64,000 bases of DNA from Candidatus Methylomirabilia bacterium (lineage in GTDB: Bacteria > Methylomirabilota > Methylomirabilia > Rokubacteriales > CSP1-6). A model generated the notes under the pieces. It saw nothing but the letters and a program-made list of their open reading frames with translations. It did not search any database and was not told the DNA's origin. The stretch is taken from positions 7,387 through 71,386 of the forward strand of contig JBGQEL010000010.1 of NCBI GenBank assembly GCA_041496385.1, written 5' to 3'. Position 1 is the stretch's first letter, and every line of letters begins with the position of its first letter. This document shows, one piece after another, positions 1 through 64,000 of this stretch. The translations under genes and the position numbers were made by a program.

Positions 1-1094
1 AGGAAGGCGGCGATGCTCTTCGGGTCGTGCCGCACTTCCGAGGGGCGCACCGCCTCGTGCGCCTCCTGAGCGCTCCCGCGCGAGCGGTAGACCGGGGCGG
101 TGTCGGGAACGTACTCACGCCCGAGCCGGCCCGTGAGCCACTCCCGCGCCTCGTCCTGCGCCTCCCGCGCGACGCGCACCGAATCGGTTCGCATGTACGT
201 GATGAGGCCTTCGGGGCCCTCCGCGCCGAGGTCGATCCCCTCGTAGAGCTGCTGGGCGACCGTCATCGTCTTCTTCGCGGTGAACCCGAGCTTGCGGCCC
301 GCCTCCTGCTGGAGCGTGGAGGTGATGAACGGCGGCGCGGGGTTCCGGCGGCGCTCGCCGCGCGTGACCGCCTTGACGACGTAGCGCGCGCCCTCGAGCG
401 ACGCCATGAGCGCGCGCGTTCCCTGCTCGTCGGCGAGCGACGCCTTCTCGCCCCCGACCTCCTTGAGCGTGGCCACGAACTCCGGCGGAAGCGTGGTGGC
501 CAGCCGGGCGTGGAGCGACCAGTACTCGACAGGCACGAACGCCTGGATCTCCCGCTCGCGGTCGACGATGATCCGCACGGCCACCGACTGGACGCGGCCG
601 GCCGAGAGGCCTCGCTGGACCTTGTCCCAGAGGAGCGGCGAGAGGCTGTAGCCCACGAGACGGTCGAGGATACGGCGCGCCTGCTGGGCATCCACCTTCT
701 TGAGGTCGATCTTCCCGGGCTTGAGGAACGCCGCCTTCACCGCGCGCTCCGTGATCTCGTTGAAGGTGATGCGGAAGACGTTCTTCTTGTCGACGTCGAG
801 CTCTTGCGCGAGGTGCCAGCCGATGGCCTCGCCCTCGCGATCCGGGTCGGTCGCGACGTAGAGCGTATCCACCTTCTCCGCCGCCTTCTTCAGCTCGTCG
901 AGCACCTTCTTCTTCGTCGGCGACACGACGTACTTCGGCTTGAACCCCTTCTTCGGGTCCACGCCGAGCTGCGATTTCGGGAGATCGCGCACGTGACCCA
1001 TCGAGGCCTTCACGATGAAGGCCGAGCTCAGATACTTCTGGATCGTCTTCACCTTCGTCGGCGACTCCACCACGACCAGCGACCGCTTTGCCAC
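1..1094 (-). CDS. topA: DNA topoisomerase I (5' part; runs off the window edge)
   Basis: Manual translation from GTG at 1094 gives MAKRSLVVVESPTKVKTIQKYL...ATDPDREGEAI...RITFNEIT...QQARRILDRLVGY...SAGRVQS, the Toprim and type IA motifs. The frame is open to the window edge and is not in the ORF track. Confidence 0.95.
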   Translation of the reverse strand, partial: MAKRSLVVVESPTKVKTIQKYLSSAFIVKASMGHVRDLPKSQLGVDPKKGFKPKYVVSPTKKKVLDELKKAAEKVDTLYVATDPDREGEAIGWHLAQELDVDKKNVFRITFNEITERAVKAAFLKPGKIDLKKVDAQQARRILDRLVGYSLSPLLWDKVQRGLSAGRVQSVAVRIIVDREREIQAFVPVEYWSLHARLATTLPPEFVATLKEVGGEKASLADEQGTRALMASLEGARYVVKAVTRGERRRNPAPPFITSTLQQEAGRKLGFTAKKTMTVAQQLYEGIDLGAEGPEGLITYMRTDSVRVAREAQDEAREWLTGRLGREYVPDTAPVYRSRGSAQEAHEAVRPSEVRHDPKSIAAF

Positions 1095-1987
1095 TACGCT
1101 CTCCTCGCTCCAATCGTCACCGAGACCCACCGCTGTCCCGAAAGCTGCCGGGCCCACCCGCCCAGCTCGAGGGCCACGAGCGTCACCGCCGCGCGCGCGG
1201 GCGACAGGCCCGCGCGGGCGATCAGCCGCTCGATCTGCTGAGGCTCGTCCGGCGTCAACAACTCCAGCATTCTGGCTTCGTCACTCCCGTTGTCCGGCGG
1301 CGCCGGCGCGGATTCGCTCACCGATGGACTGCGTACCGCACGCCTCCACGGCTCCGGCAATTCTGACACGATGTCCTGCCAGCCGGTTATCAGTTTAGCA
1401 CCGTCCTGGATGAGACGGTTCGCACCGGCCGACTGCGCAGAGGTGATTCGGCCAGGAATTGCGAACACTTCGCGGCCGAGATCGCCTGCGAATCCGGCGG
1501 TGATGAGTGCGCCGCTGCGCTCCCCGGCCTCGACCACGAGGACGCCCAGCGCGAGCCCCGCGAGGGTCCGGTTCCTGGCCGGAAAGTGGCCCGGGCGTAC
1601 CGGCACCCCGGGCGCGAATTGCGAGACGAGCGCGCCCCGCGCCTCGATCTGGCGCGCCAGCGCGTGGTTCTCGGGCGGATACATGACGTCGAGGCCCGAG
1701 CCGAGCACGGCGATAGTCCGGCCGCCTGCGGCGAGTGCGCCACGGTGCGCCGCCGTGTCGATCCCCCGCGCGAAACCGCTCACGATCGTGACGCCGCGCG
1801 CGGCGAGCTCCCCGGCGAGGCGCTCCGCGACCTCGAGGCCGTACGGGGTGGCGCGGCGCGCGCCCACGATCGCGAGCGCGAGCGCATCCTCGGCCGCGAG
1901 CGCGCCCCGCACCCAGAGGGCGGGCGGCGACGACACGGCGCCGAGGAGCGCGGGATACCCGGGTGCGCCCGGTTCGAGAGGGCTCAT
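1094..1987 (-). CDS. dprA: DNA-processing protein DprA/Smf
   Basis: AIVGARRATPYG, IVSGFARGIDTAAH, FPARNR and VVEAGERSGALITA motifs; classic dprA-topA synteny; start trimmed to ATG 1987. Confidence 0.93.
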   Translation of the reverse strand: MSPLEPGAPGYPALLGAVSSPPALWVRGALAAEDALALAIVGARRATPYGLEVAERLAGELAARGVTIVSGFARGIDTAAHRGALAAGGRTIAVLGSGLDVMYPPENHALARQIEARGALVSQFAPGVPVRPGHFPARNRTLAGLALGVLVVEAGERSGALITAGFAGDLGREVFAIPGRITSAQSAGANRLIQDGAKLITGWQDIVSELPEPWRRAVRSPSVSESAPAPPDNGSDEARMLELLTPDEPQQIERLIARAGLSPARAAVTLVALELGGWARQLSGQRWVSVTIGARRA

Positions 1988-2072
1988 GGTGGCCGCAGCG
2001 CGGCGGCCCCTGAGTACACCGCCCACGCCGGGCTCGCAAGAGAGTCCGGAGTGATACGGTGGGGATGCCCGC

Positions 2073-2864
2073 CTAGCGGATGGCGGATTCGTGACGGCGG
2101 AGCAGTGCCCGGGCGATGGTCGCCGGCTCGCTGCCCCCATGCTCGCGCACCACCGCCTGCCACGCGGCGCGCGCGCGCACGGGGTCGTGCAGGCTCCAGT
2201 GACAGAGCCCGGTCTTCACGAGCGCGTCGGGGACCTTCCCCGCGCCCATCTCGATCACCTTCTGGAACTCGAGCAGCGCCTGCCGGTAGTCCCGCTGCAC
2301 GTAGTAGGCCTCACCGATCCAGTACTGCGCGTTCGCGGCGAGCGGATGCTTCGGGTACTTGCCGATGAGGTCCGTGAAGTCGAGCACCGCCTGACCGTAC
2401 TCACGCGCCCGGTACAGGGCCAGCGCGGTCGCGTAGGCCTGGTCGGGCGCGATCGAGCGCTCCCGCGCCTCGCGCGGCTCGGCACGGCGCTCCACCGGGG
2501 CCCTGGGCGCGGGCGCCGGCGCGGCCGGCGCCGTGGTGGCGGGCGCGGGCGGCGGCGCTTCCACGAGCGCGCGCGTCTTCTTGATCTCGTCTTCGGCGGC
2601 GCTCACGCGCGCGGCGAGCCTCGCGAGGTCGTCCGAGGCCGTGCGCACCCCCGAACCCAGCTCTCGCGTGCGGGCGTCGAGCGCCTGGAGCTCCGATCGG
2701 GCGCGGGCGATCTCGCGGGTCGACAGCTCCTGGGCGGAACGCGCGTCGGCCAGCTCCGCGCGGAGCCTGGTGACGTCGGACTGGAGACGATTCACCGTGC
2801 CCCGGCTCGCGCAGCCGGTCGCGAGGACAGCCGTGACGGCCACCACGCCGAGGGCACGATTCAT
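2073..2864 (-). CDS. cpoB: Tol-Pal-associated TPR lipoprotein, CpoB/YbgF-like
   Basis: Lipobox (LATGC), coiled coil, Pro/Ala linker and C-terminal TPR (YPKHPLAANAQYWIGEAYY...KVPDALVK). Confidence 0.75.
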   Translation of the reverse strand: MNRALGVVAVTAVLATGCASRGTVNRLQSDVTRLRAELADARSAQELSTREIARARSELQALDARTRELGSGVRTASDDLARLAARVSAAEDEIKKTRALVEAPPPAPATTAPAAPAPAPRAPVERRAEPREARERSIAPDQAYATALALYRAREYGQAVLDFTDLIGKYPKHPLAANAQYWIGEAYYVQRDYRQALLEFQKVIEMGAGKVPDALVKTGLCHWSLHDPVRARAAWQAVVREHGGSEPATIARALLRRHESAIR

Positions 2865-2914
2865 CCGCGGCGACCCTAGCACGCGGGCGAAAACGAAGTC
2901 AACGGGGGGGCGCG

Positions 2915-4129
2915 TCAGCGCGCGCGCGGTTCGAGGCCGCGCAGCAGGATGACGTCGACCGCGCCGCCTGCGTCCACGACCGTGTCGGGCGCGACGACCG
3001 CCAGGCCGTCGGCGAGGACCATCGACCGCAGAATGCCGGAGCCCTGGTCGCCGGTGAGCCGGGCGCCCCAGCCGCCGTCCCCCGCGCGGTCGAGCGTGAC
3101 GCGCAGGTACCCTCGCCGGGGGCCGGGATTCGCGATCCGCGCGAGCGCGCGCGCCCGAACCCGCGGCCGCTCGACGTCGACGCAGCCCATCATCCGGCGG
3201 AGCGCCGGACGCACGAAGAGCTCGAACGTCACCATCGCCGAGACGGGATTGCCCGGCAGCCCGAAGACGGGGCGGCCGGCGAGCGAGCCGAACGTGATCG
3301 GCTTGCCCGGGCGCATCGAGACCTTCCAGAGATGGAGCTCCGCTCCGCTGCGCTCGAGCGCGTCGCGCACGAGATCGAGCTCGCCGACCGACACGCCGGC
3401 CGAGGAGACGAGGACGTCGGCCGCGGTCGCCCAGCCCACCCGCTCGACGATCGCCTCGAGGCGATCGGGCGCGACGCCCAGGCTCACCGGTTCGGCGCCC
3501 GCCTCGAGCGTCTGCGCCATCAGCGAGTAGGTGTTCGTGTTCGGGATCTGGCCGGGCCCGGGAGCCGTGCCGAGGTCGGCGAGCTCGTTGCCTGTCGAGA
3601 GAATCGCGACGCGCGGACGCCGATAGACGCGAACCCGGGCGTATCCGAGCGTGGCGAGAAGCCCGACTTCCGCCGAGCCGACCATCTGGCCCGCCGGCAC
3701 CACGACGTCGCCCGCGCGCACGTCCTCACCGGCGGGCCGCACGAACGCGCCGCGCGCCACGGGCTGCCGCAGCTCGATCCGGCCGCCCTCGGCGACCACG
3801 TCCTCCTGCGGCACGACGGCGTCGGAACCCTGGGGCAGCGGCGCACCGGTGAAGATCCGCATCGCCTCGCCCGCGCCGACCCGTCGCGCCGGGAGCTCGC
3901 CCGCGGCCACGCGGCCGACGACCTCGAGCTCGGCGCGGCCGGCCCGCGTGTCGTCGGCCCGGATCGCGTAACCGTCCATCGAGGAGTTGGGCCAGGGCGG
4001 CAGCTCCCGGCCGGCCACGACGGGCTCGGCCAGGACGCGGCCCAGCGCGGCGAGCACCTCGACCTGCTCCGTTCCGAGCGGGCGCACGCGTGAGAGAATC
4101 TGCGCCAGCGCCTCTTCGACGCTCAGCAT
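2915..4129 (-). CDS. moeA: Molybdopterin molybdotransferase MoeA
   Basis: PPWPNSSMDGYA, RIFTGAPLP, STGNEL, SAGVSVG and GLPGNPVSA motifs. Confidence 0.95.
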   Translation of the reverse strand: MLSVEEALAQILSRVRPLGTEQVEVLAALGRVLAEPVVAGRELPPWPNSSMDGYAIRADDTRAGRAELEVVGRVAAGELPARRVGAGEAMRIFTGAPLPQGSDAVVPQEDVVAEGGRIELRQPVARGAFVRPAGEDVRAGDVVVPAGQMVGSAEVGLLATLGYARVRVYRRPRVAILSTGNELADLGTAPGPGQIPNTNTYSLMAQTLEAGAEPVSLGVAPDRLEAIVERVGWATAADVLVSSAGVSVGELDLVRDALERSGAELHLWKVSMRPGKPITFGSLAGRPVFGLPGNPVSAMVTFELFVRPALRRMMGCVDVERPRVRARALARIANPGPRRGYLRVTLDRAGDGGWGARLTGDQGSGILRSMVLADGLAVVAPDTVVDAGGAVDVILLRGLEPRAR

Positions 4130-4160
4130 GCTCGTATTGTAGCGGGGACGGCGCGCCGGT

Positions 4161-5273
4161 CTAGTGGTGGCCCGTGTGCGGCAGGTTCAGGACCGGCCTG
4201 TAGCGGTTGAAGAAGCTCCGCCGGCAGAGCAGGAAGAGGGCGAGGAACCCCAGCGTGATCGCGATGTCCCGCGCGCCGAGCGGGAGCCGGGCGGCGGCCG
4301 AGACCGACGGGAAGACGACGAAGACGCGCTCGAGGAAGATCGCGACCAGGCCGAAGAGCGCGACGACGACCAGCGGCGCGTGCCGGTGCGGCGGTCGCCC
4401 CGTCAGCCGCTTGAGCAGGTACGCAAACGGCACCAGCCAGCCGACGACGAACACGACCCACGCGAGCGTCTGCCAGGGCTGCACGAAGAGGCGTTTGACG
4501 AAGAAGCGCGTCTCGGCGGGCACGTTCCCATACCAGATCACCAGGTACTGCGACCAGAAGAAGTACATCCACATGATCGACAGGGCGAACTGGAGCTTGG
4601 CGACGTCCTGGATCGCGGCCGGGGGGATCGACGCCTGGCCGCGCGCGTTGGCCCGCACCGAGAGGATCGAGAGCAGGCAGAGCGTGGTGTAGAACGTGCT
4701 CACGACGAAGTAGCCGCCGAAGAGCCCGCTGTACCACATGGGCTCGAGCGACATCACGAGGTCGAAGCCCCAGAGCGAGACGACGACCACCCAGAGCATC
4801 AGGAGAACGACCGCGAGCCGGTTGCGGCGCGCACGCTCGCCCGCGTCGTCCGGCGGCATCGCGTCGCGAAGCAGCGCCCGCACGAACGCCATCGCGACCA
4901 GAAAGAGCAGCACCGTCCCGACCCACGTCCGGGCCCAGAAGAAGTTCCAGGTCAGCCAGGGCTCCTTGGCCGGGATGGGGGTCGTGACCCACGGGTAGAG
5001 CGTGACGCCGCCGAGGCTCAGCAGCACGAACAGCACGAACGCGACCGGCAGAAATCCCGAGGTGGTCAGGGCGATGCGGCGGACGCTCGGCGACCAGCGC
5101 GCCTCGGTGAGCTGCATCATCGCCGCGATCGCGGGCCCCGTGACCGCGAGCCCCGACCAGAAGACGAGGTTGACCAGGTAGATCGACCAGACCTGGGCCG
5201 CGTCCGTCGAGCGCGCCCCGGTCAGGAACGCTACTGCGCCGAGCGCCACGATGAGGCCCCAGACGATCGTCAT
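4161..5273 (-). CDS. actF: Alternative complex III subunit ActF (NrfD-like membrane protein)
   Basis: Multi-TM protein with FDLVMSLEPMWYSGLFG and YFFWSQYLVIWYGNVP motifs; last gene of the act cluster; start at ATG 5273. Confidence 0.85.
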   Translation of the reverse strand: MTIVWGLIVALGAVAFLTGARSTDAAQVWSIYLVNLVFWSGLAVTGPAIAAMMQLTEARWSPSVRRIALTTSGFLPVAFVLFVLLSLGGVTLYPWVTTPIPAKEPWLTWNFFWARTWVGTVLLFLVAMAFVRALLRDAMPPDDAGERARRNRLAVVLLMLWVVVVSLWGFDLVMSLEPMWYSGLFGGYFVVSTFYTTLCLLSILSVRANARGQASIPPAAIQDVAKLQFALSIMWMYFFWSQYLVIWYGNVPAETRFFVKRLFVQPWQTLAWVVFVVGWLVPFAYLLKRLTGRPPHRHAPLVVVALFGLVAIFLERVFVVFPSVSAAARLPLGARDIAITLGFLALFLLCRRSFFNRYRPVLNLPHTGHH

Positions 5274-5776
5274 TTCTGCGCGAGGGTCCGGAGGAAGTTC
5301 ACGAGGTGCCACGCCTCTTCGGAGGAGAGCGCCTCGCCGTACGACGGCATCACCGCGCCGCCCACGACGATGTAGCTGTGCCAGTAGCCGTCGGTGCGCT
5401 GCTTCTGGAACTCGGCGTTCGTGAGGTCGGGCGGCGGGATGAACTTCGTCGCCACCGCACCCGTCACCCCGCCCTTGCCCTCGGGCCCGTGGCAGGGCGC
5501 GCAGAAGGTCGCGAAGTGCGCGCGGCCCACCGCGACGGACGCCGCCGAGGGCTTCACCGGGTTCGGCTGCTTCGCCGCGACGTCGCGCTGCTCCCGGGGA
5601 ATCACGAGATCGCCGCCGCGCGGCACCACGCCCGCGGGCATCTTGAAGACGCGCTCGCCCGGCACGATCCGGGCCGTCTGCGTCATGTCGTCCGTCCAGT
5701 GTACGACGACGGCTCCGCCGATCAGCCCGCCGGCGCCGGCGACGGCCAGGAGCGTGAGCATGAAGACCCACTTCAC
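5270..5776 (-). CDS. actE: Alternative complex III monoheme cytochrome c ActE
   Basis: One CAPCH heme motif, distal Met (VMPSYG), N-terminal hydrophobic anchor; GTG start overlaps the actD stop. Confidence 0.82.
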   Translation of the reverse strand: MKWVFMLTLLAVAGAGGLIGGAVVVHWTDDMTQTARIVPGERVFKMPAGVVPRGGDLVIPREQRDVAAKQPNPVKPSAASVAVGRAHFATFCAPCHGPEGKGGVTGAVATKFIPPPDLTNAEFQKQRTDGYWHSYIVVGGAVMPSYGEALSSEEAWHLVNFLRTLAQK

Positions 5777-6285
5777 GGCCGCACGTCCTCCGCGCCCGCC
5801 CCTCGTAGGATTTCCCGGACGGAGCCGCCGCGGCCCGGCGCCACGTGCACGGCCACCCCGAACCGGTCGCTCGTGAAGCGCGGGTCGTAGCTCGCGCTCG
5901 GCTTGAAGCGCGGCAGCCGCGCGAGCACGACCATGCCGATCAGCGTCGCGATGCCGCCGAAGAGGATCGTCAGCTCGAAGGCGATGACGACGAAGGGCGG
6001 AATCGAGACGACCGGCTTGCCGCCCGTCGTGAGGCTCCACTGCATGGCCGACCAGATGGTCAGGAGGAACCCGGACGCGGTCCCCGTCAGGGCGCCGACG
6101 AGCGTGAAGAGGCGCACACGACTCACGGGACGGTCGCGCTCGACGACGGCCTCGATCTCGTGGATCGGCACGGGCGTGTACACCGTGAGGTCGTGGTACC
6201 CCTTCGCCTTGAGGTCTTCCAGCGCGCGGACCGTCGTGTCCACGTGCGCGAAGACGCCGAGGATCGTCTCAGTGGTGGCTGGCAT
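5773..6285 (-). CDS. actD: Alternative complex III subunit ActD (DUF3341-like)
   Basis: YTPVPIHEI, GGKP...FELTILF and YDPRFTSDRF motifs; two TM helices; position in cluster. Confidence 0.88.
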   Translation of the reverse strand: MPATTETILGVFAHVDTTVRALEDLKAKGYHDLTVYTPVPIHEIEAVVERDRPVSRVRLFTLVGALTGTASGFLLTIWSAMQWSLTTGGKPVVSIPPFVVIAFELTILFGGIATLIGMVVLARLPRFKPSASYDPRFTSDRFGVAVHVAPGRGGSVREILRGAGAEDVRP

Positions 6286-7624
6286 GGGCGCGGTCCCGCA
6301 GCGGCGGCGGGAGCGTCTCCTTGACCTCGACGATCGAGAGCGACGGCATCAGCTTGATGAAGCCCAGGAAGAGCAGGAAGAACCACGCGAAGCTGCCGAT
6401 CACGATCGCGGTGTCCGTCGGGCTCGGGTAGTAGATCCCCCACGTGTACGGGTAGAAGTCGTGGGCGAGCCCCGGGACGATGATGTTGAACCGCTCGAAC
6501 CACATGCCGATGAGCACGAGAATCGAGACGACGTAGAGGATCGTCGTGTTCGTTCGCGCCTTCTTCCAGAACAGAATCAGCGGCGCGACGCAGTTGCAGA
6601 AGTACATGGTCCAGAGCGCCCACGCGTAGGACTTCGTCACCTTCCAGAAGAGCGAGGCCTTCTCGAAGTGGTCGCCGCTGTAGACGGCGGTGAAGATCTC
6701 GCAGACGTAGAAATAGGTCAGCACGAGGCCGGTCACCAGGATGAGCCGCGCCATCGCGTCCAGGTGCTTGTCCTGGATGTACGCGTGGAGCTTGAAGTAG
6801 TGCCGCATCGGCAGGACCAGCACGACGACCATCGCGAAGCCGGAGAAGATCGCCCCGTCCACGAAGAACGGCGCGAACAGGGTCGAGTGCCAGCCAGGGA
6901 CCAGCGCCATCGCGAAGTCCCAGGACACGACGCTGTGGACGGACAGGACGAGCGGCGTCGCCAGCGCGGCCAAGAGGCCGTACGCGCGCCGGTAGTGCCG
7001 CCACTGCGAGTCCGCGCCCTCCCAGCCGAGCGCGAGCATCGCGTAGATCCGTCGCCGCCAGCCGGTCGAGGCGTCGCGCAGCGCCGCGATGTCGGGCACG
7101 AGCCCGACGATGAAGAACACCGTGGAGATCGACAGGTAGGTCGAGATCGCGAAGACGTCCCAGACGAGCGGCGAGCGGAAGTTCGGCCAGAGGTAGCGCT
7201 GGTTCGGATAGGGCAGCAGGAAGTACGCGAACCACATGCGGCCCGCGTGGATCAGCGGGAAGAGCCCGGCCGTCAGGACGGCGAAGATCGTCATCGCCTC
7301 GGCGGCGCGGTAGATCGAGGTCCGCCAGCGCGCGCGGAACAGGTACAGGACCGCCGAGATGAGCGTGCCCGCATGCCCGATGCCGATCCAGAAGACGAAC
7401 GTGGTGATGTACATCGCCCACATCTGGGGCGTGCGCTTGCCCGCCATGCCCATGCCCCACCAGATCTGCCCGGCCCACGCGGTGAAGCCCGTCGCGAGGA
7501 CCAGCGCGACGACGCTCATCCAGGCGAAGTAGAGGCGGCCCGGCGGGTCGAGCGTACGGAGGACGTCGCGGTTGACGTCCGCGAACGTCGGTGTCGTGGT
7601 CGGGCCGTCGCCCGCGGCGCTCAT
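6269..7624 (-). CDS. actC: Alternative complex III quinol-binding subunit ActC (NrfD/PsrC family)
   Basis: FVFWIGIGHAGTLISA, WPNFRSPLVWDVFAISTY, LSVHSVVSWDFA and WFERF motifs; start ATG 7624. Confidence 0.93.
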   Translation of the reverse strand: MSAAGDGPTTTPTFADVNRDVLRTLDPPGRLYFAWMSVVALVLATGFTAWAGQIWWGMGMAGKRTPQMWAMYITTFVFWIGIGHAGTLISAVLYLFRARWRTSIYRAAEAMTIFAVLTAGLFPLIHAGRMWFAYFLLPYPNQRYLWPNFRSPLVWDVFAISTYLSISTVFFIVGLVPDIAALRDASTGWRRRIYAMLALGWEGADSQWRHYRRAYGLLAALATPLVLSVHSVVSWDFAMALVPGWHSTLFAPFFVDGAIFSGFAMVVVLVLPMRHYFKLHAYIQDKHLDAMARLILVTGLVLTYFYVCEIFTAVYSGDHFEKASLFWKVTKSYAWALWTMYFCNCVAPLILFWKKARTNTTILYVVSILVLIGMWFERFNIIVPGLAHDFYPYTWGIYYPSPTDTAIVIGSFAWFFLLFLGFIKLMPSLSIVEVKETLPPPLRDRAHASHH

Positions 7625-10518
7625 GCGTGCCCCCGGACGACCTTCTTGAGGTAGGTCACGGACGGCCGCGTGCCGAGCTCGTCGAGCACGTCGTAGGCGC
7701 GCGGCGCGTGGACGAGCTGGGCGAGCGCGCCCTTGCCGTCCTTGAGGTTCCCGAAGGTGATCGCCCGCGTCGGGCACGTCTGCTGGCAGGCGGTCACGAT
7801 GTCGCCGTCCCGCACGGGGCGCTTCTCGTCCTTCGCGTGGTCCTTGCCGGCGACGATGCGCTGGATGCACATCGTGCACTTCTCCATGACGCCGAGCTGG
7901 CGGACCGTGACGTCGGGGTTCAGCTGCACGTCGAGCGGTGTGGGGAACTCGTAGTTGAACCAGTTGAAGCGCCGGACGTGGTACGGGCAGTTGTTCCCGC
8001 AGTAGCGCGTGCCGACGCACCGGTTGTAGACCTGACCGTTCAGCCCCTCCTCCGTGCGGTACGCGGCGAAGACCGGACAGACGGGCTCGCACGGCGCAAC
8101 CTCGCAATGCTGACAGAGCATCGGCAGGAAGGCGCTCGTGGATTGCTCCGCCTTGCCCTCGGCCCAGCGCTCGATGCGGATCCAGTGGAGCTGCCGGCCG
8201 TAGGCGGCCTGCGCCTTGCCGACGACCGGCACGTTGTTCTCGGCGTGGCAGGCGACCACGCACGCCTGGCAGCCGATGCAGGCGTCCACGTCGATGGCGA
8301 GCCCCCAGCGGTATCCGGGATAGACCTTCTCGGGGTACATGCTGATGGGCCGCTCCGGCTCGCGCCGGCCGCGCAGGGCCTCCTCGCGCGCCGCGCGCAG
8401 GTCCACGTGCTGGACCAGCTCGCGATCGTCCTGATCGTGCGTGGCCTGCAGGATCGCGAGCGGGCGCCGCGCGCCCGTCTTCGTGAGCGTCACGCGCACG
8501 CCGAGATAGACGGGGCCGCCCGACGCCGCGTCCGGGGCGCCCGACAGCAGCGCGACCGGGTTCAGCGGCGTCGGCGGCGCCGCGACGTAGCGCGGCACGT
8601 GGTATGCGGCGTAGCGATGGCCGATCGGGATCGCGACGGCCTGGCCGTGGAGCGTCGTCGAGACGTACGCGGGCAGCTCGATCGCGCCGTGCGGCGACGC
8701 GACGCGCAGCACGTCGCCCGTGACGACGCCGAGCGCCGCCGCCGTGGCGGCCGGCACCTCGACCCAGGCGTCCCAGACGGCCTGCGTCATCGTGTCGGGC
8801 GCCTCCTGGAGCCACGCGCGGCTCGCGCCCCGCCCGTCGTAGAACCGGAACGAGGGATACGCGAGCAGGGCCAGGCCGGCCGCATCGCCCTCGAGCTTCA
8901 CCGGCGCGGGCTCGAGCGCGACGGGCTTCGCGGTGACCGGCGCGACCGTGACGTCCCGCCAGAGACCGCCCTGCCGCAGCGCCGCGGCCCACTCGCCCTT
9001 GACGACGGGCTCCCACACGGACTTGAGGTATTGCTCGAACGACCCCCACGGGAGCGGCCCCTTGCCCTCCTCGGTGCCGAGGACGGCGCGCGCGATCGCC
9101 AGCAGCGTGTCGCCCATCGGCTTGGCCTCGCGCGCGGGCGACATCGTGGGCTGCATGAGGCCCGTCACGCCCTCGCGGGGCGTGTAGTCGCCCCACGACT
9201 CGAGCCAGTGCGTGTCGGGCAGGACGAGGCCCGCGAGGGCGGTCGTCTCGTCGGGTACGCTCGCGAAGCTGACGACGAGACCTGCCTTGCGGATCGCGGC
9301 GCCGACCTTGAGGCCGCCCGGAAGTGTGAAGGCCGGGTTGACGCCCGGGCCGAGCAGGAGGAGCTTGATCTCACCACGCTCCATCGCCTTCGCGAGCTCG
9401 ACCACCTCGGCGTACGGTGTCACCTTGCCGTACGCGGCGTCGGGACCGAAGCGCACCGTCCGGCCGATGTTCCCGGCCGCGGCGTTGAGGAGATTGATCG
9501 CCACCAGCGTGTCGGTGGCGTTGGATCCCGTCACGGCGACGCCGCCGCCGACCGCGAGCCCGGGCTTGGCGTGACCGAACACCTCGGCGACGTGCTTGAT
9601 CCGCGCGATGGGCACGCCGCTCTGCTCGGAGACGCGCGTCAGGTCCACCTTCGCCACCGCGTCGGCGAAGCGACGGTCGGCGAGGCCCTCCTCGACCATC
9701 ACCCGGAGCACGGCGAGCGCCAGCATCCCCTCGGTGCCGGGCGCGTTGCGCAGCCACTCGTCGGCGTTCGCCGCCGTGAGCGACTGCCGGGGCTCGACGT
9801 GAATGACCGTTCCGGCGCGCCCGTCCCGGAACGTGTGCATCCGGCCGAACCCCGTGGCGTGCCCCACGTTGGAGAGCCACGTCTCGAGGAAGTCGGCGCC
9901 GAACGAGAGCACCACCTCGGCGTCCTCGAACGCATGGTACGGGATCGCGTCGCGACCGAAGGTGACCCGGTTCGCCGCGCGGATCGCCTCGTAGCCGAAG
10001 GGCTCCAGCGTCACGCGCGGCCGCGCGCCGACCGCCTGGCCCCAGCGGTCCACGAGAGCGCCGAGGCTGCCGTTCTCGAGCTGCGTGACCACCGCGATCG
10101 CGCGCCCCTGGCCGCCGGCCCTGAGCGCGGCGATCGTGTCGCTCACCTGCTTGATCCCGGCCTCCCAGCTCACCGGCTTGACGCCACGCCCCTCGGGGAC
10201 ACCGGGTCCGGCGAAGCGGTCCGGGTGGTAGAGCCCCTGCAGCGCGGCCTGCCCGCGGACGCAGAGCGCGCCCTGGTTGACCGGATGGTCGGGGTTCCCC
10301 TCGAGCTTCACCACGCGACCGTCGCGGTTTCGCGCGAGGACGCCGCAGCCGGCCGGGCACTCGCGGCAGACGGTCGCGAACCACGCCGCGACGCCCGGCA
10401 CGAGCTGCTCGTTCGGCACGACCAGCGGGAGGATGCGCTCCGTCGTCTGCTGACAGCCCGCGACCGTTGCGCTCGCACCGCTCGCGGCCACGATCTTGAA
10501 GAAGTCGCGTCGGTTCAT
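7621..10518 (-). CDS. actB: Alternative complex III subunit ActB (molybdopterin-oxidoreductase-like domain fused to an Fe-S domain)
   Basis: Tat motif (RRDFFK) with lipobox (VAGC); C-terminal CIGCQACVVAC, CQHCEVAPCEPVCP, CVGTRYCGNNCP and EKCTMC...CQQTCP clusters. Confidence 0.9.
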   Translation of the reverse strand: MNRRDFFKIVAASGASATVAGCQQTTERILPLVVPNEQLVPGVAAWFATVCRECPAGCGVLARNRDGRVVKLEGNPDHPVNQGALCVRGQAALQGLYHPDRFAGPGVPEGRGVKPVSWEAGIKQVSDTIAALRAGGQGRAIAVVTQLENGSLGALVDRWGQAVGARPRVTLEPFGYEAIRAANRVTFGRDAIPYHAFEDAEVVLSFGADFLETWLSNVGHATGFGRMHTFRDGRAGTVIHVEPRQSLTAANADEWLRNAPGTEGMLALAVLRVMVEEGLADRRFADAVAKVDLTRVSEQSGVPIARIKHVAEVFGHAKPGLAVGGGVAVTGSNATDTLVAINLLNAAAGNIGRTVRFGPDAAYGKVTPYAEVVELAKAMERGEIKLLLLGPGVNPAFTLPGGLKVGAAIRKAGLVVSFASVPDETTALAGLVLPDTHWLESWGDYTPREGVTGLMQPTMSPAREAKPMGDTLLAIARAVLGTEEGKGPLPWGSFEQYLKSVWEPVVKGEWAAALRQGGLWRDVTVAPVTAKPVALEPAPVKLEGDAAGLALLAYPSFRFYDGRGASRAWLQEAPDTMTQAVWDAWVEVPAATAAALGVVTGDVLRVASPHGAIELPAYVSTTLHGQAVAIPIGHRYAAYHVPRYVAAPPTPLNPVALLSGAPDAASGGPVYLGVRVTLTKTGARRPLAILQATHDQDDRELVQHVDLRAAREEALRGRREPERPISMYPEKVYPGYRWGLAIDVDACIGCQACVVACHAENNVPVVGKAQAAYGRQLHWIRIERWAEGKAEQSTSAFLPMLCQHCEVAPCEPVCPVFAAYRTEEGLNGQVYNRCVGTRYCGNNCPYHVRRFNWFNYEFPTPLDVQLNPDVTVRQLGVMEKCTMCIQRIVAGKDHAKDEKRPVRDGDIVTACQQTCPTRAITFGNLKDGKGALAQLVHAPRAYDVLDELGTRPSVTYLKKVVRGHA

Positions 10519-10525
10519 CGCGCGC

Positions 10526-11116
10526 TCAATGGTGGCAGGTGACGCAGTCGAGCGGCGCCTGCTTGCCCGCCTTCGCGTTCTGCTCCCGGTGGCAGTCGAT
10601 GCACCAGCCCATCGACAGCGGAGGCGCGGCCGGCCGGAAGCCGGCCAGGTTCAACAGGTCGTTCGCGATCCGCGGCCCGGTCTCCGCCGCGAAGGTCGTC
10701 ATCGTCTCGACCGGACCGTGGCACTTCTGGCATGGGATCTCGGCGCGGATGTGCGCCTTGTGCGGAAAGTAGGTGAACTCGGGGAGCTTGTTCACGCGCA
10801 CCCACGGGATCGGCTCCTGCTTGGCGGCGTACTCGGCCAGCTTCTTGATCTCCGGGCGGTCGGCGGCGGTTATCCTGTGACACCCGAGGCAGCGCGTCAC
10901 CGACGGCAACCCGGCGTACTCCGAGCGTCGTGCGTCGCTGTGACAGTACTGGCAGTCGATCTTGTACGTCTGGACGTGCGTGTTGTGCGGGAACTCGATC
11001 GGCTGGATGGAGGCCTTCGCGACTGCGGGCTGGCGACTCCACGACGCGACGGCCAGGAAGATCAGAATGGCGAGGAGCACGACACCCAGTGCTCCAACGC
11101 CCGCCTTTGCGCCCAT
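10526..11116 (-). CDS. actA: Alternative complex III pentaheme cytochrome c ActA
   Basis: Five CxxCH motifs (CQYCH, CLGCH, CQKCH, CIDCH, CVTCH), QPIEFPH and SMGWC motifs, N-terminal TM helix. Confidence 0.92.
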   Translation of the reverse strand: MGAKAGVGALGVVLLAILIFLAVASWSRQPAVAKASIQPIEFPHNTHVQTYKIDCQYCHSDARRSEYAGLPSVTRCLGCHRITAADRPEIKKLAEYAAKQEPIPWVRVNKLPEFTYFPHKAHIRAEIPCQKCHGPVETMTTFAAETGPRIANDLLNLAGFRPAAPPLSMGWCIDCHREQNAKAGKQAPLDCVTCHH

Positions 11117-11153
11117 CGACAGTCGATCGCCCTCCGGGGGATTGGGTAGTGCT

Positions 11154-11188
11154 TGTGAAGCCTATCACCCGCCCCGCGATTGCGTCAA
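11154..11188 (-). promoter_or_regulatory. Sigma70-type promoter of the act operon with an overlapping imperfect palindrome
   Basis: TTGACG (11188-11183), 18 nt, TGa-TAGGCT (11164-11159); TGTGA-N6-TCACC palindrome at 11154-11169. Confidence 0.55.
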
Positions 11189-11204
11189 TCCTTAAGGGCC
11201 GTTC

Positions 11205-12482
11205 CTAGGGGCGCATCAGGGCCTCGGCGGCCGCCCGTGCGGCGAGCTCGACGTCCGCCTCCGTGTGCGCGAGCGACACGAACGCCGCCTCGAACTGCGA
11301 GGGCGCCAGGAACACGCCGCGCTCCCGCATTGCGTGAAAGTAGCGGGCGTAGCGCTTCGTGTCGCTCCGCTTCGCGGAGGCGTAGTCGGTCACCGGCCCG
11401 TCGCAGAAGAACGCCGTCAGCATCGAGCCCACCCGGTTCACGGTGAGCGGGACTCCCGCCGCCTGCGCTGCGTGCCGCAGCCCGAGCTCGAGCTGCGCAC
11501 CGCGCGCCTCGAGCGTCGCGTACGCCGACCGGTCCGCGAGGACCCGGAGGGTGGCGAGCCCCGCCGCGACGGCCAGCGGGTTCCCCGACAGCGTGCCCGC
11601 CTGGTACACGGAGCCGAGCGGTGCCACGTGGCTCATGACCGCCCGCGAGCCGCCGTAGGCGCCCACGGGCATGCCGCCACCGATGATCTTGCCGAGGCAG
11701 GTGAGATCGGGCCGGACGCCGTAGAGCTCCTGGGCGCCGCCGTACGTCACCCGGAAGCCGGTGATGACCTCGTCGAAGATCAGGAGCGCGCCGTGCTCGC
11801 GGGTGATCGCGCGGAGCCCCGCAAGAAAGCCGGGCGCCGGCGGTACCACGCCCATGTTCCCGGCCACCGGCTCGACGATGACCGCCGCGATCTCCGTCCC
11901 GCGCTCGCGGAAGACGGCGCGGACGGCCTCGAGGTCGTTGAAGGGCGCCGTCAGCGTGAGCCCGGCCAGGGGCGCCGGGACGCCGGCGCTGTCCGGGATC
12001 GAAAAGGTCGCGCCGCCCGAGCCCGCCTTCACGAGCAGGCTGTCGGCGTGGCCGTGGTAGCAGCCGTCGAATTTCAGCAGCAGCGGCCGGCCCGTGGCGC
12101 CCCGCGCGACGCGGATCGCGCTCATCGCCGCCTCGGTCCCGGAGCTCACGAGGCGGACGAGCTCGACCGACGGGTACGCGGCCGTGATCGCCTCGGCCAT
12201 CTCGACCTCGAGGGGCGTCGGCGCGCCGTAGCTCGTCCCCCGCGCCGCCGCCGCGGTGATCGCCTCCACGACGCTCTTCGGCGCGTGGCCGAGGATTAGC
12301 GGCCCCCACGATCCGAGGAAGTCGACGTACTCGCGCCCGTCGACGTCCCAGATCCGTGCGCCCGCGCCGCGGTCGACGAAGAAGGGCTCGCCGCCGACGC
12401 CGCGGAAGGCGCGCACGGGGCTGTTCACCCCTCCCGGGATCACGCTGCACGCGCGCTCCCACAGCCCCTTGGAGTCCGTCAT
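11205..12482 (-). CDS. hemL: Glutamate-1-semialdehyde 2,1-aminomutase
   Basis: [42 protein letters not shown] and [12 protein letters not shown]; start ATG 12482. Confidence 0.96.
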
Positions 12483-12958
12483 GTCCGCTCTCTCCTCCCG
12501 CCGGCCGTCTCGAGGCCGAGGTCCACCGGCAGAAAATCGCGTCGCGCGCCGTCCCAGCGGAACGCGGCGACCGTCTCCACCCGCCCGCCGGCGACCGACG
12601 TCACCACGTAAGTCGCGCCCGGATAGGCGGGCTCGCCGCCGATCAGGGCCTGACGCTTGTCGGTGTCGGAGAAGTAGGCGCCGGCGTCCACGTGGGAGTG
12701 GTAGATGACCTCCACCCCGAAGCCCTCCACTTCGAGCCGCGCGATCCGCAGCAGATCGGCGGCGTCGATGTAGTACGCCGTCCGCGCGTCGCGCGGATGC
12801 CGGAGGGGATCCCTGGCGTGGAGCTCGTTCTGGGCGTTCTTGCAGCGCACGAGGCGTCGCTCCGCACCGCGCGCGACGACCACCCCGCACGACTCGTGCG
12901 GATACTCCTCGAGCGCCTGACCACGGATCGCCTCCAGCTCCTCCGGTGTCAGGATCAC
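12479..12958 (-). CDS. JAB/MPN (M67, Mec-like) sulfur-carrier peptidase
   Basis: EYPHESCG and YHSH-x7-S-x2-D JAMM motif ([15 protein letters not shown]). Confidence 0.88.
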
Positions 12959-13236
12959 CGGCCGCCGCCCGCCAGGGCGGGAATGATCGCCAGCTCGTCG
13001 CCGTCCCGGAGCGGCGTGGAGAGCCCCTGGAGCGCCTCGATCGCCTCGTCGTTCACGTAGATGTTCACGTGGTGATGGACCTCGCCGCCCTCGTTGCGGA
13101 CGAGCCCGCGGAGCCCGGTGAACGCGCCCTCGAGCTCGTCGAGGACGCCGCCGACGGTCGTCGCGGCCGCCTGCACGCGGTCCTTGTTGTTCGTCGCCCT
13201 GCGGAACGGCGTCGGGATATAGATGGTCACGGCCAT
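12955..13236 (-). CDS. MoaD/ThiS/CysO-family ubiquitin-like sulfur carrier
   Basis: Beta-grasp pattern (IPTPFR...NIYVNDE...[16 protein letters not shown]) followed by a GR extension. Confidence 0.9.
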
Positions 13237-13255
13237 GCCTCGTCTCCTCGGACGC

Positions 13256-14173
13256 TCAGCCCTGGCTGAGGTAGCGCTCCCCGGTATCGGGCAGCACGGT
13301 CACGACGAGCTGCTCGGCCGCGAGCTCGGCGGCGACCGCGCACGCGGCGAACGCCGCGGCGCCCGCCGAGACGCCGACCAGCAGCCCCTCCTCGCGCGCC
13401 AGCCGCCGCGACCACGCGAGCGCGTCCTCGTCGCGGACCTGGATGATGCGATCGATGACGTCGCGATTCAAAACGCCTGGGACGAACGACGCGCCGATCC
13501 CCTGGATCGCGTGCGGGCGCGCCTTGCCTCCCGACAGCACGGGCGACTTCGCCGGCTCGACGGCGATCACGCGAACGCCCGGGACCTTCTCCTTCAGCAC
13601 CTCGCCCACGCCGGTCAGCGTGCCCCCCGTGCCGACGCCCGCCACGAACGCGTCGAGCCGGCCGCCGACGGCATCGAGAATCTCGAGCGCGGTGGTGCGC
13701 CGGTGGGCCTCGGGGTTCGCGGGATTCTGGAACTGCTGCGGCATGAAGTAGTCGGGGTGCTCGCGCAGGAGCTCCTGCGCCGCGTGAACGGCGCCCGTCA
13801 TCCCCTCGATCGCGGGCGTCAGGTGGAGCTCGGCGCCGAATCGCGCCAGGAGCCGCTGGCGCTCCACGCTCATGTCGTCGGGCATCGTGAGAATGAGACG
13901 GTAGCCCTTGACCGCGGCCACCATGGCCAGCCCGACGCCGGTGTTGCCGCTCGTGGGCTCGACGATGGTCGACCCGGCCTTGAGCAGGCCGCGTCCCTCC
14001 GCATCGTCCAGCATCGCGACGGCGATCCGGTCCTTGACGCTCCCGCCCGGGTTGACGGACTCGAGCTTGGCGACGACACGCGCGCCGTCCGGCCTCGGCA
14101 GGCGGTTCAGCCGGACGAGCGGCGTCCGGCCGATCAGCTCGAGCACGCTCGCGGCGATCTTCGGCCGGGTCAT
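13256..14173 (-). CDS. cysK: Cysteine synthase A (O-acetylserine sulfhydrylase)
   Basis: [16 protein letters not shown] (PLP lysine), [24 protein letters not shown] and PDTGERYLS. Confidence 0.92.
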
Positions 14174-14613
14174 ATGTGGTACATCGGCCGGGCGGCGCTC
14201 CGGCGCGCCCGCGCGCGTTCGGCGAGGTCGCCGAAGCTGACCCGGTCCACGACCTCGGAGACGGCCGTCGAGATCTCGCCCCAGAGCTCGCCCAGGTCGA
14301 CCGTCTCGCCGCCGTTTCGTCCGCCCGGCCGGCGCTGCGTCTCGATGGGCGACTGGACGCCCTCGACCGCCCGGAGAACGTCGCCCACGCTGATCTGCTC
14401 GGGCGGGCGCGTCAGGAGGTAGCCGCCGGCCGACCCGCGCTTGGAGCCGAGGATCCCGGCACGCTTGAGCGAGAGCAGCACCTGCTCGAGGTATCGCTGC
14501 GGGATCCTCTGGCGGGCGGCGATGTCCTGGATCGGCACGAGCCCGTGCCCGTCGCCGAGCGACAGATCCAGCACCGCCAGGATCGCGTACTCCCCTTTGG
14601 CCGAGATCCTCAC
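14170..14613 (-). CDS. Rrf2-family regulator, CymR-like (no Cys ligands)
   Basis: [10 protein letters not shown]...YLEQVL...SKRGSAGGY; no cysteines; C-terminus PMYHI; GTG start 14613. Confidence 0.85.
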
Positions 14614-15599
14614 CGCTCGCCCCGGCCGCTCTCCAGGAGTCGCGCCGCTTCCTTGGCGAAGTAGGTGATGACGACGTCGGCGCCGGCGCGTCGGATCGCG
14701 GTGAGCGCCTCCAGCATCGCGCGCTCTTCGTCGAGCCAGCCGAGCTGACCCGCGGCGCGGATCATCGCGTACTCGCCCGAGACCGAGTACGCGGCGAGCG
14801 GCACGCCGAACTCCGCCTTCGCCCGCGCGATCACGTCCAGGTACGGCAGCGCCGGCTTGACCATCACGATATCCGCGCCCTCGTCGAGGTCGAGCGCGAT
14901 CTCGCGCATCGCCTCCAGGCTGTTGGCCGGGTCCATCTGATACGAGCGCCGGTCGCCGAACTGCGGCGCGGACTCCGCCGCATCCCGGAACGGCCCGTAG
15001 AAGCTCGAGGCGTACTTGGCCGAGTAGGCCATGATCGGGGTGTCGCTGAAGCTGGCCTCGTCGAGCGCCTCGCGGATGGCGCCCACGCGGCCGTCCATCA
15101 TGTCCGAGGGCGCCACCATGTCGGCGCCCGCCTCGGCGTGGGAGACGGCGACGCGGGCCAGGAGCTCGATCGTCGGATCGTTCCTGACGCTGCCGCCCTC
15201 GACGACCCCGCAGTGGCCATGGCTCGTGTACTGACAGAGGCAGACGTCGGTCACGATGAGCAGGTCGGGCACGACGTCCTTCACGGCGCGCGACGCCTGC
15301 TGCACGATGCCGTCGTCGGCCCACGCCTCCGAGCCGCGCGGGTCCTTCTCGGCCGGCAGGCCGAAGAGCAGCACGGCGGGTATCCCCAGGCTCGCGACGT
15401 CCTTGACGTCCTTGACCAGCTCGTCGATCGAGAGCCGGAACTGCCCCGGCATGGAGCCGATGGGCTCGCGGACGCCCCGGCCGTGGACGACGAAGAGCGG
15501 GTAGATCAGGTCGTCGGCGGCGAGCCGCGTTTCGCGCACGAGCTTTCTCAGGAGCGACTTCTCGCGTAGACGCCTCGGACGGAACATCGCATGGGCCAT
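14610..15599 (-). CDS. hemB: Porphobilinogen synthase
   Basis: [40 protein letters not shown] and MVKPAL. Confidence 0.96.
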
Positions 15600-16450
15600 C
15601 AGTCGCCCCTCCTGCCACGGCGTGCGGGATTTTTCGGCAGCCGGGAGAAATAGTCGGCGAGCGCCCGCGCCAGCGCGGGGATCGTGTACTCGCTCGGCAT
15701 CACGTCCGTCGCGAGGCCGTACTCGGCCGCGGTCGCGGCTGTGATCGGTCCGATGGACGCGACGGCCACGCGGCCGTGCCAGGCACGGCGCTCTTCCGCA
15801 CTGAACAGCTCGGCGAAGTTGCGCGCCGTGGACGAGCTCGTGAACGTGACCGCGTCCACGGCGCCCTTGGCGAGCGCCTCGCGCACCCGCTCCACGCCGT
15901 TCTCGACGCGACGGGTCTGGTAGGCCGGCACCTCGGTCACCGTGGCGCCGAGCCGGCGAAGCTCCAGGACCAGGACGTCGCGGGTTTCCTTGGCCCGCGG
16001 CAGCAAGACCCGGTCGCCGGGCGCGAGCGTCGCCCGCAGCCGCTCGACGAGCGCCTCCGCCCGATACTCGCGCGGCACCGCCTCGACCCGCACGCCGTGC
16101 TCGGCGAGCGCCTCCGCCGTCGCCGGACCGATGGCCGCGACGCGCCGCCGCGCCAGCCCCGCCCAGCCGAGGCCGCGGGTCGAGAGCCGCTTGTCCACCA
16201 TGAGCACGCCGTTGACGCTCGTGAAGATCACCCAGGCGAAGGTGTCGAGCGCCGCGAGCGCCGCGTCGAGCGGCTCCCACGACGGCGGCGGCTCGATCGC
16301 GATCGTCGGCGCCTGGACGACCCGCGCGCCGGCGTCCTCCAGGAGCTGCACGAACCGCTGCGCCTGCGCGGCGGCGCGGGTGACGACGATCGTCCGCCCC
16401 GCCAGCGGTCCGGCTCCCGTCGCGCGCGCGGTCCGGGCCATCGAGCTCAC
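15599..16450 (-). CDS. hemD: Uroporphyrinogen-III synthase
   Basis: [35 protein letters not shown] and SIGPITA; the start could instead be ATG 16441. Confidence 0.9.
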
Positions 16451-17352
16451 ACCCTCAGCGCCGTCACGGCGGCGGCGCCGCGCTCGAGCAGCGTCTCGGC
16501 GAGCCGGCGACCGATCCGCTCGGCGTCCTCCGGGGGACCGCCGTCCTCCGCGCGGAGCACCTGCTGCCCGTCCTCACTCGCGACGAGCGCCGTCACCCGG
16601 AGGCGCCCGCCCGCGAGGGTGGCGTGGGCCGCCATGGGCGAGTTGCAGGAGGCGCCGAGCCGCCCGAGGTAGGCCCGCTCGGCGACCGCGCAGACGCGTG
16701 TCGGCGCGTCGTCGATCGCGTCGAGCAGCGCCCGCGCGCGGCGGTCCGTCTCCCGCGCCTCGACGGCGAGGATCCCCTGGCCCACCGCGGGGACGAAGAT
16801 CTCCGGGTCGAGCGGCCGGACGTGGGCGGGAACGAGACCGAGCCGGACCAGCCCCGCGGCCGCGAGCACCACGGCGTCGAAGGCGCCCTCCGCCAGCTTC
16901 CGGAGCCGCGTGTCCACGTTGCCGCGGATCGGCTCCACCGCCAGGTCGGGCCGCAGCGCCAGCACGAGCGCCCGGCGGCGCGGGCTCGAGGTGCCCACGA
17001 CCGCGCCGGCCGGCAGATCGTCGAGGCCGCCGGCCCGGCGCGTCACGAGCACGTCGCCCGGCGCCTCACGCGGCGGGAACGCCGCGAGCACGAGCCCCGC
17101 GGGCGTCGACGCCGGGAGATCTTTCAGGCTGTGCACGGCGCAGTCCAGGCGATCGGCGAGCAGCGCCTCCTCGATCTCCCGGACGAAGAGTCCCTTGCCG
17201 CCGAGCGCCGTCAGGCGGGCGTCCGCCAGCCGATCGCCCTCGGTCCGCATGCTCACGATCTCGACGACCTCGCCGCGCCCGCGGAGGCGCTCGGCGACCG
17301 CGGCCGCCTGGGCCAGCGCGAGCGCGCTCCCGCGGGTCCCCAGCCGGATCAC
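16447..17352 (-). CDS. hemC: Hydroxymethylbilane synthase
   Basis: [48 protein letters not shown] and [12 protein letters not shown]. Confidence 0.95.
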
Positions 17353-18620
17353 GACCCGCGCCTCAGGCCGAAGAGCTCGTGGACGAGCTCCAGCCACGAC
17401 CGGTGGGCGCCGGCGCGCGAGGACTCGCGGAGCTTCGAGATCGGCGCGTGCAGGATCTTGTTGACGATGGCCGAGGAGAGGGCGTCGATCGCCTGGCGCG
17501 TCTCCATAGACGCATCGGGGAGCCGCGCCAGCGTCTTCCGGACCTCGCCCGCGCGGATCTCCTCGAGCCGTTCGCGCAGCGACACGATCGTCGGAATCAC
17601 CTCGACGTCGCGCAACCGGAGGAGGAACTTCGCCGTCTCGCGCTCGACGAGCCCCTCGGCCCGCTGCGCCTCGCGCAGGCGCTCGCGGATGTTCGCATCC
17701 ACGACCTGCTTGAGGTCGTCGATGTCGTAGCGGTAGACGTCCCCCAGGCCGTCCACACCCTCCTCGACGTCGCGCGGGACCGCGATGTCGATGAAGAAGA
17801 GCGGCCGCGCGCGCCGGCCGTGCGTCACGCGCTGGACGGCCGCGCGCGTGATCACGGGTTCGGGCGCCCCGGTGGACGTGATGACGATGTCCACGCCGCC
17901 GAGCGCGGTCTCGAGCTCGTCCCACGGCACCGCGGTGCCGGACAGGGCGCGCGCCATCTCCTGCGCACGGGCCCAGGTGCGGTTGACGACGTAGACGGGG
18001 AACGCGCCCTGCTCGACGAGGTGGCGCGCCGCGAGCTCGCCCATCTTGCCCGCGCCGACCAGCAGCACGGCCTTGCCCGCGAGCCCGGCGAAGATCTTCT
18101 TCGCGAGCTCGACGGCGGCGAACGACACCGACACCGCGTGCCGGGCGATCTCGGTCTCGGTGCGCACCTTCTTCGCGACGGCGAAGGCCTGGGTGAACAG
18201 CGTGTGGAGGCTCGGGCCGATCGTCTCGCAGGCCTGCGCGAGGGCGAACGCATCCTTCACCTGCCCCAGGATCTGCGGCTCGCCGATCATCATCGAGTCG
18301 AGGCTCGCCGTGACGCGGAAGGCATGGCGGATGGCCTCCGTCTCGACGTGCGTGTAGAGCAGCGGCTCGACGAGGCCCAGGCTCACGCCGCGGTGCTGGC
18401 AGAGGTGGCGGAACGCCGCGGTCCGCGCCTCGCCCGGGACCGGCGCGACGCCGTACACCTCGACGCGGTTGCACGTGGAGAGGATGAGCGCCTCGCCGAC
18501 GGCGCCGGTGGCGGCGACGTCGCGCAGGAGCTCGCGCAGCTTGTCCTCGTCCACCGCGAGCCGCTCGCGCAGCTCGATCGGCGCGTTCTTGTGCGAGAGG
18601 CCCGCGACGAAGAGCGGCAT
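17349..18620 (-). CDS. hemA: Glutamyl-tRNA reductase
   Basis: GLSHKNAPIELRE, LSTCNRVEVY, SLDSMMIGEPQILGQVK, GAGKMG and DIAVPRD. Confidence 0.96.
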   Translation of the reverse strand: MPLFVAGLSHKNAPIELRERLAVDEDKLRELLRDVAATGAVGEALILSTCNRVEVYGVAPVPGEARTAAFRHLCQHRGVSLGLVEPLLYTHVETEAIRHAFRVTASLDSMMIGEPQILGQVKDAFALAQACETIGPSLHTLFTQAFAVAKKVRTETEIARHAVSVSFAAVELAKKIFAGLAGKAVLLVGAGKMGELAARHLVEQGAFPVYVVNRTWARAQEMARALSGTAVPWDELETALGGVDIVITSTGAPEPVITRAAVQRVTHGRRARPLFFIDIAVPRDVEEGVDGLGDVYRYDIDDLKQVVDANIRERLREAQRAEGLVERETAKFLLRLRDVEVIPTIVSLRERLEEIRAGEVRKTLARLPDASMETRQAIDALSSAIVNKILHAPISKLRESSRAGAHRSWLELVHELFGLRRGS

Positions 18621-19426
18621 CAGCCGCCGTGCCTCCCCGGGAGGAACAGCCCGGCCCCCAGCGTGAGCAGGAGCGCGGCGAACCCGGCGATCGCGCAGTA
18701 GGCGGCCCGGCGCCCACGCCAGCCCGCGGCCGCGCGGCCCGCGAGGGTCGCCGCGTAAATCGCCCAGGCGACGAACGAGAGCACCGCGAGCGGGTCGAAG
18801 GTGAAGACGCTTCCCCAGGCGCGACCGGCCCAGAGGAGGCCGAGCAGGATGCCCGTCGTCAGGAACGGGAAGCCCAGCGCGAGCGTGCGGTAGGTCAGCC
18901 GGTCGAGCGTTTCGAGCGCCGGCAACCGGTAGTACAGGTTGCCCGGGCGCTTGGCGCGGACCTGGCGCTCCTGCAGGAGATACATCACGGCGCCGGCGAA
19001 GTTGAGGACGAACGCCGCGATGCCGACGAGCGCCAGGCCGATGTGCACCCAGAGCCACGCGCCCGAGAGCGCGGGCTCGAGGCCGGGCAGCACGCGCGAG
19101 CTCGCCGACTTCACGCTGAACATGAGGACGACGGGCAGCACGAAGGCGCCGAGCACCTTGACGCCGTACTGCCGCTCGGCCCAGAGCGCCAGCAGCACGA
19201 TCACCCAGACCGCGACGGACACGGCTTCCGGCAGGGTCCCGAGCGGGGGACGGCCGAGCTCGAGGCCGCGCGCCAGTAGCGCGATCGTGTGCAGGACCCA
19301 GCCCGCGACGGTAGCGAGCGAGGCGACGCGGTGGATCCACTCCTCGCGCTGGACGAGGTACGCGAGCGACAGACCCGTCGCCACGACGTACGCGATGATC
19401 GCGAGGTTCAAGAGAGTCGGGTGCAT
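18620..19426 (-). CDS. Cytochrome c assembly (CcsA/HemX-like) membrane protein
   Basis: Multi-TM with conserved His residues (HTIAL, WVHIG) and GLLWAGRAWG...DP tryptophan-rich motif; directly upstream of hemA. Confidence 0.85.
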   Translation of the reverse strand: MHPTLLNLAIIAYVVATGLSLAYLVQREEWIHRVASLATVAGWVLHTIALLARGLELGRPPLGTLPEAVSVAVWVIVLLALWAERQYGVKVLGAFVLPVVLMFSVKSASSRVLPGLEPALSGAWLWVHIGLALVGIAAFVLNFAGAVMYLLQERQVRAKRPGNLYYRLPALETLDRLTYRTLALGFPFLTTGILLGLLWAGRAWGSVFTFDPLAVLSFVAWAIYAATLAGRAAAGWRGRRAAYCAIAGFAALLLTLGAGLFLPGRHGG

Positions 19427-19498
19427 GGCGAAGAAAAAGTTAAGTTCAGCGAGAGTTTACCACATTCCCGATGAGGATTACCCCGGCCGACGCCGGGC

Positions 19499-20353
19499 TC
19501 AGGCGAGCATGAGGAGCGTCGGAAGAGGACGCCAGTAGCCCGCGCGTCGCGCGATCAGGTCGAGGTGTGGAGAGCCCCAGTCCTCGACGAGCGCTGACTG
19601 GGCGTTCCAGCGCACCCGCCGGTCGAGCTCCTTGAGGTAGCCCTGACACTCCCGGCACGCGTGGATCACGTAGCCCTGGTCGCGTTCCTCGGCCTCGAGC
19701 CGGACGAGGTCCTGGCTCCGCTCGTTGCCGCAGAACGGGCAGCGGACGCGCTCGAAAGTCCAGCCGCCGCCGCAGAGGTGGCAGGCCAGACGCCGATGAC
19801 CGGTCTCGAGCACGTCCGAGAAGCCCGCCGGCCCTCCGCAGAACGGGCACACGCCGAGTTTCCACACGTGCTCGTCGAGGTGCGCCCGGCAGCCGGCGAA
19901 GTAGTGCTCCAGGGGTGGCCGCAGGCATCCGGAGGCGAGGAACGCGACGATCTCCGCCGGCAGGCCCGAAGCCTCCTCGATCGCCGTCGAGCCCATACGG
20001 CCGCGCGCGGGGAAGAGCCCCGCGGGCACGATGACACCGCGGTCCCACGCCTCGGCGAACTCCCGGAGCTGTCGGGCCGCGGTCTCCCTGACCTCGGCGA
20101 CGCGCTCCATCACGACGGCCAGCAGGTCTTCGAGCTCGTCGGCTGGAATCGAGGGCGGCGCCTCGGCGAGCAGGGGGACACCGCGTTCCCACCGCCGGCG
20201 GCACTCGTCAGGGCCCCAGGACAGGGGCGTCAGATGCGCGGGGGACCACTGTCCCCACGCGTCGAGGATGTCCTCGTAGACGGCGAGGGCGCCCCGGAAT
20301 TCGGGGCGCCGGGACAGGAGGTCCGCCCACTCCTCCTTGAGACTCGCGATCAG
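19499..20353 (-). CDS. fdhE: Formate dehydrogenase maturation protein FdhE
   Basis: CPFCGG, CHLC...W...RVRCPFCG and CRECQGYLKELD motifs. The frame stays open upstream of the track start (20113) to a CTG at 20353 overlapping the upstream TGA. Confidence 0.85.
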   Translation of the reverse strand: MIASLKEEWADLLSRRPEFRGALAVYEDILDAWGQWSPAHLTPLSWGPDECRRRWERGVPLLAEAPPSIPADELEDLLAVVMERVAEVRETAARQLREFAEAWDRGVIVPAGLFPARGRMGSTAIEEASGLPAEIVAFLASGCLRPPLEHYFAGCRAHLDEHVWKLGVCPFCGGPAGFSDVLETGHRRLACHLCGGGWTFERVRCPFCGNERSQDLVRLEAEERDQGYVIHACRECQGYLKELDRRVRWNAQSALVEDWGSPHLDLIARRAGYWRPLPTLLMLA

Positions 20354-21174
20354 GACTGGATGGACATCAGCACCACGTAACGGAGCACGAAGCCGCCCGC
20401 GAGCACGAGGACCGCGGACAGCGCCGCCAGGGTCTTGACGCGGTGACCGACGAAGTCGAGCAACAACGGAACGACCAGGCCGACACCGACCAGGCCGCCC
20501 CAGAAGAGCGGGGCAAAGTGACCGCTCGTGAGCGGCTGCGCGGCCGAGCCGAGGAGTCCGAGAAAGATCGCGAGCACGACCAGCTCGAAGATCATCGAGT
20601 AGCGGTCGGCCTTCTTCACCTTGCCCCAGCCCTCACCCGCCGAGGCCCCGGTGAGGAACATGATGAGCGAGATCGCGGCCATGCCCGTCGAGGCTCCCGA
20701 CGCGAGGAAGAGCGCGCCCATGAGACGCGCCTCGCTCCAGAACGGCTGGGCGCTGCTCGAGAGCAGGACGCCCGTGTAACTCGCGAGGAAGAAGCCGAAG
20801 AAGATGCCGACGAGTCCTAGTTTCCGCCGCAGCGCGGCCGCCGTCTCCGACGCCGAGAAGCTCAGCACCGACGAGGCGAACGAGAAGGCCCCGAAGACGC
20901 CGACAGCCCAGGCGCCGATGGACATCGGGTCCCAGAACTTGAAGACCCTGAGCATGTTGAGGAAGCGCGTGGGCACCCCGAGGTCGGCGATCAGCAATAT
21001 GCCGCAGGCCATGACGAGCGGCAGTGACAGCAGGTAGCCGACCTTGGCGACGGCGCGGTCGCGCGGGCCGCCGAAGTTGTCCGCGATCGCCGCCGTGAAG
21101 TACGCCCCCCCGGCGATGCCGCCCAGAAAGAAGTACCAGACGATCATCATCTCCCAGCCGGGTGTCTTAAGCAC
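20350..21174 (-). CDS. NrfD/PsrC-family membrane anchor of the FDH complex
   Basis: WYFFLGGIAGG, DLGVPTRF, PMSIGAW, SYTGVLL...PFW, FLASGASTG and GGFVLRY; about 8 TM helices. Confidence 0.88.
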   Translation of the reverse strand: MLKTPGWEMMIVWYFFLGGIAGGAYFTAAIADNFGGPRDRAVAKVGYLLSLPLVMACGILLIADLGVPTRFLNMLRVFKFWDPMSIGAWAVGVFGAFSFASSVLSFSASETAAALRRKLGLVGIFFGFFLASYTGVLLSSSAQPFWSEARLMGALFLASGASTGMAAISLIMFLTGASAGEGWGKVKKADRYSMIFELVVLAIFLGLLGSAAQPLTSGHFAPLFWGGLVGVGLVVPLLLDFVGHRVKTLAALSAVLVLAGGFVLRYVVLMSIQS

Positions 21175-21946
21175 CGTCGTCGCCCCCCTTGCCCCGATCG
21201 CGGAACGCGAGGAGCGCCCCCAGCCCGACGATCAGCGCCGAGCCGATCGACAGGAGCGAGTCGACCACGACGTTGCGCTGCGGGAGCTTCGGATTCTCAG
21301 GCAGGTTGTAGGTCGACGGCTTGGAGAGCAGCAGGAAGAAGGCGTTCAGCCCGCCGAGGAAGCCCTTGGTGTCGGCGCCGTAGAGCTGCGCCTCCTTGAA
21401 TCCCATGGCCTTCAGCTTCTCGACGCGCTTCTGCGCCTTCGCCACCAGGTCGTCGCGGAAGCCGAACTGGATCGACTCGGTCGGGCACGCCTTGGCGCAG
21501 GCCGGCCCGAGCCCGTTGTGGATGCGGTCGTTGCAGAAGGTGCACTTCTTCGCGGTGCCGGTGGCCTCGTTGAACGCGACGACGCCGAACGGACAGGAGG
21601 AGACGCAGTAACGACAGCCGTTGCAGACGTCCTGGTTGATGTTGACCGTGCCGAATTCGGTCCGGTAGATGGCGCCGGTCGGGCACGCCTCGAGACAGCC
21701 CGCGTCCGCGCAGTGCTTGCAGACGTCGGACATCAGCAGCCACGCCATGTCCCCGGTCGGCTTCGGCTCCTCGATGAAGCGCACGAGCCGGAAGGTCTGA
21801 TCCGTGAAGTGCGCGTGGTTCTGATAGGTACCGGTCCACTCCGGCACCTCCATGCCGAGCTCGTTCCACTGCTTGCACGCCACCTGGCACGCGCGACAGC
21901 CGATGCAGAGGGAGGTGTCCGTGAACATCGCCAGCGTGCGGGCCAT
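21167..21946 (-). CDS. fdnH: Formate dehydrogenase Fe-S (beta) subunit
   Basis: CIGCRACQVACKQWN, CKHCADAGCLEACP, CNGCRYCVSSCP and CTFC...CAKACP; C-terminal TM helix. Confidence 0.92.
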   Translation of the reverse strand: MARTLAMFTDTSLCIGCRACQVACKQWNELGMEVPEWTGTYQNHAHFTDQTFRLVRFIEEPKPTGDMAWLLMSDVCKHCADAGCLEACPTGAIYRTEFGTVNINQDVCNGCRYCVSSCPFGVVAFNEATGTAKKCTFCNDRIHNGLGPACAKACPTESIQFGFRDDLVAKAQKRVEKLKAMGFKEAQLYGADTKGFLGGLNAFFLLLSKPSTYNLPENPKLPQRNVVVDSLLSIGSALIVGLGALLAFRDRGKGGDDGA

Positions 21947-21948
21947 GG

Positions 21949-24900
21949 CTACACCACCCCCTTCTTCACGCTACAGACGAAGGCTTTCGTCTCTTGGATG
22001 TAGACGTTGGGGTCACCCACCGTGGCCGAGAGATCGTTGGTGATGTCGCCCTTGCTGCCAGGCAACCCCTCGATGCCCTTGTAGCCCCAGTGCCATGGCA
22101 CGCCGATCTGGTGGATCTTCTTGCCGTCGATGGTGAACGGCTTGAGCCGGTTCGTCACCATCGCCTTGACGTGGATCTTGCCCCGCGGCGTCGCGACCGT
22201 GACCATGTCGCCGTTCTGGAGACCGAGCTCGCCGGCCAGCTCGTGGCTGATCTCGGCGAAGTGCGACTCGAACAGCTCGGCCAGCATGGGCAGGTAGCGC
22301 GACATGACCCCGGAGAGGTGGTGCTCGGTGAGCCGGTAGGTCGTGATGACGTACGGATAGTCGGGCGAGCCCACCGGCGCGAGGTCGTTCTTCTGATCCG
22401 GCACCTGCCAGATCTTGGCCACCGGGTTGTTCTGTCGCTTCGACAGCAGATTCTTCACCGGCGACTCGATCGGCTCGTAGTGCTCGGGGAACGGCCCGTC
22501 GTTGAGGGGTCCGAAGAAGCCGCCGACGAGGTCGGTCCGCATGATGAACGGCTTGTCGCCGTTCTTGGCGTCGGGCGCCAGGAAGGCGTTGAAGTCCGGG
22601 ACGTCGAGCCCCACCCACTTCCCTTTCTTGTCGGGCTCGTTGCCCGGTGCCTCCGGATCCCACCAGATGAGCTTCTTCCTTTCGCTCCAGGGCTTGCCCT
22701 GGAGGTCCGCCGAGGCACGGTTGTAGAGGATGCGCCGATTGGCCGGCCACGCGAAGCCCCAGCCGTGGCCGAGGTAGTCCTTGTCATCGGCCGGCTTGCG
22801 CGCGTTCGCGCGGTTCACGAGCTTGCCATCCGGCCCCTCGACCGTCACGCCGGTGTAGATCCAGCAGCCGCCGGCGGTCTTGCCGTCGTCGGTCATGTGC
22901 GCGAAGGTGTTGAGCGGCTGGTCTTTCTTGTAGACGACCTTGCCGTCCTTGTCTTTGATCTCCTCGGTCGCGAAGCCGTTGACCTCCTTCAGCACGAGCT
23001 GCATGTCGGGTTCTTTCGGGTTGTCGCCGTACTTGAAGCCGGCGGCGAGGAAGCCCTTGTCCCGCTCCTTCTTCGAGCCCGCGTAGAGCTTCTGGAGCCG
23101 CTGGGCCAGGCTGCAGAAGAACTCGGCGTCGGACGTCACGTCGCCGGGCGGCGTCACGGCCTTCTCGTGCCACTGGATCAGCCGCATCGTGTTCGTCAGC
23201 GATCCGTCCTTCTCCGCGGCCGGCGCCGCCGGCAGGAAGAAGATCTCGGTCTTGACGTCCTTTGGATTGACACCCGGGGCCTTCCAGATTTCGGCCGTCT
23301 CCGTGATGAAGATGTCCTTCACCACGAGCCAGTCGAGCCGCTGCATCGCGGCGCGGGCGAGCTTCGCGTTCGGGCCGCCGACCGCCGGGTTTTGCCCGTC
23401 GGCCAGGAAGCCCTTGATGACGCCGTTGTACATGTCCACGAACATGTGCTGGTGGCTGTAGGCGTCGGCCAAGGCGCGCTTCGGCAGCCACTGATAGCCG
23501 AACTCGTTGTCCTTGGTGGCGGCGTCGCCGTAGAAGGCCTTCAGCAGGCTCACGAAGAACTTCGGCTTGTTCGTCCAGAAGCCGCCCTTGGGCGTCTCCT
23601 TCTCGAGATACGTCTTGAGGTCCGGATGGGCGTCACGCAGCGGCTGGGCCATGTACCCCGGCAGCTCGTGGTAGAGCAGCTCGAGGTCCGTGGCGCCCTG
23701 CACGTTGGCGTGGCCGCGGAGCGCGACGACGCCGCCGCCCGGGCGGCCGACGTTGCCGAGCAGGAGCTGGAGCATGCAGAGGGCGCGGATATTCTCCACG
23801 CCGTTCGTGTGCTGCGTGAGGTTGAGGGCGTAAGTGATCGACCCGGTCTTCTCCGGACCGGAGTTGCTGCAGTAGAGCTGCGCGACCTCCTCGAACTTGG
23901 CCTTCGGGATGCCGCAGATACGCTCCACCATCTCGGGCGTGTAGCGGCTGTACTGGCGGCGCAGGAGCTGGAAGACGCTGTTCGGGTCCCGCAGCGTCAG
24001 GTCACGCTTGGGATTCCCCTCGCCGTCGAGCTGATACTTCCAGGACCCCTTGTCGTAGGTCCGCTTGGCCTCGTCGAATCCGGTGAAGAGCCCACCCAGG
24101 TCGGTGGCGGTCTGGAATGCCGGGTCGATCAGGAACGAGGCGTTCGTGTAGGGGACGACATAGTCCCTGAAGTAGAGATTCTTCTGGATCGCGTAGTTGA
24201 TGAGCCCGCCGAAGAACGCGATGTTCGTCCCGGAGCGGATCGGGACGTGGATGTCGGCGGCGGCGCTCGTGCGCGTGAACCGCGGATCGACGTGGATGAA
24301 CTTGGCGCCGCGCTCCTTGGCCTTCATCACCCACTGGAAGCCGACGGGGTGGTTCTCGGCCATGTTGGACGTGGCCATGATCACATCCGAGTGCTGCATG
24401 TCGATGAGGTTCGTCGTCATCGCCCCGCGACCGAACGTGGTCCCCAAAGCTGGGACCGTGGCGGAGTGTCAGACTCGGGCCTGGTGCTCGTGGTAGACGA
24501 TGCCGAGCGTCCGGTTCAGCTTCGACAGGAGGTAACACTCCTCGTTGTCGATGCACGCCGAGCCGAGCGAGGCGATCGCCTCCAGGCGGTTCACGGTGAC
24601 CAGGTTGCCGTCCTTGTCCTTCTCCTTCTCGATGAAGTACTTCTCGCGCGCGTCGTAGTAGCGCTTGGCCACCTGCTCGTACATCCACTCCAGCGGCTTC
24701 TCTTCCCACGCGTCCGAGCCCGGCGCCCGGTAGAGAGCCTTCGTCGGCCGGAGCGGGTTGTTGGAGAGCTGGATCGTCGCGGCACCCTTCGGGCAGAGGC
24801 GTCCTTGCGTGTGCGGCGTGTCGGGATCGCCCTCGATGTCGATGATCCGATCGCCCTTGGCGTAGATGAGCTGTCCGCAGCCGACCGCGCAGTACGGACA

Positions 24901-25047
24901 GACACCGTGGAACGCTTTGGCCTCTTTGATCTTGAGCGAGGTGGCCGCGGCTTCCACCGGGGCGAGATCGACTCCCCTGCCGGTGACCGCGACGCCCGCC
25001 GCCGTCGCGCTTCCGAACTTTAGGAAATCACGTCGCGAAAGAGCCAT
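21949..25047 (-). CDS. fdnG: Selenocysteine-containing formate dehydrogenase alpha subunit (Tat-exported, Mo/W-bisPGD)
   Basis: Tat signal MALSRRDFLK, CPYCAVGC...LCPKG, and HQARV-U-HSATVPALGTTFGRGAM read through the in-frame TGA at 24471-24469; ALRGHANVQG; SD GAGGAGG upstream of ATG 25047. The ORF track splits it in two. Confidence 0.95.
24439..24457 (-). promoter_or_regulatory. Bacterial SECIS hairpin
   Basis: GGUCCC-AGCUUUG-GGGACC begins exactly 11 nt after the UGA, the spacing established for E. coli fdhF/fdnG SECIS elements. Confidence 0.88.
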
Positions 25048-25083
25048 GGACAACCTCCTCGCGGAGACTGGGAGTCGTCGGAT

Positions 25084-25356
25084 CTACCACTCGGGGCTCG
25101 TCAGCTCGTTCCAGGCGTGCCGCAGCACGACGATCCGCCGCGGTCCTGTCTGGTTGCCTTCGAGTCGAACGATGTCGCCGGGGCTCAGCGCGCCGAGGTC
25201 TGCGCTCGTCCCTTCATCGGAGACGACGAGCGTCGCGTCCGAGCAGGCCAGATCTGTGCACGTTTCCGACTCGCCCCTGACGCGCACATGCCCGGTAGAC
25301 TTGTCGACGGAGACGACCATCATTCGGGACTGCTGGAGGGATTCGGTGAAGCTCAT
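25084..25356 (-). CDS. Small hypothetical beta-rich protein, first gene of the fdh operon
   Basis: 90 aa, strong SD (AGGAGG), between a consensus promoter and fdnG. Confidence 0.75.
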   Translation of the reverse strand: MSFTESLQQSRMMVVSVDKSTGHVRVRGESETCTDLACSDATLVVSDEGTSADLGALSPGDIVRLEGNQTGPRRIVVLRHAWNELTSPEW

Positions 25357-25397
25357 CGCCCTTTCCTCCTCGTCGAGGCTGGCGCTAACTTGCCGGA

Positions 25398-25426
25398 ATG
25401 GTAGTGTCGTCAGACCACGCTGTCAA
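25398..25426 (-). promoter_or_regulatory. Sigma70 promoter of the fdh operon
   Basis: TTGACA (25426-25421), 17 nt, TACCAT (25403-25398). Confidence 0.75.
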
Positions 25427-25470
25427 GGAACAACGCGTGTAAAGTCGCGCCTGAGCGGGCGACGCGGAGC

Positions 25471-25764
25471 CTACTCGTTGCTCTCGGGCGGAGCGTACAG
25501 CGTCAGCCGCTCGTTGAGGAGGCGCCGGGCCTCTTCGAGCTCTCCGCCCTGTAGCAACTCCAGGATCCTTCGACGGGTTCCGAGGTCGACGATCGGCGCA
25601 TCGACGAGTGGATTGTAGAAGCGACCCAGCTCCAGAAGTATCCGATCTACCCTAACGATATCGGTAATATGAGCCTCGGCCTCTCGAAACAACTCGATGG
25701 CATGATCATCCCGCTTCCTGAACCTCAGGCCCCGTCGGTGCCGGCGCTCCTCGGCTTCTTCCAC
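25471..25764 (-). CDS. Hypothetical protein (97 aa)
   Basis: ORF fills the gap downstream of fdhD; protein-like helical composition; no family recognised. Confidence 0.6.
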   Translation of the reverse strand: MEEAEERRHRRGLRFRKRDDHAIELFREAEAHITDIVRVDRILLELGRFYNPLVDAPIVDLGTRRRILELLQGGELEEARRLLNERLTLYAPPESNE

Positions 25765-25778
25765 GATGAGTCCCGGCG

Positions 25779-26552
25779 TCAGACCTTCGGCGCCGCCGCT
25801 GTCTGGGTCAGACGCAGGCCGTCGCCGGCGTAGAGATTGAGGCTGTCGGGCCCGACGTACCCGCAGACCGTGAGGTTGAGCTGTTCGGCCAGGGCCACGG
25901 CCATCTCGGTGGGCGAGGTGCGTGAGGCCACCACCGGCACCCCCATGCGGGCCGCCTTCAGGAGCATCTCGGAGGAGATCCGGCCGGTCGAGAGCAGGAT
26001 GCGGTCCTCCGTCGGGATCCCGCGCAGCAGCGCCTCGCCCTTCACCTTGTCCACCGCGTTGTGACGACCCACGTCCTCGGCGACGACGAGCAGCCGCTCG
26101 CCGTCGCTCAGCGCGGCCCCGTGGATGCCCCGCGACTCACGGTAGTGGACGGCCGCCGCGAACAGTTCCTTCATCCGCGCCGAGACCGTCTCGGGATCGA
26201 CGCGGAGAGACGACGAGAGGCGCGGGAAGAGCCGGTGGTCGATGCGAAACGTGATCCCGCCGCCGCAGCCCGAGGTCAGGATGCGCTCGGTCGGAAGCGT
26301 GACGGGATGCGTGAGCGTCACGTCGGCGCGGCCGTCGACCGGGGACACGTCGACCCGCGCGATCTCGTCGAGGCCGCCGATCACCTTCTCCATCCAGAGG
26401 TAACCGACGACGAGCGCCTCGAGCTTCAGGGGTGAGCAGAGCAGCGTGAGGAACTTCTCGCCGTTGACGTACACGGTCAGCGGCTGCTCGCGGACGACCT
26501 CGCCGACGACCTCGTCGGTGCGACCGTGGCGGATCCGGAGATACGTGCGCAT
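25779..26552 (-). CDS. fdhD: Formate dehydrogenase sulfurtransferase FdhD
   Basis: EQPLTVYVNG, TSGCGGG, HGAAL, EDVGRHNAVDK and TGRISSEMLLKA. Confidence 0.93.
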   Translation of the reverse strand: MRTYLRIRHGRTDEVVGEVVREQPLTVYVNGEKFLTLLCSPLKLEALVVGYLWMEKVIGGLDEIARVDVSPVDGRADVTLTHPVTLPTERILTSGCGGGITFRIDHRLFPRLSSSLRVDPETVSARMKELFAAAVHYRESRGIHGAALSDGERLLVVAEDVGRHNAVDKVKGEALLRGIPTEDRILLSTGRISSEMLLKAARMGVPVVASRTSPTEMAVALAEQLNLTVCGYVGPDSLNLYAGDGLRLTQTAAAPKV

Positions 26553-26573
26553 CGGGCGGGCTCGTCGGCGATT

Positions 26574-27320
26574 CTAGCGCGGATAGACGACGCGGACCAG
26601 CGCGAGGCCTTGCGCGGGCGCCGTCGCGCCCGCCAGACGGCGGTCGCCCGAGGCGAGCACCTTCGCGAGCCACTCCGGATCGCGGGCACCGCGGCCGACG
26701 GCGACGGCGCTGCCGACGATGTTGCGCGCCATGTGGTGGAGAAAGCGGTCCGCGGAGAAGACCAGCGCGACGCGGTCGCCGCGACGGACGACGTGCACCG
26801 CCCGGATGCGGCAGAGGGGATTCTTCTGCCGTCCGGGCGCAGCGCAGAAAGCGCCGAAATCGTGGCGGCCGATCAGGTGGCCGAGCGCCCGCCGCATCGC
26901 CTGGAGATCGAGCCGCTCGGGCACGTGCCAGGCGTACCGGCGGAGCAGCGGGCTGGCCACGCGCCCAGTGTCCAGCAGATACGCGTAGCGTTTGCCGACG
27001 GCGGCGTGCCGGGCGTCGAAGCCGTCGGCGGCGGCGCGGGCCGAGAGGATCCGGATGTCGCGCGGCAGCCGCGCGTTGAGCGCGCCGGCAATGGCCTCCG
27101 GTGCCAGTCGTGCGGACGTCGTCAGCGACGCCGCCTGGCGAAGCGCGTGGACGCCCGCGTCGGTTCGCGAGGCGCCGACGACGCGCGCGTCGGCGTCGAG
27201 TGTCTGCGCCGCGCGGAGCAGCGTGCCCTGCACCGTCGCGCCCGCGGCCTGGACCTGCCAGCCGCGGTAGTCGGTGCCGTCGTAGGACAGCACGAGCAGG
27301 ACGGTGGAGACGGGCGCTAT
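26574..27320 (-). CDS. truA: tRNA pseudouridine(38-40) synthase TruA
   Basis: SYDGTDYRGWQVQ, GASRTDAGVHA, GRHDFGAF, FLHHMARNIVG and TAPAQGL. The start is uncertain; an ATA at 27320 overlapping the upstream TAG is tentative. Confidence 0.92.
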   Translation of the reverse strand: MAPVSTVLLVLSYDGTDYRGWQVQAAGATVQGTLLRAAQTLDADARVVGASRTDAGVHALRQAASLTTSARLAPEAIAGALNARLPRDIRILSARAAADGFDARHAAVGKRYAYLLDTGRVASPLLRRYAWHVPERLDLQAMRRALGHLIGRHDFGAFCAAPGRQKNPLCRIRAVHVVRRGDRVALVFSADRFLHHMARNIVGSAVAVGRGARDPEWLAKVLASGDRRLAGATAPAQGLALVRVVYPR

Positions 27321-27646
27321 CGCGGCGGCGGGCGGCGGCGGTCCGCCTGGACGGGCATCACCGTCAGCCAGACGATCGCGACCAGGACGAAGAGCACGAT
27401 GTCCACGATGACGCCGAGGTCCAGGTGCGTCAGCTGCTCGGGGATGCCGCGCTGCTTGAGCCATTCCTGGCGCTGGGAGTCCTTGGGCTCGTAGTAGGCG
27501 GGCGCGTAGCCCTGGAGCGCGTCGATGTAGCGCACGACGACCGGCACCGCGACGTAAGCGACGACGATGATCGTCAGGATCACCGCCAGGTGGAACCGCT
27601 CCTGATAGCCGAAGCGCCGGTGGTAGTAGCGCCGGAGCGACATCAT
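27317..27646 (-). CDS. Small two-TM hypothetical membrane protein
   Basis: 109 aa with two hydrophobic stretches and an SD upstream. Confidence 0.65.
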   Translation of the reverse strand: MMSLRRYYHRRFGYQERFHLAVILTIIVVAYVAVPVVVRYIDALQGYAPAYYEPKDSQRQEWLKQRGIPEQLTHLDLGVIVDIVLFVLVAIVWLTVMPVQADRRRPPPR

Positions 27647-27682
27647 CCGCGCCCACTCCTTCCGTGCGGGTCGAGCCTGGGG

Positions 27683-28687
27683 CTACCCCAGCAGCAGCTC
27701 GGCAATCTGCACCGCGTTCGTGGCCGCGCCCTTCCGCAGCTGGTCGCCGACCACCCAGAAGCAGAGGCCGGTCGGGCTCCCGAGGTCCTCGCGGATCCGG
27801 CCCACGAAGCAATCGTCCTGCCCCTCGACCTCCACGGGCATCGGGTAGCGGTGCCGGGCCGGGTCGTCCCAGAGACGGAGCCCCGGGAACCGCGCGAAGA
27901 GCTCGCGCGCCCGCTCGGGCGTCACCCGCGTCTCGGTCTCAGCGGTCACGGCGACGGAGTGGCAGGTGAAGACCGGCACGCGCACGGTCGTGGGCGTGAT
28001 GAGGACGTCCGGCGCCTCGAGGATCTTGCGCGTCTCGTGGACAAGCTTCATCTCCTCGCCCGTGTAGCCGTTCGGCCCGAACGTGTCGATGGCGGGGATC
28101 AGGTTGAAGGCGATGCGGTGCGGGAAGTGGCGCGGCGTCATCGCCTCGCCGCGCGCCCAGGCGAGCGTCTGCTCCCGCAGCTCGGCGATTCCGTTCACGC
28201 CGGCGCCGGAGACCGCCTGGTAGCTCGTGGCGACCACGCGGCGGAGCCGGCCCGCGTCGTGGAGCGGCTTGAGCGGCATGACGGTGACGATCGTGGTGCA
28301 GTTCGGTGACGCGAGGATTCCGCGGTGGCTCTTCGCCGCATGCGCGTTGATCTCGGGAACGACGAGGGGCACGTGGGGATCCATCCGGAACGCGTTCGAC
28401 TTGTCGATGACGGTCGCGCCCGCCCGCACGATCATGGGCGCGTACTCCTTCGACTGGGCCGAGCCCGCAGAGCAGAACGCGATCTCGACGCCCTCGAAGG
28501 CCGCCGGCTCGATGCGCTGGACGCGGACCGGCTCGCCCCGAAAGGTCACGCTCGTGCCGACCGAGCGCTCGGAGGCGAACGCCCGGAGCTCGCGCACCGG
28601 GAACTTCCGCTCCTCGAGGATCCGGAGGGTCATTTGTCCGGCCGCGCCCGTGGCGCCGACCAGGGCGACCGTCACGCCCGATGCCAT
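27683..28687 (-). CDS. asd: Aspartate-semialdehyde dehydrogenase
   Basis: VGATGAAG, SPNCTT, SYQAVSGAG, VRVPV and DQLRKGAATNAVQIAE. Confidence 0.95.
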   Translation of the reverse strand: MASGVTVALVGATGAAGQMTLRILEERKFPVRELRAFASERSVGTSVTFRGEPVRVQRIEPAAFEGVEIAFCSAGSAQSKEYAPMIVRAGATVIDKSNAFRMDPHVPLVVPEINAHAAKSHRGILASPNCTTIVTVMPLKPLHDAGRLRRVVATSYQAVSGAGVNGIAELREQTLAWARGEAMTPRHFPHRIAFNLIPAIDTFGPNGYTGEEMKLVHETRKILEAPDVLITPTTVRVPVFTCHSVAVTAETETRVTPERARELFARFPGLRLWDDPARHRYPMPVEVEGQDDCFVGRIREDLGSPTGLCFWVVGDQLRKGAATNAVQIAELLLG

Positions 28688-29772
28688 CAGTACTGGGCCT
28701 CCACCATCTTCACGATCAGATCCCCCATGGCGCGCGTTCCGACCGGCTTCGTCCCCGCACCCGCGACGTCCGCGGTGCGATGCCCCTGCTCGAGCACCCC
28801 CTGCACCGCCCGCTCGACCCGGTCGGCGTCCTTCTCCATGTCGAGGGAGTATCGCAGGAGCAGGGCCGCCGAGAGGATCGCCGCGATCGGGTTCGCGATC
28901 CCCTTGCCGGCGATGTCCGGCGCCGTCCCGTGCACGGGCTCGTAGAGGCCCACGGTTCCGCCGAGCGACGCCGACGGCAACATGCCCATCGAGCCCGCGA
29001 GAATCGCGGCCTCATCGGACAAAATATCACCGAAGGTGTTCTCGGTCACAATTGTGTCGAAGTGGGTGGGCTTGTGGACGAGCGCCATGGCGCAGTTGTC
29101 CACCAGCACGTGCTCGAGCGCCACGTCCGGGTAGTCCCCTCCGACGCGCGTCACGACCTCCCGCCAGAGCTGCGAGACGACGAGCACGTTCGCCTTGTCC
29201 ACCGAGGCGAGGCGCTTGCGGCGCTTGCGCGCGACCTCGAAGCCCATCCGTGCGATCCGCTCGATCTCCCGCTCCGTGTACACCATCGTGTTGACGGCGC
29301 GCGCCCCGCCGGCGCCGGAGCGCTCGATGCCCCGCGGCTCGCCGAAGTACAGGCCGCCGGTCAGCTCGCGAATGACCATCAGGTCGGTGCCCTCGACGAC
29401 CGACCGCTTGAGCGGCGAGGCGTCGACGAGCATCGGGAAGCACTTCGCGGGGCGCAGGTTCGCGTAGAGGTCGAGCTCCTTGCGCAGCGCGAGAAGCCCG
29501 CGTTCGGGGCGCGTCTCATGCGGGACGTTGTCCCACTTCGGGCCGCCGACCGCGCCGAAGAGGATGGCGTGGGAGGCGCGGCACAGCTCGAGCGCCCCCG
29601 GGGCGAGCGGCCGGCCCGTCGCATCGATCGCGGCGCCGCCCACGAGCGCCTCCTCGAACTCGAAGGCCGCCCCGGTGCCCCTGGCGACCGCCTTCAGCAC
29701 GCGCACCGCCTCCGGGGTGACCTCCTGACCGATGCCGTCGCCGGGCAGGAGCGCGATCTTGTAGGTGGGCAT
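28687..29772 (-). CDS. leuB: 3-isopropylmalate dehydrogenase
   Basis: [49 protein letters not shown] and ANPIAAILS. Confidence 0.95.
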
Positions 29773-29788
29773 CAGGCGCCCACGATCG

Positions 29789-31333
29789 TCATGGCCCGAC
29801 TTCCTTGACGCGCTGGACGGCCGGCTGCGCGATGCGGTTGACCGCCGACAGGTAGGCGCGGGCGCTCGCCTCGATCACGTCGGTCGAGGAGCCCTTGCCC
29901 GAGACGATCGTCCCGTCGAAATCGACCTTCATCGCCACCTCGCCGATCGCGTCCTTGCCCGAGGTCGCCGCGCGCAGCGAGTAGTCCTGGAGCCGGCCCT
30001 TGAGCCCCGTGATCGCGTCGATCGCGGCGAGCACGGCGTCGACCGGGCCGTCGCCGACCCCCGAGTCCTGGAACACCTGTCCGTCCTTCTTGAGCTTCAC
30101 CGTGGCCGACGGCACCACGCCCGTGCCGCTGATGACGTGGAGGTACTCGATCTCGTACCCGGCCACCTGCTGGGTCACCTCGTCGGTGACGATCGCCATC
30201 AGGTCCTCGTCGTAGACCTCCTTCTTGCGGTCGGCGAGGCCCTTGAAGGACTTGAAGGCGCGGTCGAGGTCCACGGCCGGCAGGTCGAAGCCGAGATCCT
30301 TCAGCCGCGCCGCCAGCGCGTGGCGTCCCGAGTGCTTGCCGAGCACGAGCTTGTTCGACGGCCGTCCGATGTCCTCCGGCCGCATGATCTCGTACGTGAG
30401 CTTCTCCTTCAGCACGCCGTCTTGATGGATCCCCGCCTCGTGCGCGAACGCATTCTCGCCGACGATCGCCTTGTTGGGCTGGACGTGCACGCCCGTGATG
30501 TGGGAGAGAAGGCGCGACGTCTTGAAGATCTGCTCGGTCCGCACGCGCGTGTCGACGCCGAAGAAGTCCTTGCGCGTCTTGAGCGCCATCACGATCTCCT
30601 CCAGCGAGGCGTTGCCCGCGCGCTCGCCGATCCCGTTGATCGTGCACTCGATCTGGCGCGCGCCGCTCATGAGCGCCGTGAGGGAGTTGGCGACCGCCTG
30701 GCCGAGGTCGTTGTGGCAGTGCACCGAGAGGACGACGCGGTCGATCCCCTGCACCCGCTCGCGGATCCGCGCGATCCGCTCGCCCCATTCGCGCGGGACC
30801 GCGTAGCCCACCGTGTCCGGAATGTTGATCGTCCCGGCGCCCGCCTCGATGACCGCCGAGAGCACGTCGCACATGTAGTCGAAGTCGGAGCGCGAGGCGT
30901 CCTCGGGCGAGAACTCGACGTCCCCGCAGTACCCCCGCGCGTGCCGGACGGCCTCGACGGAGGCCTTCAGGATCTCGGCGCGCGACTTGCGGAGCTTGTA
31001 CTTCAGGTGGATGTCCGAGGTCGCGACGAAGGTGTGGATGCGCGGCTTGGTCGCGTACTTCACCGCCTCCCAGCAGCGGTCGATGTCGCCGAGCCCGACG
31101 CGTGAGAGGCCGCAGATGGCCGGCGCGCCCTCCAGCGTCCCGACCTGCTTGGCGACCTCGCGTGTGGCCTCGAAATCCTCGTCCGACGAGATCGGGAACC
31201 CGGCCTCGATCACGTCCACCTGGAGCCGGGCCAGCTGGCGGGCCATCTCGAGCTTCTCCATCGTGTTCATCGAGAAGCCGGGCGCCTGCTCGCCGTCCCG
31301 CAACGTCGTGTCGAAGATGATGACGCGATCCAT
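29789..31333 (-). CDS. leuA: 2-isopropylmalate synthase
   Basis: [35 protein letters not shown] and LGKHSGR, plus a C-terminal regulatory domain. Confidence 0.95.
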
Positions 31334-31347
31334 GTGCCCCCCCCGAC

Positions 31348-32145
31348 TCACGGATGCTCCTTGACGTGCTCGATCGGTACGGCAGCGGGCGCCGGCGCGC
31401 GTCCCACGATCAGCCGCCGGACCGGGCCCGAGAGCGCGTACCCGACGAAGATAAGAAACAGGAAGAGCTCGTGGCTCGTGGCCACGATCATGACGCCCAG
31501 CACGACCACCAGCAGCGTCTGCAGCGGCCGGCGGCGCGCGAAGTCGAGCTCCTTGAAGCTCCAGTAGCGAAAGGTCGACACCATCAGCAGCGCGACGAGG
31601 TAGGTGCCGACGGCGATCGAGACGAGCAGCGAGCGCGAGGCGGGCGCGCCCTGGAGCAGGATCACGGCGGAGCCCACCACGCCCGCGGCCGCCGGCGTCG
31701 AGAGGCCGACGAAGTACCGGCGGTCCACCGTGCCCGTGTGGATGTTGAAGCGCGCCAGGCGCAGCGCGCCGCAGATCACGAACAGGAAGGCGCCGAACCA
31801 CGCCGGGCGCCCCAGCGCCGAGAGCGCGAACGAGTAGACGAGAAACGCCGGCGCCACGCAGAACGAGACGACGTCGGCGAGCGAGTCGAACTCCACGCCG
31901 AACTGGCTGGTCGCCTTCATGAGTCGCGCCACGCGCCCGTCCAGAAGATCCATGATCATCGCCACGAAGATCGCGAGCGCCGCCTCCGTGTAGCGATTCT
32001 CGACCGTCAGGAGCAGCGCGAAAAAGCCGCAGAACAGGTTGCCCGTCGTGAGCAGACTCGGGAGCAGGAAGATCCCGCGGCTCCGCTTCTCCCGAAGGTC
32101 GTGCCAGCGCCGCCGCCTGGGTCCCCTGTTGTGCCGCCGGATCAC
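31348..32145 (-). CDS. pssA: CDP-diacylglycerol--serine O-phosphatidyltransferase
   Basis: LPSLLTTGNLFCG, DLLDGRVAR...SQFGVEFDSLADVVSF and ALRLARFN. Confidence 0.93.
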   Translation of the reverse strand: MIRRHNRGPRRRRWHDLREKRSRGIFLLPSLLTTGNLFCGFFALLLTVENRYTEAALAIFVAMIMDLLDGRVARLMKATSQFGVEFDSLADVVSFCVAPAFLVYSFALSALGRPAWFGAFLFVICGALRLARFNIHTGTVDRRYFVGLSTPAAAGVVGSAVILLQGAPASRSLLVSIAVGTYLVALLMVSTFRYWSFKELDFARRRPLQTLLVVVLGVMIVATSHELFLFLIFVGYALSGPVRRLIVGRAPAPAAVPIEHVKEHP

Positions 32146-32771
32146 GCCGCCACTCCGAGCACCGTCACGCCGCCGACGACGCGATCGCCGGCCCGCACGC
32201 GCACGTCCGTCCCGCGCGGCATGACGCAGTCCGTCCGCGAGCCGAAGCGGATCATCCCAAAACGCTCGCCCGCCTCGAGCTTGTCGCCGGGCCCGACGCG
32301 GCACACGATCCGGCGCGCGACGACGCCCGCGATCTGCACGACCGTCACGCGGAGGCTCTCGCCCTGCAGGTGCACGGTGCAGCGCTCGTTCGCCGCCTCC
32401 GCCTCCCGCCGGTAGGCGGCGAGGTACCGTCCGCGCGCATACACGGTACCCACGACGAGGCCCGCGATCGGCGAACGGTTGACGTGGACGTCGAGCGGCG
32501 ACAGGAAGATCGCCACGCGCACGGCCGGCCCCACGAACCGCTCCTCGATCTCGTCCACCGAGAGCACGCGCCCGTCGGCGGGCGCGAGGACGCCGCCCGG
32601 CACCGACGGCACGTCGCGCTCGGGGTCACGGAAGAAGCCGAGCGCGGCGAGCGACGCGGCGGCGAACGGCGCGGCGAGCGCGCGGCGGCCCGTCAGCGCG
32701 AGCCCCGCGGCCACGATGCCCGGGACCAGGATAAAGGGCCAGCCTTCGCGCGCGACGGGGAGCTTCGTCAC
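32142..32771 (-). CDS. psd: Phosphatidylserine decarboxylase proenzyme
   Basis: FFRDPER, APADG, IFLSPLDVHVNRSP, QIAGVVARRI and RFGSR cleavage motif. Confidence 0.92.
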   Translation of the reverse strand: MTKLPVAREGWPFILVPGIVAAGLALTGRRALAAPFAAASLAALGFFRDPERDVPSVPGGVLAPADGRVLSVDEIEERFVGPAVRVAIFLSPLDVHVNRSPIAGLVVGTVYARGRYLAAYRREAEAANERCTVHLQGESLRVTVVQIAGVVARRIVCRVGPGDKLEAGERFGMIRFGSRTDCVMPRGTDVRVRAGDRVVGGVTVLGVAA

Positions 32772-32772
32772 G

Positions 32773-33777
32773 TCACATTCTCGGCGGCTTGATCCAGGAC
32801 ATCATCGCCCGGAGCCGCTTGCCGACGTCCTCGATCGGATGCTCGGCGTCGCGCCGGCGCATCGCGAGGAACCCGGCGCGGTTGGCCTGGTTCTCGAGCA
32901 CCCACTCGCGCGCGAACTGCCCCGACTGGATCTCGCCGAGGATCTTCTTCATCTCGGCCTTCGTCTCGGGGCTCACGATGCGCGGGCCGCGCGTGTAGTC
33001 GCCGTACTCCGCGGTGTCCGAGACCGAGTAGCGCATGTAGGCGAGCCCGCCCTGGTAGAACAGGTCGACGATCAGCTTCATCTCGTGCATGCACTCGAAG
33101 TACGCGACCTCGGGCTGGTAGCCGGCCTCGACGAGCGTCTCGAACGCCGCCTTGATCAGGTGCGAGATACCGCCACAGAGCGCCGCTTGTTCGCCGAAGA
33201 GATCCGTCTCCGTTTCTTCCTTGAACGTCGTCTCGAGCACGCCCGCGCGGGTGCACCCCACGCCCTTGCCGTACGCGAGCGCCATGTCGCGCGCCTTGCC
33301 GCTGACGTCCTGGTAGACGGCGAGCAGCGCGGGGACACCCGGCCCCTGCGTGAACAGGTCGCGCATCACGTGGCCCGGTGCCTTGGGCGCGATCATCGTG
33401 ACGTCCACGTCGGGCGGCGGCACCACCTGGTTGAAGTGGATGTTGAAGCCGTGGGCGAACATCAGCATCTTGCCCTTCCCGAGTCCGCCCTTGATCTCCG
33501 ACTCGAAGACCTGGCGCTGGCTCTGGTCGGGCAGCAGCACCATGATCGCCTCCGCCATCTGGGCGGCCTCGTTCACGGTCGCCACCCGGAGCCCTTCCTT
33601 CTCGGCCTTCGCCCAGCTCTTCGAGCCCTTGTAGAGGCCGACGACGACGTCCAGGCCCGAGTCCTTCAGGTTCAGCGCGTGGGCGTGCCCCTGGCTGCCG
33701 TAGCCGATGATCGCGATCTTCTTGCCCTTGAGCAGGCCGAGATCGGCGTCCTGGTCGTAGTAGATCTTCGCGGGCAT
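32773..33777 (-). CDS. ilvC: Ketol-acid reductoisomerase
   Basis: [36 protein letters not shown] and SDTAEYGD. Confidence 0.97.
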
Positions 33778-33803
33778 CTCGTGTGTCCTTTCGTCTGTGA
33801 GTG

Positions 33804-34378
33804 TTAGTCGGCGAAGCCGACCACCTTCGGATCGTCGGTGACGCGCGGCTTCCGGGGCGCCTCGGCGCGCCGCGCGCGCGTCTTCGGGCCGCGCGCGATC
33901 ACGACCTTGCCCGTCCGCACGACCTCCTGGATCCCCATGGGGCGCAGCAGCTCGACCAGGGCCTCGAGCTTGCCCTCGTCGCCCGTGGCTTCGAGGACGA
34001 ACGAGCTCTGGGTGACATCGATCACGCGCGCCCGGAAGATGTCGGCCGTCCGGAGGATCTCCGCCCGGTTCGACGGTTCCGCGTTCACCCGGATGAGGAC
34101 GAGCTCGCGCTCGACGTGACTCTCGTCGGTGAGATCGGTCACCTTGATCACGTCGATGAGCTTGTGCAGCTGCTTCGTCACCTGCTCGATGACGAACTCG
34201 TCGCCGCGCACGACGAGGGTCATCCGGGAGACCGACGGGTCGAGCGTCTCGCCCACCGACAGGCTCTCGATGTTGTAACCGCGCGCCGAGAACAGCCCGG
34301 CGACCCGCGAGAGGACGCCGAACTTGTTCTCGACCTGGACCGCGATCGTGTGCTTCCGGGGCTCGCTGCCGTTCTGCA

Positions 34379-34379
<1 letters not shown>
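33804..34379 (-). CDS. ilvN: Acetolactate synthase small (regulatory) subunit
   Basis: [33 protein letters not shown] and ERELVLI. Confidence 0.95.
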
Positions 34380-36133
<1,754 letters not shown>

Positions 36134-36190
36134 TGACAGGTCCTCCCAGAGCAGTCCGGCCGTGGCCGGGACTTCCTCGCTGAGTCGGCG

Positions 36191-38896
36191 CTACGCATTC
36201 GGGGCCCCTTCGGCCGACGCCTCGCGCACCTTGAGCCGGGCCTGCGCCGCGCTGAGCCGCGCGATCGGGATCATGAACGGCGAGCACGACACGTAGCTCA
36301 TGTTCACCCGGTGGCAGAACTCCACGGACGACGGCTCGCCGGCGTGCTCGCCGCAGATGCCGATCTTGAGGTCCGGCCGCGTGCGGCGGCCGCGCTCGAT
36401 GCCGATCTTGATCAGCTCGCCGACACCCTCCTGGTCGAGAACCGAGAAGGGATCGTGCGCCAGCACCCCCTTCTGCAGGTAGTCCGGCAAGAACTTCGCG
36501 ACGTCGTCCCGGCTGTACCCGAACGTCATCTGGGTGAGGTCGTTGGTGCCGAAGGAGAAGAATTCGGCGTCCTGCGCGATCTTGTCGGCGATGAGCGCCG
36601 CGCGCGGGACCTCGATCATGGTGCCGATCAGGTACTTGACCGGCACGCCCATCTCCACGAGGACGGCGTCGGCGACCTTCTTGGTGTTGTCGTGCGTGAG
36701 CCGCATCTCACCGACGGTGCCGGTGAGCGGGATCATGATCTCGGGCTCGACCTTCACGCCGCGCTCGGCCACGGTACAGGCCGCCTCCATGATGGCGCGC
36801 ACCTGCATCGCGTAGATCTCGGGCGAGGTGATGCCGAGCCGGCAACCGCGGTGGCCGAGCATCGGGTTGGCCTCGCGCAGCGAATCGATCTTGCCGATCT
36901 TCTCGTCGAGCTCGGCCTGGAGCGCCGGGTTGATGTTGAGCGCCTCGAGGCGCGCCCGCTCCTCGAGCATGTCGCGGTACTCCTTGGGATTCGCGAGGAA
37001 CTCGTGCAGCGGCGGATCGAGGAGCCGGATCGTCACGGGCAGACCATCCATCGCCTCGAAGATTCCGACGAAGTCGTCGCGCTGGAACGGCAGCAGCTTC
37101 TGCACGGCCGCGCGGCGCTTGACATGGTCGCCGGCCATGATCATCTCGCGCATGATCGGGATACGGTCGGCGGCGAAGAACATGTGCTCCGTACGCACGA
37201 GCCCGATGCCCTCGGCGCCGAAGTCGCGCGCCTTCCGCGCGTCCTCCGGCGTGTCGGCGTTGGCGCGGACGCCGAGCGTGCGATACCGGTCCGCCCACGC
37301 CAGGAACTCCTTGAACTCCGGGGCGAGGCCGCCCTCGATGGTCTTCACCGCATCGAGGATCACTTCGCCGCTCCCGCCGTCGATCGAGACGATATCGCCC
37401 TCGCGCACCTTCCGGCCCGCGGCCGTGAAGATCCGCCGCGTCTCGTCGACGACGATCTCCCCGGCGCCCACGATGCAGGACTTCCCCATCCCCACGGCCA
37501 CGACGGCGGCGTGCGACGTCCGCCCGCCGCGCGCGGTCACGATCCCGCGCGACGCGTACATGCCCGCGACGTCCTCCGGCGAGGTCTCCGGCCGGACGAG
37601 GATCACGGCGCGGCCCTCCTTGCCCCACTCCACCGCGCGGTCGGCGTCGAAGACGACCTCGCCCACCGCCGCGCCGGGCGCCGCGGGGAGCCCCCGGGCG
37701 AGCAACCGTCCGCGCGCGATCGCCTGCTCCTTGTCGGCGGCGTCGAAGCCCGGATGAAGCACCTGGTGCAGATCTTGAGGTCGGACGCGCAGGAGCGCCG
37801 TGTGCTGGTCGATGACCGCCTCGTGCACGAGGTCGACGGCCACCTTCACCGCGGCCGCCGCCGACCGCTTGCCGGCGCGAGTCTGGAGCAGGTAGAGCCT
37901 GCCCTCCTGGATCGTGAACTCGATGTCCTGCATGTCCTTGTAGTGACGCTCGAGCCGCCCGGCGATGGCGAGCAGGTCGTCGTAGATCTCCGGCATCCGC
38001 CGCTTGAGGTCGTCGATGTGCTCGGGCGTCCGGATGCCCGCCACCACGTCCTCGCCCTGAGCGTTGGCGAGGAACTCCGCGTAGAAGCGCTGCTCGCCCG
38101 TGCGCGGGTCGCGCGTGAACCCGACGCCGGTGCCGGAGGTCTCGCCGAGGTTCCCGAAGACCATCGCCATCACGCTGACGGCCGTCCCCCAGTCCGCCGG
38201 GATGTTGTTGATCCGCCGGTACTCCGTCGCCTTCTTGCCGAACCAGGAGTCGAACACGGCCTTGACCGCGAGATGCAGCTGTTCCTTGGGATCCTGCGGG
38301 AACGGCGCGCCCGTGCGCGAGCTGACGAGATCCTTGTACGTCTCCGTCAGCTTGCGCAGCTCGGCGGCCGGCACCTCGGGATCGGTTTTGATGCCGAGGC
38401 GCGCCTTGAGCGCGCTCAGGTGCTCGTCGAACACCTCACGCCGGATGCCCAGAACCACGTCGCCGAACATCGTGACGAACCGACGGTAGCAGTCCCAGGC
38501 GAACCGTTCGTTGTGCGTCCACGCGGCGAGCCCCTCGACCGTCGCGTCGTTGAGACCGAGGTTGAGGACCGTCTCCATCATGCCGGGCATGGAGACGCGC
38601 GCCCCCGAGCGGACGGAGACCAGGAGAGGGCGCTTGGGGTCGCCGAGGCCGAGGCCGGCGTCGTGCTCGAGCTTCTCGAGGGCGCCGGCAACCTGCTCCC
38701 ACAGGTCGTCCGGAACCTGCCGCTTCGTCCGGTTGTAGTGCGCCCAGGCCTGCGTGGTGATCGTGAAGCCGGGCGGCACCGGAATGCCGAGGTTCGTCAT
38801 CTCGGCGAGCTCGCATCCCTTGCCGCCCAGGAGGTTGCGCATCACGGACGAGCCTTCAGCCTTGCCCGAACCGAAGGAGTAGACGTACTTGATCAT
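36191..38896 (-). CDS. ppdK: Pyruvate, phosphate dikinase
   Basis: GGKG, SVRSGARVSMPGMM, GGRTSHAAVVA (phospho-His), GLVRTEHMF, FSFGTNDLTQ and GICGEH. Confidence 0.97.
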   Translation of the reverse strand: MIKYVYSFGSGKAEGSSVMRNLLGGKGCELAEMTNLGIPVPPGFTITTQAWAHYNRTKRQVPDDLWEQVAGALEKLEHDAGLGLGDPKRPLLVSVRSGARVSMPGMMETVLNLGLNDATVEGLAAWTHNERFAWDCYRRFVTMFGDVVLGIRREVFDEHLSALKARLGIKTDPEVPAAELRKLTETYKDLVSSRTGAPFPQDPKEQLHLAVKAVFDSWFGKKATEYRRINNIPADWGTAVSVMAMVFGNLGETSGTGVGFTRDPRTGEQRFYAEFLANAQGEDVVAGIRTPEHIDDLKRRMPEIYDDLLAIAGRLERHYKDMQDIEFTIQEGRLYLLQTRAGKRSAAAAVKVAVDLVHEAVIDQHTALLRVRPQDLHQVLHPGFDAADKEQAIARGRLLARGLPAAPGAAVGEVVFDADRAVEWGKEGRAVILVRPETSPEDVAGMYASRGIVTARGGRTSHAAVVAVGMGKSCIVGAGEIVVDETRRIFTAAGRKVREGDIVSIDGGSGEVILDAVKTIEGGLAPEFKEFLAWADRYRTLGVRANADTPEDARKARDFGAEGIGLVRTEHMFFAADRIPIMREMIMAGDHVKRRAAVQKLLPFQRDDFVGIFEAMDGLPVTIRLLDPPLHEFLANPKEYRDMLEERARLEALNINPALQAELDEKIGKIDSLREANPMLGHRGCRLGITSPEIYAMQVRAIMEAACTVAERGVKVEPEIMIPLTGTVGEMRLTHDNTKKVADAVLVEMGVPVKYLIGTMIEVPRAALIADKIAQDAEFFSFGTNDLTQMTFGYSRDDVAKFLPDYLQKGVLAHDPFSVLDQEGVGELIKIGIERGRRTRPDLKIGICGEHAGEPSSVEFCHRVNMSYVSCSPFMIPIARLSAAQARLKVREASAEGAPNA

Positions 38897-38927
38897 GAGC
38901 GCGTGTCTCCCTCACGACAGACAAAAA

Positions 38928-38966
38928 AGTCTTGTAAGACTACAGGATGGAGAGCATTCGCGTCAA
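38928..38966 (-). promoter_or_regulatory. Candidate internal ppdK promoter with an overlapping palindrome
   Basis: TTGACG (38966-38961), 18 nt, TAGTCT (38942-38937); AGTCTT-GT-AAGACT inverted repeat at 38928-38941. Confidence 0.5.
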
Positions 38967-39009
38967 TCTTTCTCACGCCTTCTCCGTTCGAAAGAAGCCT
39001 CGGTCCCTG

Positions 39010-39047
39010 AAAAGCGAAAGGGCCACGGGTCGCTTCACCCGTGGCCC
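39010..39047 (-). terminator. Intrinsic terminator of the attenuator
   Basis: 11-bp stem GGGCCACGGGT/ACCCGTGGCCC with a 6-nt loop, followed by TTTCGCTTTT. Confidence 0.85.
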
Positions 39048-39101
39048 CCAGAGTTTCCATCGCCACGGGCCCATCTCCTGCCCGTGGCATCCGATCTCGC
39101 G

Positions 39102-39185
39102 TTACTTCGCGGATGCTCCGGGCAGGCCCGGCAGCGCCAGCAGAATAATGCCTAGCGATGGTACCCGCGAGGTCATTGACGTCAT
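39102..39185 (-). CDS. Branched-chain amino acid leader peptide MTSMTSRVPSLGIILLALPGLPGASAK
   Basis: 27-aa ORF, absent from the track; control codons GTA...CTA GGC ATT ATT CTG CTG GCG CTG, including AT-ending codons that are rare here. Confidence 0.78.
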   Translation of the reverse strand: MTSMTSRVPSLGIILLALPGLPGASAK

Positions 39186-39220
39186 GGTGAAGGCAGCATA
39201 CGCGTTGACGCGACCGCCTG

Positions 39221-39985
39221 TCAAGATCGCTTGCCCCGTCCCCGCCCCCCCTCGTCGTCCCTGCCGAGCACGAGCTCCTCGACAGCCTCGAGGTGGTCGA
39301 CCATGGCCCGTCGCGCCTCACGCTCGTCGCGCGCGGCGATCGCGGCCAGGATGCGCTGGTGATCCTGGTGCGAACGCGTCGGCCGGCCGGGCGTGTTGAG
39401 CGATTCCTCCCGGCTCTGGGTGAGAAGGTCCATGACCGCGTGCGCGATCCGCGTGATCGCGCGGTTGTGCGCCGCCGCGCCGATGGCCGCGTGGAAGGCC
39501 GCGTCCTGGGTCAGGCCGGTCTTGCCGTCCGCGATCTCGCGCGCCTGCTCCGCGAGGATCCGCTCCATCTCCTGGATCTCCTCCCGGGTGGCGCGCGCCG
39601 CGGCGAGCTCCGCGAGCGCCGGCTCGAGGAGCCGGCGCGCCTCGAAGAGCTCGCCGATCGCCTCGCGCTGCGACGTCATCACCAGCGCGAGCGGCTCGAC
39701 CAGCGCCTCGATCGACACCTCGCGGACGAACGTCCCCTCCCCGGCGCGGATCTCGAGGAGCCCCAGACTTTCGAGCGCGCGCAGCGCCTCGCGGACCGAG
39801 GTGCGGCTCACGACGAACTTCTCGGCCAGGTCGCGCTCGGGCGGGAGCTGATCGCCGCTCTTGAGTCGCCCCTCGGCGATCATCTGCTTGACCTGGCGGA
39901 CGATCTCCTCGTAGATGCGCGTGGACTTGATCGGCGAGAGGCTCACGGTACGGTCGGGGCGCCGCGCGCGCCCACGGGCGGGCAT
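39221..39985 (-). CDS. GntR/FadR-family transcriptional regulator
   Basis: GDQLPPERDLAEKFVVSRTSVREAL wHTH plus FCD domain (DAAFH...AAHN, HQRIL); start may instead be GTG 39946. Confidence 0.93.
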   Translation of the reverse strand: MPARGRARRPDRTVSLSPIKSTRIYEEIVRQVKQMIAEGRLKSGDQLPPERDLAEKFVVSRTSVREALRALESLGLLEIRAGEGTFVREVSIEALVEPLALVMTSQREAIGELFEARRLLEPALAELAAARATREEIQEMERILAEQAREIADGKTGLTQDAAFHAAIGAAAHNRAITRIAHAVMDLLTQSREESLNTPGRPTRSHQDHQRILAAIAARDEREARRAMVDHLEAVEELVLGRDDEGGRGRGKRS

Positions 39986-40689
39986 CAGGGGCTCCTCCGC
40001 GCGTGCGCGTGGCCGTGGCGCCGCGCGCGCGCGAACCACCAGCCGAGCGCCGCGATGAGCGCGCCGATGGCCGGAGGCGTCACGCGGTGAAGCGTTCCCG
40101 CCGCGTCGCCGAGCCAGCGCGTCACGAGCCGGTCCTCCAGGACCATCTCGCCCGCGACGTAGCCCAGGAGCCCGCCCCCCAGCCAGACGATCCACGCGTA
40201 GCGATTCATCAGGTAGGCGAGAAGCCCCGCGCCCCAGACCACGATGGGCAGCGAGAGCCCGATCCCGAACATGACGAGGAGGAGATCGCCGTGCGCCGCC
40301 GCCGCGATCGCCAGCACGTTGTCCAGGCTCATCGTCACGTCGGCGACGATGATGATCCAGACGGCCTCCCAGAGGGACGTCCCGTGCCGCACGCCGCCGT
40401 CCGCGTCCGCGCCCGGTCGCACGAGCCGGGCGGCGATCCAGATGAGCAGCAGCCCGCCCGCGAGCTGGAGCAGCGGCACCCTGAGGAGCACGCTCACGAT
40501 CGCGACGAAGACGAGCCGCAGCACCACCGCGCCGACCGCACCCCAGATCTGCCCCAGCACGCGCTTGCGTTTGGGCAGCGCGCGCACGGCGAGCGCGATG
40601 ACCAGCGCGTTGTCGCCGGACAGGATGAGATTCAGGAAGCCAATCCCGAGGAGACGCACCCAGAACTCGGGGTCGAGGAGGACGGCCAT
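39985..40689 (-). CDS. TerC-family (YjbE-like) membrane protein
   Basis: NLILSGDNALVIALA and ADVTMSLDNVLAIA motifs. Confidence 0.9.
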   Translation of the reverse strand: MAVLLDPEFWVRLLGIGFLNLILSGDNALVIALAVRALPKRKRVLGQIWGAVGAVVLRLVFVAIVSVLLRVPLLQLAGGLLLIWIAARLVRPGADADGGVRHGTSLWEAVWIIIVADVTMSLDNVLAIAAAAHGDLLLVMFGIGLSLPIVVWGAGLLAYLMNRYAWIVWLGGGLLGYVAGEMVLEDRLVTRWLGDAAGTLHRVTPPAIGALIAALGWWFARARRHGHAHARRSP

Positions 40690-42194
40690 CAGGCGCCCGG
40701 CGCCGGCGCCCCGCGCATCCGGCGCCACCACGGCGTCAGCACGGGGAGGGCGAAGAAGAGAAGGGCGACGCCGGTGATCGCGCCCGCGATCGGTCGCGTG
40801 ACGAAGATCGCGACCGAGCCCTGCGACATGATGAGGCTCTGGCGGAGCGCGTTCTCGGCGAGGTCGCCCAGCACGAGGGCCAGGACCAGCGGCGCCAGCG
40901 GGTAGTCGAGCTTCTTGAACACGTAGCCCACCACGCCGAAGATCACCATGTACCAGATGTCGATCATGCTGTTGTGCACGGCGTAGGAGCCGACGGCGCA
41001 CACGACCACGATCACGGGCGTCAGGATCGCAAACGGGATGCGGAGGATCATGGCGAAGAACGGCACGAACGCCAGGACCATCAGCACGCCGATGATGTTC
41101 CCGGTGTACATGCTCGCGATGAGTCCCCAGACGAACTCGGGGCGTTCCTTGAAGAGGAGCGGCCCGGGCTGGAGACCCCAGATGATGAGCCCGCCGAGCA
41201 TCACGGCCGCGGTCGGTGAGCCCGGGATGCCCAGCGTGAGCATCGGCAGCATCGCGGCGACGCCCGCCGCGTGGGCGGCGGTCTCGGGCGCCACGACCCC
41301 CTCCAGCTCGCCCTGCCCGAACCGTTCCGGATGCCGTGAGAAGCGCTTGGCGAAGGCGTAGCTCATGAACGAGGCGGGCGTGGCGCCTCCCGGTTTGAAG
41401 CCCATCCAGAAGCCGATGAACGAGCCGCGCACGAACGTGCGCCAGTAGCGCGGCAGGATCTTCCAGGTCTCGAGGACGACCCCGAGCTTCATGCCCGTGG
41501 GCGCGCTGCGGAACGAGAGCCCCTCCTCGACCGACAGGAGGATCTCGCCGACCCCGAACAGGCCGATGACGGCGACGATGAAGTCGAAGCCTTTCATCAG
41601 ATCCACGAAGCCGAAGGTCATCCGGAGCTGGCCGGTGACGATGTCGAGCCCCACCGCGGCGAGGATGAAGCCGAGCAGGATCGAGACGAGCGACTTGAGC
41701 GGGTTACCGCCGCCGAGGCCGACGAAGCTCGAGAAGGTCAGGAGCTGGATCGCGAAGAACTCGGGCGGCCCGAACTTGAGGGCGATCTCCGCCAGGACCG
41801 GCGCGAAGAAGGTGATCAGGACGATCGAGAAGAAGGCGCCGACGAACGACGAGGTGAACGCGGCGGTCAGCGCCTGGCCCCCCTTCCCCTGGCGCGCCAG
41901 CGGGTAGCCGTCGAACGTCGTTGCGACCGACCACGGCTCACCGGGGATGTTGAAGAGGATAGACGTGATGGCCCCGCCGAAGAGCGCGCCCCAGTAGAGC
42001 GACGTCAGCAAGATGATCGCGGAGGTCGGCGGCATGGTGAACGTGAGCGGCAGCAGGATCGCGACACCGTTGGCCCCACCCAGCCCCGGCAGGACGCCGA
42101 TGATGGTGCCGAGGGTGATGCCGACGACGGCGACGAACAGGTTGTAGGGCGTGATCGCGACGTGGAAGCCGAGGACGAGGTTTTCGATGCCCAT
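40689..42194 (-). CDS. tctA: Tripartite tricarboxylate transporter, large subunit
   Basis: GVLPGLG, LFNIPGEP, DGYPLARQG, APETAAHA and LTLGIPGS; about 12 TM helices. Confidence 0.92.
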   Translation of the reverse strand: MGIENLVLGFHVAITPYNLFVAVVGITLGTIIGVLPGLGGANGVAILLPLTFTMPPTSAIILLTSLYWGALFGGAITSILFNIPGEPWSVATTFDGYPLARQGKGGQALTAAFTSSFVGAFFSIVLITFFAPVLAEIALKFGPPEFFAIQLLTFSSFVGLGGGNPLKSLVSILLGFILAAVGLDIVTGQLRMTFGFVDLMKGFDFIVAVIGLFGVGEILLSVEEGLSFRSAPTGMKLGVVLETWKILPRYWRTFVRGSFIGFWMGFKPGGATPASFMSYAFAKRFSRHPERFGQGELEGVVAPETAAHAAGVAAMLPMLTLGIPGSPTAAVMLGGLIIWGLQPGPLLFKERPEFVWGLIASMYTGNIIGVLMVLAFVPFFAMILRIPFAILTPVIVVVCAVGSYAVHNSMIDIWYMVIFGVVGYVFKKLDYPLAPLVLALVLGDLAENALRQSLIMSQGSVAIFVTRPIAGAITGVALLFFALPVLTPWWRRMRGAPAPGA

Positions 42195-42197
42195 CGT

Positions 42198-42659
42198 CTA
42201 GAAACCGAGCCACGCTTCGAGCGGACCCTTCGGCATCGGGACCAGAAACCACTTCTCGAAGACCAGGAACGTCGCGAGCGGGAACAGGATCGCCATCGCC
42301 AGGACGGCCAGCCACCCGTGGCGGCCGATCCAGCGCATGTAGAACCCCGTGTAGAGCGCGGCCGCGACGTAGAGCCCGAGCCACTGCGTGAGGACGACCA
42401 GCGCCACCGCCGGCCAGAGGACTTTCAGCACCGGCCCGAGCTGCGCCTGCGTCACGAAGGGCCGTCCGGCCGGGCCGCGCGCCGCCTGGAGGACGATGAC
42501 GGCGCAGGCCGCGATCATGAACACACCGAGCCAGAACGGGAAGAAGCCGCTCTGCGGGCCGTCGGTCCCCCAGCCGATGCCGAGCCGGGCCGAGTCGAAA
42601 ACGACGACGCCGGCCAGCAGCATCAGGAACGACGCGGTGACGAGATCCGCGATACGCAT
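42198..42659 (-). CDS. tctB: Tripartite tricarboxylate transporter, small subunit
   Basis: Four TM helices; GPQSGFFP and FEKWFLVPMPKG. Confidence 0.85.
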   Translation of the reverse strand: MRIADLVTASFLMLLAGVVVFDSARLGIGWGTDGPQSGFFPFWLGVFMIAACAVIVLQAARGPAGRPFVTQAQLGPVLKVLWPAVALVVLTQWLGLYVAAALYTGFYMRWIGRHGWLAVLAMAILFPLATFLVFEKWFLVPMPKGPLEAWLGF

Positions 42660-42672
42660 GGCGTGGGGCGCG

Positions 42673-43644
42673 CTACTTCTTGAGCAGCCCCCCCTTGGCC
42701 ATCAGCTCCTTGTGGAGCTTCTCGTTCTCCTCGACCCAGGCCACGTACTCGGCGCCCTCGGCGAACGCCGGCTTGAGCGCGCCCTCGGTCAGGTATTTCT
42801 GAAAGTCGGGCGTGTCGTAGACCTTCTTCAGCAGGGCGACGTACCAGTCCACGGCCTCCTTGGGCATGTTCGGAGGCCCGAACATGCCGCGCAGCATGAG
42901 GTAGTGGACGTCGACGCCCAGCGCCTCCTTGACCGTCGGGATGTCCTTCCACTCCGCGACGGGAATGCGCGCGGTGTCGAAGACCGCGAGCGGCCGGACC
43001 CGCCCGCCCTTCCAGTGGCTCGCGCACTCGATCGGGTTGTTCACGGTCGAGTCGACGTGCTTGCCCACGAGGTTCACGCACACCTCGCCGCCGCCCTTGA
43101 ACGGCACGTAGATGAACTTGAGGCCGAGCGCCTGCTCCAGCTGGATCGTGAGGATCTGATCCTCCTGCGCGGAGCCGGTGCCACCCATCTTCTTGCCCAA
43201 GGGCTTCTCCTTCACGGCGGCGATGTAGTCCTTGGCCGTCTTGTAGGGCATCTCGGCGTTCACCCAGAGGATGAACTGGTCGAGCGCCATGCGGGCGATC
43301 GGGCTGAGGTCGCGCCAGTTGAACGGAATGCCGGTATGCAGCGGGGTCGTGAACAGGTTCGAGAGGGTGATGATCATCGTGTGGGCGTCGCCCTTCCGGC
43401 CCTTGACGTCGAGGAAGCCCTCGGCACCGGCGCCGCCCGCTTTGTTCACCACGATGATCGGCCGGGGGGAGAGCTTGTGCTTCTCGGCGATGCCCGAGAT
43501 CAGGCGCGCCATCTGGTCGGCGCCGCCTCCCGTGCCGGCGGGTACGACGAGCTCGATGGGTTTGGTCGGCTCCCAGGCCGCGGCGGGCGCGCCCAGGGAC
43601 ACGATCAGGATCGCGATCAGCGCGAGTACGGTGATGAGCCTCAT
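42673..43644 (-). CDS. tctC: Tripartite tricarboxylate transporter substrate-binding protein (Bug/TctC)
   Basis: Signal peptide, WEPTKPIELVVPAGTGGGAD, VVNKAGGAG and VPFKGGG. Confidence 0.9.
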   Translation of the reverse strand: MRLITVLALIAILIVSLGAPAAAWEPTKPIELVVPAGTGGGADQMARLISGIAEKHKLSPRPIIVVNKAGGAGAEGFLDVKGRKGDAHTMIITLSNLFTTPLHTGIPFNWRDLSPIARMALDQFILWVNAEMPYKTAKDYIAAVKEKPLGKKMGGTGSAQEDQILTIQLEQALGLKFIYVPFKGGGEVCVNLVGKHVDSTVNNPIECASHWKGGRVRPLAVFDTARIPVAEWKDIPTVKEALGVDVHYLMLRGMFGPPNMPKEAVDWYVALLKKVYDTPDFQKYLTEGALKPAFAEGAEYVAWVEENEKLHKELMAKGGLLKK

Positions 43645-43751
43645 CGCTCGACTCCTTGCGGACCGGCGCCGCGGTTGTCTCCCGTGACGGTCGAATCTCG
43701 ATGGTGCGTGACGCGTCGGTGTCGGTTGGCTCCTCGGGCGGGTTATGAACG

Positions 43752-43787
43752 GCGGGCCGGGCCCCGGGACGCCGGGGCCCGGCCCGC
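43752..43787. repeat. Perfect 16-bp all-GC inverted repeat with a 4-nt loop
   Basis: GCGGGCCGGGCCCCGG-GACG-CCGGGGCCCGGCCCGC in the oxidoreductase-to-tctC spacer. Confidence 0.85.
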
Positions 43788-43835
43788 GCCGCGGTTACGC
43801 GACGTCGAACCGGCCGGTCGCGTCCATCGGGTGCG

Positions 43836-44867
43836 CTACTTGGTCTCGAGCGCGGCCTTGGTCGCGTCGAGCCGCCGGAACGGGACGACCGCAGGGATTT
43901 CCCACTGCTCCCACATCTCGTCCACCTTCTTCTGGAAGTAGTGAAGATCCTCTTCGAGGAAGTGGGCGAAGCGGCCCTGTTTCAGGAGGTACTCGCGCAC
44001 CGGCTTGCGCGCGCGCCCCTCGACGATCGCCTTGGTCTTGCCGTAGTACTTCACCTGGCCGTCCTCCACCTCGTAGAGGGGGAAGATCCCGGTCTCGATC
44101 GCCAGCTCGCCGAGCTCGTGGGAGAGCATCGGGTCGTAGTCCCAGCCCTTCGGGCACGGGTCGAGCGAGTGGATGAAGGTCGGGCCGCCGATCGAGAGGG
44201 CGCGGCGGACCTTGTTCATCATCTCGACCGCGTAGGACGGGCAGACGGTCGCGACGTACCGGCACTCCGTGTGGCCCGCCGCCAGCATGCCCGCCGTGTT
44301 CTTCTTCCAGCGCGTGTGGATGAGGCGCTTGACCGTGCCCGGCGGGCTGAACGTCGTGTTGGCGCCGTAGGGCGTCGAGCCCGAGAGCTGGATGTCGGTG
44401 TTCGCGTACGACTCGTTGTCGTAGAGCAGGATGAGGCTGTTGTACTCCTTGTGGGTCAGCGTCGCGGAGATCGCGCCGAGCCCCATGTCCGCCCCGCCGC
44501 CGTCGCCGCAGAACGCTATAACATTGATCGGCTCGGACTTCATCTTGCCCTTCTTCATGAGCGCCTTGAGGCCCGCGGCGGTGCCGAGCGCGGCGGAGCC
44601 CGAGGAGCCGAGCTGCGTGTGCATCCACGGCACCACCCACGGCGTTGTGTAATAGGTCGTGTTGGCGACGTACATGCAGCCCGTCGAGCCCAGCACGATC
44701 GTGCGGGGGCCGGACGCCTTCACCATGAGCTTCATGACGAGGGCGGACTCGCAGCCCTGGCAGGTCCGGTGGCCCGACGTGAAGTACTCCTCGATCGTGA
44801 CCTTCTTGACGCCCCGGAACGGCTCCAGGATCTGCGTGGCGTTGGTGAACGTCGTGGTCTCAGCCAT
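43836..44867 (-). CDS. 2-oxoacid:ferredoxin oxidoreductase beta subunit, oxalate oxidoreductase-like
   Basis: GHRTCQGC, TGCMYVANT, GDGG...YDNESYANT (TPP-binding) and PCPKGW. Confidence 0.88.
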   Translation of the reverse strand: MAETTTFTNATQILEPFRGVKKVTIEEYFTSGHRTCQGCESALVMKLMVKASGPRTIVLGSTGCMYVANTTYYTTPWVVPWMHTQLGSSGSAALGTAAGLKALMKKGKMKSEPINVIAFCGDGGGADMGLGAISATLTHKEYNSLILLYDNESYANTDIQLSGSTPYGANTTFSPPGTVKRLIHTRWKKNTAGMLAAGHTECRYVATVCPSYAVEMMNKVRRALSIGGPTFIHSLDPCPKGWDYDPMLSHELGELAIETGIFPLYEVEDGQVKYYGKTKAIVEGRARKPVREYLLKQGRFAHFLEEDLHYFQKKVDEMWEQWEIPAVVPFRRLDATKAALETK

Positions 44868-44879
44868 GGCCGTGCTCTC

Positions 44880-46109
44880 CTATTCTCGAACGCCGAGCCA
44901 GTGCGTCTTCGAGTCCGACTTGCCCGACTGCGCGGCACCGTAGCACATGTCGGTCGCCTTGTTGACGTCCTCCAGCGTGACCTCGCGCCCGCCGAGGCCG
45001 CAGATGAACGAGAGGAGCGGCGGGCGCCGCGCGGCGTTGTACATGGCCGCGCGGATCTCGTTGGCGACCACGCCCGAGGCGAACGGCGAGCCGAACGAGT
45101 AGTTCCGGTCGATGACACCGATCGCCTGCGCCTTGGACAGGGCCGCCACCAGCCGGTCGGTCGGGAACGGCCGGAACCAGCGGAGCCGCACGAGGCCGAC
45201 CTTCTTGCCCTTGGCGCGCATCTCGCGGATCGCGACCTTGATGGGGAGCGAGATGGTCCCCATCCCGACGAGGATCACCTCCGCGTCGTCCGTCATGTAC
45301 TCCTCGAACCAGGGGTTCTCGGGCCCGCGGCCGAACACGCGCCGGAAATCGGCGTACGCTTCCTCGATGACCGTGTAGGCACGCTTCATCGCCTCGTCGT
45401 TCTGGCGGCGGATCTCGATGACCCAGTCCTCGTTCGCCTGCGGCGCGACGGTGATCGGGTTGTCCGGATGGAGCAGCAGATCGCCCCGGTTGTATCGCGG
45501 CAGGAAGGCGTCCACCTTCGCCTTGGGCGGCACCATCGTGAGCGCCTGCGAGTGCGTCAGGAACGCGCCGTCGGCCGAGATCGCGATTGGCAGGAAGATC
45601 CGCCGATCCTCGGCCACGCGGTAGGCGATCAGCGTCGTGTCGAGCGCCTCCTGCGAGGTATCGATCCAGCAGAGGAGCCAGCCGAGGTCGCGGACGACCA
45701 GCGCGTCGTTGTGCTCGACGCCGAACGCCCCGGGATCGTCGAGCGCGCGGTTGCCGACGAGCGCGACCATCGGCACCCGCAGCGGCGGCGTCACGACCAG
45801 GCACTCCATCGCGTACATCCAGCCCACGCCCGACGAGCCGCAGAAGACGCGGGCGCCCACCGTCGAGGCGTGCTTGACGATCTCGAACTGGCTGTGCTCG
45901 CCCTCCGCCACGATGTACTCGGCGACCAGATTGCCGTTGGCGATCTTCTTCGCGATCGCCTGCATCACCGTGTCGTACGGCCGGATCGGGTACGCCGTCA
46001 CCACGTCGATGTCGGCCAGGGTCAGGGCCTCGGCCACGGCCTCGCTGCCCGAGATCAGGAGCTCTTTGTCTTCGCTCGCGGCCGGCGCCGCCTTCGTCAC
46101 CACCGCCAT
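44880..46109 (-). CDS. 2-oxoacid:ferredoxin oxidoreductase alpha subunit, oxalate oxidoreductase-like
   Basis: YPIRP in place of the PFOR YPITP motif, EGEH, NRALDDPGAFG and FRPFP. Confidence 0.88.
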   Translation of the reverse strand: MAVVTKAAPAASEDKELLISGSEAVAEALTLADIDVVTAYPIRPYDTVMQAIAKKIANGNLVAEYIVAEGEHSQFEIVKHASTVGARVFCGSSGVGWMYAMECLVVTPPLRVPMVALVGNRALDDPGAFGVEHNDALVVRDLGWLLCWIDTSQEALDTTLIAYRVAEDRRIFLPIAISADGAFLTHSQALTMVPPKAKVDAFLPRYNRGDLLLHPDNPITVAPQANEDWVIEIRRQNDEAMKRAYTVIEEAYADFRRVFGRGPENPWFEEYMTDDAEVILVGMGTISLPIKVAIREMRAKGKKVGLVRLRWFRPFPTDRLVAALSKAQAIGVIDRNYSFGSPFASGVVANEIRAAMYNAARRPPLLSFICGLGGREVTLEDVNKATDMCYGAAQSGKSDSKTHWLGVRE

Positions 46110-46124
46110 CGTCGTCCTCCAGCC

Positions 46125-47333
46125 CTACGAGGTCTTGTGCTGCGCGTTCTCGCCCGGGATGCCCGCCGTGATCTCGACACCGCCCGTGTCCAGCTCCGTC
46201 TTCAGCTCTTCCTCGTACTGGCCGCGGAACCGGAAGCCGTGCGAGCGGACCGTCGCCTGCTTGTCGTCGATCTTTCCGGTCATCCAGGTCCGGTACGCGT
46301 CCTTGTCCTTCCGCCACATCTCCCACTGGCTGGCGTTGTCGTCGAACACCGACTCGTTCACCATCGTGATGCACTTCTCGACGGGACAGACCGCCTCGCA
46401 GACGCCGCAGCCGCAGCACGAGTCCATGTTGGCGTCATAGGTGCCGTCGGGCATCACGTCGAAGCAGGAGTCGGGGCACTGGATCCAGCAGAGCGTGCAC
46501 TTGACGCAGGTGTCGAAGTTGATCACCGGGCGCATCGTGCGCGTCGTGTACTTCTTGAAGTACGGGTTGCGCTCCGGGACGTAGCCCTTCCCCGCCTCCT
46601 TCGGCTTGCCGAGCGGGATCGCCGGGATCGTCACACCCTCACGCATCTCCCACCACTTGGGCATCTCGAACGAGAACGGCACCTCGTCGTTGCCCTCGGT
46701 GAGCTTCACCTCGCGGGTCTCGATCCGGTCGTAGGCCTTCTTCGCGGACTCGACCTTGATGTCGGAGCCCCACTCCATCTCGCGGATCGCCTGACTGACC
46801 CCGTCGAGGCTCAGGAACGACGGGGCGATCCTGGCGAGCGCGCCCAGGATGCGCACCTCGGTGTGGTCCTCCTTGTAGACCCAGAGGCCCGAGAACGAGG
46901 CCTTGGCGCGGATCAGCGAGAGCTTGTACGGAGCATCCTTCTTGTGGATGTCCTCGAGCAGGTCGTCGAACCTCTGCAGCGAGGTCATCAGCACCGTGCC
47001 GTTCGGCACGGTGAGCCGGTTGATCGGCTGGAGCCCGTACCAGGCCCACGACTCGACGCCCTTGGAGAGCGTGTCGTCCACGCAGATCGTGACGTCCACG
47101 TGCTTGGGCTCGTAGCGGGCCATGTTCTGCTCGAGCTCTTCCTTGCTGTCCGCGACGATCGCGAAGTCCTTCGCCGGGATGCCGTTGCGCTGCGGGCTGT
47201 CGCCGTAGCGGCCGAACGCGATGCCCCAGCGGCCGGACTTGCGCGCCGACAGCACGATGCCGCGCGCGATGCGGGCGGCGAGGTTCTTCTGGAAGATGCC
47301 GCGATAGACGATCTCGCAGATCAGGGCTGCCAT
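46125..47333 (-). CDS. Fused gamma-delta subunit (divergent gamma domain plus 2x[4Fe-4S] ferredoxin), OorD-like
   Basis: CVKCTLCWIQCP and CCGCGVCEAVCP; no GxGGQG loop in the N-terminal domain. Confidence 0.85.
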   Translation of the reverse strand: MAALICEIVYRGIFQKNLAARIARGIVLSARKSGRWGIAFGRYGDSPQRNGIPAKDFAIVADSKEELEQNMARYEPKHVDVTICVDDTLSKGVESWAWYGLQPINRLTVPNGTVLMTSLQRFDDLLEDIHKKDAPYKLSLIRAKASFSGLWVYKEDHTEVRILGALARIAPSFLSLDGVSQAIREMEWGSDIKVESAKKAYDRIETREVKLTEGNDEVPFSFEMPKWWEMREGVTIPAIPLGKPKEAGKGYVPERNPYFKKYTTRTMRPVINFDTCVKCTLCWIQCPDSCFDVMPDGTYDANMDSCCGCGVCEAVCPVEKCITMVNESVFDDNASQWEMWRKDKDAYRTWMTGKIDDKQATVRSHGFRFRGQYEEELKTELDTGGVEITAGIPGENAQHKTS

Positions 47334-47376
47334 GCGCGTCTCCTCACCGGGGCGCCGGCCCCCGGGACTTGGCTAC

Positions 47377-47427
47377 TGGTCGAATGGTCTGACCGGAGAA
47401 TACCCCGGGCGGGGACTGAGCTGTCAA
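47377..47427 (-). promoter_or_regulatory. Promoter and FadR-type operator upstream of the oxidoreductase operon
   Basis: TTGACA (47427-47422), 19 nt, TATTCT (47402-47397); TGGTC-gaa-TGGTCTGACC at 47377-47394. Confidence 0.6.
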
Positions 47428-48215
47428 GGGGCCCTCGACAGGAACCCCTCGAGAGCCCGCGTAAAGGCCTCAGGCTGCTCGATATTCGACAGATGTGACG
47501 CGGACTTGATTATCGTCAGCTCAGATCCGGCGATATGCTCGTGGATCACCCGAGCGGCCGCGACCGGCGTCCCCAGATCATCCTCGCCGACGATGACGAG
47601 CGTCGGGATCTTGATGACGCCGAGCCGATCCGTGAGGTCGAGCTTCGAGATCGCGTGACAGCAGCCGGCGTAGCCCGCGGGGTTCGTTCCTCGGATCATC
47701 GCGGCCACGCGCTGGACGACCTCCGGACGCTTCTCCCTGAAGGGCGGCGTGAACCAGCGGCCCAGCGTGGGCTCGACGAGCGGCTCCATGCCCTGGGTCT
47801 CCGCGGTGCGGATCCGGTCATCCCACGCCGCGCGCATCTCGGGAGGCACGCGGCTGGACGTGTCGCAGAGGGCGAGGCTTGCGAAGAGGCCGGGCGCCTT
47901 GAGCGCGAGGGTCTGGCCGATCATGCCGCCCATCGAGAGCCCGACCCAGTGCGTCTTCGCGATCCCGAGCGCCCCGAGGAGCGCGCGGGCGTCCTCCGCG
48001 AGCTGGTCGAGCGTGTACGCCCCCCGGGGCGCGTCGGTCGCGCCGTGGCCCCGCGTCTCGTACTGGAGCACCCGGTACCGCCTCGCCAGCGCCGTGAGCT
48101 GCGGCTCCCACATGGCGAGCGTGGTCGCAAGCGAATGACTCAGCGTGACCACCGGGGCCCCGGCGGGGCCCTCGAGCGAGTAGTTGACGGAGATCCCGTT
48201 GACCGTGACCTTCAT
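47424..48215 (-). CDS. Alpha/beta hydrolase, 3-oxoadipate enol-lactonase-like
   Basis: SHSLAT, RGHG, GLSMGG nucleophile elbow and SHLSNIEQP. Confidence 0.85.
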   Translation of the reverse strand: MKVTVNGISVNYSLEGPAGAPVVTLSHSLATTLAMWEPQLTALARRYRVLQYETRGHGATDAPRGAYTLDQLAEDARALLGALGIAKTHWVGLSMGGMIGQTLALKAPGLFASLALCDTSSRVPPEMRAAWDDRIRTAETQGMEPLVEPTLGRWFTPPFREKRPEVVQRVAAMIRGTNPAGYAGCCHAISKLDLTDRLGVIKIPTLVIVGEDDLGTPVAAARVIHEHIAGSELTIIKSASHLSNIEQPEAFTRALEGFLSRAP

Positions 48216-48847
48216 GACGCTCCTCCTTGGGTCCGGTGCGCGTCGATCGTCCACTGGACCGCGTCGGCCGCCCGGTGGTCGTTCGGCCGCGCGCGGCGGC
48301 GCAGCTCGTCCACGATCTTCGCGCGCGCGTCCGGCGTGCGGTTCTGCGCGAGCTTGAATTTCGGACGACGGGCCCGGATGTCGAGCCGGACCGCCGCGAT
48401 GTGGGCGATCGCGCCCCGATAGAGCGGGTCGTCCGGGGTCACCGGCCGGAAGCCCCCCTCCGGCTGGTACCGGCCGAGCAGCTTCGTCTGCTGCGCGGCC
48501 AGCGCCCCCGCGTCGTCGGACACCGTGGCCTGGCAGTCGAAGATGACCGTCCGGTGATACGCCGTCGCCATGACCGCGTTCTCCGGATGCACCCAGTACG
48601 AGGGGATAACCGCGAGCACTTCGTCGACCTCGAAGAGGCAGCGCGGCCGCGCCCGGAGGTCTTCGATCTGCTCGTCCTTGCGGACCAGGTGAATCTCGAA
48701 TGCGTCACCGTCGTACACGAAGGGGTAGAGCCCGATGTGGGGCGTCCCCCCGGCGTCGGCGGTGACGAGACGCCCCATCTCCTGGGAGCGGACGAACCGG
48801 TCCACCTCGTCCCGCGGCACGTCCGCGTAGTAGTCGTGGAAGATCAC
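48212..48847 (-). CDS. FMN-binding split-barrel protein, PaiB-like
   Basis: PHIGLYPF, IPSYW...ATAY and KFKLAQNR pattern; GTG start overlaps the pdxT stop. Confidence 0.7.
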   Translation of the reverse strand: MIFHDYYADVPRDEVDRFVRSQEMGRLVTADAGGTPHIGLYPFVYDGDAFEIHLVRKDEQIEDLRARPRCLFEVDEVLAVIPSYWVHPENAVMATAYHRTVIFDCQATVSDDAGALAAQQTKLLGRYQPEGGFRPVTPDDPLYRGAIAHIAAVRLDIRARRPKFKLAQNRTPDARAKIVDELRRRARPNDHRAADAVQWTIDAHRTQGGAS

Positions 48848-49449
48848 GCGCGCGCTCCTTTGGCCGCTCGCCGGACCATGTCGCGAAAGTAGCGGTGCAC
48901 GGCCTGCTCGCCCGTCACCTCCGGGTGGAAGGTCGCCACGAGCACCCCGCCCTGCCGGGCCATGACGGGATCGTCGCCCTGACGCGCGAGCACGTCGACG
49001 CCCGCGCCGACCCGCCGGATGCGCGGGGCGCGGATGAACATCATGTCGATGGGTGTCGGCCGCCCGTCGAGCATCGCCGTCCCCCGGCTCTCGAACGACT
49101 CCCGCTGGCGCCCGTAGGCGTTTCGCTCGACGGTGACGTCGATCAGGCCGAGAGAGAACTGCCGGGGGTTCTCGACCTCCCGCGCGAGCACGATGAGACC
49201 CGCGCAGGTGCCGAAGATGGGTCTGCCCTCGGCGTGGAACTTCTCGATCGCGGGGACGAATCCCCACTCGTCCATGAGCTTGAGCAGCGTCGTCGACTCG
49301 CCACCCGGAATGAGCAGGCCGTCCACGTCGGCCAGCTCGGCCGGCTTGCGGACCTCGACCGCCGCGACGCCGCACGTCGCGAGCGCCGCGGCGTGGAGGC
49401 CGAAATCGCCCTGAAGGGCGAGCACGCCGATTTTCACGTTTTCGGTCAT
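48844..49449 (-). CDS. pdxT: PLP synthase glutaminase subunit
   Basis: GVLALQGDF, PGGEST, GTCAG, RNAYGRQ, FIRAP and FHPE. Confidence 0.95.
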   Translation of the reverse strand: MTENVKIGVLALQGDFGLHAAALATCGVAAVEVRKPAELADVDGLLIPGGESTTLLKLMDEWGFVPAIEKFHAEGRPIFGTCAGLIVLAREVENPRQFSLGLIDVTVERNAYGRQRESFESRGTAMLDGRPTPIDMMFIRAPRIRRVGAGVDVLARQGDDPVMARQGGVLVATFHPEVTGEQAVHRYFRDMVRRAAKGARA

Positions 49450-49505
49450 TTCACCGCTCACCTCGGACGGCGGGGCCGCAGCCCCGCGACGTCCTGCGGC
49501 TCGCA

Positions 49506-50402
49506 CTACCAGCCCCGGGTCTGGAGCAGGTCCTTCTCCTCGAGCTTCGAGGTCTCGATCCCGGGCATCGCCTCGCCCAGCTCCTCCGAGACGCGCGCGA
49601 GGACGTCGGCATCCTTGAAGTGGGTCGTCGCCTGGACGATCGCCTTGGCGCGCTTGGCCGGATCGCTCGACTTGAAGATGCCCGAACCGACGAACACCGA
49701 CTCGGCGCCGAGCTGCATCATGAGCGCGGCGTCGGCCGGCGTCGCGATGCCACCCGCCGAGAAGTTCGGTACCGGGAGCTTGCCGGTCTTCGCCACCCAG
49801 CGCACGAGCTCGTAGGGCGCGCCGAGGGTCTTCGCCTCGGTCATGAGCTCCTCGGGCGAGAGCAGCGTCAGCCGCCGCATCCCGGACACGAGCGCCCGCA
49901 TGTGGCGCACGGCCTCGACGATGTTGCCCGAGCCGGCCTCGCCCTTCGTGCGGATCATCGCCGCGCCCTCGCCCACACGGCGGAGCGCCTCGCCGAGGTC
50001 GCGCGCGCCGCACACGAACGGCACCCGGAAGGCGAACTTGTCGATGTGAAAATGCTCATCCGCGGGCGTCAGCACCTCCGACTCGTCGATGAAGTCCACG
50101 CCGAGGGCCTCGAGGATCTGCGCCTCGACGAAGTGGCCGATGCGCGCCTTGGCCATCACGGGGATCGTCACCGTCTTCTGGATCTCCCGGATCTTCCTCA
50201 CCGGCGACATCCGCGCGACGCCGCCCTCCTTGCGGATGTCCGCGGGCACACGCTCGAGCGCCATCACGGACACCGCGCCCGCGTCCTCGGCGATCTTCGC
50301 CTGCTCGGCGTTGGTGACGTCCATGATGACGCCGCCCTTCAGCATCTCCGCGAGGCCGATGTGCTTCTTGTCCGCGATGCGCAGCCCGTTCACGTCCATC
50401 AT
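49506..50402 (-). CDS. pdxS: PLP synthase lyase subunit
   Basis: [37 protein letters not shown] and [11 protein letters not shown]. Confidence 0.97.
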
Positions 50403-50446
50403 GTGGATCTCCTTTGTCTTGGCCGGTCGGCCAGTCGATTCCTACC

Positions 50447-51976
50447 CTAGACCAGCGGAACCGTCGCGCGTGCCGCCCGCTCGCGCTCCGGGACCCGTCC
50501 GCGCGCCGCCCGGATCGTCTCCGCCAAACGCTTGACCCCCTCGTCGATCCGCGCCGCCGCCACCGACGAGAACGAGAGCCGCAGGGTCCTCTCGCCGCCC
50601 CCGTCCACGAAGAACGCGGCGCCCGGCGTGAACGCGACGCCGCGCTCGCCCGCGGCGGGCAGCAGCGCGCCGGCGTCGAGCCCGGGCGGCAGCGTCACGA
50701 GGAGCGAGAACCCGCCCTGCGGCTCGGTCCACGTGACCTCGGCCGGCATCCGTCGACGGAGCGCCGCCAGCAGGAGCGCGCGTCGCCGCGCGTACTCGCG
50801 GGCGACCCGCGTCACGTGACGGTCCAGGAGCTTGCGCTCGCAGAACCGGTAGACCGCGGCCTGGAGCAGCGCGCTCGTGTGCAGGTCGGCGAGCTGCTTG
50901 GCCGCGAGGAGCCGGTCGAGGACCGGCCGCGGGCCGACGAGCCAGCCGAGCCGCAGCCCGGGAAAGAGGATCTTCGAGAACGTCCCGATGTAGATCACGA
51001 CCCCGTCCCGGTCGAGCGCCTTGAGCGGGACCGCCGGCCGCTCGCCGTAGTAGAGGCTGCCGTCGAAGCCGTCTTCGACCACCGGCACCTGATGGCGCGC
51101 GGCGACGTCCAGGAGGCGCCGCGCCGTCTCGAGCGTGAGGGAGAGTCCGGTCGGGTTGTGCGCGCTGGGCTGGCAGTAGAAGAGCTTCGGCGCGTGACGC
51201 TCGAGGAGCCGCTCGAAGGCGTCCACCCGCGGGCCCGACGTGTCCCAGGGCACCGCCAGCAGCTGGGCGCCGAAGGAACGGAAGACCTGCAGCGCGCGGG
51301 GGTAGGTCGGATCCTCGATCGCGACGGCATCTCCCGGGTCGAGCAGCGTGCGGGCGATCAGGTCGAAGCCCTGCTGGGAGCCGTTGACGATGATGATGTC
51401 GTCGGGCCGCGCCTCGAGCCCGAATCTCAGGAGATAGGTCGAGAGATACTGCCGGAGCGGCGGATAACCGCCGGCGGGGTAGTACTGCAGGAGCGCGGCG
51501 CCGTCCTCGCGGATCACGTCGTTCAGCACGCGGCGGAAGGCGTCGGTCGGGAAGAGCCCGCTGTCGGGCATGCCACCCGCGAACGAGATGACCGCGGGAT
51601 TGGCTGCCGCCGTGCTCGCGAGGGCCCGCGTCCGGTCCTCCTCGGCGACCACGATCTGCGCGCTCCGCGAGAACAGGCCCGGCCAGTTGAGCGGCACCTG
51701 GGACGGGACCTGAGCCTCGGGCGCCGCCTGGGTCCCGGGCGACTCGGCGACGAAGGTCCCCTGGCCCACGTGGGCCCGGGCCCAGCCCGCGGCCACGAGC
51801 TCCTCGTAGGCCTGCGCGACGGTGGCGCGGTTGACGCCGAGCTGCTGCGCGAGGTCGCGCGTGGCCGGCAGCTTCATCCCGGGCGTCAGGAGCCGCTCGC
51901 GGATGAGGCGCTCCAGGTACGCCTGGATCTGGCGCGGCAGCGCGACGGGCTTCTCGCGGTCGAGCGGGATGTGCAC
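50447..51976 (-). CDS. MocR/GabR-family PLP-dependent regulator (PdxR-like)
   Basis: wHTH (KLPATRDLAQQLGVNRATV) plus aminotransferase-like domain (GTFSKILFPGLRLG); SD AAGGAG before GTG 51976; adjacent to pdxST. Confidence 0.9.
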   Translation of the reverse strand: MHIPLDREKPVALPRQIQAYLERLIRERLLTPGMKLPATRDLAQQLGVNRATVAQAYEELVAAGWARAHVGQGTFVAESPGTQAAPEAQVPSQVPLNWPGLFSRSAQIVVAEEDRTRALASTAAANPAVISFAGGMPDSGLFPTDAFRRVLNDVIREDGAALLQYYPAGGYPPLRQYLSTYLLRFGLEARPDDIIIVNGSQQGFDLIARTLLDPGDAVAIEDPTYPRALQVFRSFGAQLLAVPWDTSGPRVDAFERLLERHAPKLFYCQPSAHNPTGLSLTLETARRLLDVAARHQVPVVEDGFDGSLYYGERPAVPLKALDRDGVVIYIGTFSKILFPGLRLGWLVGPRPVLDRLLAAKQLADLHTSALLQAAVYRFCERKLLDRHVTRVAREYARRRALLLAALRRRMPAEVTWTEPQGGFSLLVTLPPGLDAGALLPAAGERGVAFTPGAAFFVDGGGERTLRLSFSSVAAARIDEGVKRLAETIRAARGRVPERERAARATVPLV

Positions 51977-52088
51977 CGTGGTCTCCTTACAGGGCCATTC
52001 TCCGAGTATTCCTGGCGACGTCAAGGGCCAATTGGCCTGCTCGGTACCAGGCCACGCTATAATCCTCCGCACCGGGAGGAGGCCCCTC

Positions 52089-52268
52089 ATGTCCCTGGGC
52101 GAGGCGCCGATCAGGCAGGCCGTGAAGTGGATCGAGGACCGGCTGCGCGACGACCCGGCGGCCGATCGCCTCAGGCTCGTCGACGAGGCGTCGCGGCAAT
52201 TCGACCTGACGCCGCTCGATGAGGACTTCCTCCTCCGGCACCTGGCCGAGCGCCGCAAGGACGGATGA
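52089..52268 (+). CDS. Small hypothetical protein (59 aa)
   Basis: TATAAT at 52058-52063, SD GGAGGAGG, ATG 52089; stop overlaps the next start. Confidence 0.8.
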   Translation: MSLGEAPIRQAVKWIEDRLRDDPAADRLRLVDEASRQFDLTPLDEDFLLRHLAERRKDG

Positions 52269-53041
52269 GCGAGGCGCAGACCCGCCGCGTCCAGGCGCAA
52301 TTCGGCGCGACCCCGCAGGCCTACGTCGCGAGCGTCGGTCACGCCGGCGGCGCCGATCTCGAAACGCTGCTGGCCTGGGGACGCGCCCGCCGCCCGGCGC
52401 GGGTCCTCGACGTCGCCACCGGGGGCGGTCACACGGCCCTCGCCTTCGCCGGACTCCCGGCGCGCGTCGTCGCGTTCGACCTGACGGAGGCGATGCTCCG
52501 CGCCGCGCGCGACTTCGTCGGCGGCCGCGGCGCGACGGGCGTGAGCTTCGTCGCGGGCGACGTCGAGGCGCTCCCCCTCCGCGAGGGCGCCTTCGACCTC
52601 GTGACCTGCCGGATCGCCGCCCACCACTTCGCCGACGTCGCCGCCGCCGTCCGCCAGATCCAGCGCGTGCTGCGCCCCGGTGGCTCCTTCCTCGTGCAGG
52701 ACATCCTCGGTCACGACGATCCCGAGGCGAGCGCCTTCATCACCGAGGTCGAGCGACGCCGCGACCCCTCCCATGTCCGCGCCTACCGCGCGACGGAGTG
52801 GAAGGCCTTCCTGAAGGCCGCCGGCATGACGGTGATGGCCGAGGCGATCGTGAGCAAGGTCCGTCCGTGGGGCGACTGGACGGCCCGGATGGGGATGAGC
52901 GTCGAGGCGCGGCGTGAGCTCGAGGCCTTCGTGCGCGGCGCGCCCGAGCCCTGCCGCCGCGCCTTCGACGTGAGACTCGCGGGCGACGCGGTCGAATCGT
53001 TCGCCGACCGCATGATCCTGCTCCGCGCCGACCGCGACTAG
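52265..53041 (+). CDS. Class I SAM-dependent methyltransferase
   Basis: VLDVATGGG, GDVEALP, FDLVTCRIAAHHF and RVLRPGG. Confidence 0.9.
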   Translation: MSEAQTRRVQAQFGATPQAYVASVGHAGGADLETLLAWGRARRPARVLDVATGGGHTALAFAGLPARVVAFDLTEAMLRAARDFVGGRGATGVSFVAGDVEALPLREGAFDLVTCRIAAHHFADVAAAVRQIQRVLRPGGSFLVQDILGHDDPEASAFITEVERRRDPSHVRAYRATEWKAFLKAAGMTVMAEAIVSKVRPWGDWTARMGMSVEARRELEAFVRGAPEPCRRAFDVRLAGDAVESFADRMILLRADRD

Positions 53042-53322
53042 CCCTTCAGCCTCACGAGCGTCGCGCCCCAGCCTCCCCGCTCCGGCGGGGCGTCGCCGAA
53101 CGCGGCCACGAGCGGATGCCTGGCGAGAACGGATCGGACGATCTCACGCTGCACGCCGACGCCGCGGCCGTGGACCAGGCGTACCTCCCGGAAGCCGCGC
53201 GCGTGGGCGGCCACCAGGTACTCGGCGACCAGCGACGGAACGTCCCGCGGCGCGAACGGGTGGAGGTCGAGGGCGTCCTCGATCGGGACGCGTACGGGGG
53301 CGTCGGGTGCCGCGTCGTCTAC
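53038..53322 (-). CDS. Stand-alone Smr/MutS2 domain protein (start uncertain)
   Basis: LDLH...VRLVHGRGVG...GGWGATLV. Confidence 0.82.
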   Translation of the reverse strand, partial: VDDAAPDAPVRVPIEDALDLHPFAPRDVPSLVAEYLVAAHARGFREVRLVHGRGVGVQREIVRSVLARHPLVAAFGDAPPERGGWGATLVRLKG

Positions 53323-53396
53323 AGCCGCGGCCCCTGCAGCACGTGCTGCTGCCAGTGATCGAAGCTCAGGAGATCCTCCCCCGAGAGCTTGCACTG

Positions 53397-53807
53397 TCAG
53401 AAGGTCGCGGCCCGCTCGAAGAACGTGACGTCGACGACGCCGACGTTCTCGGCGCGCGCCGTTTCGGCGACCTTCTGCGTGACCATCTGGCGGACGAACG
53501 GGATCGGAATCCGGCCGAGCCGGTGGATGACCTCGTCGGTGCACCGGATGCGCGTCCCGGGAAGCACCGGGCCGGCCGCGACGACCGCGGCCTCCTCCCG
53601 TTCCGGGTGCTCGCACGTCTCCGGCACGAGCTGCTGCAGGCGCAGCGATACGTACTCGGTCACCCACTGCTGGATGCCGCGCTTCATCTCGTCCGGGCTG
53701 CCCCCGCCGCGCTCCGGCGTATCACCGCCGCCGGTGAGCAGGCTCTCCAGCCGGCCGAGGCGGGTCTCGAGCGCCGCCAGGCGCTGCTCCAATCCCTGAT
53801 CCGTCAT
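53397..53807 (-). CDS. Hypothetical protein with an N-terminal coiled coil and a C-terminal PCP_red-like domain
   Basis: TDEVIHRLGRIPIPFVRQMVTQKVAETARAENV resembles the BchB/ChlB C-terminal domain pattern. Confidence 0.65.
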   Translation of the reverse strand: MTDQGLEQRLAALETRLGRLESLLTGGGDTPERGGGSPDEMKRGIQQWVTEYVSLRLQQLVPETCEHPEREEAAVVAAGPVLPGTRIRCTDEVIHRLGRIPIPFVRQMVTQKVAETARAENVGVVDVTFFERAATF

Positions 53808-53850
53808 CTCATCCTCCGAGCGGCGCGAGCCTTCGCAGCGCGCCGCGGCG

Positions 53851-55266
53851 TCATGCCACCACTGGGCGCCGCGCGTGCCAGTCCGTGAGGCGCTGGTAGG
53901 CGTCGCCGGCGCGCATCACCGTCGCCTCGTCGAACGGCCGCCCGACGAGCTGCAGGCCAATCGGCAGACCGCCGGCCGTGAACCCGCAGGGCACGGAGCA
54001 GCAGGGATGCCCCGAAAAGTTGAACGGGCGCGTCAGCCGGATCAGCGCCGCGCGCACGTCGGACGTCCCGTCGCCGAGCTCCACCGTCCGCTCGCCGAGC
54101 ACGGGCGCCGGGATCGGCGTCGCCGGCGCCAGGAGCACGTCGCGCCGCGCGAGCGCCGCGTCCACCTCCTGGCGCACGAGCTGACGCACCTGCTGGGCGC
54201 GCACGTAGTGGACACCGCTCACGAACGCGCCCATCTTGAGCCGCTCGCGCACGTCCGGCTGGTAGTCCGCGGCGCGCGTCCGCATCCATTCGGCATGGTA
54301 CGCGAGCGCCTCGGCGGCGACGATCGCGAACGCCGCCGCCGCCACGTGCGGGATCTGCTCGAGGCGCACCTCGTCGACCACCGCGCCGGCCTGCGCCAGC
54401 GTGGTGGCGGCCCGCTCGACCGCCGCGCGCACCTCGGGCACGGCCGCGTCGGTGAAGTGCGGCCGCAGGAGCCCGACGCGCAGCCCCTTCACGTCGCCCG
54501 TGAGCGCCGCGGCGTAGTCGGGCACGGGCAGGACGCTCGTGGTCGGGTCCGCGGGATCGTAGCCGGCCATCGCGCGGAGCATGAGCGCGCAGTCCTCGAC
54601 CGTTCGCGCCATCGGCCCCGCGTGGTCCATGGACCAGGACAGCGGCAACACGCCCGCACGGCTCACGCGCCCGTAGGTCGGTTTCACGCCACTGATCCCG
54701 CAGAGCGACGCGGGAATGCGGATCGAGCCGCCCGTGTCCGAGCCCAGCGCGCCGGGGCAGAGCCCCGCGGCGACCGCCACGCCCGAGCCCGAGGACGAGC
54801 CCCCGGCCGCGCGGTGCGCGCCCATGTCCCAGGGGTTCATCGCGTCGCCGTAGTGCGCGTTGAGGCCCTCGGGGCCGTAGGCGAACTCGTGCATGTTGAG
54901 TTTGCCGAGGACGATCAGCCCGGCGGCGCCGAGCCGCGCGACGACGGTCGCGTCCTGGGCCGGCACGAAGTCCGCCAGGATCTTCGAGCCGCCCGTGGTC
55001 CGCACGCCCTTGGTGCTGTAGAGGTCCTTCGGCCCGTAGGGCACGCCATGCAGCGGGCCCGCCACGCGCCCCGCGACCAGCTCCGCCTCGGCGGCGCGCG
55101 CGGCCGCGAGTGCGCCGTCCCCGCAGACGGTGATGAACGAGCGGAGTCGGCCGTCGAGCGCGGTGATGCGCTCGAGGTGGGCCTGGACGACCTCGACCGG
55201 CGAGACTTCCTTCCTCGCGATCATCCGGCCCAGCTCGGCCATCGAGCGCCAGACGAGATCGGCCAT
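53851..55266 (-). CDS. Amidase-signature family enzyme (GatA/AtzE-like)
   Basis: KD, GKLNMHEFA, GGSSSGS and LGSDTGGSIRIPA. Confidence 0.92.
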   Translation of the reverse strand: MADLVWRSMAELGRMIARKEVSPVEVVQAHLERITALDGRLRSFITVCGDGALAAARAAEAELVAGRVAGPLHGVPYGPKDLYSTKGVRTTGGSKILADFVPAQDATVVARLGAAGLIVLGKLNMHEFAYGPEGLNAHYGDAMNPWDMGAHRAAGGSSSGSGVAVAAGLCPGALGSDTGGSIRIPASLCGISGVKPTYGRVSRAGVLPLSWSMDHAGPMARTVEDCALMLRAMAGYDPADPTTSVLPVPDYAAALTGDVKGLRVGLLRPHFTDAAVPEVRAAVERAATTLAQAGAVVDEVRLEQIPHVAAAAFAIVAAEALAYHAEWMRTRAADYQPDVRERLKMGAFVSGVHYVRAQQVRQLVRQEVDAALARRDVLLAPATPIPAPVLGERTVELGDGTSDVRAALIRLTRPFNFSGHPCCSVPCGFTAGGLPIGLQLVGRPFDEATVMRAGDAYQRLTDWHARRPVVA

Positions 55267-55267
55267 G

Positions 55268-55444
55268 TCAGAACACGCGGTACTGGGTCGCGGGCTCGAC
55301 GTCCCCGAGGGGAAGCGTCTCGAGCCGCGCCAGCATGTCGAGCGTCCGTTCCAGCGTCGGGCGGATCGCCTCCAGCTCGGCGTCCGTCCAGGGGAATCCG
55401 CCGAGCCGGGCGATGCCGCGCAGGGTGTCGAGGTTTATTTCCAT
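55268..55444 (-). CDS. Small GatC/AtzG-like amidase partner (58 aa)
   Basis: MEINLDTLRGIARLGGFPWTDAELEAI...LETLPLGDVEP; stop lies 1 nt before the amidase start. Confidence 0.7.
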   Translation of the reverse strand: MEINLDTLRGIARLGGFPWTDAELEAIRPTLERTLDMLARLETLPLGDVEPATQYRVF

Positions 55445-55475
55445 GGGCGGGAGCATACCACTAGAATGAAAGGCG

Positions 55476-57359
55476 ATGGCCGTGGCGCTCACGATTCTGA
55501 CCGATCCGCGCGATCCGGCGGCGCGCCGCGTGCTCGATCCGGATCCCGGAGCATCGATCCTCAAGGCGGCGCACGCCGCCGGCATCGACATCACGGCGAC
55601 CTGCGGCGGCCGCGGCCGGTGCACCTCGTGCCGCGTCAAGTTCGTGAGCGGCACCGTGCCGCCGCCGACGATCATGGACGAGGTCCAGCTCGGCGACGAC
55701 CTCGTGCGCGAGGGCTTCCGCCTCGCCTGTCAGTGCGTGCCGGGTGAGCCCGTGACGGTCCAGGTCGCGCCCCCGCTCGAGGAGCTCTCGTTCCAGATCC
55801 TCGGCGCCGGCCCGGGCCCGCGTCAGCTCGGCCGTATGACGCTCGACTCCGGCATCCAGAAACAGCTCGTCAAGGTCGCCCTGCCCCGCGAGGAGCACCA
55901 TCAGACCTCCGACCTCGAGCAGCTCTGCGCCGCGGTAGGCGCGACGCCGGCCGAGGTCGGCGCCAGCGTCCTGGCGACGCTCCCGGCCGCGCTCCGCGAC
56001 GACCCCGACGGCGTCACCGTGACGACGTTCGCCGTCGGGGGCGGCCATCAACAAGTGTTGGCGGTCGAGCGCGGCGACACCGCCGGCATGAAGTTCGGCC
56101 TCGCGGTGGACATCGGCACGACCAGCGTCGTCACGACGCTGCTGGCACTCGACTCGGGCGAGCAGCTCGCCACGGTCTCGAGCCTGAATCCCCAGGCGGT
56201 GTTCGGCGGCGACCTCATGTCGCGCATCGCGTTCGCGCAGTTCAACCCGGCGAATCTCCGGAAGCTGCACACGCGCATCGTCGGGCTGCTCAACCAGCAC
56301 GTCGAGCAGATCTGCCGCGAGTCGGGCGTCCTGGCGAAGTGGATCTACAAGGTCGTCGTCGTCGGCAACACGTGCATGCATCACATCCTGCTCGGGATCG
56401 ACCCCTCGTACGTGGGCCTGGCACCCTACGCCCCGGTGATGCGCCACCCTCTGGTGCTGCCTGCGCGCGAGCTCTTTCTCAAGGTCGCGCCCGACGCCCG
56501 TGTCTGTCTCCTGCCGATCGTCGCGGGCTTCGTCGGCGCCGACGCGGTCGCGGTCGCGCTCGCCACGCGGATCTACGAGAGCCCCGAGGTCCGCATCGCG
56601 GTGGACATCGGCACGAACGGCGAGGTCCTCCTGGGCTCGCGCGACCGTCTCTGGGCGTGCTCGGCCCCCGCGGGTCCGGCGCTCGAGGGCGGGCAGATCC
56701 GCCACGGCATGCGCGGCGCGCTCGGTGCGATCGACCGCGTTGCCGTGGACGACGACATCCGCGTGCACACGATCGGCGAGGGGGCGGCGCTCGGCATCTG
56801 CGGCTCGGGATTGATCGACCTCCTCGCGGGCCTGCTCGACGCCGGCGCGATCGACCCGACGGGGCTCATCCAGGTGGAGGCCCGCGACACGCTGCCCGCG
56901 ACGCTCCGCGACCGGGTGGAGATGCGCGGCGAGGAGCGCGTGATCGTCGTCCTGCGCCCGGGCGAGGCGGGCGCGCGCGGGGAGATCGTCCTCACCCAGG
57001 ACGACGTCCGCCAGGTCCAGCTCGCGAAGGGCGCGATCGCCGCGGGCGCCGCGATGCTCCAGCACGTGGCCGGAATGCCGAGCGCGCGGGTGGCCGAGCT
57101 CATGCTGGCGGGCGGCTTCGGCAACTACGTCTCGATCGCCAGCGCGCTGCGCATCGGACTGATCCCGCCGCTTCCGCTCGGGCGGATCCGCTACGTGGGC
57201 AACGCGGCCTCCCTCGGGGCCCAGCTCTGCCTGCTCTCCGAGACCGAGCGCGCGCGCGCCGCCGAGATCGCGGGGCGGATCGAGCACGTGTCCCTGGCCG
57301 CCCATCCCGACTTCGAGCGGATCTTCGTGGACTCGATGAACTTCCCGCCGGCGCCATGA
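55476..57359 (+). CDS. RACo/RamA-family ASKHA ATPase with an N-terminal [2Fe-2S] ferredoxin (corrinoid reductive activator-like)
   Basis: CGGRGRCTSC...RLAC, AVDIGTT, FGGDLMSRI, DIGTNGE, AGPALEGG, GICGSG and AGGFG...GNAA. Confidence 0.9.
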   Translation: MAVALTILTDPRDPAARRVLDPDPGASILKAAHAAGIDITATCGGRGRCTSCRVKFVSGTVPPPTIMDEVQLGDDLVREGFRLACQCVPGEPVTVQVAPPLEELSFQILGAGPGPRQLGRMTLDSGIQKQLVKVALPREEHHQTSDLEQLCAAVGATPAEVGASVLATLPAALRDDPDGVTVTTFAVGGGHQQVLAVERGDTAGMKFGLAVDIGTTSVVTTLLALDSGEQLATVSSLNPQAVFGGDLMSRIAFAQFNPANLRKLHTRIVGLLNQHVEQICRESGVLAKWIYKVVVVGNTCMHHILLGIDPSYVGLAPYAPVMRHPLVLPARELFLKVAPDARVCLLPIVAGFVGADAVAVALATRIYESPEVRIAVDIGTNGEVLLGSRDRLWACSAPAGPALEGGQIRHGMRGALGAIDRVAVDDDIRVHTIGEGAALGICGSGLIDLLAGLLDAGAIDPTGLIQVEARDTLPATLRDRVEMRGEERVIVVLRPGEAGARGEIVLTQDDVRQVQLAKGAIAAGAAMLQHVAGMPSARVAELMLAGGFGNYVSIASALRIGLIPPLPLGRIRYVGNAASLGAQLCLLSETERARAAEIAGRIEHVSLAAHPDFERIFVDSMNFPPAP

Positions 57360-58210
57360 AAGGCGCGATCCCCGGCAAGGTCGTCGGCCTCGAGGTCGGC
57401 GCCGTCAGCCAGACGCTGGACGCGCGCTGGCTCATGGCCTACGCGGCGGGGCTGGGCGAGACCGACCCGCGCTACTACGACACGGAGGCGCCCGGCGGGC
57501 CGCTGGCCCACCCGATGTTCGCCGCGTGCTACGAGTGGCCCGTGGCGCTCTCGCTGCGCGCGAAGACGATCAAGCCCGAGCTGCTGCCCCTCGGCGTCCA
57601 GACGAGCCACCACCTCGTCATCCACCGGCAGCCCGCGGCGAGTGATCGCCTGCTCACCCGCGGGCAGGTCGTCACGGTCAAGCCGGTCCGCGCGGGCACC
57701 CTCGTCGTCACGCGCTATTCCAGCGTGGACCGCAACGGCCGGCCCGTCACGACGACCGACTATGGCTCGATCTTCCGCCGCGTGACCACGGAGGGCGAGG
57801 CGAGCGCCGCCGTGCCGCCGCTGCCACGTCCGGAGCCGCCGGCGGGCGACGAGGTGCGCTGGATCGCGACGGTCGCCGTCGGCCTGCAGGCCGCCCACGT
57901 CTACTCCGAGTGCGCGCGCATCTGGAACCCGATCCACACCGACATCGCCGTCGCCCGCGCCGCGGGGCTTCCCGGGCTGATCCTGCACGGCACCGCGACC
58001 ATCGCGCTCGCGGTCTCGCAGGTGATCCAGCGCGACCTGGCCGGCGACCCGACGCGGGTCGCCGAGCTCACCGCGAGGCTCGCGGGCATGGTCTCGATGC
58101 CGTCGAGCCTCGTCGTTCGCGGCCGCGCGCGCGCCGGGAACCGGGTCGCCTTCGACGTCATGAACGAGCGTGGCGAGCCGGTGCTGAGCGACGGCGTCAT
58201 CCGCGCATGA
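57356..58210 (+). CDS. Tandem hot-dog MaoC-family dehydratase
   Basis: N-terminal MaoC-like domain (YAAGLGE...AHPMF) and C-terminal WNPIHTD...GLILHG motif. Confidence 0.82.
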   Translation: MKGAIPGKVVGLEVGAVSQTLDARWLMAYAAGLGETDPRYYDTEAPGGPLAHPMFAACYEWPVALSLRAKTIKPELLPLGVQTSHHLVIHRQPAASDRLLTRGQVVTVKPVRAGTLVVTRYSSVDRNGRPVTTTDYGSIFRRVTTEGEASAAVPPLPRPEPPAGDEVRWIATVAVGLQAAHVYSECARIWNPIHTDIAVARAAGLPGLILHGTATIALAVSQVIQRDLAGDPTRVAELTARLAGMVSMPSSLVVRGRARAGNRVAFDVMNERGEPVLSDGVIRA

Positions 58211-59229
58211 AGCAGATGGGGCGGCGCGAACGGCTCCAGGCCGCGATCAACCGGGAACCCGTGGATCGGACCCCGTATGCGGTCTGGCGCCACTTCCCGG
58301 CCGTGGACCGCTCGCCCGCCGGCCTCGCGCAGGCGACGCTCCGCTTCCATGAGCGCTACGGCTCGGACTTCATCAAGATCACACCGCGCGGCGGCTACGC
58401 GGTCGAGGCGTGGGGCTGCGTCGAGAGCGACGAGCCCAGGCCCGACGGCCACCGGCCCTGCCGCTCCTGCGCCGTGCGCGAAGCCTCGGACTGGAAGAAG
58501 ATCCGGCCGCTGGACCCCACGTCCGCGCCCGGCTGGTCCGAGCAGTTCGAGACGATCGTCCGCATGGGCTTCGACCGGCGCATCGGCGACGCGCCGGTGC
58601 TGCCGACGCTCTTCTCGCCGCTCTCGCTCGCGCGGAAGCTCTCGGGTGACCGCCTCACGCACGACCTGCGCGAGCAGCCCGGCTCGGTCACCGACGCCCT
58701 CGAGGTCATCACCGAGACAGTCGTCCGGTTCGCGGCGCTGGCGCTCGCCGAGGGCGTCTCGGGCATCTTCTACTCGATCCAGGCGGCGAGCCGCTCGGCC
58801 GGCTCCGAGGACGACTACGCGCGCTTCGGCGAGCCCTACGACCGCCGCGTGCTCGAGTCCGTCCGCGACAAGTCCAGCCTGACGATCATCCACTGCCACG
58901 GGGATCGCCTCATGTTCGACCGGCTGGCCTCGCTCCCCGGCCACGCCTGGAACTGGGACGACCGGACGGCCGGCCCGTCCCTGGCCGAGGTCAAAGGCAA
59001 GACGGTCGGCGCGGTCATCGGCGGGCTCGATCAGTGGGGGACGCTGCGGGACGGAACTCCGGACCAGGCTGTGGCCGAGGCGCAGGATGCCCTCGCCCAG
59101 ACCGGGGCTCTCGGGCTCATCGTGGGTCCCGGATGCGTGCTGCCGGCGAACACGCCGGACGCGAACGTCGCGGCGGTCGTGCAGGCTCTCGGCGGTCCAC
59201 TCAGGAAGATCCCCGGCGTCACGCCCTGA
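58207..59229 (+). CDS. UroD/MtaA-superfamily TIM-barrel protein
   Basis: RERL...DRTPYAVWRHF, TLFSPLS, GIFYS, IIHCHG and IVGPGCVLP. Confidence 0.82.
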   Translation: MKQMGRRERLQAAINREPVDRTPYAVWRHFPAVDRSPAGLAQATLRFHERYGSDFIKITPRGGYAVEAWGCVESDEPRPDGHRPCRSCAVREASDWKKIRPLDPTSAPGWSEQFETIVRMGFDRRIGDAPVLPTLFSPLSLARKLSGDRLTHDLREQPGSVTDALEVITETVVRFAALALAEGVSGIFYSIQAASRSAGSEDDYARFGEPYDRRVLESVRDKSSLTIIHCHGDRLMFDRLASLPGHAWNWDDRTAGPSLAEVKGKTVGAVIGGLDQWGTLRDGTPDQAVAEAQDALAQTGALGLIVGPGCVLPANTPDANVAAVVQALGGPLRKIPGVTP

Positions 59230-59244
59230 GTGGCGCTCCGGAAT

Positions 59245-59388
59245 CTAACGCGAGCGGAGACGCGACGCGCGGACGCGCTCGACCCGGCGGCGCCGCTCGA
59301 TGCGCGCTTCGCGCCACTCGAAGGCAGCGACCCCGCAGGCGGTCAAGCCGGCCATCATGCCCCACACCGCGATCATCATCCAGTCCAT
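59245..59388 (-). CDS. Putative small membrane protein (47 aa)
   Basis: MDWMMIAVWGMMAGLTACGVAAFEWREARIERRRRVERVRASRLRSR: one TM helix plus an Arg-rich tail, filling an otherwise empty gap. Confidence 0.5.
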   Translation of the reverse strand: MDWMMIAVWGMMAGLTACGVAAFEWREARIERRRRVERVRASRLRSR

Positions 59389-59534
59389 GCGTATAGGACG
59401 CTGCATCCGAAATGCCAGATGCGAAAGGCCCAGGAATCTTGATGTCCGCTCGGCAGCGTCGTTGAAGCTCGGGCGAAAACGGACCAGCGTCGGGCGCCGC
59501 CCGGCGCATTCCTGTCAGGGCGCGCTCGTCTCGA

Positions 59535-60614
59535 TCACTTCCCGACGTTAAACCGGAAATGGCAGACCTCGCCGTCCTGGACGACGTAGTCCTTGCCCTC
59601 GAGTCGGAGCTGGCCCTTGGCGCGCAGGTCGGCGAACGAGCCTTCTGCTGCGACGAGCTCCGCGTAGCCGTTGACCTCGGCCCGGATGAAGCCGCGCGCG
59701 ATGTCGGAATGCACGGTCCCGGCGGCGTCCTGGGCCCTGGTTCCCGCCGGGATCGGCCAGGCGCGGACCTCATCCTCACCGACCGTGAAGAACGAGACGA
59801 GTCCAAGCAACGCGAAACAGTCACTTAGGACTCGATTGATGGCAGGCTCCTTGAGGCCGAGATCGGCCAGAAAGGCCTCCTGCTCCTCCCCGGAGAGCTG
59901 AGCCACCTCGGTCTCGATGACGGCCGAGACCCATCCCACGCGGGTCTTCGCCTGGGCGGCCACCGGCGCGAGCCCGTACTTGTCGGCGACCCGGGGTCCG
60001 TCGCCAATCGCCTTCTCGTCGAGATTCAGGCAGTGGAGGATCGGCTTCTCGGAGAGGAAGGTGAAGCCGCGGATGGCCTTGGTCTCGTCGGCCGAGAGAT
60101 CCACCGACCGGAGCGGGGTCTCGGCCTCGAGCGCCGCCTTCAGGCGGCGGAGAATCTCCTGCTCCTTGACCTCCGCCTCCTTGCGCTGCTTCTTGATCGA
60201 TACCTCCAGACGCTCGAGCCGCCGTTCGACGACCTCCAGGTCCGCGAGCAGCAGCTCGGTCTCCAGGTCGACGATGTCGCGCCTGGGGTCCGGGGCCCCC
60301 GCGACCTCGTCGGCAAAGGCCCGCACCACGTGCAGGAGCGCGTCGGCGTTCCTGAATTCCTTGGTCTCGAGCCCTCCGCGCTCGCCCTTGGCGATGCCGG
60401 CGAGGTCGACGACCTCGAACGTCGCGAACGTGGTCTTCTTCGGCTTGAAGAGCGCCGAGAGCCGATCCACGCGCGGGTCGGCGACCCTGGCGACGCCCGC
60501 GTGCAGCTCGGCGCGCCCCGTGTCGAAGCGGGCCGTCTGCACGTTCGAGCCCGTGAGCAGGTTGAACAGCGTCGTCTTTCCGGACTTCGGGAGCCCGATC
60601 AGGCCGATCTTCAT
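59535..60614 (-). CDS. ychF: Ribosome-binding ATPase YchF
   Basis: GLPKSGKTTLFN, VDLAGI, FFTVGEDEVRAW, AGTVHSDIARGFIRAE and EGKDYVVQDG. Confidence 0.95.
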   Translation of the reverse strand: MKIGLIGLPKSGKTTLFNLLTGSNVQTARFDTGRAELHAGVARVADPRVDRLSALFKPKKTTFATFEVVDLAGIAKGERGGLETKEFRNADALLHVVRAFADEVAGAPDPRRDIVDLETELLLADLEVVERRLERLEVSIKKQRKEAEVKEQEILRRLKAALEAETPLRSVDLSADETKAIRGFTFLSEKPILHCLNLDEKAIGDGPRVADKYGLAPVAAQAKTRVGWVSAVIETEVAQLSGEEQEAFLADLGLKEPAINRVLSDCFALLGLVSFFTVGEDEVRAWPIPAGTRAQDAAGTVHSDIARGFIRAEVNGYAELVAAEGSFADLRAKGQLRLEGKDYVVQDGEVCHFRFNVGK

Positions 60615-60652
60615 GGATCGATTATGCCAGGTGTCGTATCGTTAGGGGCGCT

Positions 60653-61534
60653 CTGAGCCATCCCGCCAAAGGCATCGACGCCAAGGGCGCAATCCTCGCG
60701 CTGGTCGTCTCGCTCCTTTGGGGCGCCAACCCGGTCGCCATCAAGCTCGGGCTCGACGACGCGCCGCCCATCCGCTTGGCCTGGATGCGCTTCCTCGTGG
60801 GCGGCGTCGTGATCACGCTTTGGGCGTGGACGACGGGACGGTTCGCCAGCTTCCGGATCGAGCGCGACGAGTGGCGCCCGCTCACCGTCGTGGGCCTTCT
60901 CCTGACCACGCAGGTCGGCTTCATGAACGTGGGCACCTCGCTGACGAGCGCCGCGCACTCCGCGATCCTCTTGAACCTCTACGCGGTCCACACCGTCCTC
61001 CTCGCCCACTTCCTCATCCCGGGCGACCGGCTGACCCCGCGCAAGCTCGTCGGCGTGCTCATCGCCTACGCAGGCATCGTCCTGCTCCTCGCCGGCCAGG
61101 CGGCGCACGGCTCGGCCACGCTGCTCGGCGACGCCATCATGTTCGTCTCCTCGCTCATCCTGGCCGAGCGAACGATCTTCCTCGCGCGCGCCGTCCAGCA
61201 CCTCGATCCAGCCAAGCTCCTGCTCGCCCAGGCGCTCATCGGCACGGTGATCTTCGTCGTCGTCTCGGCCGTGTTCGAGCCCGCGCCGACACGCTGGACC
61301 GCAAACCTCGCCGGCTCGATCGCCTACCAGGGCGTCGTCATCGCGGGGTTCAACTTCGTCGTGAATCTCTGGCTCCTGCGGCACTACCGCCCGAGCGCGC
61401 TCGCCGCCTTCTTCCTGACCCAGCCGCTCTTCGGCGTCGTGGCGGCCGCCCTCGTCACGGGCGACCGCCTCACGGCGGACCTCCTCCTGGCGGGCGTCGC
61501 GGTCACGATCGGCATCGGCCTCACGAACCGCTGA
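60653..61534 (+). CDS. DMT/EamA-family transporter
   Basis: Two EamA repeats (LLWGANPVAIK...; QPLFGVVAA). The frame is open upstream of the track start (60776) to CTG 60653, restoring the first TM helix. Confidence 0.88.
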   Translation: MSHPAKGIDAKGAILALVVSLLWGANPVAIKLGLDDAPPIRLAWMRFLVGGVVITLWAWTTGRFASFRIERDEWRPLTVVGLLLTTQVGFMNVGTSLTSAAHSAILLNLYAVHTVLLAHFLIPGDRLTPRKLVGVLIAYAGIVLLLAGQAAHGSATLLGDAIMFVSSLILAERTIFLARAVQHLDPAKLLLAQALIGTVIFVVVSAVFEPAPTRWTANLAGSIAYQGVVIAGFNFVVNLWLLRHYRPSALAAFFLTQPLFGVVAAALVTGDRLTADLLLAGVAVTIGIGLTNR

Positions 61535-61552
61535 GCCCGGTATAATCGGGCC

Positions 61553-61918
61553 ATGCCGACGCGGCCCTCCAAGACCATCGAGGTCGTGCCGAACCCCCAT
61601 CCCGACCGCGACTACGAGGTCGCGATGACCGTGCCCGAGTTCACCTGCCTCTGCCCGCTCACGGGGCAGCCCGACTTCGCGACGATCCGGATCCGCTATG
61701 TGCCCGACCAGCACCTGGTCGAGCTGAAGGCGCTGAAGCTCTACATCTGGTCGTATCGCGACGAGGGCGCGTTCCACGAGGACGTCACCAACCGCATCCT
61801 GGACGACCTCGTGGCGGCGGCCCGGCCGCGGTGGGCCGAGGTGATCGGCGACTTCAGCGTGCGCGGGGGCATCAAGACCGAGGTGCGCGCGACCCACGGA
61901 AAGCGCCCCGAACTCTAG
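61553..61918 (+). CDS. queF: NADPH-dependent preQ0 reductase (type I)
   Basis: [34 protein letters not shown] and VRGGI. Confidence 0.95.
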
Positions 61919-64000
61919 CGCGCGCCGCCGCCGTCCCCCACCAGCACGAACGGCGCCCAGAAGACCGGGTGCGCGTAGCTCGCGATCACCTGCTTCGTCG
62001 CTGCGTCCACCAGCGCGCCGTCGTCGATCATCCAGTTCAGCGTCCGCTGGAGCGCGCGCGCGCGCGTGAGGCGCGCGTCGGCGGCCTGGCGCCGGAAGAG
62101 GTCCGTCGTGAGCGCGCGCGCCGAGGTGGTTTCCACGGCCCAGTGGCTCACGAGCAGCGCGCGTGCGCCCGCATAAAAGAACGCGCGCCCGAGCCCGGAG
62201 ACCGCCTCCGACCCGGCGCCGTTGCCGCTGGCCGTGTTGCAGGCCGAGAGCACGACCCAGTCGGCGTCGAGGCGGAGCGCCAGGATCTTCTCGAGCGTAA
62301 GGAGGCCGTCGCCGTCGACCTGCGCGACCTCCGGCGCGGCGAGCGCCAGGGCGGGCTGCGTCAGGCCGTCCAGGTCCCCCGCGACGAGCCCGTGGGTTGC
62401 AAACGCGATGACGCGATAGCGCGCGAGGTCGAGCGACTCCACGCTGCCCTCGTTCGCGCGCCGGCCGAGGAACACGTCCCGGGCGGGATCGGCCCGCAGG
62501 GCGCCGGCGATGCTCCGGATCTCGTCGGCGGTGTCGGGCAGGCGCGGGAGCAGCTCCAGGCGCACGCTGTCGCTCAGCCGGACCCGGATGTTCCGGAGCG
62601 AGACGGTGGCGCTCCGCAGGCTCATCTCGGGGCGCGGCGGGGGACCGCCCTCGGCCTCGCGCGCCTGCTCGAGACTGAAGTAGGGATCGCCGAAGCCCAC
62701 GAACGGCCGCCGCCCGGGCGCGCCCGGAGGCACGCTCCGGAGCGTCACCAGCGCTCCGGCCGAGGGGAGCACGGTCACGGCGTGGGTCCTCACGAGCCAC
62801 GGCACGCTCCGGTAGCGGGAGAAGAGCGCGCCCTCCTCGGGCCCGAGCGTCGCGGGCCGCGTGGGCAGCAGCGCGAACGGGAGCTGCCCGAGCGGGCCGT
62901 GGGGCACGACGATCAGGCTCTGGGCGCCCGCCCATGCGCTCCTCACCGGCTCCAGGACCTGCCGGTACAGCTCCTGCGCCGCGGGCACGTCGAACTCCGG
63001 GATCTCGCCAAAAGTTCGCGCGCCGATGTCGAGCGCCTCCCGGAGGTGTCGCACCGTCGCCTCGAGCGGCGCGGCGCCGACCGCCGTCGACGCGAACGCC
63101 ACGGGACCGGTGGCGGGCACGCCCCAGACGAACGTGCGCTCGGCCGTCACGAAGATCGAGACGACCGCCTCGCCCGGTCGCAGCGCGGTACGGACCTGGG
63201 CGATCGTCGCCGGCGAGGGCTGGACGAGCTGGGCGTAGGCCGGGAACGCCCGGTGGATCTCCGCGGCGGCCGCCGCCCGCTCCGCGCGCAGTCGCTCGAC
63301 CTCCACGCGGAGCTGGCGCGCCGCCTGCTCGTCCTGCGCGGTGCTCAGCAGCGCAGCCAGGTGCCCCTGGAGCGCGGCCAGCTGCTTGGCGGCGTCCTGC
63401 TCGCGCCGCACGAGCCCGGCCAGCGCCGGCGTGGCGGCCGCGGCGCGAGCCGCGCTCGCGTCGAGCGCCCGCTCGACCGCGCGGCCGCGCACGACCTCCG
63501 CCACCCGGAAGGCCTCGCCGACGGCGTCGGTCCCGTCCGCGAGCGGGGTCCCCTGCACCTCGGCGAGCAATCGGATGTAGCGCGCCAGGATGAAGGCGGC
63601 CTGGCGGTCGCGGGCGGTGCGGCTCGACGCCTCGTCGTCGGTGTCCTGCGCGCGCGCGAGCAGAAGGGGCGTGACCTCGGCGAACTCCGCCAGCGCGCTC
63701 CGCCGGTCGCCGCGTTCCGCGTTGATGACCGCACGGAACCCCCGGTACAGCACGACCACCGGATCGCGCTCGGCGGGATCCCGGCGCTGGCTCGCGATCA
63801 CCCGCTGGCACATCTGGAGCGCCTCCCCCACACGACCGGCGTGCAACAGCGCCAGCGCGAAATCGGGGTCGCCGAGGAGGAACCGCGCGGCCGCCGCGTC
63901 CGCAGATCGCTCGCGGATCCGGTCGTACTCGACGAGGGCGTCCTGCCAGCGCTCCTGGCCGATCAGGGCGAGGGCGAGGAACTTCCGCGCGCGTCCGACC
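61915..64000 (-). CDS. TPR plus CHAT (caspase-like) protein, 5'-truncated by the window
   Basis: [18 protein letters not shown] (His), VVLSACNT (Cys), [11 protein letters not shown] and HPVFWAPF; frame open to the window edge. Confidence 0.9.

Follow-up and report, generated by a model that had tools for sequence, protein, structure and literature searches.

Eight adjoining genes in the window (the whole 64-kb stretch of DNA analysed) encoded a relative of oxalate oxidoreductase (OOR), a TctC-B-A transporter, a TerC protein of the YjbE type and a GntR/FCD regulator, which raised the question of what compound is taken up and oxidized by their products. Comparative genomics gave strong support to the reading that these genes are most likely an operon for import of oxalate through a binding-protein-dependent TTT system and its oxidation to CO2 by the OOR relative; this is an inference, with no biochemical evidence for any step.

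Organization of the gene cluster

The eight genes were co-oriented on the minus strand, spanning nt 47333-39221, as follows:

46125..47333, minus strand: delta, OOR-like subunit (402 aa)
44880..46109, minus strand: alpha, OOR-like subunit (409 aa; GNRALDDPGAFGVEHNDA)
43836..44867, minus strand: beta, OOR-like subunit (343 aa)
42673..43644, minus strand: tctC, periplasmic binding protein (323 aa)
42198..42659, minus strand: tctB, small membrane subunit (153 aa; Pfam TctB, PF07331, 63 bits)
40689..42194, minus strand: tctA, large membrane subunit (501 aa; Pfam TctA, PF01970, 514 bits)
39985..40689, minus strand: terC, YjbE-subfamily membrane protein (234 aa)
39221..39985, minus strand: gntR, regulator with FCD domain (254 aa)

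An earlier note, made from the sequence alone, had described eight co-oriented genes (oorD-A-B, tctC-B-A, terC and gntR) at these coordinates, with TGATG overlaps at tctA/terC and terC/gntR, and all of this held. The tctA stop codon TGA (40691-40689) shared its A with the terC ATG, and the terC stop codon (39987-39985) shared its A with the gntR ATG; these translational overlaps, like the gene content and order, are read directly from the DNA. The same eight lengths were present in independent JGI gene calls (two contigs, identical alpha protein), and all eight gene families exceeded the Pfam gathering score. A ribosome binding site, GAGGAGA, preceded delta at 47345-47339. The note's label oorD is corrected, since this subunit is a divergent gamma-like domain III fused to a two-cluster ferredoxin domain, like Moorella delta; its label FadR held in part, the regulator belonging to the FadR subfamily (GntR plus FCD) without being a FadR orthologue. 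Its right-hand limit, 47427, coincided with the start of a -35-like hexamer, TTGACA.

The order delta-alpha-beta-tctCBA-(terC)-gntR-ppdK was observed in 11 of the 12 Rokubacteria genomes, counted at species level, that had sufficient sequence, as well as in about 20 metagenome contigs; because it recurs in both, the arrangement is not a product of chance. The co-occurrence of YPIRP enzymes with tctABC and terC, which the note had proposed to examine across genomes, thus recurred in Rokubacteria, terC being patchier. Its statement that no frc/oxc genes lie in the window also held: frc, oxc and oxlT were not found among the larger called ORFs of the window, which contained no tblastn match to OxlT and no match to Frc. 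The sole Oxc-like thiamine pyrophosphate (TPP) enzyme in the window was IlvB (824 bits on TIGR00118), and it was rejected as an Oxc candidate.

Relationship of the enzyme to oxalate oxidoreductase

For each of the three subunits, Moorella OOR gave the best match in both PDB and NCBIfam. Alpha, with Pfam POR_N and PFOR_II domains, scored 329 bits against 5c4i_A versus 215 bits for the best pyruvate ferredoxin oxidoreductase (PFOR); beta, a TPP-binding subunit with one [4Fe-4S] cluster and Pfam TPP_enzyme_C, scored 294 bits against 5c4i_C and 200 bits against PFOR beta. In delta, a gamma-like but divergent domain III was followed by a ferredoxin domain with 2x[4Fe-4S] (Pfam Fer4_21, residues 270-324; two CxxCxxCxxxCP motifs readable in the sequence) and, at the C terminus, by an extension of some 70 aa; the subunit aligned with Moorella OOR delta (5c4i_B) over its length (residues 10-330) at 62 bits. 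None of the three subunits reached the NCBIfam OOR equivalog cutoff (NF045790, NF045791 and NF045792), though these were the best-scoring models, with 78 bits for delta (cutoff 230), 371 for alpha (cutoff 500) and 340 for beta (cutoff 590). No match to Pfam POR domain III (PF01558) was obtained in any subunit, delta included, which fits CoA independence.

Arg31, Arg109 and Asp116 are key OOR residues, and a role has been given to the YPIRP motif (PMC5020499). The YPIRP motif that the earlier note had reported was confirmed in alpha, where it (Arg31) aligned with YPIRP of the Moorella thermoacetica enzyme (MtOOR; PDB 5C4I/5EXD/5EXE; NCBIfam NF045790-NF045792) and replaced the Thr of YPITP. YPIRP or FPIRP was found throughout 80 subclade genomes; in a set of 150 representatives clustered at 50%, YPIRP was restricted to the closer relatives (at least 37% identity), and YPITP was the form in nearly all the rest that had a recognisable motif. 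Arg109 was also kept, GNR aligning with ADR109 of MtOOR in an invariant column. Asp116, which in Moorella OOR sits on the switch/plug loop and takes part in the 'bait-and-switch' mechanism, was absent, the window alpha having GAFG versus GDFG in MtOOR, with Ala in 80 of 80 subclade-B genomes. The alpha loop GNRALDDPGAFG (with GNRALDDPGAFGVEHNDA in the feature entry above) was invariant in the 80 genomes, whereas the Moorella switch loop reads ADRTLDPPGDFG, the differences including Asp116 to Ala and Pro113 to Asp. As residue 116 is Ala, the second decarboxylation of oxalate would have to be assisted in some other way. The enzyme clade, with Ala at 116 and Asp at 113 of the switch loop, is inferred from sequence comparison to be sister to Moorella OOR.

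The two enzymes have three subunits in common, a delta in which domain III is fused to a ferredoxin domain, and cysteine motifs for three [4Fe-4S] clusters. The Moorella OOR genes are arranged delta-alpha-beta, as in the window. The window enzyme differs in its delta, whose N-terminal domain is very divergent and which has the extension of some 70 aa; window-type enzymes occur in Rokubacteria, Acidobacteriota and others from soil and sediment, whereas Moorella is an acetogen; and the window-type neighbours are TTT or OxlT transporters and a GntR regulator. In some Acidobacteria a window-type enzyme lay beside a Moorella-type paralogue; the two may therefore not be equivalent.

A TTT transporter in the position of OxlT

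In genomes outside Rokubacteria carrying the same enzyme subclade, a gene for an MFS transporter of the type of OxlT (the oxalate:formate antiporter of Oxalobacter formigenes; PDB 8HPJ/8HPK; TIGR04259) lay directly after beta in 43 of the 56 with room for it. Seven of eight scanned neighbours exceeded the cutoff of 335 bits for the TIGR04259 equivalog, scoring 460-533 bits, and the only one aligned with O. formigenes OxlT, from L035, conserved the positions of Arg272 and Lys355. These two residues of OxlT bind oxalate. The same slot was occupied by tctCBA in Rokubacteria and four other lineages, and OxlT and tctCBA were never found together beside a window-type enzyme in 80 genome loci. Since OxlT equivalogs occupy the slot after orthologous enzyme genes, TctCBA is here inferred to be the functional counterpart of OxlT. 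The families of the two are unrelated, TctCBA being a secondary transporter that depends on a binding protein. An OOR-type enzyme makes no formate, and formate antiport is therefore inferred to be excluded as the mode of either transporter.

The adjacent TctC, TctB and TctA homologues, all above the Pfam cutoff, met the criterion for a TTT system (TC 2.A.80), and TctC had a signal peptide (Pfam TctC, PF03401, 119 bits). The three-component architecture and Pfam families are those of the citrate systems TctCBA/BctCBA of Salmonella, Bordetella and Corynebacterium, whose binding proteins TctC/BctC take citrate together with divalent cations (PMC5812351; bioRxiv 10.64898/2026.07.27.740893). However, the nearest solved TctC structures gave only 111-124 bits with the window TctC, which belongs to an orthogroup with its own motifs, GTGSxQED, TVNNPxE and MLRGxF; an acidic QED insertion, specific to this orthogroup, sits in pincer loop 2. 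Oxalate is not included among the experimentally characterised TTT ligands in PMC5812351, and in the literature searched no paper connected TctC to oxalate genes.

A reverse test starting from the TctC orthogroup showed that 20 of 22 well-flanked metagenomic loci adjoined a window-type enzyme (12), a Moorella-type OOR (3) or oxc/frc (5); no oxalate gene was found in the other two, L089 and L102. The metagenome loci were retrieved through motif patterns from the TctC alignment, so conservation of the two motifs concerned is circular in this set. Linkage to oxc-frc was observed in L153, L156, L161, L140, L160 and L110, the nearby Oxc scoring 989-1025 bits (cutoff 739) and Frc 564-709 bits (cutoff 504), and TTT was combined with OxlT in L116 and L160. 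In other lineages, likewise, the orthogroup was situated beside Moorella-type OOR, oxc/frc or OxlT. From its gene neighbourhood, with no binding data, TctC is inferred to be a candidate receptor for oxalate or metal-oxalate.

TerC and its possible role in metal handling

TerC scored 148 bits on Pfam TerC and met the YjbE-subfamily criterion (TIGR03717, 204.7 bits; cutoff 134.8), with its two DN(A/V)L(V/A)IA repeats intact. In these features it resembles the Mn2+ exporters B. subtilis MeeF/MeeY and E. coli Alx; Mn2+ export by TerC proteins has been described (PMC10550928). It differs from them in that a yybP-ykoY riboswitch is common in the family (TIGR03717 is named 'R_switched'), whereas none precedes the window terC: no Rfam family, yybP-ykoY included, reached gathering score anywhere in the window, and no intergenic space lies ahead of terC, whose translation is instead coupled to that of a gene for a carboxylate transporter.

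Among TTT loci, terC was present in 11/16 of the OOR-B, 3/6 of the OOR-A-like and 1/6 of the oxc/frc type. It was missing from L003, L007, L009 and four non-Rokubacteria TTT loci, and absent or displaced in those three as well as in L024, L030 and L036; seven contigs carried a tandem duplication. None of the 67 genome loci examined outside Rokubacteria, mostly OxlT-type, contained terC. A metal role for TerC gains support because terC recurs with TTT oxalate loci of three enzyme types and solely with these, never with OxlT-type loci.

Putative promoter and operator, and the regulator

The following elements were located upstream of delta:

47422..47427, minus strand: -35-like hexamer TTGACA, read directly
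47397..47402, minus strand: -10-like hexamer TATTCT, read directly, 19 nt after the -35
47376..47394, minus strand: candidate GntR operator, comprising the palindrome GGTCAGACCA (47394-47385) and a downstream CGACCA half-site (47381-47376)

TTGACA occupied the equivalent position in 12 of 13 Rokubacteria loci; it was missed by the consensus promoter scan because of the 19-nt spacer. TATAGT-like, TAGTAT or TATATG hexamers were seen at the -10 position of orthologous loci. A sigma-70-like promoter is inferred here, with no mapped transcription start. Right after the -10, TGGTC-N-GACCA followed 3 nt on by GACCA or TACC was present in 12/13 Rokubacteria loci, at a background rate for the element of 0.05 per 280 nt, and GGTCNGACCA was unique in the window. 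In other phyla the element was upstream of gntR (L019, L024, L036, L043 and L048), and in L059 upstream of delta. The core TGGT-N3-ACCA is typical of operators of the FadR subfamily. That a FadR-type palindrome overlaps the likely transcription start is shown as sequence, without binding data; its being the GntR binding sequence, TGGTCAGACCA, is putative for the same reason.

The regulator scored 81 bits on PF00392 and 97 bits on PF07729 (FCD). FadR proper, the fatty-acid regulator, was rejected (NF003444, 40 bits vs 189; TIGR02812, 36 bits vs 249). The top NCBIfam models were NanR, LldR, PdhR and GlcC, which sense small carboxylic acids. The regulator shares the winged-helix GntR and FCD domains with PdhR/LldR/GlcC-type regulators, but it fell below every equivalog cutoff and is therefore not an orthologue of these. 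Furthermore, in Rokubacteria gntR is at the 3' end of the operon that it probably controls rather than upstream, whereas in 51 of 57 genomes outside Rokubacteria an orthologue immediately preceded delta.

Hairpin after beta and expression

The spacer between beta and tctC was predicted to fold as follows:

43752..43787, minus strand: 16-bp G+C hairpin without U tract

A strong hairpin, not conserved in sequence, was found directly 3' of beta in nearly all TTT-type loci; in L008 and L010 a T-rich run came after it. The hairpin may be an attenuator or an mRNA-stabilising element; such a stable structure leaves co-transcription across it in doubt, and a single operon is inferred. In soil metatranscriptomes, genes closely related to tctC and to the enzyme genes were transcribed at a depth similar to ilvC and pdxS, while tctBA, terC and gntR had lower depth than the enzyme genes. 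These contigs were short and from non-identical strains, mapped at a threshold of 85%.

Alternative interpretations

A possibility that remains is that the genes do not form one functional unit, TerC being a passenger with a housekeeping metal role and the transporter genes being transcribed separately from a start after the hairpin. The structural conservation of the hairpin in TTT-type loci with the T-rich run in two of them, the loci in which terC is absent or displaced, and the lower metatranscriptome depth of tctBA, terC and gntR compared with the enzyme genes favour this reading. Against it, there is no room for a terC promoter, because the terC ATG overlaps the tctA stop and the terC stop overlaps the gntR ATG; the promoter lies upstream of delta and its regulator is encoded last in the cluster, a layout that speaks for read-through; terC accompanies oxalate-type TTT loci with any of three enzyme types and is tandemly duplicated in seven contigs; and weaker sequence conservation of tctB and terC could, given the mapping threshold used, account for the smaller depth.

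Less probable is that another small 2-oxoacid (glyoxylate, oxamate, mesoxalate or oxaloacetate) is enzyme substrate and TTT cargo, with Asp116Ala altering the chemistry and oxalate being an ancestral or side substrate. For it speak the switch loop, unlike that of Moorella OOR and invariant in its own form; the scores under the OOR equivalog cutoffs; the Acidobacteria L023, L025, L057 and L061, which hold both loop types close together, suggesting non-redundant roles; a formamidase-family gene adjoining the enzyme in L013; and GlcF adjoining the TTT genes in L154. Against it stand the OxlT-equivalog neighbours, with both basic residues kept in the one aligned, the linkage of the TctC orthogroup also to oxc/frc and Moorella-type OOR, and retention of the two substrate-binding arginines, Arg31 and Arg109. 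Moreover, the side-by-side Acidobacteria paralogue has a 610-aa NAD(P)-type subunit, so that the two enzymes may differ in electron acceptor and not in substrate.

The reading of public annotation, a pyruvate (or 2-oxoisovalerate) ferredoxin oxidoreductase of central metabolism by ppdK with a TTT importing an unrelated carboxylate, rests on source labels ('pyruvate ferredoxin oxidoreductase'), on ppdK conserved downstream in Rokubacteria and on PorA and PorB as second-scoring models, and is very improbable given YPIRP in place of the PFOR-type YPITP (PMC5020499), OOR scores clearly above PFOR for alpha and beta (PorA/PorB being below both cutoff and OOR models), no recognisable CoA-binding domain III (PF01558), OxlT neighbours in other phyla, and ppdK linkage limited to Rokubacteria and close relatives.

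Proposed route for oxalate

Under the preferred reading, import and oxidation of oxalate, the cluster would be an operon that is induced by oxalate and serves its high-affinity import and full oxidation. By inference from comparative genomics, TctC would capture periplasmic oxalate, possibly as a Ca2+ or Mn2+ chelate, and TctBA would import it by ion-coupled symport; the three-subunit TPP enzyme would convert it to 2 CO2 without CoA, passing electrons through three [4Fe-4S] clusters to ferredoxin; and the GntR/FCD protein would repress the promoter until oxalate accumulates. More tentatively, TerC may export the divalent cation entering with, or released from, oxalate, and the beta hairpin may set enzyme transcripts above transporter transcripts.

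The earlier note had inferred import of oxalate or a similar carboxylate by TctABC rather than OxlT, which comparative genomics supports, ligand binding being inferred only; oxalate as the substrate is supported by the OxlT neighbours in 43/56 genomes, without biochemical evidence. Self-regulation, also claimed, is supported by the conserved palindrome after the -10 in Rokubacteria and by the copies upstream of gntR elsewhere. The handling of co-imported or chelated metal by TerC remains an inference, which its distribution fits but does not prove. The note's separate oxalotrophy route is likewise supported by comparative genomics and not by biochemistry. The Frc/Oxc pathway of classical oxalotrophs (formyl-CoA transferase and oxalyl-CoA decarboxylase) has the same substrate, and elsewhere is linked to the TctC orthogroup; the OOR route differs in proceeding without CoA and yielding 2 CO2 and low-potential electrons, not formate. 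The findings indicate a first candidate TTT for oxalate and an OOR clade that has been overlooked, an oxalate route of uncultured soil and sediment Rokubacteria that would escape current frc/oxc gene surveys.

Region downstream of gntR

A consensus scan and the sequence revealed one further element, of inferred function, between gntR and ppdK and some 170 nt from the former:

39008..39049, minus strand: terminator-like hairpin with T run

A promoter-like site (39224-39195) was observed between gntR and this hairpin.

Organization of the gene cluster and its surroundings

Eight minus-strand genes made up the cluster, within a window having a G+C content of about 70%. They encoded the three subunits of an enzyme resembling oxalate oxidoreductase (OOR), a tripartite tricarboxylate transporter (TTT, genes tctCBA), a TerC protein and a GntR/FCD regulator:

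47333-46125, minus strand, delta subunit
46109-44880, minus strand, alpha subunit
44867-43836, minus strand, beta subunit
43644-42673, minus strand, tctC
42659-42198, minus strand, tctB
42194-40689, minus strand, tctA
40689-39985, minus strand, terC
39985-39221, minus strand, gntR

From delta to tctA the intergenic gaps were 15, 12, 191, 13 and 3 nt, in that order, and one-base overlaps (TGATG) joined tctA to terC and terC to gntR. All eight products exceeded the Pfam gathering score in the expected families, and the same eight were found in the JGI gene calls of two metagenome contigs possessing an identical alpha protein. The eight co-oriented genes and both overlaps described in the earlier note were thus upheld by coordinates, sequence and JGI calls; its interpretation, a self-regulated unit importing oxalate or a similar carboxylate, was supported by strong genomic context, short of biochemical proof and with the transcript structure and TerC function not established.

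The 5′ neighbour was a separate PLP cluster containing pdxR, pdxS, pdxT, a PNPOx-like gene and a PcaD-like hydrolase gene, followed by a 90-nt spacer, and the 3′ neighbour was ppdK. Within the PLP cluster (47424-52774, minus strand), PdxR was of the MocR type, the PNPOx-like protein was FMN-binding, and the hydrolase exceeded the equivalog cutoff for PcaD (3-oxoadipate enol-lactonase). Linkage of pdxS to the operon was kept across Rokubacteria and probably reflects plain synteny. The nearest homologues of alpha (88% to 93% identity) were labelled Candidatus Rokubacteria, and the DNA runs in which the window sequence itself was present were sediment metagenomes.

Relationship of the enzyme to oxalate oxidoreductase

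The best solved-structure match of alpha, beta and delta was the Moorella thermoacetica OOR (MtOOR, PDB 5C4I), with 329, 294 and 62 bits, respectively, against best PFOR scores of 215 bits (alpha) and 200 bits (beta). The top NCBIfam matches were the three OOR models, each scoring below its equivalog cutoff. Alignment to 5C4I showed that YPIRP (Arg31) and Arg109 were kept in alpha and that Asp116 of MtOOR (GDFG) was replaced by Ala (GAFG); the roles of these three residues in MtOOR have been summarised (PMC5020499). Hence the window enzyme, which we take to work like MtOOR, fails two tests, namely Asp116 and the equivalog cutoffs. Its placement as a sister subclade of OOR is likely, oxalate oxidation itself being inferred.

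When 1.84 billion representatives were searched for alpha homologues, YPIRP was restricted to the closer relatives (at least 37% identity), nearly all others with a recognisable motif having YPITP. The YPIRP enzymes fell into two subclades, the Moorella type (OOR-A) with the loop ADRTLDPPGDFG and the window type (OOR-B, or subclade B) with the loop GNRALDDPGAFG. The latter loop was invariant in all of the 80 best genomic homologues, which shared 64% to 90% overall identity; we read this invariance as the likely sign of a constrained active-site variant, in the absence of activity data. Judging from sequence alone, the Asp may have shifted from position 116 to 113. With the natural Asp116-to-Ala loop variant, the bait-and-switch mechanism that has been proposed for Moorella OOR can be tested directly. 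Delta retained two CxxCxxCxxxCP motifs and beta retained the cysteines aligned with those of MtOOR. No Pfam POR domain III was detected in the enzyme subunits, an absence in keeping with a CoA-independent enzyme, although no activity data are available.

Residues ~331-402 of delta (46125-46340, minus strand) extended about 70 residues past the end of the Moorella OOR delta; the delta homologues of other phyla were similarly long (~380-400 aa), and the tail may be conserved. In some Acidobacteria, another YPIRP enzyme, carrying the Moorella-type loop, was located a few kb from the subclade-B enzyme (homologous loci carry the prefix L, those from genomes found via alpha and those from metagenomes via TctC):

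L023, 2717-7687, minus strand
L025, 6364-11264, plus strand
L057, 1415-3771, plus strand
L061, 3-6062, minus strand

In L023, L025 and L061, this second enzyme adjoined a 610-aa Fer4_20 plus Pyr_redox_2 subunit (GltD/NfnB-like) and a protein of 215-217 aa, and a CDC48-like AAA ATPase was encoded nearby in L061 and L023. Possibly, it is an oxalate oxidoreductase linked to NAD(P).

Transporter exchange next to the enzyme genes

A scan of one genome per species gave at least 567 loci, of which the best 80 were kept. Thirteen belonged to Rokubacteria and the majority of the rest to Acidobacteriota, the further hosts including Armatimonadota, Dormibacterota, Anaeromyxobacteraceae, Bacillota and SAR202. 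The order pdxS ... delta-alpha-beta-tctCBA-(terC)-gntR-ppdK was kept in 11 of the 12 Rokubacteria loci with room for it, with terC in 8 of the 11, so that the co-occurrence of YPIRP enzyme, tctABC and terC that the earlier note had proposed to check does recur in this lineage. Outside Rokubacteria, the core was gntR-delta-alpha-beta, with gntR directly 5′ in 51/57 genomes, and the gene 3′ of beta, where there was room, encoded an MFS transporter (43/56), tctCBA (4/56) or neither (9/56).

Seven of the eight MFS proteins scanned passed the NCBIfam oxalate/formate antiporter equivalog (460-533 bits; cutoff, 335). The oxalate transporter OxlT, an MFS protein, binds oxalate through Arg272 and Lys355; both positions were kept in the one MFS protein aligned to O. 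formigenes OxlT, and in the same alignment the lactate transporter SfMCT had Cys at the Lys355 position. TctA and OxlT-type genes never occurred together in the 80 genome loci, and no OxlT was found in the window. TctCBA thus displaces OxlT at a fixed position 3′ of beta, and it is chiefly because of this displacement that imported oxalate is inferred to be the enzyme substrate and TctCBA its importer.

In L013 of an Acidobacteriota genome, a formamidase/acetamidase-family gene (12377-13744, minus strand) lay directly after beta on the opposite strand, where others have OxlT; it may connect these genes with an amide, oxamate for example.

Association of one TctC orthogroup with oxalate genes

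The reverse analysis started from the transporter. Enzyme-adjacent TctCs of different phyla shared 42% to 65% identity with the window TctC and had distinctive motifs in common. A metagenome scan with the TctC alignment gave 80 loci, 22 of them with at least 1.5 kb upstream and at least 3 kb downstream of tctCBA. These 22 contained a subclade-B enzyme (12), a Moorella-type enzyme identified by YPIRP plus ADRxxDPPGDFG (3), oxc and/or frc, the genes of classical oxalotrophy (5), or none of these (2). Identification of oxc and frc in the TctC-linked loci is very secure, Oxc scoring 989-1025 bits on TIGR03254 (cutoff, 739) and Frc 564-709 bits on TIGR03253 (cutoff, 504). TctCs of other lineages (57% to 59% identity to the window TctC) were encoded 1-2.5 kb from canonical oxc and frc. 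The loci with tctC near oxc/frc were:

L153, 12342-15435
L156, 12286-15311
L161, 13538-16896
L140, 4514-7471
L160, 7906-8997
L110, 6605-9751

L160 held tctCBA, OxlT, a gntR-like gene and oxc, the OxlT-type gene lying between tctA and oxc, and L116 held OxlT, gntR, a Moorella-type enzyme, tctCBA and two terC copies. A single TctC orthogroup is therefore linked to every known bacterial oxalate module examined.

The scan patterns were built from two TctC motifs, so that conservation of these motifs in the metagenome set is circular, a reservation that does not extend to the adjacent oxalate genes. The TVNNPxE and MLRGxF motifs, together with the Asp in QED, lay outside the scan patterns, yet were invariant, and were also kept in the alpha-retrieved genome loci. 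The second pincer loop of the oxalate TctC orthogroup carried an invariant acidic Gln-Glu-Asp insertion, which the nearest solved TctCs were without. The best matches of TctC in a PDB search (111-124 bits) were unliganded or held unrelated ligands and were uninformative on the ligand. The window transporter is a bona fide TTT system; its proposed ligand, oxalate, is inferred without binding data and would be new, being missing from the characterised TTT ligands in a 2018 review (PMC5812351). No link between TctC and oxalate genes was found in the literature searched, and a 2010 genome paper went no further than speculating that oxalate might be one of several acids bound by Bug proteins.

In L095 (1080-6050) and L119 (413-4882), tctCBA-terC came first, followed by a more distant gntR (47% to 48% identity) and, in L095, by a distant delta-like gene (44% identity) after the gntR. 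This arrangement possibly represents a second, rearranged oxalate-type locus.

TerC and a possible role in metal handling

The terC product passed the NCBIfam cutoff of the YjbE subfamily, and the gene had neither room for its own promoter nor a riboswitch. Among metagenome loci in which 1.2 kb or more followed tctA, terC was present as follows:

terC in metagenome loci, by associated enzyme
OOR-B loci: 11/16
OOR-A-like loci: 3/6
oxc/frc loci: 1/6
No detected enzyme: 1/11

It was found in 0/67 of the non-Rokubacteria genome loci, which were mostly OxlT-type and included four TTT loci, nor was it found in L003, L007 or L009. Tandem duplication of terC was seen in seven Rokubacteria contigs, in which two copies lay between tctA and gntR (L093, L120, L126, L129, L147, L149 and L158); the window had one copy.

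Export of Mn2+ is a known function of TerC proteins (PMC10550928). Salmonella TctC binds citrate better with Ca2+, Mn2+ and Fe2+, and citrate uptake by the C. glutamicum TTT occurs with Ca2+ or Mg2+ present (PMC5812351), while BctC holds Zn-citrate via waters bound to acidic residues (bioRxiv 10.64898/2026.07.27.740893). In the proposed cycle, the TTT would import a Ca2+ or Mn2+ oxalate chelate and TerC would send the metal back out. Taken together, the terC distribution, the TerC and TctC literature and the QED insertion fit this scheme; both uptake and export are inferred, and on balance we lean slightly against it.

Promoter, putative operator and RNA elements

The region 5′ of delta contained TTGACA, a 19-nt spacer and TATTCT, followed by GGTCAGACCA and a CGACCA half-site. 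Because of the 19-nt spacer, this promoter was missed by the consensus scan; it was recognised on visual inspection and by aligning the upstream regions of orthologous loci. GGTCNGACCA occurred only once in the window, 5′ of delta. TTGACA, a -10-like hexamer and TGGTC-N-GACCA were present at the equivalent place in 12 of the 13 Rokubacteria loci; the same palindrome lay just 5′ of gntR in L019, L024, L036 and L043, 5′ of gntR in L048 and 5′ of delta in L059, against a background rate of 0.05 per 280 nt. TGGT-N3-ACCA is the operator type of FadR, PdhR and LldR-type regulators. The best models for the window regulator were NanR, LldR, PdhR and GlcC, sensors of small carboxylic acids. TGGTCAGACCATTCGACCA is thus a likely candidate for the GntR operator. 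Since a conserved palindrome at the promoter coincides with a regulator matching models of this operator-type and carboxylate-sensing family, the operon is probably repressed by the product of its own last gene; repression, as well as oxalate as the effector, is inferred without binding data. A GGT-N3-ACC operator was sought upstream of gntR in Acidobacteria and not found; the regulators there were only 39% to 46% identical and probably use another site.

Two hairpins were observed on the minus strand of the cluster:

43787-43752, minus strand, 16-bp G+C hairpin without U tract, after beta
about 170 nt after gntR, minus strand, terminator-like hairpin with T run

A strong hairpin after beta was a conserved structural feature of TTT-type loci; its role may lie in transcription attenuation or in stabilising the mRNA 5′ of it. 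Between gntR and ppdK (39224-39008, minus strand) there was a promoter-like site, TTGACA-18-TATGCT, with a strong terminator-like hairpin ~150 nt past it and a further 110 nt to the ppdK start; a short transcript or regulatory leader might arise from this interval. Rfam gave no match in the whole window, and hence neither a terC riboswitch nor a ppdK leader RNA.

Transcripts in environmental RNA

Contigs sharing at least 85% identity with tctC and the enzyme genes were present in soil and rhizosphere metatranscriptome assemblies.

Depths in metatranscriptome runs X25 and X31
Enzyme genes: 194-1060
tctC: 112-300
ilvC: 139-350
pdxS: 207-521
ppdK: 23-158
tctBA, terC, gntR: 5-34

Relatives of the enzyme and TctC are thus transcribed in situ; the depths prove neither co-transcription nor a reliable ratio. 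The RNA runs came from related strains, as only 6% to 12% of the alpha 31-mers were present, and their contigs were 200-500 nt long. Near-zero depth in the spacers was uninformative because spacers are not conserved.

Implications for oxalate turnover

A bolder joint reading is possible, though judged less likely than not, in which subclade B would be a widespread soil OOR and Rokubacteria would possess an oxalate-specific TTT importing metal-oxalate, with TerC recycling the metal. As part of this claim, the enzyme with YPIRP and GNRALDDPGAFG would have gone unrecognised so far in soil phyla that are abundant, among them Acidobacteriota, Rokubacteria and Dormibacterota. Oxalate oxidation drives the oxalate-carbonate pathway, and frc, oxc and oxlT serve as markers in environmental surveys; if the reading is true, turnover estimated from these markers would miss a major sink. 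OOR is not used as a marker in environmental oxalotrophy reviews, a 2024 review lacks any mention of oxalate oxidoreductase, and the enzyme goes unmentioned in the main Rokubacteria papers. CoA-independent, ferredoxin-linked oxalate oxidation would then be common in two uncultured soil lineages that rank among the most abundant, and in which the enzyme is annotated "pyruvate ferredoxin oxidoreductase". The TTT family would gain a small-dicarboxylate specificity with recognisable motifs, which would aid annotation within the very large "Bug"/TctC expansions, and the handling of metal during chelate catabolism would be a new physiological setting for TerC proteins. A cycle of chelate import and metal recycling would suit the mining of calcium or manganese oxalate.

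Other genes of the window

Frc, oxc and oxlT were not found among the window ORFs scanned, and the absence of frc/oxc claimed in the earlier note held within that scope. A TPP enzyme (34379-36133) considered as Oxc was IlvB, located beside ilvC, leuA and leuB, and a 404-aa ORF (2915-4129) considered as Frc was MoeA. The 536-aa ORF at 4161-5771 had no family match.

A selenocysteine formate dehydrogenase-N cluster was located ~15-20 kb from the operon, with no evident operon link. Its alpha gene (25053-21949, minus strand) was split into two ORFs by an in-frame TGA (24471-24469; context QARV-TGA-HSAT). This TGA is located where the active-site selenocysteine is expected and hence probably encodes Sec instead of marking a break. 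The genes beside it were:

26552-25779, FdhD
21946-21167, FdnH-like 4Fe-4S subunit
21174-20350, NrfD-like membrane subunit
20113-19499, FdhE

At 55476-59229 (plus strand), a RACo-type corrinoid activase (2Fe-2S plus ASKHA domains) adjoined a URO-D-family protein, a pairing that may point to corrinoid-dependent methyl transfer. The region 5773-11116 (minus strand) encoded an alternative-complex-III or Qrc-like set with ActD and a multihaem cytochrome c7/c3-like protein, including a 965-aa protein in which a molybdopterin-like QrcB/ActB part is fused to a 4Fe-4S QrcC part.

Follow-up and report, generated by a model that had tools for sequence, protein, structure and literature searches.

A sister subfamily of Moorella oxalate oxidoreductase encoded with a transporter and a regulator in a Rokubacteria genome

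Layout of the locus

The window (the whole 64,000-nucleotide stretch analysed here) encodes a three-subunit enzyme, followed on the same strand by genes for a transporter, a TerC-family protein and a regulator (Table 1). The gamma-delta, alpha and beta subunits had originally been predicted at 43836-47333, and three minus-strand open reading frames match these coordinates exactly. Their third-position G+C of 0.96-0.97 is the value expected of real genes in a genome of 70% G+C. Pfam recognises POR_N and PFOR_II in alpha, TPP_enzyme_C in beta and a double [4Fe-4S] domain at residues 270-324 of gamma-delta. In a PDB search the subunits matched the structure of Moorella thermoacetica oxalate oxidoreductase (OOR) with E-values of 3e-97 for alpha, 1.8e-86 for beta and 3.6e-16 for gamma-delta, so these matches are not due to chance.

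Table 1. Genes and sequence features of the enzyme-transporter-regulator unit, in order of transcription.
Feature	Position	Strand	Details
Putative enzyme-operon promoter	47397-47427	-	-35 TTGACA 47427-47422; -10-like TATTCT 47402-47397
Candidate GntR/FadR-type operator	47376-47396	.	Palindrome cGGTCAGACCa 47395-47385, then half-site CGACCA
Gamma-delta subunit (domains III + V)	46125-47333	-	402 aa
Alpha subunit (domains I + II)	44880-46109	-	409 aa
Beta subunit (domain VI)	43836-44867	-	343 aa
G+C-rich hairpin	43752-43787	-	Perfect 16-bp stem, 4-nt loop, no U-run
TctC-family periplasmic solute-binding protein	42673-43644	-	323 aa; Pfam TctC 118.9 bits
TctB, small membrane subunit of tripartite tricarboxylate-type transporter	42198-42659	-	Pfam TctB 62.6 bits
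TctA, large membrane subunit of the same TctCBA transporter	40689-42194	-	Pfam TctA 513.7 bits
TerC-family integral membrane protein	39985-40689	-	Pfam TerC 147.8 bits
GntR-family regulator with FCD effector domain	39221-39985	-	254 aa from internal ATG; Pfam GntR + FCD
Intrinsic-terminator-like hairpin	39018-39049	-	13 pairs, then T-rich tail; closes the unit

By consensus match only, TTGACA and TATTCT would form the promoter of the enzyme operon. The -35 element overlaps the TGA stop codon of a pcaD-like gene that lies upstream. In an alignment of 13 Rokubacteria loci, 11 retain both TTGACA and its spacing ahead of gamma-delta. Directly downstream of the -10 element lies the operator palindrome. 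Of 78 related loci, 18 have the motif TGGTCnGACCA, with at most one mismatch, between -400 and +150 nt of the first operon gene, which is either the upstream GntR gene or gamma-delta; the overall density of the motif, 49 matches in 1.31 Mb, predicts about 1.6 such loci. The palindrome is a probable GntR/FadR-type operator, to which the GntR protein would bind. This protein is presumed to repress the operon; among NCBIfam models it comes closest to NanR, LldR, PdhR and GlcC, and it stays under the cut-off of each.

The hairpin between the enzyme and transporter genes starts 49 nt past the beta stop codon. The 66-nt stretch that contains it has a minimum free energy of -47.8 kcal/mol (z = -3.7), and none of 200 shuffled sequences folds as well; the predicted structure is possibly an attenuator or an mRNA-stabilising element. 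TctC, the presumed substrate receptor of the unit, carries an N-terminal signal-like segment and matched no NCBIfam model. The ligands of TctC proteins are unreadable from sequence, and we found no literature link between the TctCBA transporter family and oxalate. The TerC gene overlaps its neighbours by 1 nt on each side, its start with the tctA stop and its stop with the regulator start, so it is probably co-transcribed with the unit, which is followed by a pyruvate phosphate dikinase gene. There is no ferredoxin gene beside the enzyme operon and no oxalate-specific gene within the window; frc and oxc are absent both from the window and from the gene families that recur in related loci.

Subunits and active site compared with Moorella oxalate oxidoreductase

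Moorella OOR (PDB 5C4I, 5EXD, 5EXE; NCBIfam NF045790-NF045792) is the closest known system, and the sequences show the three-subunit build of the window enzyme to be that of OOR. The two share the gene order and the domains III+V, I+II and VI (Moorella locus L081), and the Moorella locus is arranged alike, with an FCD regulator ahead of gamma-delta, alpha and beta and a carboxylate permease after them. In the latter position Moorella OOR has a lactate-permease-family protein, whereas the window type has TctCBA or an OxlT-type MFS transporter, and it lacks the adjoining gene for a CDC48-type ATPase.

The top PDB match of alpha is 5c4i_A (329 bits; second 9bt4_B, 215 bits). Alpha residues 19-405 align by HMMER to residues 7-391 of 5c4i_A, ungapped to about residue 208, which yields the offset of 12 and upholds the OOR numbering given in the original prediction. 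Arg31 in YPIRP and Asp116 are named functional residues of OOR, and Arg31, which replaces the Thr of YPITP, binds the distal carboxylate (PMC5020499). The window alpha subunit keeps equivalents of Arg31 (Arg43, in YPIRP), Glu59 (Glu71, in EGEH), Arg109 (Arg121), Asp112 (Asp124) and Phe117 (Phe129), as well as Gly115, Gly118 and Glu120. Asp116, the "switch" residue in the bait-and-switch mechanism of OOR, is missing. The corresponding loop, Leu123-Asp124-Asp125-Pro126-Gly127-Ala128-Phe129-Gly130, is equal in length to the eight-residue mobile loop of OOR, without a gap, and it has Ala128 at the Asp116 position and Asp125 at the Pro113 position. Both arginines, the phenylalanine, the alanine and the extra aspartate three residues before it are thus as first described. 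Asp46 is a further clade-specific aspartate. The changes from OOR are Asp116 to Ala, Pro113 to Asp, Thr34 to Asp and Asp108 to Asn in alpha, and Gly145 to Asp in beta. A structure model, which had been proposed as a check, superposes on 5c4i_A with TM-scores of 0.91/0.95; its pLDDT falls below 50 at residues 122-129, making it uninformative for the loop.

The loop sequence LDDPGAFG is invariant in 120 of 120 close homologues and in 80 of 80 species-representative loci, and LDPPGDFG is found in all 120 matches to OOR proper. At the position of Asp116, the former two sets have Ala and the OOR-proper homologues Asp; the archaeal sister clade has Asn, which is also common in the outgroup, so the Asp116 of OOR looks like a derived state. 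Ala128 is fixed throughout a very large clade, of which it is a signature, and is no peculiarity of one genome. The altered active-site loop of the original prediction is real.

Canonical gamma subunits carry GRGGQG near their start, a glycine-rich nucleotide-binding loop that binds CoA in PFOR and whose absence is the structural basis on which OOR works without CoA. The start of the window gamma domain (VYRGIFQKN) aligns with ARGVVMNK of OOR, and the loop is absent from both, in line with the original prediction. The Pfam gamma-subunit model PF01558 did not match the window gamma-delta subunit even at E<=10, whereas it matched the Moorella protein. The two proteins are 26% identical (BLASTP, E 1e-23), and the top PDB match of gamma-delta is 5c4i_B, with residues 10-330 aligned to 19-313. 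The window subunit is 87 aa longer (402 versus 315), through an insertion of about 25 aa and a C-terminal extension of about 70 aa. Its ferredoxin-like domain has two CxxCxxCxxxCP motifs (Cys276/279/282/286 and Cys306/309/312/316). The beta subunit, with 5c4i_C as top PDB match (293.6 bits; second 9bt4_C, 200 bits), has the TPP-binding motif GDGG...DNESYANT and proximal-cluster cysteines Cys36/39/64/238. All 12 cysteines of the three [4Fe-4S] clusters are kept, as in OOR, and are conserved across phyla. Beta Asn156 corresponds to OOR Asn143, and two residues on, the clade-specific Asp158 takes the place of OOR Gly145. The resulting motif NTD is present in 75 of 76 readable betas of the window type; NTG takes its place in OOR, in the archaeal clade and in the D-type paralogues.

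Placement among 2-oxoacid:ferredoxin oxidoreductases

With domains I-II, domain VI with its TPP motif, the proximal [4Fe-4S] cysteines and the ferredoxin-like domain V, the window enzyme is a member of the 2-oxoacid:ferredoxin oxidoreductase superfamily. A phylogeny, likewise among the proposed checks, was built by neighbour joining from 97 alpha subunits (379 columns, 100 bootstraps). OOR, the window clade and an archaeal clade form one group with 100% bootstrap, apart from PFOR, VOR and KGOR. Within it, the window and archaeal clades join at 93%, and OOR proper is monophyletic at 100% with the query outside. The Arg of YPIRP is limited to this group and occurs in 0 of 75 outgroup clusters, 92% of which have the Thr of YPITP. 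Ten alpha residues never vary across the three subclades, and each occurs in at most 10% of these 75 clusters. All ten are kept here; they include Arg43, Tyr45, Asp124, Gly127, Phe129 (3% of the outgroup), Gly130 and Glu132.

OOR models are the best NCBIfam models for all three subunits, but their equivalog cut-offs are missed widely: 370.7 versus 500 (NF045791), 340.1 versus 590 (NF045792) and 77.7 versus 230 (NF045790). An Acidobacteria orthologue is likewise under the OOR cut-off (364.1 versus 500). Alpha identity to Moorella OOR is 43%, and the window clade differs from OOR proper at twenty fixed positions in alpha and 24 in beta. By these comparisons the window clade is to be read as a sister subfamily of Moorella OOR. 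The predicted membership of the OOR clade thus stands for the wider Arg31 lineage, with its 100% bootstrap and ten residues, and fails for the characterised OOR clade itself.

The archaeal sister clade (Bathyarchaeia, Sulfolobales, Fervidicoccus, Thermoplasmata), which carries the database name PFOR, shares with the window type YPIRP, an equivalent of Arg121, the sequence LDDPG, in which Asp takes the Pro113 position, and the lack of Asp at 116. Gene order is also the same, and gamma-delta is likewise long (373-386 aa) and gives no PF01558 match. The clade differs in having Asn and not Ala at 116, in about 45% identity, and in that the two loci looked at have no adjacent regulator or transporter; its beta subunit keeps NTG and so lacks an Asp158 equivalent. 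The four-subunit PFOR of Methanosarcina acetivorans (PDB 9BT4) has the same alpha/beta fold (TM 0.90) and ranks second among the PDB matches of alpha, beta and the ferredoxin domain, scoring below OOR by 114 bits for alpha and 94 bits for beta. Its differences from the window enzyme are YPITP, another substrate loop and gamma and delta as separate subunits; this PFOR is an enzyme that uses CoA.

Gene context and the probable substrate

We examined gene context in 80 species-representative loci (alpha 64-90% identical) from Rokubacteria, many Acidobacteriota and others. The window-type group is common in soil bacteria, and its hosts, in Rokubacteria, Acidobacteriota and other soil phyla unlike those of Moorella OOR, are mostly aerobic. 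The predicted occurrence outside acetogens is borne out, and OOR proper is itself not confined to them. Gene order is kept wherever a contig holds all three genes. In the 68 loci with enough downstream sequence, an MFS transporter follows beta on the same strand in 40, and TctCBA, as in the window, in 15. All nine MFS proteins tested pass the NCBIfam oxalate/formate-antiporter equivalog (386-533 bits, cut-off 335), 86-192 bits above the next model. TctC homologues 50-65% identical come after beta in other phyla (L024, L030, L036). A homologue that clusters with the window GntR/FCD regulator is encoded in 66 of the 80 loci, at 38-52% identity outside Rokubacteria, where its gene mostly lies directly upstream of gamma-delta. 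The TerC gene has the same position in eight Rokubacteria loci.

This context is the best functional evidence for oxalate, which appears to be the best-supported substrate because orthologous operons in other phyla carry the oxalate/formate-antiporter equivalog directly after beta. The uptake protein family would thus be common with Oxalobacter-type catabolism, which combines the OxlT antiporter with formyl-CoA transferase and oxalyl-CoA decarboxylase. Unlike that system, the window TPP enzyme is an Fe-S oxidoreductase without frc or oxc, and a need for CoA is not expected.

Taken together, the sequence evidence makes the window enzyme probably an oxalate:ferredoxin oxidoreductase that works without CoA and in which the acid catalyst is rearranged. 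The whole unit would serve the regulated uptake and oxidation of oxalate. TctCBA would import the oxalate dianion, and the GntR/FCD protein, the product of the last gene in the unit, would repress the promoter via TGGTCnGACCA until its effector arrives. As in OOR, the sequence places TPP between alpha and beta, where alpha Glu71 activates it, and assigns one of the three [4Fe-4S] clusters to beta and the other two to the ferredoxin-like domain. By homology with OOR, Arg43 and Arg121 would grip the distal carboxylate, and attack by the TPP ylide would release the first CO2. Two electrons would then pass, one at a time, via the three clusters to ferredoxin or a similar acceptor, and the second CO2 would leave without any CoA. 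Given Ala128 in place of Asp116, the negative charge that expels this second CO2 probably comes from clade-only residues; candidates are alpha Asp125, which lies in the mobile loop with Ala128; beta Asp158, which is two residues away from Asn156, a substrate contact; and perhaps also alpha Asp46. Several points count against this reading: Asp116, reportedly central to how OOR works, is absent; the OOR equivalog cut-offs are missed, with archaeal PorA close behind at 332.8; the window has no oxalate-specific gene; the antiporter family swaps oxalate for formate, which the OOR reaction does not yield; and the hosts are mostly aerobic, with no ferredoxin gene adjacent.

A less likely but credible alternative keeps the OOR architecture and CoA-independent chemistry and assigns another small anionic substrate, for example glyoxylate, mesoxalate, oxamate or oxaloacetate. 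That Asp116 was lost while Asp46, Asp125 and beta Asp158 were gained would then reflect a changed substrate, not changed oxalate handling. Several of the fixed differences from OOR lie in or beside the substrate loop, and the window transporter, TctCBA, has no specificity assigned by Pfam or NCBIfam. In four Acidobacteria loci the window type and an Asp116-type OOR lie no more than about 10 kb apart, which fits functional divergence of paralogues. According to Pierce et al. 2010, Moorella OOR reportedly turns over a few other 2-oxoacids slowly. Against this, the residues that shape a pocket for a very small dianion (both arginines and Phe129) never vary, the transporter most often linked is the oxalate/formate-antiporter equivalog, and no gene for making or using another 2-oxoacid is conserved near the enzyme genes in the related loci.

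Improbable, by comparison, is a decarboxylase-like reaction of oxalate to formate, in which the TPP-bound one-carbon intermediate left after loss of the first CO2 would be protonated with beta Asp158 as acid, and the antiporter would exchange formate for oxalate in a proton-motive cycle like that of Oxalobacter, without CoA. The antiporter matches of the linked MFS proteins would suit it, as would the loss of the aspartate proposed for the second decarboxylation, the new acid beside a substrate-contacting Asn and a selenocysteine formate dehydrogenase-N encoded in the window, though about 19 kb from the enzyme genes. However, the twelve conserved cluster cysteines argue for electron transfer, Rokubacteria operons use TctCBA, which is no exchanger, and formate dehydrogenase is not linked to the enzyme in other loci. 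We know of no TPP/Fe-S enzyme of this family that acts non-oxidatively.

An ordinary CoA-dependent pyruvate or 2-oxoisovalerate:ferredoxin oxidoreductase, as the NCBI and JGI name "pyruvate ferredoxin oxidoreductase" of close homologues, the archaeal PorA score, the near-equal fold match (TM 0.90 to Methanosarcina PFOR, 0.91 to OOR) and the dikinase gene might suggest, is the least probable reading and hardly tenable: Arg replaces the YPITP Thr, the glycine-rich gamma loop and PF01558 are undetected, the clade groups with OOR at 100%, PFOR/VOR cut-offs (PorA_Arch 332.8/550, PRK08367 284.8/625, VOR alpha 240.4/646, PorB 285.4/405) are missed by more than the OOR ones, and what is conserved nearby is a carboxylate regulator together with transporters of the oxalate type, with the dikinase as a neighbour in Rokubacteria only. 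The clade aspartates alpha Asp46 and beta Asp158, together with the regulator, transporter and operator, go beyond what the original prediction had observed.

The enzyme genes and their active-site residues

By sequence, the window enzyme has a TPP site and three cluster sites, together with the two arginines and Phe129 of the pocket known from Moorella thermoacetica oxalate oxidoreductase (OOR; PDB 5C4I), and lacks the glycine-rich gamma loop. Its genes are three consecutive minus-strand ORFs that match the positions and subunits of the original prediction exactly. In a window of about 70% G+C, a third-position G+C of 0.96-0.97 identifies the three as real frames among many overlapping spurious ORFs. 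Pfam assigns POR_N and PFOR_II domains to alpha, a TPP-binding domain to beta, and a two-cluster ferredoxin domain to residues 270-324 of gamma-delta. The closest solved structure, sought with HMMER among all PDB sequences, was OOR for alpha (5c4i_A, E 3e-97, 329.5 bits), beta (5c4i_C, E 1.8e-86, 293.6 bits) and gamma-delta (5c4i_B, E 3.6e-16, 62.2 bits; residues 10-330 against 19-313). The next match was each time the Methanosarcina acetivorans PFOR 9bt4, at 215.4, 200 and 44.8 bits, the last covering the ferredoxin domain only.

Coordinates of features in the window
Feature	Positions	Strand	Remarks
Gamma-delta subunit	46125-47333	minus	ORF, 402 aa
Alpha subunit	44880-46109	minus	ORF, 409 aa
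Beta subunit	43836-44867	minus	ORF, 343 aa
Putative promoter -35, TTGACA	47427-47422	minus	overlaps stop codon of pcaD-like gene
-10-like hexamer	47402-47397	minus	sequence match
Putative operator, cGGTCAGACCa	47395-47385		directly after -10; TGGTCnGACCA palindrome
Hairpin, perfect 16-bp, G+C	43752-43787		after beta
TerC-family membrane protein	39985-40689	minus	between tctA and regulator
Terminator-like hairpin	39049-39018		end of unit
Alpha/beta hydrolase, pcaD-like	47424-48254	minus	passes PcaD (3-oxoadipate enol-lactonase) equivalog, 275.9 vs 255.85
pdxS, pdxT-like and neighbouring genes	48212-52774	minus	upstream of OOR-like unit
pdxS	49506-50402	minus
MocR/PdxR-type regulator ORF	within 50447-52774	minus
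Formate dehydrogenase-N operon	20350-26552	minus	selenocysteine; G+C 0.64-0.65
FDH-N alpha, two ORFs	24469-25053, 21949-24447	minus	split by in-frame TGA, 24469-24471
FDH-beta-like Fe-S subunit	21167-21946	minus
NrfD-type membrane subunit	20350-21174	minus
FdhD	25779-26552	minus
Molybdopterin-oxidoreductase/Fe-S fusion	7621-10518	minus	965 aa
MoeA	2915-4129
RACo-like and MtaA/CmuA-like genes	55476-59229	plus
CHAT-domain protein	61915-63846	minus	643 aa

Alpha aligns with 5c4i_A without gaps from residue 19 to about 208, so that the predicted constant offset of 12 is exact. Arg43 (in YPIRP), Glu71, Arg121, Asp124 and Phe129 thereby correspond to OOR Arg31, Glu59, Arg109, Asp112 and Phe117. The alignment also bears out the altered loop: Ala128 stands at the position of Asp116, and an extra Asp three residues earlier, Asp125, aligns with Pro113. 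According to PMC5020499, OOR binds oxalate through Arg31 of a "unique YPIRP motif", and its "bait and switch" mechanism is carried by this Arg31 together with Asp116. The gamma domain of the window enzyme begins with VYRGIFQKN, aligned to ARGVVMNK of OOR; the GRGGQG-type loop of ordinary gamma subunits is absent from both, for the window enzyme in agreement with the original prediction. The Pfam gamma model PF01558 had no match in the window gamma-delta even at E<=10, and gave 54 bits with the Moorella subunit. The enzyme keeps all twelve cysteines of the clusters as well as the GDGG...DNESYANT motif, and every sequence feature described in the original prediction was confirmed.

The original prediction had also proposed a structural comparison with Moorella OOR. 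An AlphaFold model of alpha (pLDDT 86.8 overall, below 50 at loop 122-129) superposed well on 5c4i_A (Foldseek TM 0.91/0.95) and almost equally well on 9bt4_A (0.90/0.92), so the fold does not discriminate between OOR and PFOR. The single-sequence model of gamma-delta, with a pLDDT of 34.7, was unusable.

A widespread sister subfamily of oxalate oxidoreductase

The window enzyme is neither a one-genome oddity nor a strict member of OOR; it belongs to a sister subfamily that is distinct, very widespread and wrongly annotated. Among 1.84 billion representatives of clusters at 50% identity, very few full-length clusters lay near its alpha subunit, which is 43% identical to that of Moorella OOR: its own, P0122 (68% identity, identical loop), P0134 (45%; FPIRP and LDDPGNFA) and three OOR-type clusters with LDPPGDFG. 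The remaining alpha subunits listed have Thr-type, YPITP-like motifs; one of PFOR type, P0186, contains an intein-like insertion of about 320 aa in the substrate-loop region, between ...RGLSAPITLW and CDHNDI. In a neighbour-joining tree, distance-based and of alpha only (97 full-length sequences, 379 trimmed columns, 100 bootstraps), bootstrap values of 100 supported the group of all Arg-bearing sequences, OOR proper (the Moorella-type clade), and the pair of query and P0122. P0134, representing a large archaeal clade (Bathyarchaeia, Sulfolobales, Fervidicoccus, Thermoplasmata), joined that pair at 93. The best NCBIfam models for all three subunits were the curated OOR equivalogs, every score lying under its cut-off (alpha 370.7 against 500, beta 340.1 against 590, gamma-delta 77.7 against 230), and archaeal PorA came second for alpha, at 332.8. 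By tree and scores together, the enzyme counts as part of the OOR lineage broadly defined and, strictly defined, as part of a sister subfamily. The original prediction of an OOR-clade enzyme thus stands for the Arg-bearing group as a whole and fails for OOR proper; with this one correction its interpretation was largely right.

More than 5,600 proteins in a 90%-identity database matched the window alpha at E<=1e-30, and among GTDB genomes, scanned one per species, at least 567 relatives were found. The best 80 of these, 64-90% identical in alpha and all of the query clade, were taken as the loci set. Most are from Acidobacteriota (Terriglobia, Sulfotelmatobacter, Angelobacter, Acidobacteriaceae) and Methylomirabilota/Rokubacteria; the others include Armatimonadota, Dormibacterota, Anaeromyxobacteraceae, a SAR202 Chloroflexi genome and Bacillota. 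The records of loci L006 and L011 (83-85% identical in alpha) and L059 (66%) bear the names "Candidatus Nitrosocosmicus sp." (an archaeon), "Thermodesulfobacteriota" and "Patescibacteria group"; the gene order in L006 is the complete one of Rokubacteria, and the three assignments are probably MAG binning errors, not true distribution. The database name of query-type proteins is always "pyruvate ferredoxin oxidoreductase", and OOR proper is correctly named by NCBI as far down as about 69% identity. The literature searched contained nothing relevant on OOR in Rokubacteria or Acidobacteria, on the query clade, or on a tripartite transporter in connection with oxalate.

The altered loop is a fixed signature of the query clade. 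NRALDDPGAFG was found in all 120 close homologues (88-93% identical) and LDDPGAFG in 80/80 query-type alphas of the species-representative loci; LDPPGDFG occurred in each of 120 OOR-proper homologues (61-97% identical to Moorella), and LDDPGNFG, with Asn at 116, in 115 of 119 archaeal sequences. We compared alpha subunits of four groups (75 query-type, 120 OOR, 119 archaeal, 75 outgroup). Ten residues (Arg43, Tyr45, Gln74, Gly91, Asp124, Gly127, Phe129, Gly130, Glu132, Trp148) are invariant across the three Arg-bearing subclades and occur in at most 10% of the outgroup, which indicates that the Arg "bait" and the loop scaffold are common to these subclades. The query clade differs from OOR proper by twenty fixed residues, among them Asp46 (OOR Thr34), Asn120 (Asp108), Asp125 (Pro113) and Ala128 (Asp116). 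In beta, Asp158 lies two residues past the substrate-contacting Asn156 (OOR Asn143); the motif reads NTD in 75 of the 76 query-type betas in which it is readable, and NTG in betas of Moorella, Asp116-type paralogues and two archaeal loci. By the alpha and beta comparisons, the bacterial clade is defined by four changes: the loop Asp is lost, and Asp is gained at loop position 125, at 46 adjacent to YPIRP, and at beta 158 adjacent to the Asn. Asn occupies position 116 in 98% of the archaeal clade and 47% of outgroup clusters. It therefore seems that Asp116 arose within the Moorella-type lineage, and that the query clade did not lose it from a common OOR ancestor.

Gene context and proposed reaction

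The enzyme genes probably head a transcription unit. TTGACA and, after a spacer of 19 nt, a -10-like hexamer are common to the Rokubacteria loci upstream of gamma-delta. The palindrome TGGTCnGACCA, which is of the FadR/PdhR operator type, occurs near the first operon gene in 18 of 78 loci (about 1.6 expected) and is not significantly enriched in the window alone (3 matches, 1.7 expected); support for it thus comes from position across loci, not from density within the window. The 66-nt stretch of the hairpin after beta folds at -47.8 kcal/mol, and none of the shuffles folds equally well. There follow tctC, tctB, tctA, a TerC-family membrane gene found at the same place in eight Rokubacteria loci, and a regulator, the last three linked by 1-nt start/stop overlaps. 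Two candidate members were rejected: the pcaD-like hydrolase is a non-conserved neighbour with the operon promoter beyond its stop codon; pyruvate phosphate dikinase is a neighbour only in Rokubacteria, with a terminator between. The window holds no pca genes other than the pcaD-like one.

Gene context is the main functional evidence for the query clade. Among the 80 loci, the order gamma-delta, alpha, beta is kept wherever one contig has all three, and a GntR/FCD homologue clusters with the window regulator in 66, directly 5' of gamma-delta outside Rokubacteria and 3' of the transporter genes within them. Clustering of all flanking ORFs revealed an MFS protein of about 450 aa immediately after beta. 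All nine members tested pass the "oxalate/formate MFS antiporter" NCBIfam equivalog (386-533 bits, cut-off 335), exceeding the next model by 86-192 bits; from this curated model we infer oxalate specificity. Of the loci, 68 extend 1.5 kb or more beyond beta; in 40 of them this antiporter type follows on the same strand, in 15 TctCBA and in 13 neither. The TctCBA loci include the window's relatives and four from outside Rokubacteria (L024, L030, L036, L038), the TctC of the first three being 50-65% identical to that of the window.

The authentic OOR locus of a Moorella genome is organised alike: genes for an FCD regulator and a CDC48-type ATPase precede gamma-delta, alpha and beta, and one for a lactate-permease-family transporter follows. 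The two regulators are not taken as orthologues, their 26% identity being family-level similarity only. In four Acidobacteria loci the query type and an OOR of Asp116 type are at most about 10 kb apart (Asp116-type regions: L023 2717-7687, L025 6364-11264, L057 1415-3771, L061 1-6062). There, a 215-aa protein with no Pfam match and a 610-aa GltD-like protein (Fer4_20 + Pyr_redox_2) precede the Asp116-type alpha/beta pair, an arrangement that suggests an NAD(P)-coupled oxalate oxidoreductase. A CDC48-type AAA ATPase lies near the pair, as in the Moorella locus (L081 4670-6871). A gene for a phosphate-selective porin O/P, an anion-selective outer-membrane porin that may admit the anion, adjoins the Acidobacteria OOR-like/OxlT operon in L037 (6001-7608), L061 (14282-15874) and six more loci.

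The account that we consider probable is the following. Oxalate would enter through TctCBA in the window, and through the antiporter-type MFS in other phyla, and its presence would lift GntR/FCD repression. The enzyme would hold oxalate between Arg43 and Arg121 and add the TPP ylide; the first CO2 would leave, a ferredoxin-like acceptor would take up two electrons via the clusters, and release of the second CO2 would follow, all without CoA. The step for which Moorella OOR is thought to swing Asp116 in would have to be done otherwise here; the candidates are Asp125, also in the loop, and Asp158, which is fixed in beta. That a different small anionic 2-oxoacid is the substrate we think unlikely, given antiporters that score as oxalate/formate carriers. 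The proposed reaction does not yield formate, the usual counter-substrate of such antiporters; a non-oxidative, formate-yielding reaction coupled to antiport would supply it and is, for an enzyme with sites for three clusters, highly improbable. An ordinary CoA-dependent PFOR/VOR, matched by fold and database name, is hardly credible given the Arg-bearing motif.

We also put forward tentatively, as somewhat less than an even chance, the joint reading that the Asp116 switch is a Moorella-type speciality and that the far larger query clade oxidises oxalate independently of CoA by means of alpha Asp125 and/or beta Asp158, beside Asn156. If so, enzymes now annotated as PFOR would form a main route from oxalate to CO2 in phyla that dominate soil and are largely aerobic (Acidobacteriota, Rokubacteria). 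In Rokubacteria the supply would come through a tripartite tricarboxylate-type transporter, the first of its kind for oxalate. Bacterial oxalate oxidation drives the oxalate-carbonate pathway. Surveys of oxalate degraders, to our knowledge, rely on genes for formyl-CoA transferase/oxalyl-CoA decarboxylase and include, beyond these, no more than Moorella-type OOR. The query clade is a separate OOR-like clade wired to predicted oxalate transporters; should it oxidise oxalate, the oxalate-degrading potential of soil is underestimated and thousands of genes are wrongly annotated. It is also a natural experiment on bait-and-switch, with the Arg "bait" kept, the Asp "switch" gone and three new aspartates, so that the role of Asp116 is directly testable by reciprocal mutation.

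Other genes in the window

Upstream of the OOR-like unit lie pdxS, a pdxT-like glutaminase gene, a gene for a PNPOx-like FMN-binding protein and the MocR/PdxR-type regulator; the Rokubacteria loci L001, L002 and L005 also have pdxS, pdxT and PdxR-like genes upstream. The formate dehydrogenase-N operon lies in a stretch of lower G+C; some 19 kb separate it from the OOR-like operon, to which it is not linked in other loci. Its alpha subunit, interrupted at the TGA (...HQARV*HSATVPALGTTFGRGAMT...), scores 925.7 bits with TIGR01553 (cut-off 814.2) and has an N-terminal twin-arginine signal, RRDFLKF. The 965-aa fusion, near MoeA, joins a molybdopterin-oxidoreductase-like domain to an Fe-S domain with four clusters, and it matches the menaquinone-reductase subunits QrcB and QrcC best (193 and 223 bits, both below cut-off). 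The corrinoid reductive-activase-like protein (RACo/AcsV type, 2Fe-2S + ASKHA; 382.5 bits, below the cut-off of 800) is followed by an MtaA/CmuA-like methyltransferase of URO-D fold, and the pair hints at corrinoid-dependent methyl transfer in this Rokubacteria genome. The 643-aa protein has a C-terminal CHAT (caspase-like) domain.

Follow-up and report, generated by a model that had tools for sequence, protein, structure and literature searches.

RACo is the constant element of a three-gene operon in Rokubacteria, which are abundant uncultured soil bacteria, and the hot-dog gene that lies second in this operon is optional. Judged by its sequence, RACo is a RACo/RamA-type ATP-dependent reductive activase of corrinoid proteins, with intact 2Fe-2S and ASKHA architecture. 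On balance, we favour the reading that it acts as a common reactivase for a dispersed split-MetH/Mtg-like hub, with the UroD-like protein being a lineage-specific extra methyltransferase and the MaoC-like protein being a dispensable accessory. The window, i.e., the whole stretch of 64,000 nucleotides that was analysed, lies on an 83-kb contig (C10) and contains the following features:

55438-55467, plus strand: promoter-like site TTTCCA-18-TAGAAT, 8 nt upstream of the RACo start, consensus match only
55476-57359, plus strand: RACo, 627 aa, ORF confirmed
57356-58210, plus strand: MaoC-like double hot-dog protein, 284 aa, ORF confirmed
58207-59229, plus strand: UroD/MtaA-like protein, 340 aa, ORF confirmed

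As the earlier note had described, the three plus-strand genes are coupled by ATGA stop/start overlaps, which are read directly in the sequence at 57356-57359 and 58207-58210. In a consensus scan of 55200-59700 the promoter-like site upstream of RACo is the sole match (1 found versus 0.1 expected from shuffles), with none inside the trio. The 4-nt overlaps and the lack of internal promoter-like sites argue for co-translation, and the three genes would form a single transcription unit headed by a housekeeping corrinoid reactivase. The RACo frame has a GC3 of about 0.94, which is typical of real genes in this genome of 70% G+C. Such co-translation would speak against a rather improbable alternative, namely that the three genes are unrelated neighbours kept by descent, with RACo serving distant corrinoid proteins, the UroD-like protein being a corrinoid-independent metalloenzyme (a MetE-like methyltransferase or a decarboxylase) and the MaoC-like protein being an ordinary acyl-CoA hydratase. 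In favour of this alternative, the entire neighbourhood (pdxS...amidase, RACo, ychF, queF) is syntenic throughout the order, so that gene order alone tells little about function. Some genomes have genes inserted between RACo and the amidase, and these code for a DUF748/AsmA protein or for an Opp-type transporter and not for corrinoid proteins.

The assignment of RACo is based on several features. It has the Pfam domains Fer2, RACo_linker, Raco_middle and RACo_C_ter, with E-values down to 1e-74; the Fer2 match has an E-value of 3e-12, and PF17650, PF17651 and PF14574 all exceed the cut-off. The translation shows an N-terminal plant-type [2Fe-2S] domain with four Cys ligands (Cys43-x5-Cys49-x2-Cys52-x32-Cys85). 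RACo of Carboxydothermus (3zyy) is matched over the full length (residues 25-622, E 4.5e-100), with the ASKHA ATPase motifs DIGTT, DIGTNGE and GGFG kept in the alignment, while the score to the NCBIfam model AcsV is 382 bits, under the cut-off of 800. Orthologues are present at a common syntenic site in 56 of the 61 genomes of the order, with 66-88% identity, and dN/dS is about 0.20. RACo would spend ATP and a low-potential electron on the reduction of Co(II) to Co(I), with its clients being stand-alone MtaC-type corrinoid proteins that are encoded elsewhere.

It is noted that no B12-binding domain (PF02310) is matched anywhere on C10, which bears out the statement of the earlier note that the window has no corrinoid-binding gene; elsewhere in the genome there are 14 matches. 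Among the MttC-, MtaC- and AcsC-like proteins that had been named as those to look for in the genome, three of the MtaC type (B12-binding_2 plus B12-binding) are present, none of them on C10, and CoFeSP (AcsCD) is absent, with the only PF03599 match being the MetH pterin domain. Two of the three MtaC-type proteins sit in an accessory island (C51) with a second RACo of its own. The third is on contig C7, next to a homocysteine (Hcy) module:

C7:3430-4101: MtaC-type corrinoid protein, B12-binding_2 plus B12-binding
C7:4098-5012: MetH-type Hcy module, PF02574

As clients of RACo, CoFeSP is rejected because the genome lacks CdhD/AcsCD, and MetH is unlikely because it carries its own activation domain. 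The earlier note had also considered a non-corrinoid target, for which a metal site in the UroD-like or the hot-dog protein would be an example. The one point in favour of this is that there is no corrinoid gene in the window, and we regard it as very improbable indeed: corrinoid proteins of the right type are encoded elsewhere, with one of them near-universal in the order as RACo is, so that such a target is not needed; a RACo orthologue occurs solitary in the sister family, without UroD or MaoC alongside; and the hot-dog protein has two cysteines only, with no cluster motif in its translation.

The main candidate client would be the C7 corrinoid protein, which is present in 60 of the 61 genomes of the order (78-93% identity) and whose gene overlaps the Hcy module in one operon (C7:3430-5012). 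The two genes are adjacent in 8/8 loci inspected, from four families, and the Hcy module, for which the Hcy domain of MetH is the best match, retains the NC...CC zinc cysteines. A DUF169-MtaA fusion is encoded in 57 of the 61 genomes. The matching order-wide occurrence of RACo (56/61), the corrinoid protein (60/61) and the fusion (57/61) supports the hub reading, where the C7 pair, RACo and the fusion would together form a dispersed hub that methylates homocysteine without a dedicated folate module. From this co-occurrence and from elimination, we infer the pairing of RACo and the UroD-like protein with the C7 corrinoid protein. As for the methyl donors, MttB (PF06253) and DUF1638 (PF07796) have no match in the genome, and the only matches to Pterin_bind are in a FolP-like gene, in MetH and in the C51 island, which leaves UroD-family proteins as the available methyl-donor modules. 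That the corrinoid-loading modules in the genome are those of the UroD family and the pterin-binding module of the accessory island is a further point against three unrelated neighbours.

We now consider the UroD-like protein. It matches Pfam URO-D with an E-value of 1e-28 and is one of 8 UroD-family genes in the genome. It is not the organism's HemE, in line with what the earlier note had supposed: the score to TIGR01464 is 16.7 bits versus a cut-off of 303, and the true HemE, with 450 bits, is on another contig (C60). The MtaA-like fold that had been suggested is recovered in the AlphaFold model (pLDDT 94.9), with the top Foldseek matches being MtaA 4ay7 and 4ay8 (TM 0.82-0.83), ahead of the HemE structures, while the scores to the MtaA/CmuA models of NCBIfam are under cut-off (72 bits versus 235 for TIGR01463, 75 bits versus 244 for NF004889). 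In the alignment to 4ay7, His229-x-His231...Cys310 coincides with the MtaA zinc ligands His-x-Cys...Cys, giving a putative metal site; thus the zinc-ligand positions to which the earlier note had pointed are conserved as His/His/Cys, with the second ligand being His and not Cys. This triad is nearly invariant in 45 UroD-like sequences and is lost jointly in one divergent copy, and both HxH and HxC variants are present in the wider family. From the modelled fold and the conserved triad, the protein is predicted to be an extra lineage-specific methyltransferase, probably zinc-dependent, which would pass a methyl group between a small substrate and the corrinoid client of RACo. If the two proteins shared a corrinoid protein, co-translation with the activase would make sense. 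To our knowledge, the host organism has no coenzyme M.

The alternative of unrelated neighbours also gains from the UroD-like family, which has 362 representative clusters at E <= 1e-30. Its full-length relatives with 35-43% identity are orphans, with hydrolases, transporters and acyl-CoA enzymes encoded next to them, and in a representative search with contig look-ups, no RACo, MtaC-type corrinoid protein or MaoC was found near the distant relatives, with the sole B12-binding gene being a 156-aa one beside MeaB, about 5 kb off in one locus. This implies that the family may not depend on a corrinoid. Moreover, MetE-type zinc barrels are distant structural relatives. Against this, the fold is matched best by the methylcobamide enzyme MtaA and not by MetE or HemE.

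The operon is nested and variable: to RACo, a methanogen-type methyltransferase gene has been added, and in most species, but not in all of them, the hot-dog gene too. A scan for the trio across 185,579 species matched the patterns in 263 stretches, with 80 loci listed. Among the matches listed, the order RACo-MaoC-UroD recurs in 61 of the 80 species-representative Rokubacteria genomes with a UroD orthologue, which is far beyond chance, so the trio is conserved, as had been anticipated. The matches listed come only from Rokubacteria/Methylomirabilota-type MAGs, a few of them under other NCBI labels. With no more than 263 matching stretches among 185,579 species, the orthologue group is confined to this lineage. 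At least 8 species carry a RACo-UroD operon lacking MaoC; they are scattered over the RACo tree, a distribution that implies at least 5 losses of MaoC. In several of these genera MaoC is absent from the entire genome, and at the MaoC-less loci RACo and UroD abut or overlap directly. This tight re-joining whenever MaoC is lost again argues against unrelated neighbours. By contrast, one sister-family genome has its RACo, UroD orthologue (77%) and MaoC homologue (50%) on three separate contigs, which is consistent with unrelated neighbours and counts against the hub reading.

The MaoC-less genera and the solitary RACo of the sister family argue against an obligatory part for the hot-dog protein in the pathway with an acyl-CoA step that the earlier note had inferred. 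They bear also on a second alternative, which we regard as unlikely, that the trio is one undescribed pathway with the hot-dog protein integral to it: an imported methylthio- or methoxy-acyl compound would be converted to a CoA thioester, (de)hydrated by the MaoC-like protein and demethylated by the UroD-like protein onto a corrinoid protein that is kept active by RACo. Inconsistent with this pathway, the RACo-UroD pair stays intact after the losses in genomes with no MaoC anywhere, MaoC occurs without UroD (G017, G047) and UroD without MaoC (G045, at least 8 species), and six genomes tolerate, between MaoC and UroD, an insert of about 830 nt that encodes a toxin-antitoxin-like pair. The transporters and acyl-CoA genes nearby are in its favour. 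Relatives and paralogues of the UroD-like gene are recurrently beside SBP_bac_5/Opp-type transporters, e.g., the genome's own paralogue at C7:75705; in 5 genomes divergent UroD-like neighbours of the trio have such transporters; and the gene of one distant relative lies between an Opp-type transporter (before) and an acyl-CoA dehydrogenase (after). In addition, the unlinked MaoC homologue of the sister family is grouped with CoA-transferase III and an enoyl-CoA hydratase, making an acyl-CoA role plausible.

The MaoC-like protein itself has the Pfam regions FAS1_DH_region (PF13452) and MaoC_dehydratas (PF01575), and its AlphaFold model (pLDDT 94.3) has 3kh8, 1pn2 and 1s9c as the best folds (Foldseek, TM 0.77-0.86). 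Enzymes of the hydratase 2 type have the motif [YF]-x(1,2)-[LVIG]-[STGC]-G-D-x-N-P-[LIV]-H with catalytic Asp and His. Here, the motif is the non-canonical Y[ST]EC[AS]RIWNPIHTD: His194 is present, the catalytic Asp is missing, with Ile189 at its position and Arg188 at that of Gly in 24/24 motif-alignment sequences, and Glu185, upstream of these positions, is invariant. Arg188 and Ile189 are invariant also in a separate alignment of 37 MaoC sequences. The lack of the canonical Asp and the about twofold faster evolution compared with the two neighbours (dN/dS 0.375) are further points against the one-pathway alternative. In the reading that we favour, the MaoC-like protein would be a dispensable accessory outside the corrinoid chemistry, which would either act on acyl-CoA or thioesters in the same catabolic route or be a hitch-hiker. 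Counting against this accessory role and for a single pathway, in 61/80 species (among the matches listed) MaoC is kept between RACo and UroD with translational coupling, under purifying selection with dN/dS well below 1, so that selection keeps MaoC in the operon, for which the accessory role gives no reason. We give little weight to a role of MaoC as a reactivation helper that substitutes for DUF1638, since RACo persists where MaoC has repeatedly been lost. A pathway-level tie to an acyl-CoA step is possible; the operon should not, however, be read as proof of such a step in corrinoid chemistry.

These results suggest that the Rokubacteriales have, besides normal MetH, an order-wide and highly conserved core of B12-dependent methyl transfer, consisting of a corrinoid protein, an Hcy module, the DUF169-MtaA fusion and RACo. 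The UroD-like gene belongs to a sizeable MtaA-like branch with a His-x-His...Cys site that has the database label 'uroporphyrinogen decarboxylase'. That RACo is constant and the hot-dog protein optional guides which parts to reconstitute first. It is also conceivable, but quite improbable, that the MaoC-like and UroD-like proteins constitute a catabolic route of soil Rokubacteria in which a methylated (thio)ether is handled as the CoA thioester and its methyl group passes via the corrinoid hub to homocysteine, with the HxH...C barrel founding a large MtaA-like family. If this is true, methionine would be made by a folate-independent, B12-dependent synthase that draws its methyl groups from a donor in the environment.

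Finally, we compare the operon with known systems. In the literature on RACo, DUF4445 and Rokubacteria corrinoid proteins, no description of the RACo-MaoC-UroD trio was found. With RACo of Carboxydothermus hydrogenoformans (3zyy, 4c1n), our RACo shares the four-part layout (2Fe-2S/linker/middle/ASKHA) over the full length; unlike there, the genome here is without CoFeSP, which rules out the acetyl-CoA-pathway protein as the client. It also differs from known RACo/RamA-like proteins in being co-translated with a UroD-like gene and usually also a MaoC-like gene. The UroD-like protein has the methylcobamide:coenzyme M methyltransferase MtaA of Methanosarcina mazei (4ay7) as its best structural match (TM 0.82-0.83, E 1e-18), and the positions of the metal ligands correspond (LHICG with IHCHG, APGC with GPGC), while the identity is only about 22% and His replaces Cys as the second ligand. 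With the hydratase 2/MaoC (R)-specific enoyl-CoA hydratases (MFE-2 domain 1s9c, 1pn2; Phytophthora 3kh8), the MaoC-like protein shares the double hot-dog fold (TM about 0.8) and the NPxH portion with its His, whereas the Gly-Asp of G-D-x-N-P-x-H is replaced by Arg188-Ile189 and the gene is positioned between a corrinoid activase and a putative methyltransferase.

A further comparison is with split MetH. RamA-like Fer2+DUF4445 proteins reactivate the B12 of split MetH, as PGA1_c15200 does in Phaeobacter inhibens, DvMF_1398 of Desulfovibrio vulgaris serves a MetH without activation domain, and methionine synthesis in Phaeobacter and Desulfovibrio needs such an unlinked protein (PMC5764234). The RACo gene here is likewise away from its presumed corrinoid client, but the DUF1638 partner of those systems is absent from the genome. 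In Ruegeria, the corrinoid protein MtgC is a hub with dispersed MtgB/D/E and RamA (PMC12478193). In common with the Roseobacter split MetH and MtgB/C/D/E hub (PMC5764234, PMC12478193), there are here a stand-alone MtaC/MtgC-like protein with an Hcy module, an unlinked RamA-like activase (RACo on C10) and dispersed candidate methyl-donor modules, and, as in Sinorhizobium, the split modules coexist with a full-length MetH. In contrast to the Roseobacter hub, the genes of the corrinoid protein and the Hcy module share a single operon and overlap, a universal pterin-binding module and an MttB/MtgB-family protein are both lacking, and the candidate donors are the DUF169-MtaA fusion and the HxH...C protein of the window, both of the UroD/MtaA family. 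Taken together, the findings seem to point to a B12 methyl-transfer network with scattered parts and not to a system of a new kind.

Three genes on the plus strand of the window, the G+C content of which is 70%, are present as follows.

55476-57359, plus strand, RACo, open reading frame of 627 aa
57356-58210, plus strand, MaoC-like protein, open reading frame of 284 aa
58207-59229, plus strand, UroD-like protein, open reading frame of 340 aa

The observation in the earlier note that these genes form one coupled trio is confirmed, because the three open reading frames are all on the plus strand and are joined by ATGA stop/start overlaps at 57356-57359 (RACo/MaoC) and 58207-58210 (MaoC/UroD), with a single promoter-like site at 55438-55467, just 5' of the RACo gene, and with no promoter-like site found within the trio. 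No published description of the trio was found in the literature searched. It is noted that an amidase of 471 aa together with a protein of 136 aa, the latter having a weak match to PCP_red (protochlorophyllide reductase C-terminal), are encoded on the minus strand at 53397-55266, divergent from RACo. The intergenic region is very short, and the amidase-RACo adjacency, which is kept also in the sister family where RACo is alone, could be plain synteny or co-regulation. In three genera a DUF748/AsmA-like gene (about 1,460-1,680 aa) is present between RACo and the amidase (relatives' loci L043:11373-15752, L042 and L046).

The first protein of the trio is, as judged from its sequence, a complete RACo/RamA-type activase, having the Pfam domains Fer2, RACo_linker, Raco_middle and RACo_C_ter, the cluster pattern Cys43/49/52/85 and the ASKHA motifs, with its residues 25-622 aligning with the RACo of Carboxydothermus (3zyy) at E 4.5e-100. 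The second is a hydratase-2-type double hot-dog protein (PF13452 and PF01575), with the top folds matching its AlphaFold model (pLDDT 94.3) being 3kh8, 1pn2 and 1s9c, at TM of about 0.8. In its hydratase-2 motif Ile189 is at the position of the catalytic Asp and Arg188 at that of the preceding Gly, while His194 and Glu185 are invariant; Y[ST]EC[AS]RIWNPIHTD is common to all 24 sequences of the motif alignment, RACo-linked or unlinked.

The third protein has the UroD barrel (AlphaFold model, pLDDT 94.9), and structurally it is nearest to the methylcobamide:CoM methyltransferase MtaA (4ay7, TM 0.82), with all HemE structures ranking below. That it is simply the HemE of the organism, as the earlier note had allowed, is ruled out: it scores 16.7 bits against TIGR01464, for which the cut-off is 303, and a 450-bit URO-D gene is carried by another contig, C60, of the source genome, which has eight UroD-family genes. 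At the positions aligned with the zinc ligands His-x-Cys ... Cys of MtaA, the UroD-like protein has instead His229-x-His231 ... Cys310. These three residues are nearly invariant in 45 UroD-like orthologues and paralogues, with one divergent copy having lost both His231 and Cys310 together. In farther full-length relatives this spot is occupied by either HxH or HxC, which supports taking the triad for a putative metal site equivalent to that of MtaA.

The trio is indeed conserved. Among the matches listed for the 80 species-representative genomes with a UroD orthologue, 61 have the order RACo-MaoC-UroD and in another 7 MaoC-UroD lies where the contig ends; RACo-UroD without MaoC occurs in 8, UroD alone in 2, UroD at a contig end in 1, and RACo and MaoC followed by queF between MaoC and UroD in 1. 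In the set of 61 genomes of the order, the RACo orthologue is present in 56 (66-88% identity) and a MaoC homologue in 30, and the UroD orthologue is present in the majority of genomes of the window's family and also in two of a sister family. Throughout the order RACo keeps the same syntenic place (amidase ... RACo ... ychF ... queF), and in the sister family it is there by itself. In the sister-family genome G039, RACo, the UroD orthologue (77%) and a MaoC homologue (50%) are on three different contigs, with the MaoC homologue adjoining a CoA-transferase III and an enoyl-CoA hydratase. In the RACo tree the genomes having only RACo-UroD are dispersed among the trio genomes, so that five or more changes must be placed on well-supported branches, and no MaoC homologue was found anywhere in these RACo-UroD-only genomes. 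The simplest history is that the trio was ancestral in the window's family and that MaoC was then lost repeatedly.

Other variants were also seen. In one genome (G017, L051:7600-8500) an ankyrin-repeat gene takes the place of the UroD gene after RACo-MaoC; in another (G005, L053:9229-10213) the UroD gene is split by a frameshift, which may reflect a pseudogene or a fault in the assembly. In six genomes (L120:6170-7000, L036, L086, L087, L101 and L102) an insert of about 830 nt between MaoC and UroD encodes RHH/DUF433-like and PIN/DUF5615-like proteins, and looks like a toxin-antitoxin pair lodged in the operon. The pairwise dN/dS (NG86) is 0.20 for RACo, 0.21 for UroD, 0.17 for YchF and 0.375 for MaoC. 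RACo, therefore, is the constant element of the trio, UroD is a family-level addition tightly joined to RACo, and MaoC is a functional, less constrained and dispensable insert.

As the earlier note had stated, no corrinoid-binding protein is encoded in the window. The search for such proteins in the source genome gave three with the MtaC architecture (B12-binding_2 plus B12-binding), all outside the window, so that a non-corrinoid target of RACo, which had been offered as an option, is not needed. The relevant features, on contigs C51 and C7 of the source genome, are as follows.

C51:780-12360, accessory island, a complete corrinoid methyl-transfer system with two of the three MtaC-type proteins
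C7:3430-4101, MtaC/MtgC-like corrinoid protein, 223 aa, the third MtaC-type protein
C7:4098-5012, homocysteine S-methyltransferase, 304 aa, its start overlapped by the C7 corrinoid gene
C7:17016-18869, DUF169-MtaA fusion, 617 aa, with a canonical His-x-Cys ... Cys site

The island encodes, in order, a pterin-binding methyltransferase, a Hcy-methyltransferase-like protein, a UroD-like protein, a corrinoid protein, a second RACo, a GntR/FCD regulator, a UroD-like protein, a corrinoid protein and a formate-THF ligase; the second RACo is 57% identical to that of the window and was found in only 2 of 60 relatives. The C7 pair of corrinoid protein and Hcy module (C7:3430-5012) is present in 60 of the 61 genomes (75-93% identity; 78-93% for the corrinoid protein, likewise in 60), and the two genes are adjacent in all eight loci inspected, from four families. 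The corrinoid protein is nearest to Moorella 1y80, MttC and MtgC-type proteins, and its partner best matches the Hcy module of MetH, with the zinc cysteines kept; no folate module accompanies the pair. The DUF169-MtaA fusion, present in 57 of the 61 genomes and in many of them on the contig of the C7 pair, at distances from a few kb up to tens of kb, is a candidate for the core methyltransferase of the hub proposed below. Contig C18 encodes a full-length MetH that has an activation domain itself; in the source genome, CoFeSP, an MttB-family protein and DUF1638 were not found, nor was any pterin-binding module beyond a FolP-like gene, MetH and the C51 island.

Because the corrinoid protein, the Hcy module, the fusion and the window RACo share one distribution and one conservation level, and because the other possible RACo clients are either missing or able to do without it, under the most economical interpretation the window RACo would serve a dispersed corrinoid hub as its common reactivase, acting on the corrinoid carrier. 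The UroD-like protein, with its MtaA-like fold, its conserved putative metal site and its joining to RACo with or without MaoC, may then act as an extra methyltransferase module on the same carrier. Counted against this reading are the UroD-like relatives of 35-43% identity, a family of some size (362 representative clusters at E <= 1e-30). In the seven for which the contigs were inspected, the genes are orphan, with neither RACo nor an MtaC-type corrinoid protein nearby, and the neighbours are peptidases, amidohydrolases, PTE-family hydrolases, SHMT, Opp-type/ECF transporters and acyl-CoA enzymes.

An obligatory acyl-CoA step is not needed, as there are RACo-UroD genomes without any MaoC. A looser, pathway-level link, in which acyl-CoA chemistry and the import of a substrate would belong with the UroD-like enzyme and MaoC would be more than a hitch-hiker, is in our opinion rather improbable; it is kept alive by the association of SBP_bac_5/Opp-type transporters with UroD-like genes, which is the best argument for such a role of MaoC and which recurs in three settings. 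At C7:74212-76691 transporter genes are beside a 46%-identical UroD-like paralogue (C7:75705); they are divergent neighbours of the trio in five genomes, and their recurrence beside the trio extends over several genera (L045:2120-5963, L051:10945-15067 and L054:1035-3680); and a distant UroD-like relative has an Opp-type transporter upstream and an acyl-CoA dehydrogenase gene downstream. These recurrent neighbours hint at an imported substrate.

Returning to the shared-reactivase reading, we note that the trio is best filed with the dispersed split-MetH/Mtg-type corrinoid systems, what is new being that the activase gene is joined by a gene for an uncharacterised MtaA-like module and, optionally, by a hot-dog gene. 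The proposed hub is similar to the split MetH of Phaeobacter, where methionine synthesis requires an unlinked RamA-like protein of the Fer2+DUF4445 type (PMC5764234), and also to the MtgC hub of Ruegeria, which has dispersed modules and a RamA (PMC12478193).
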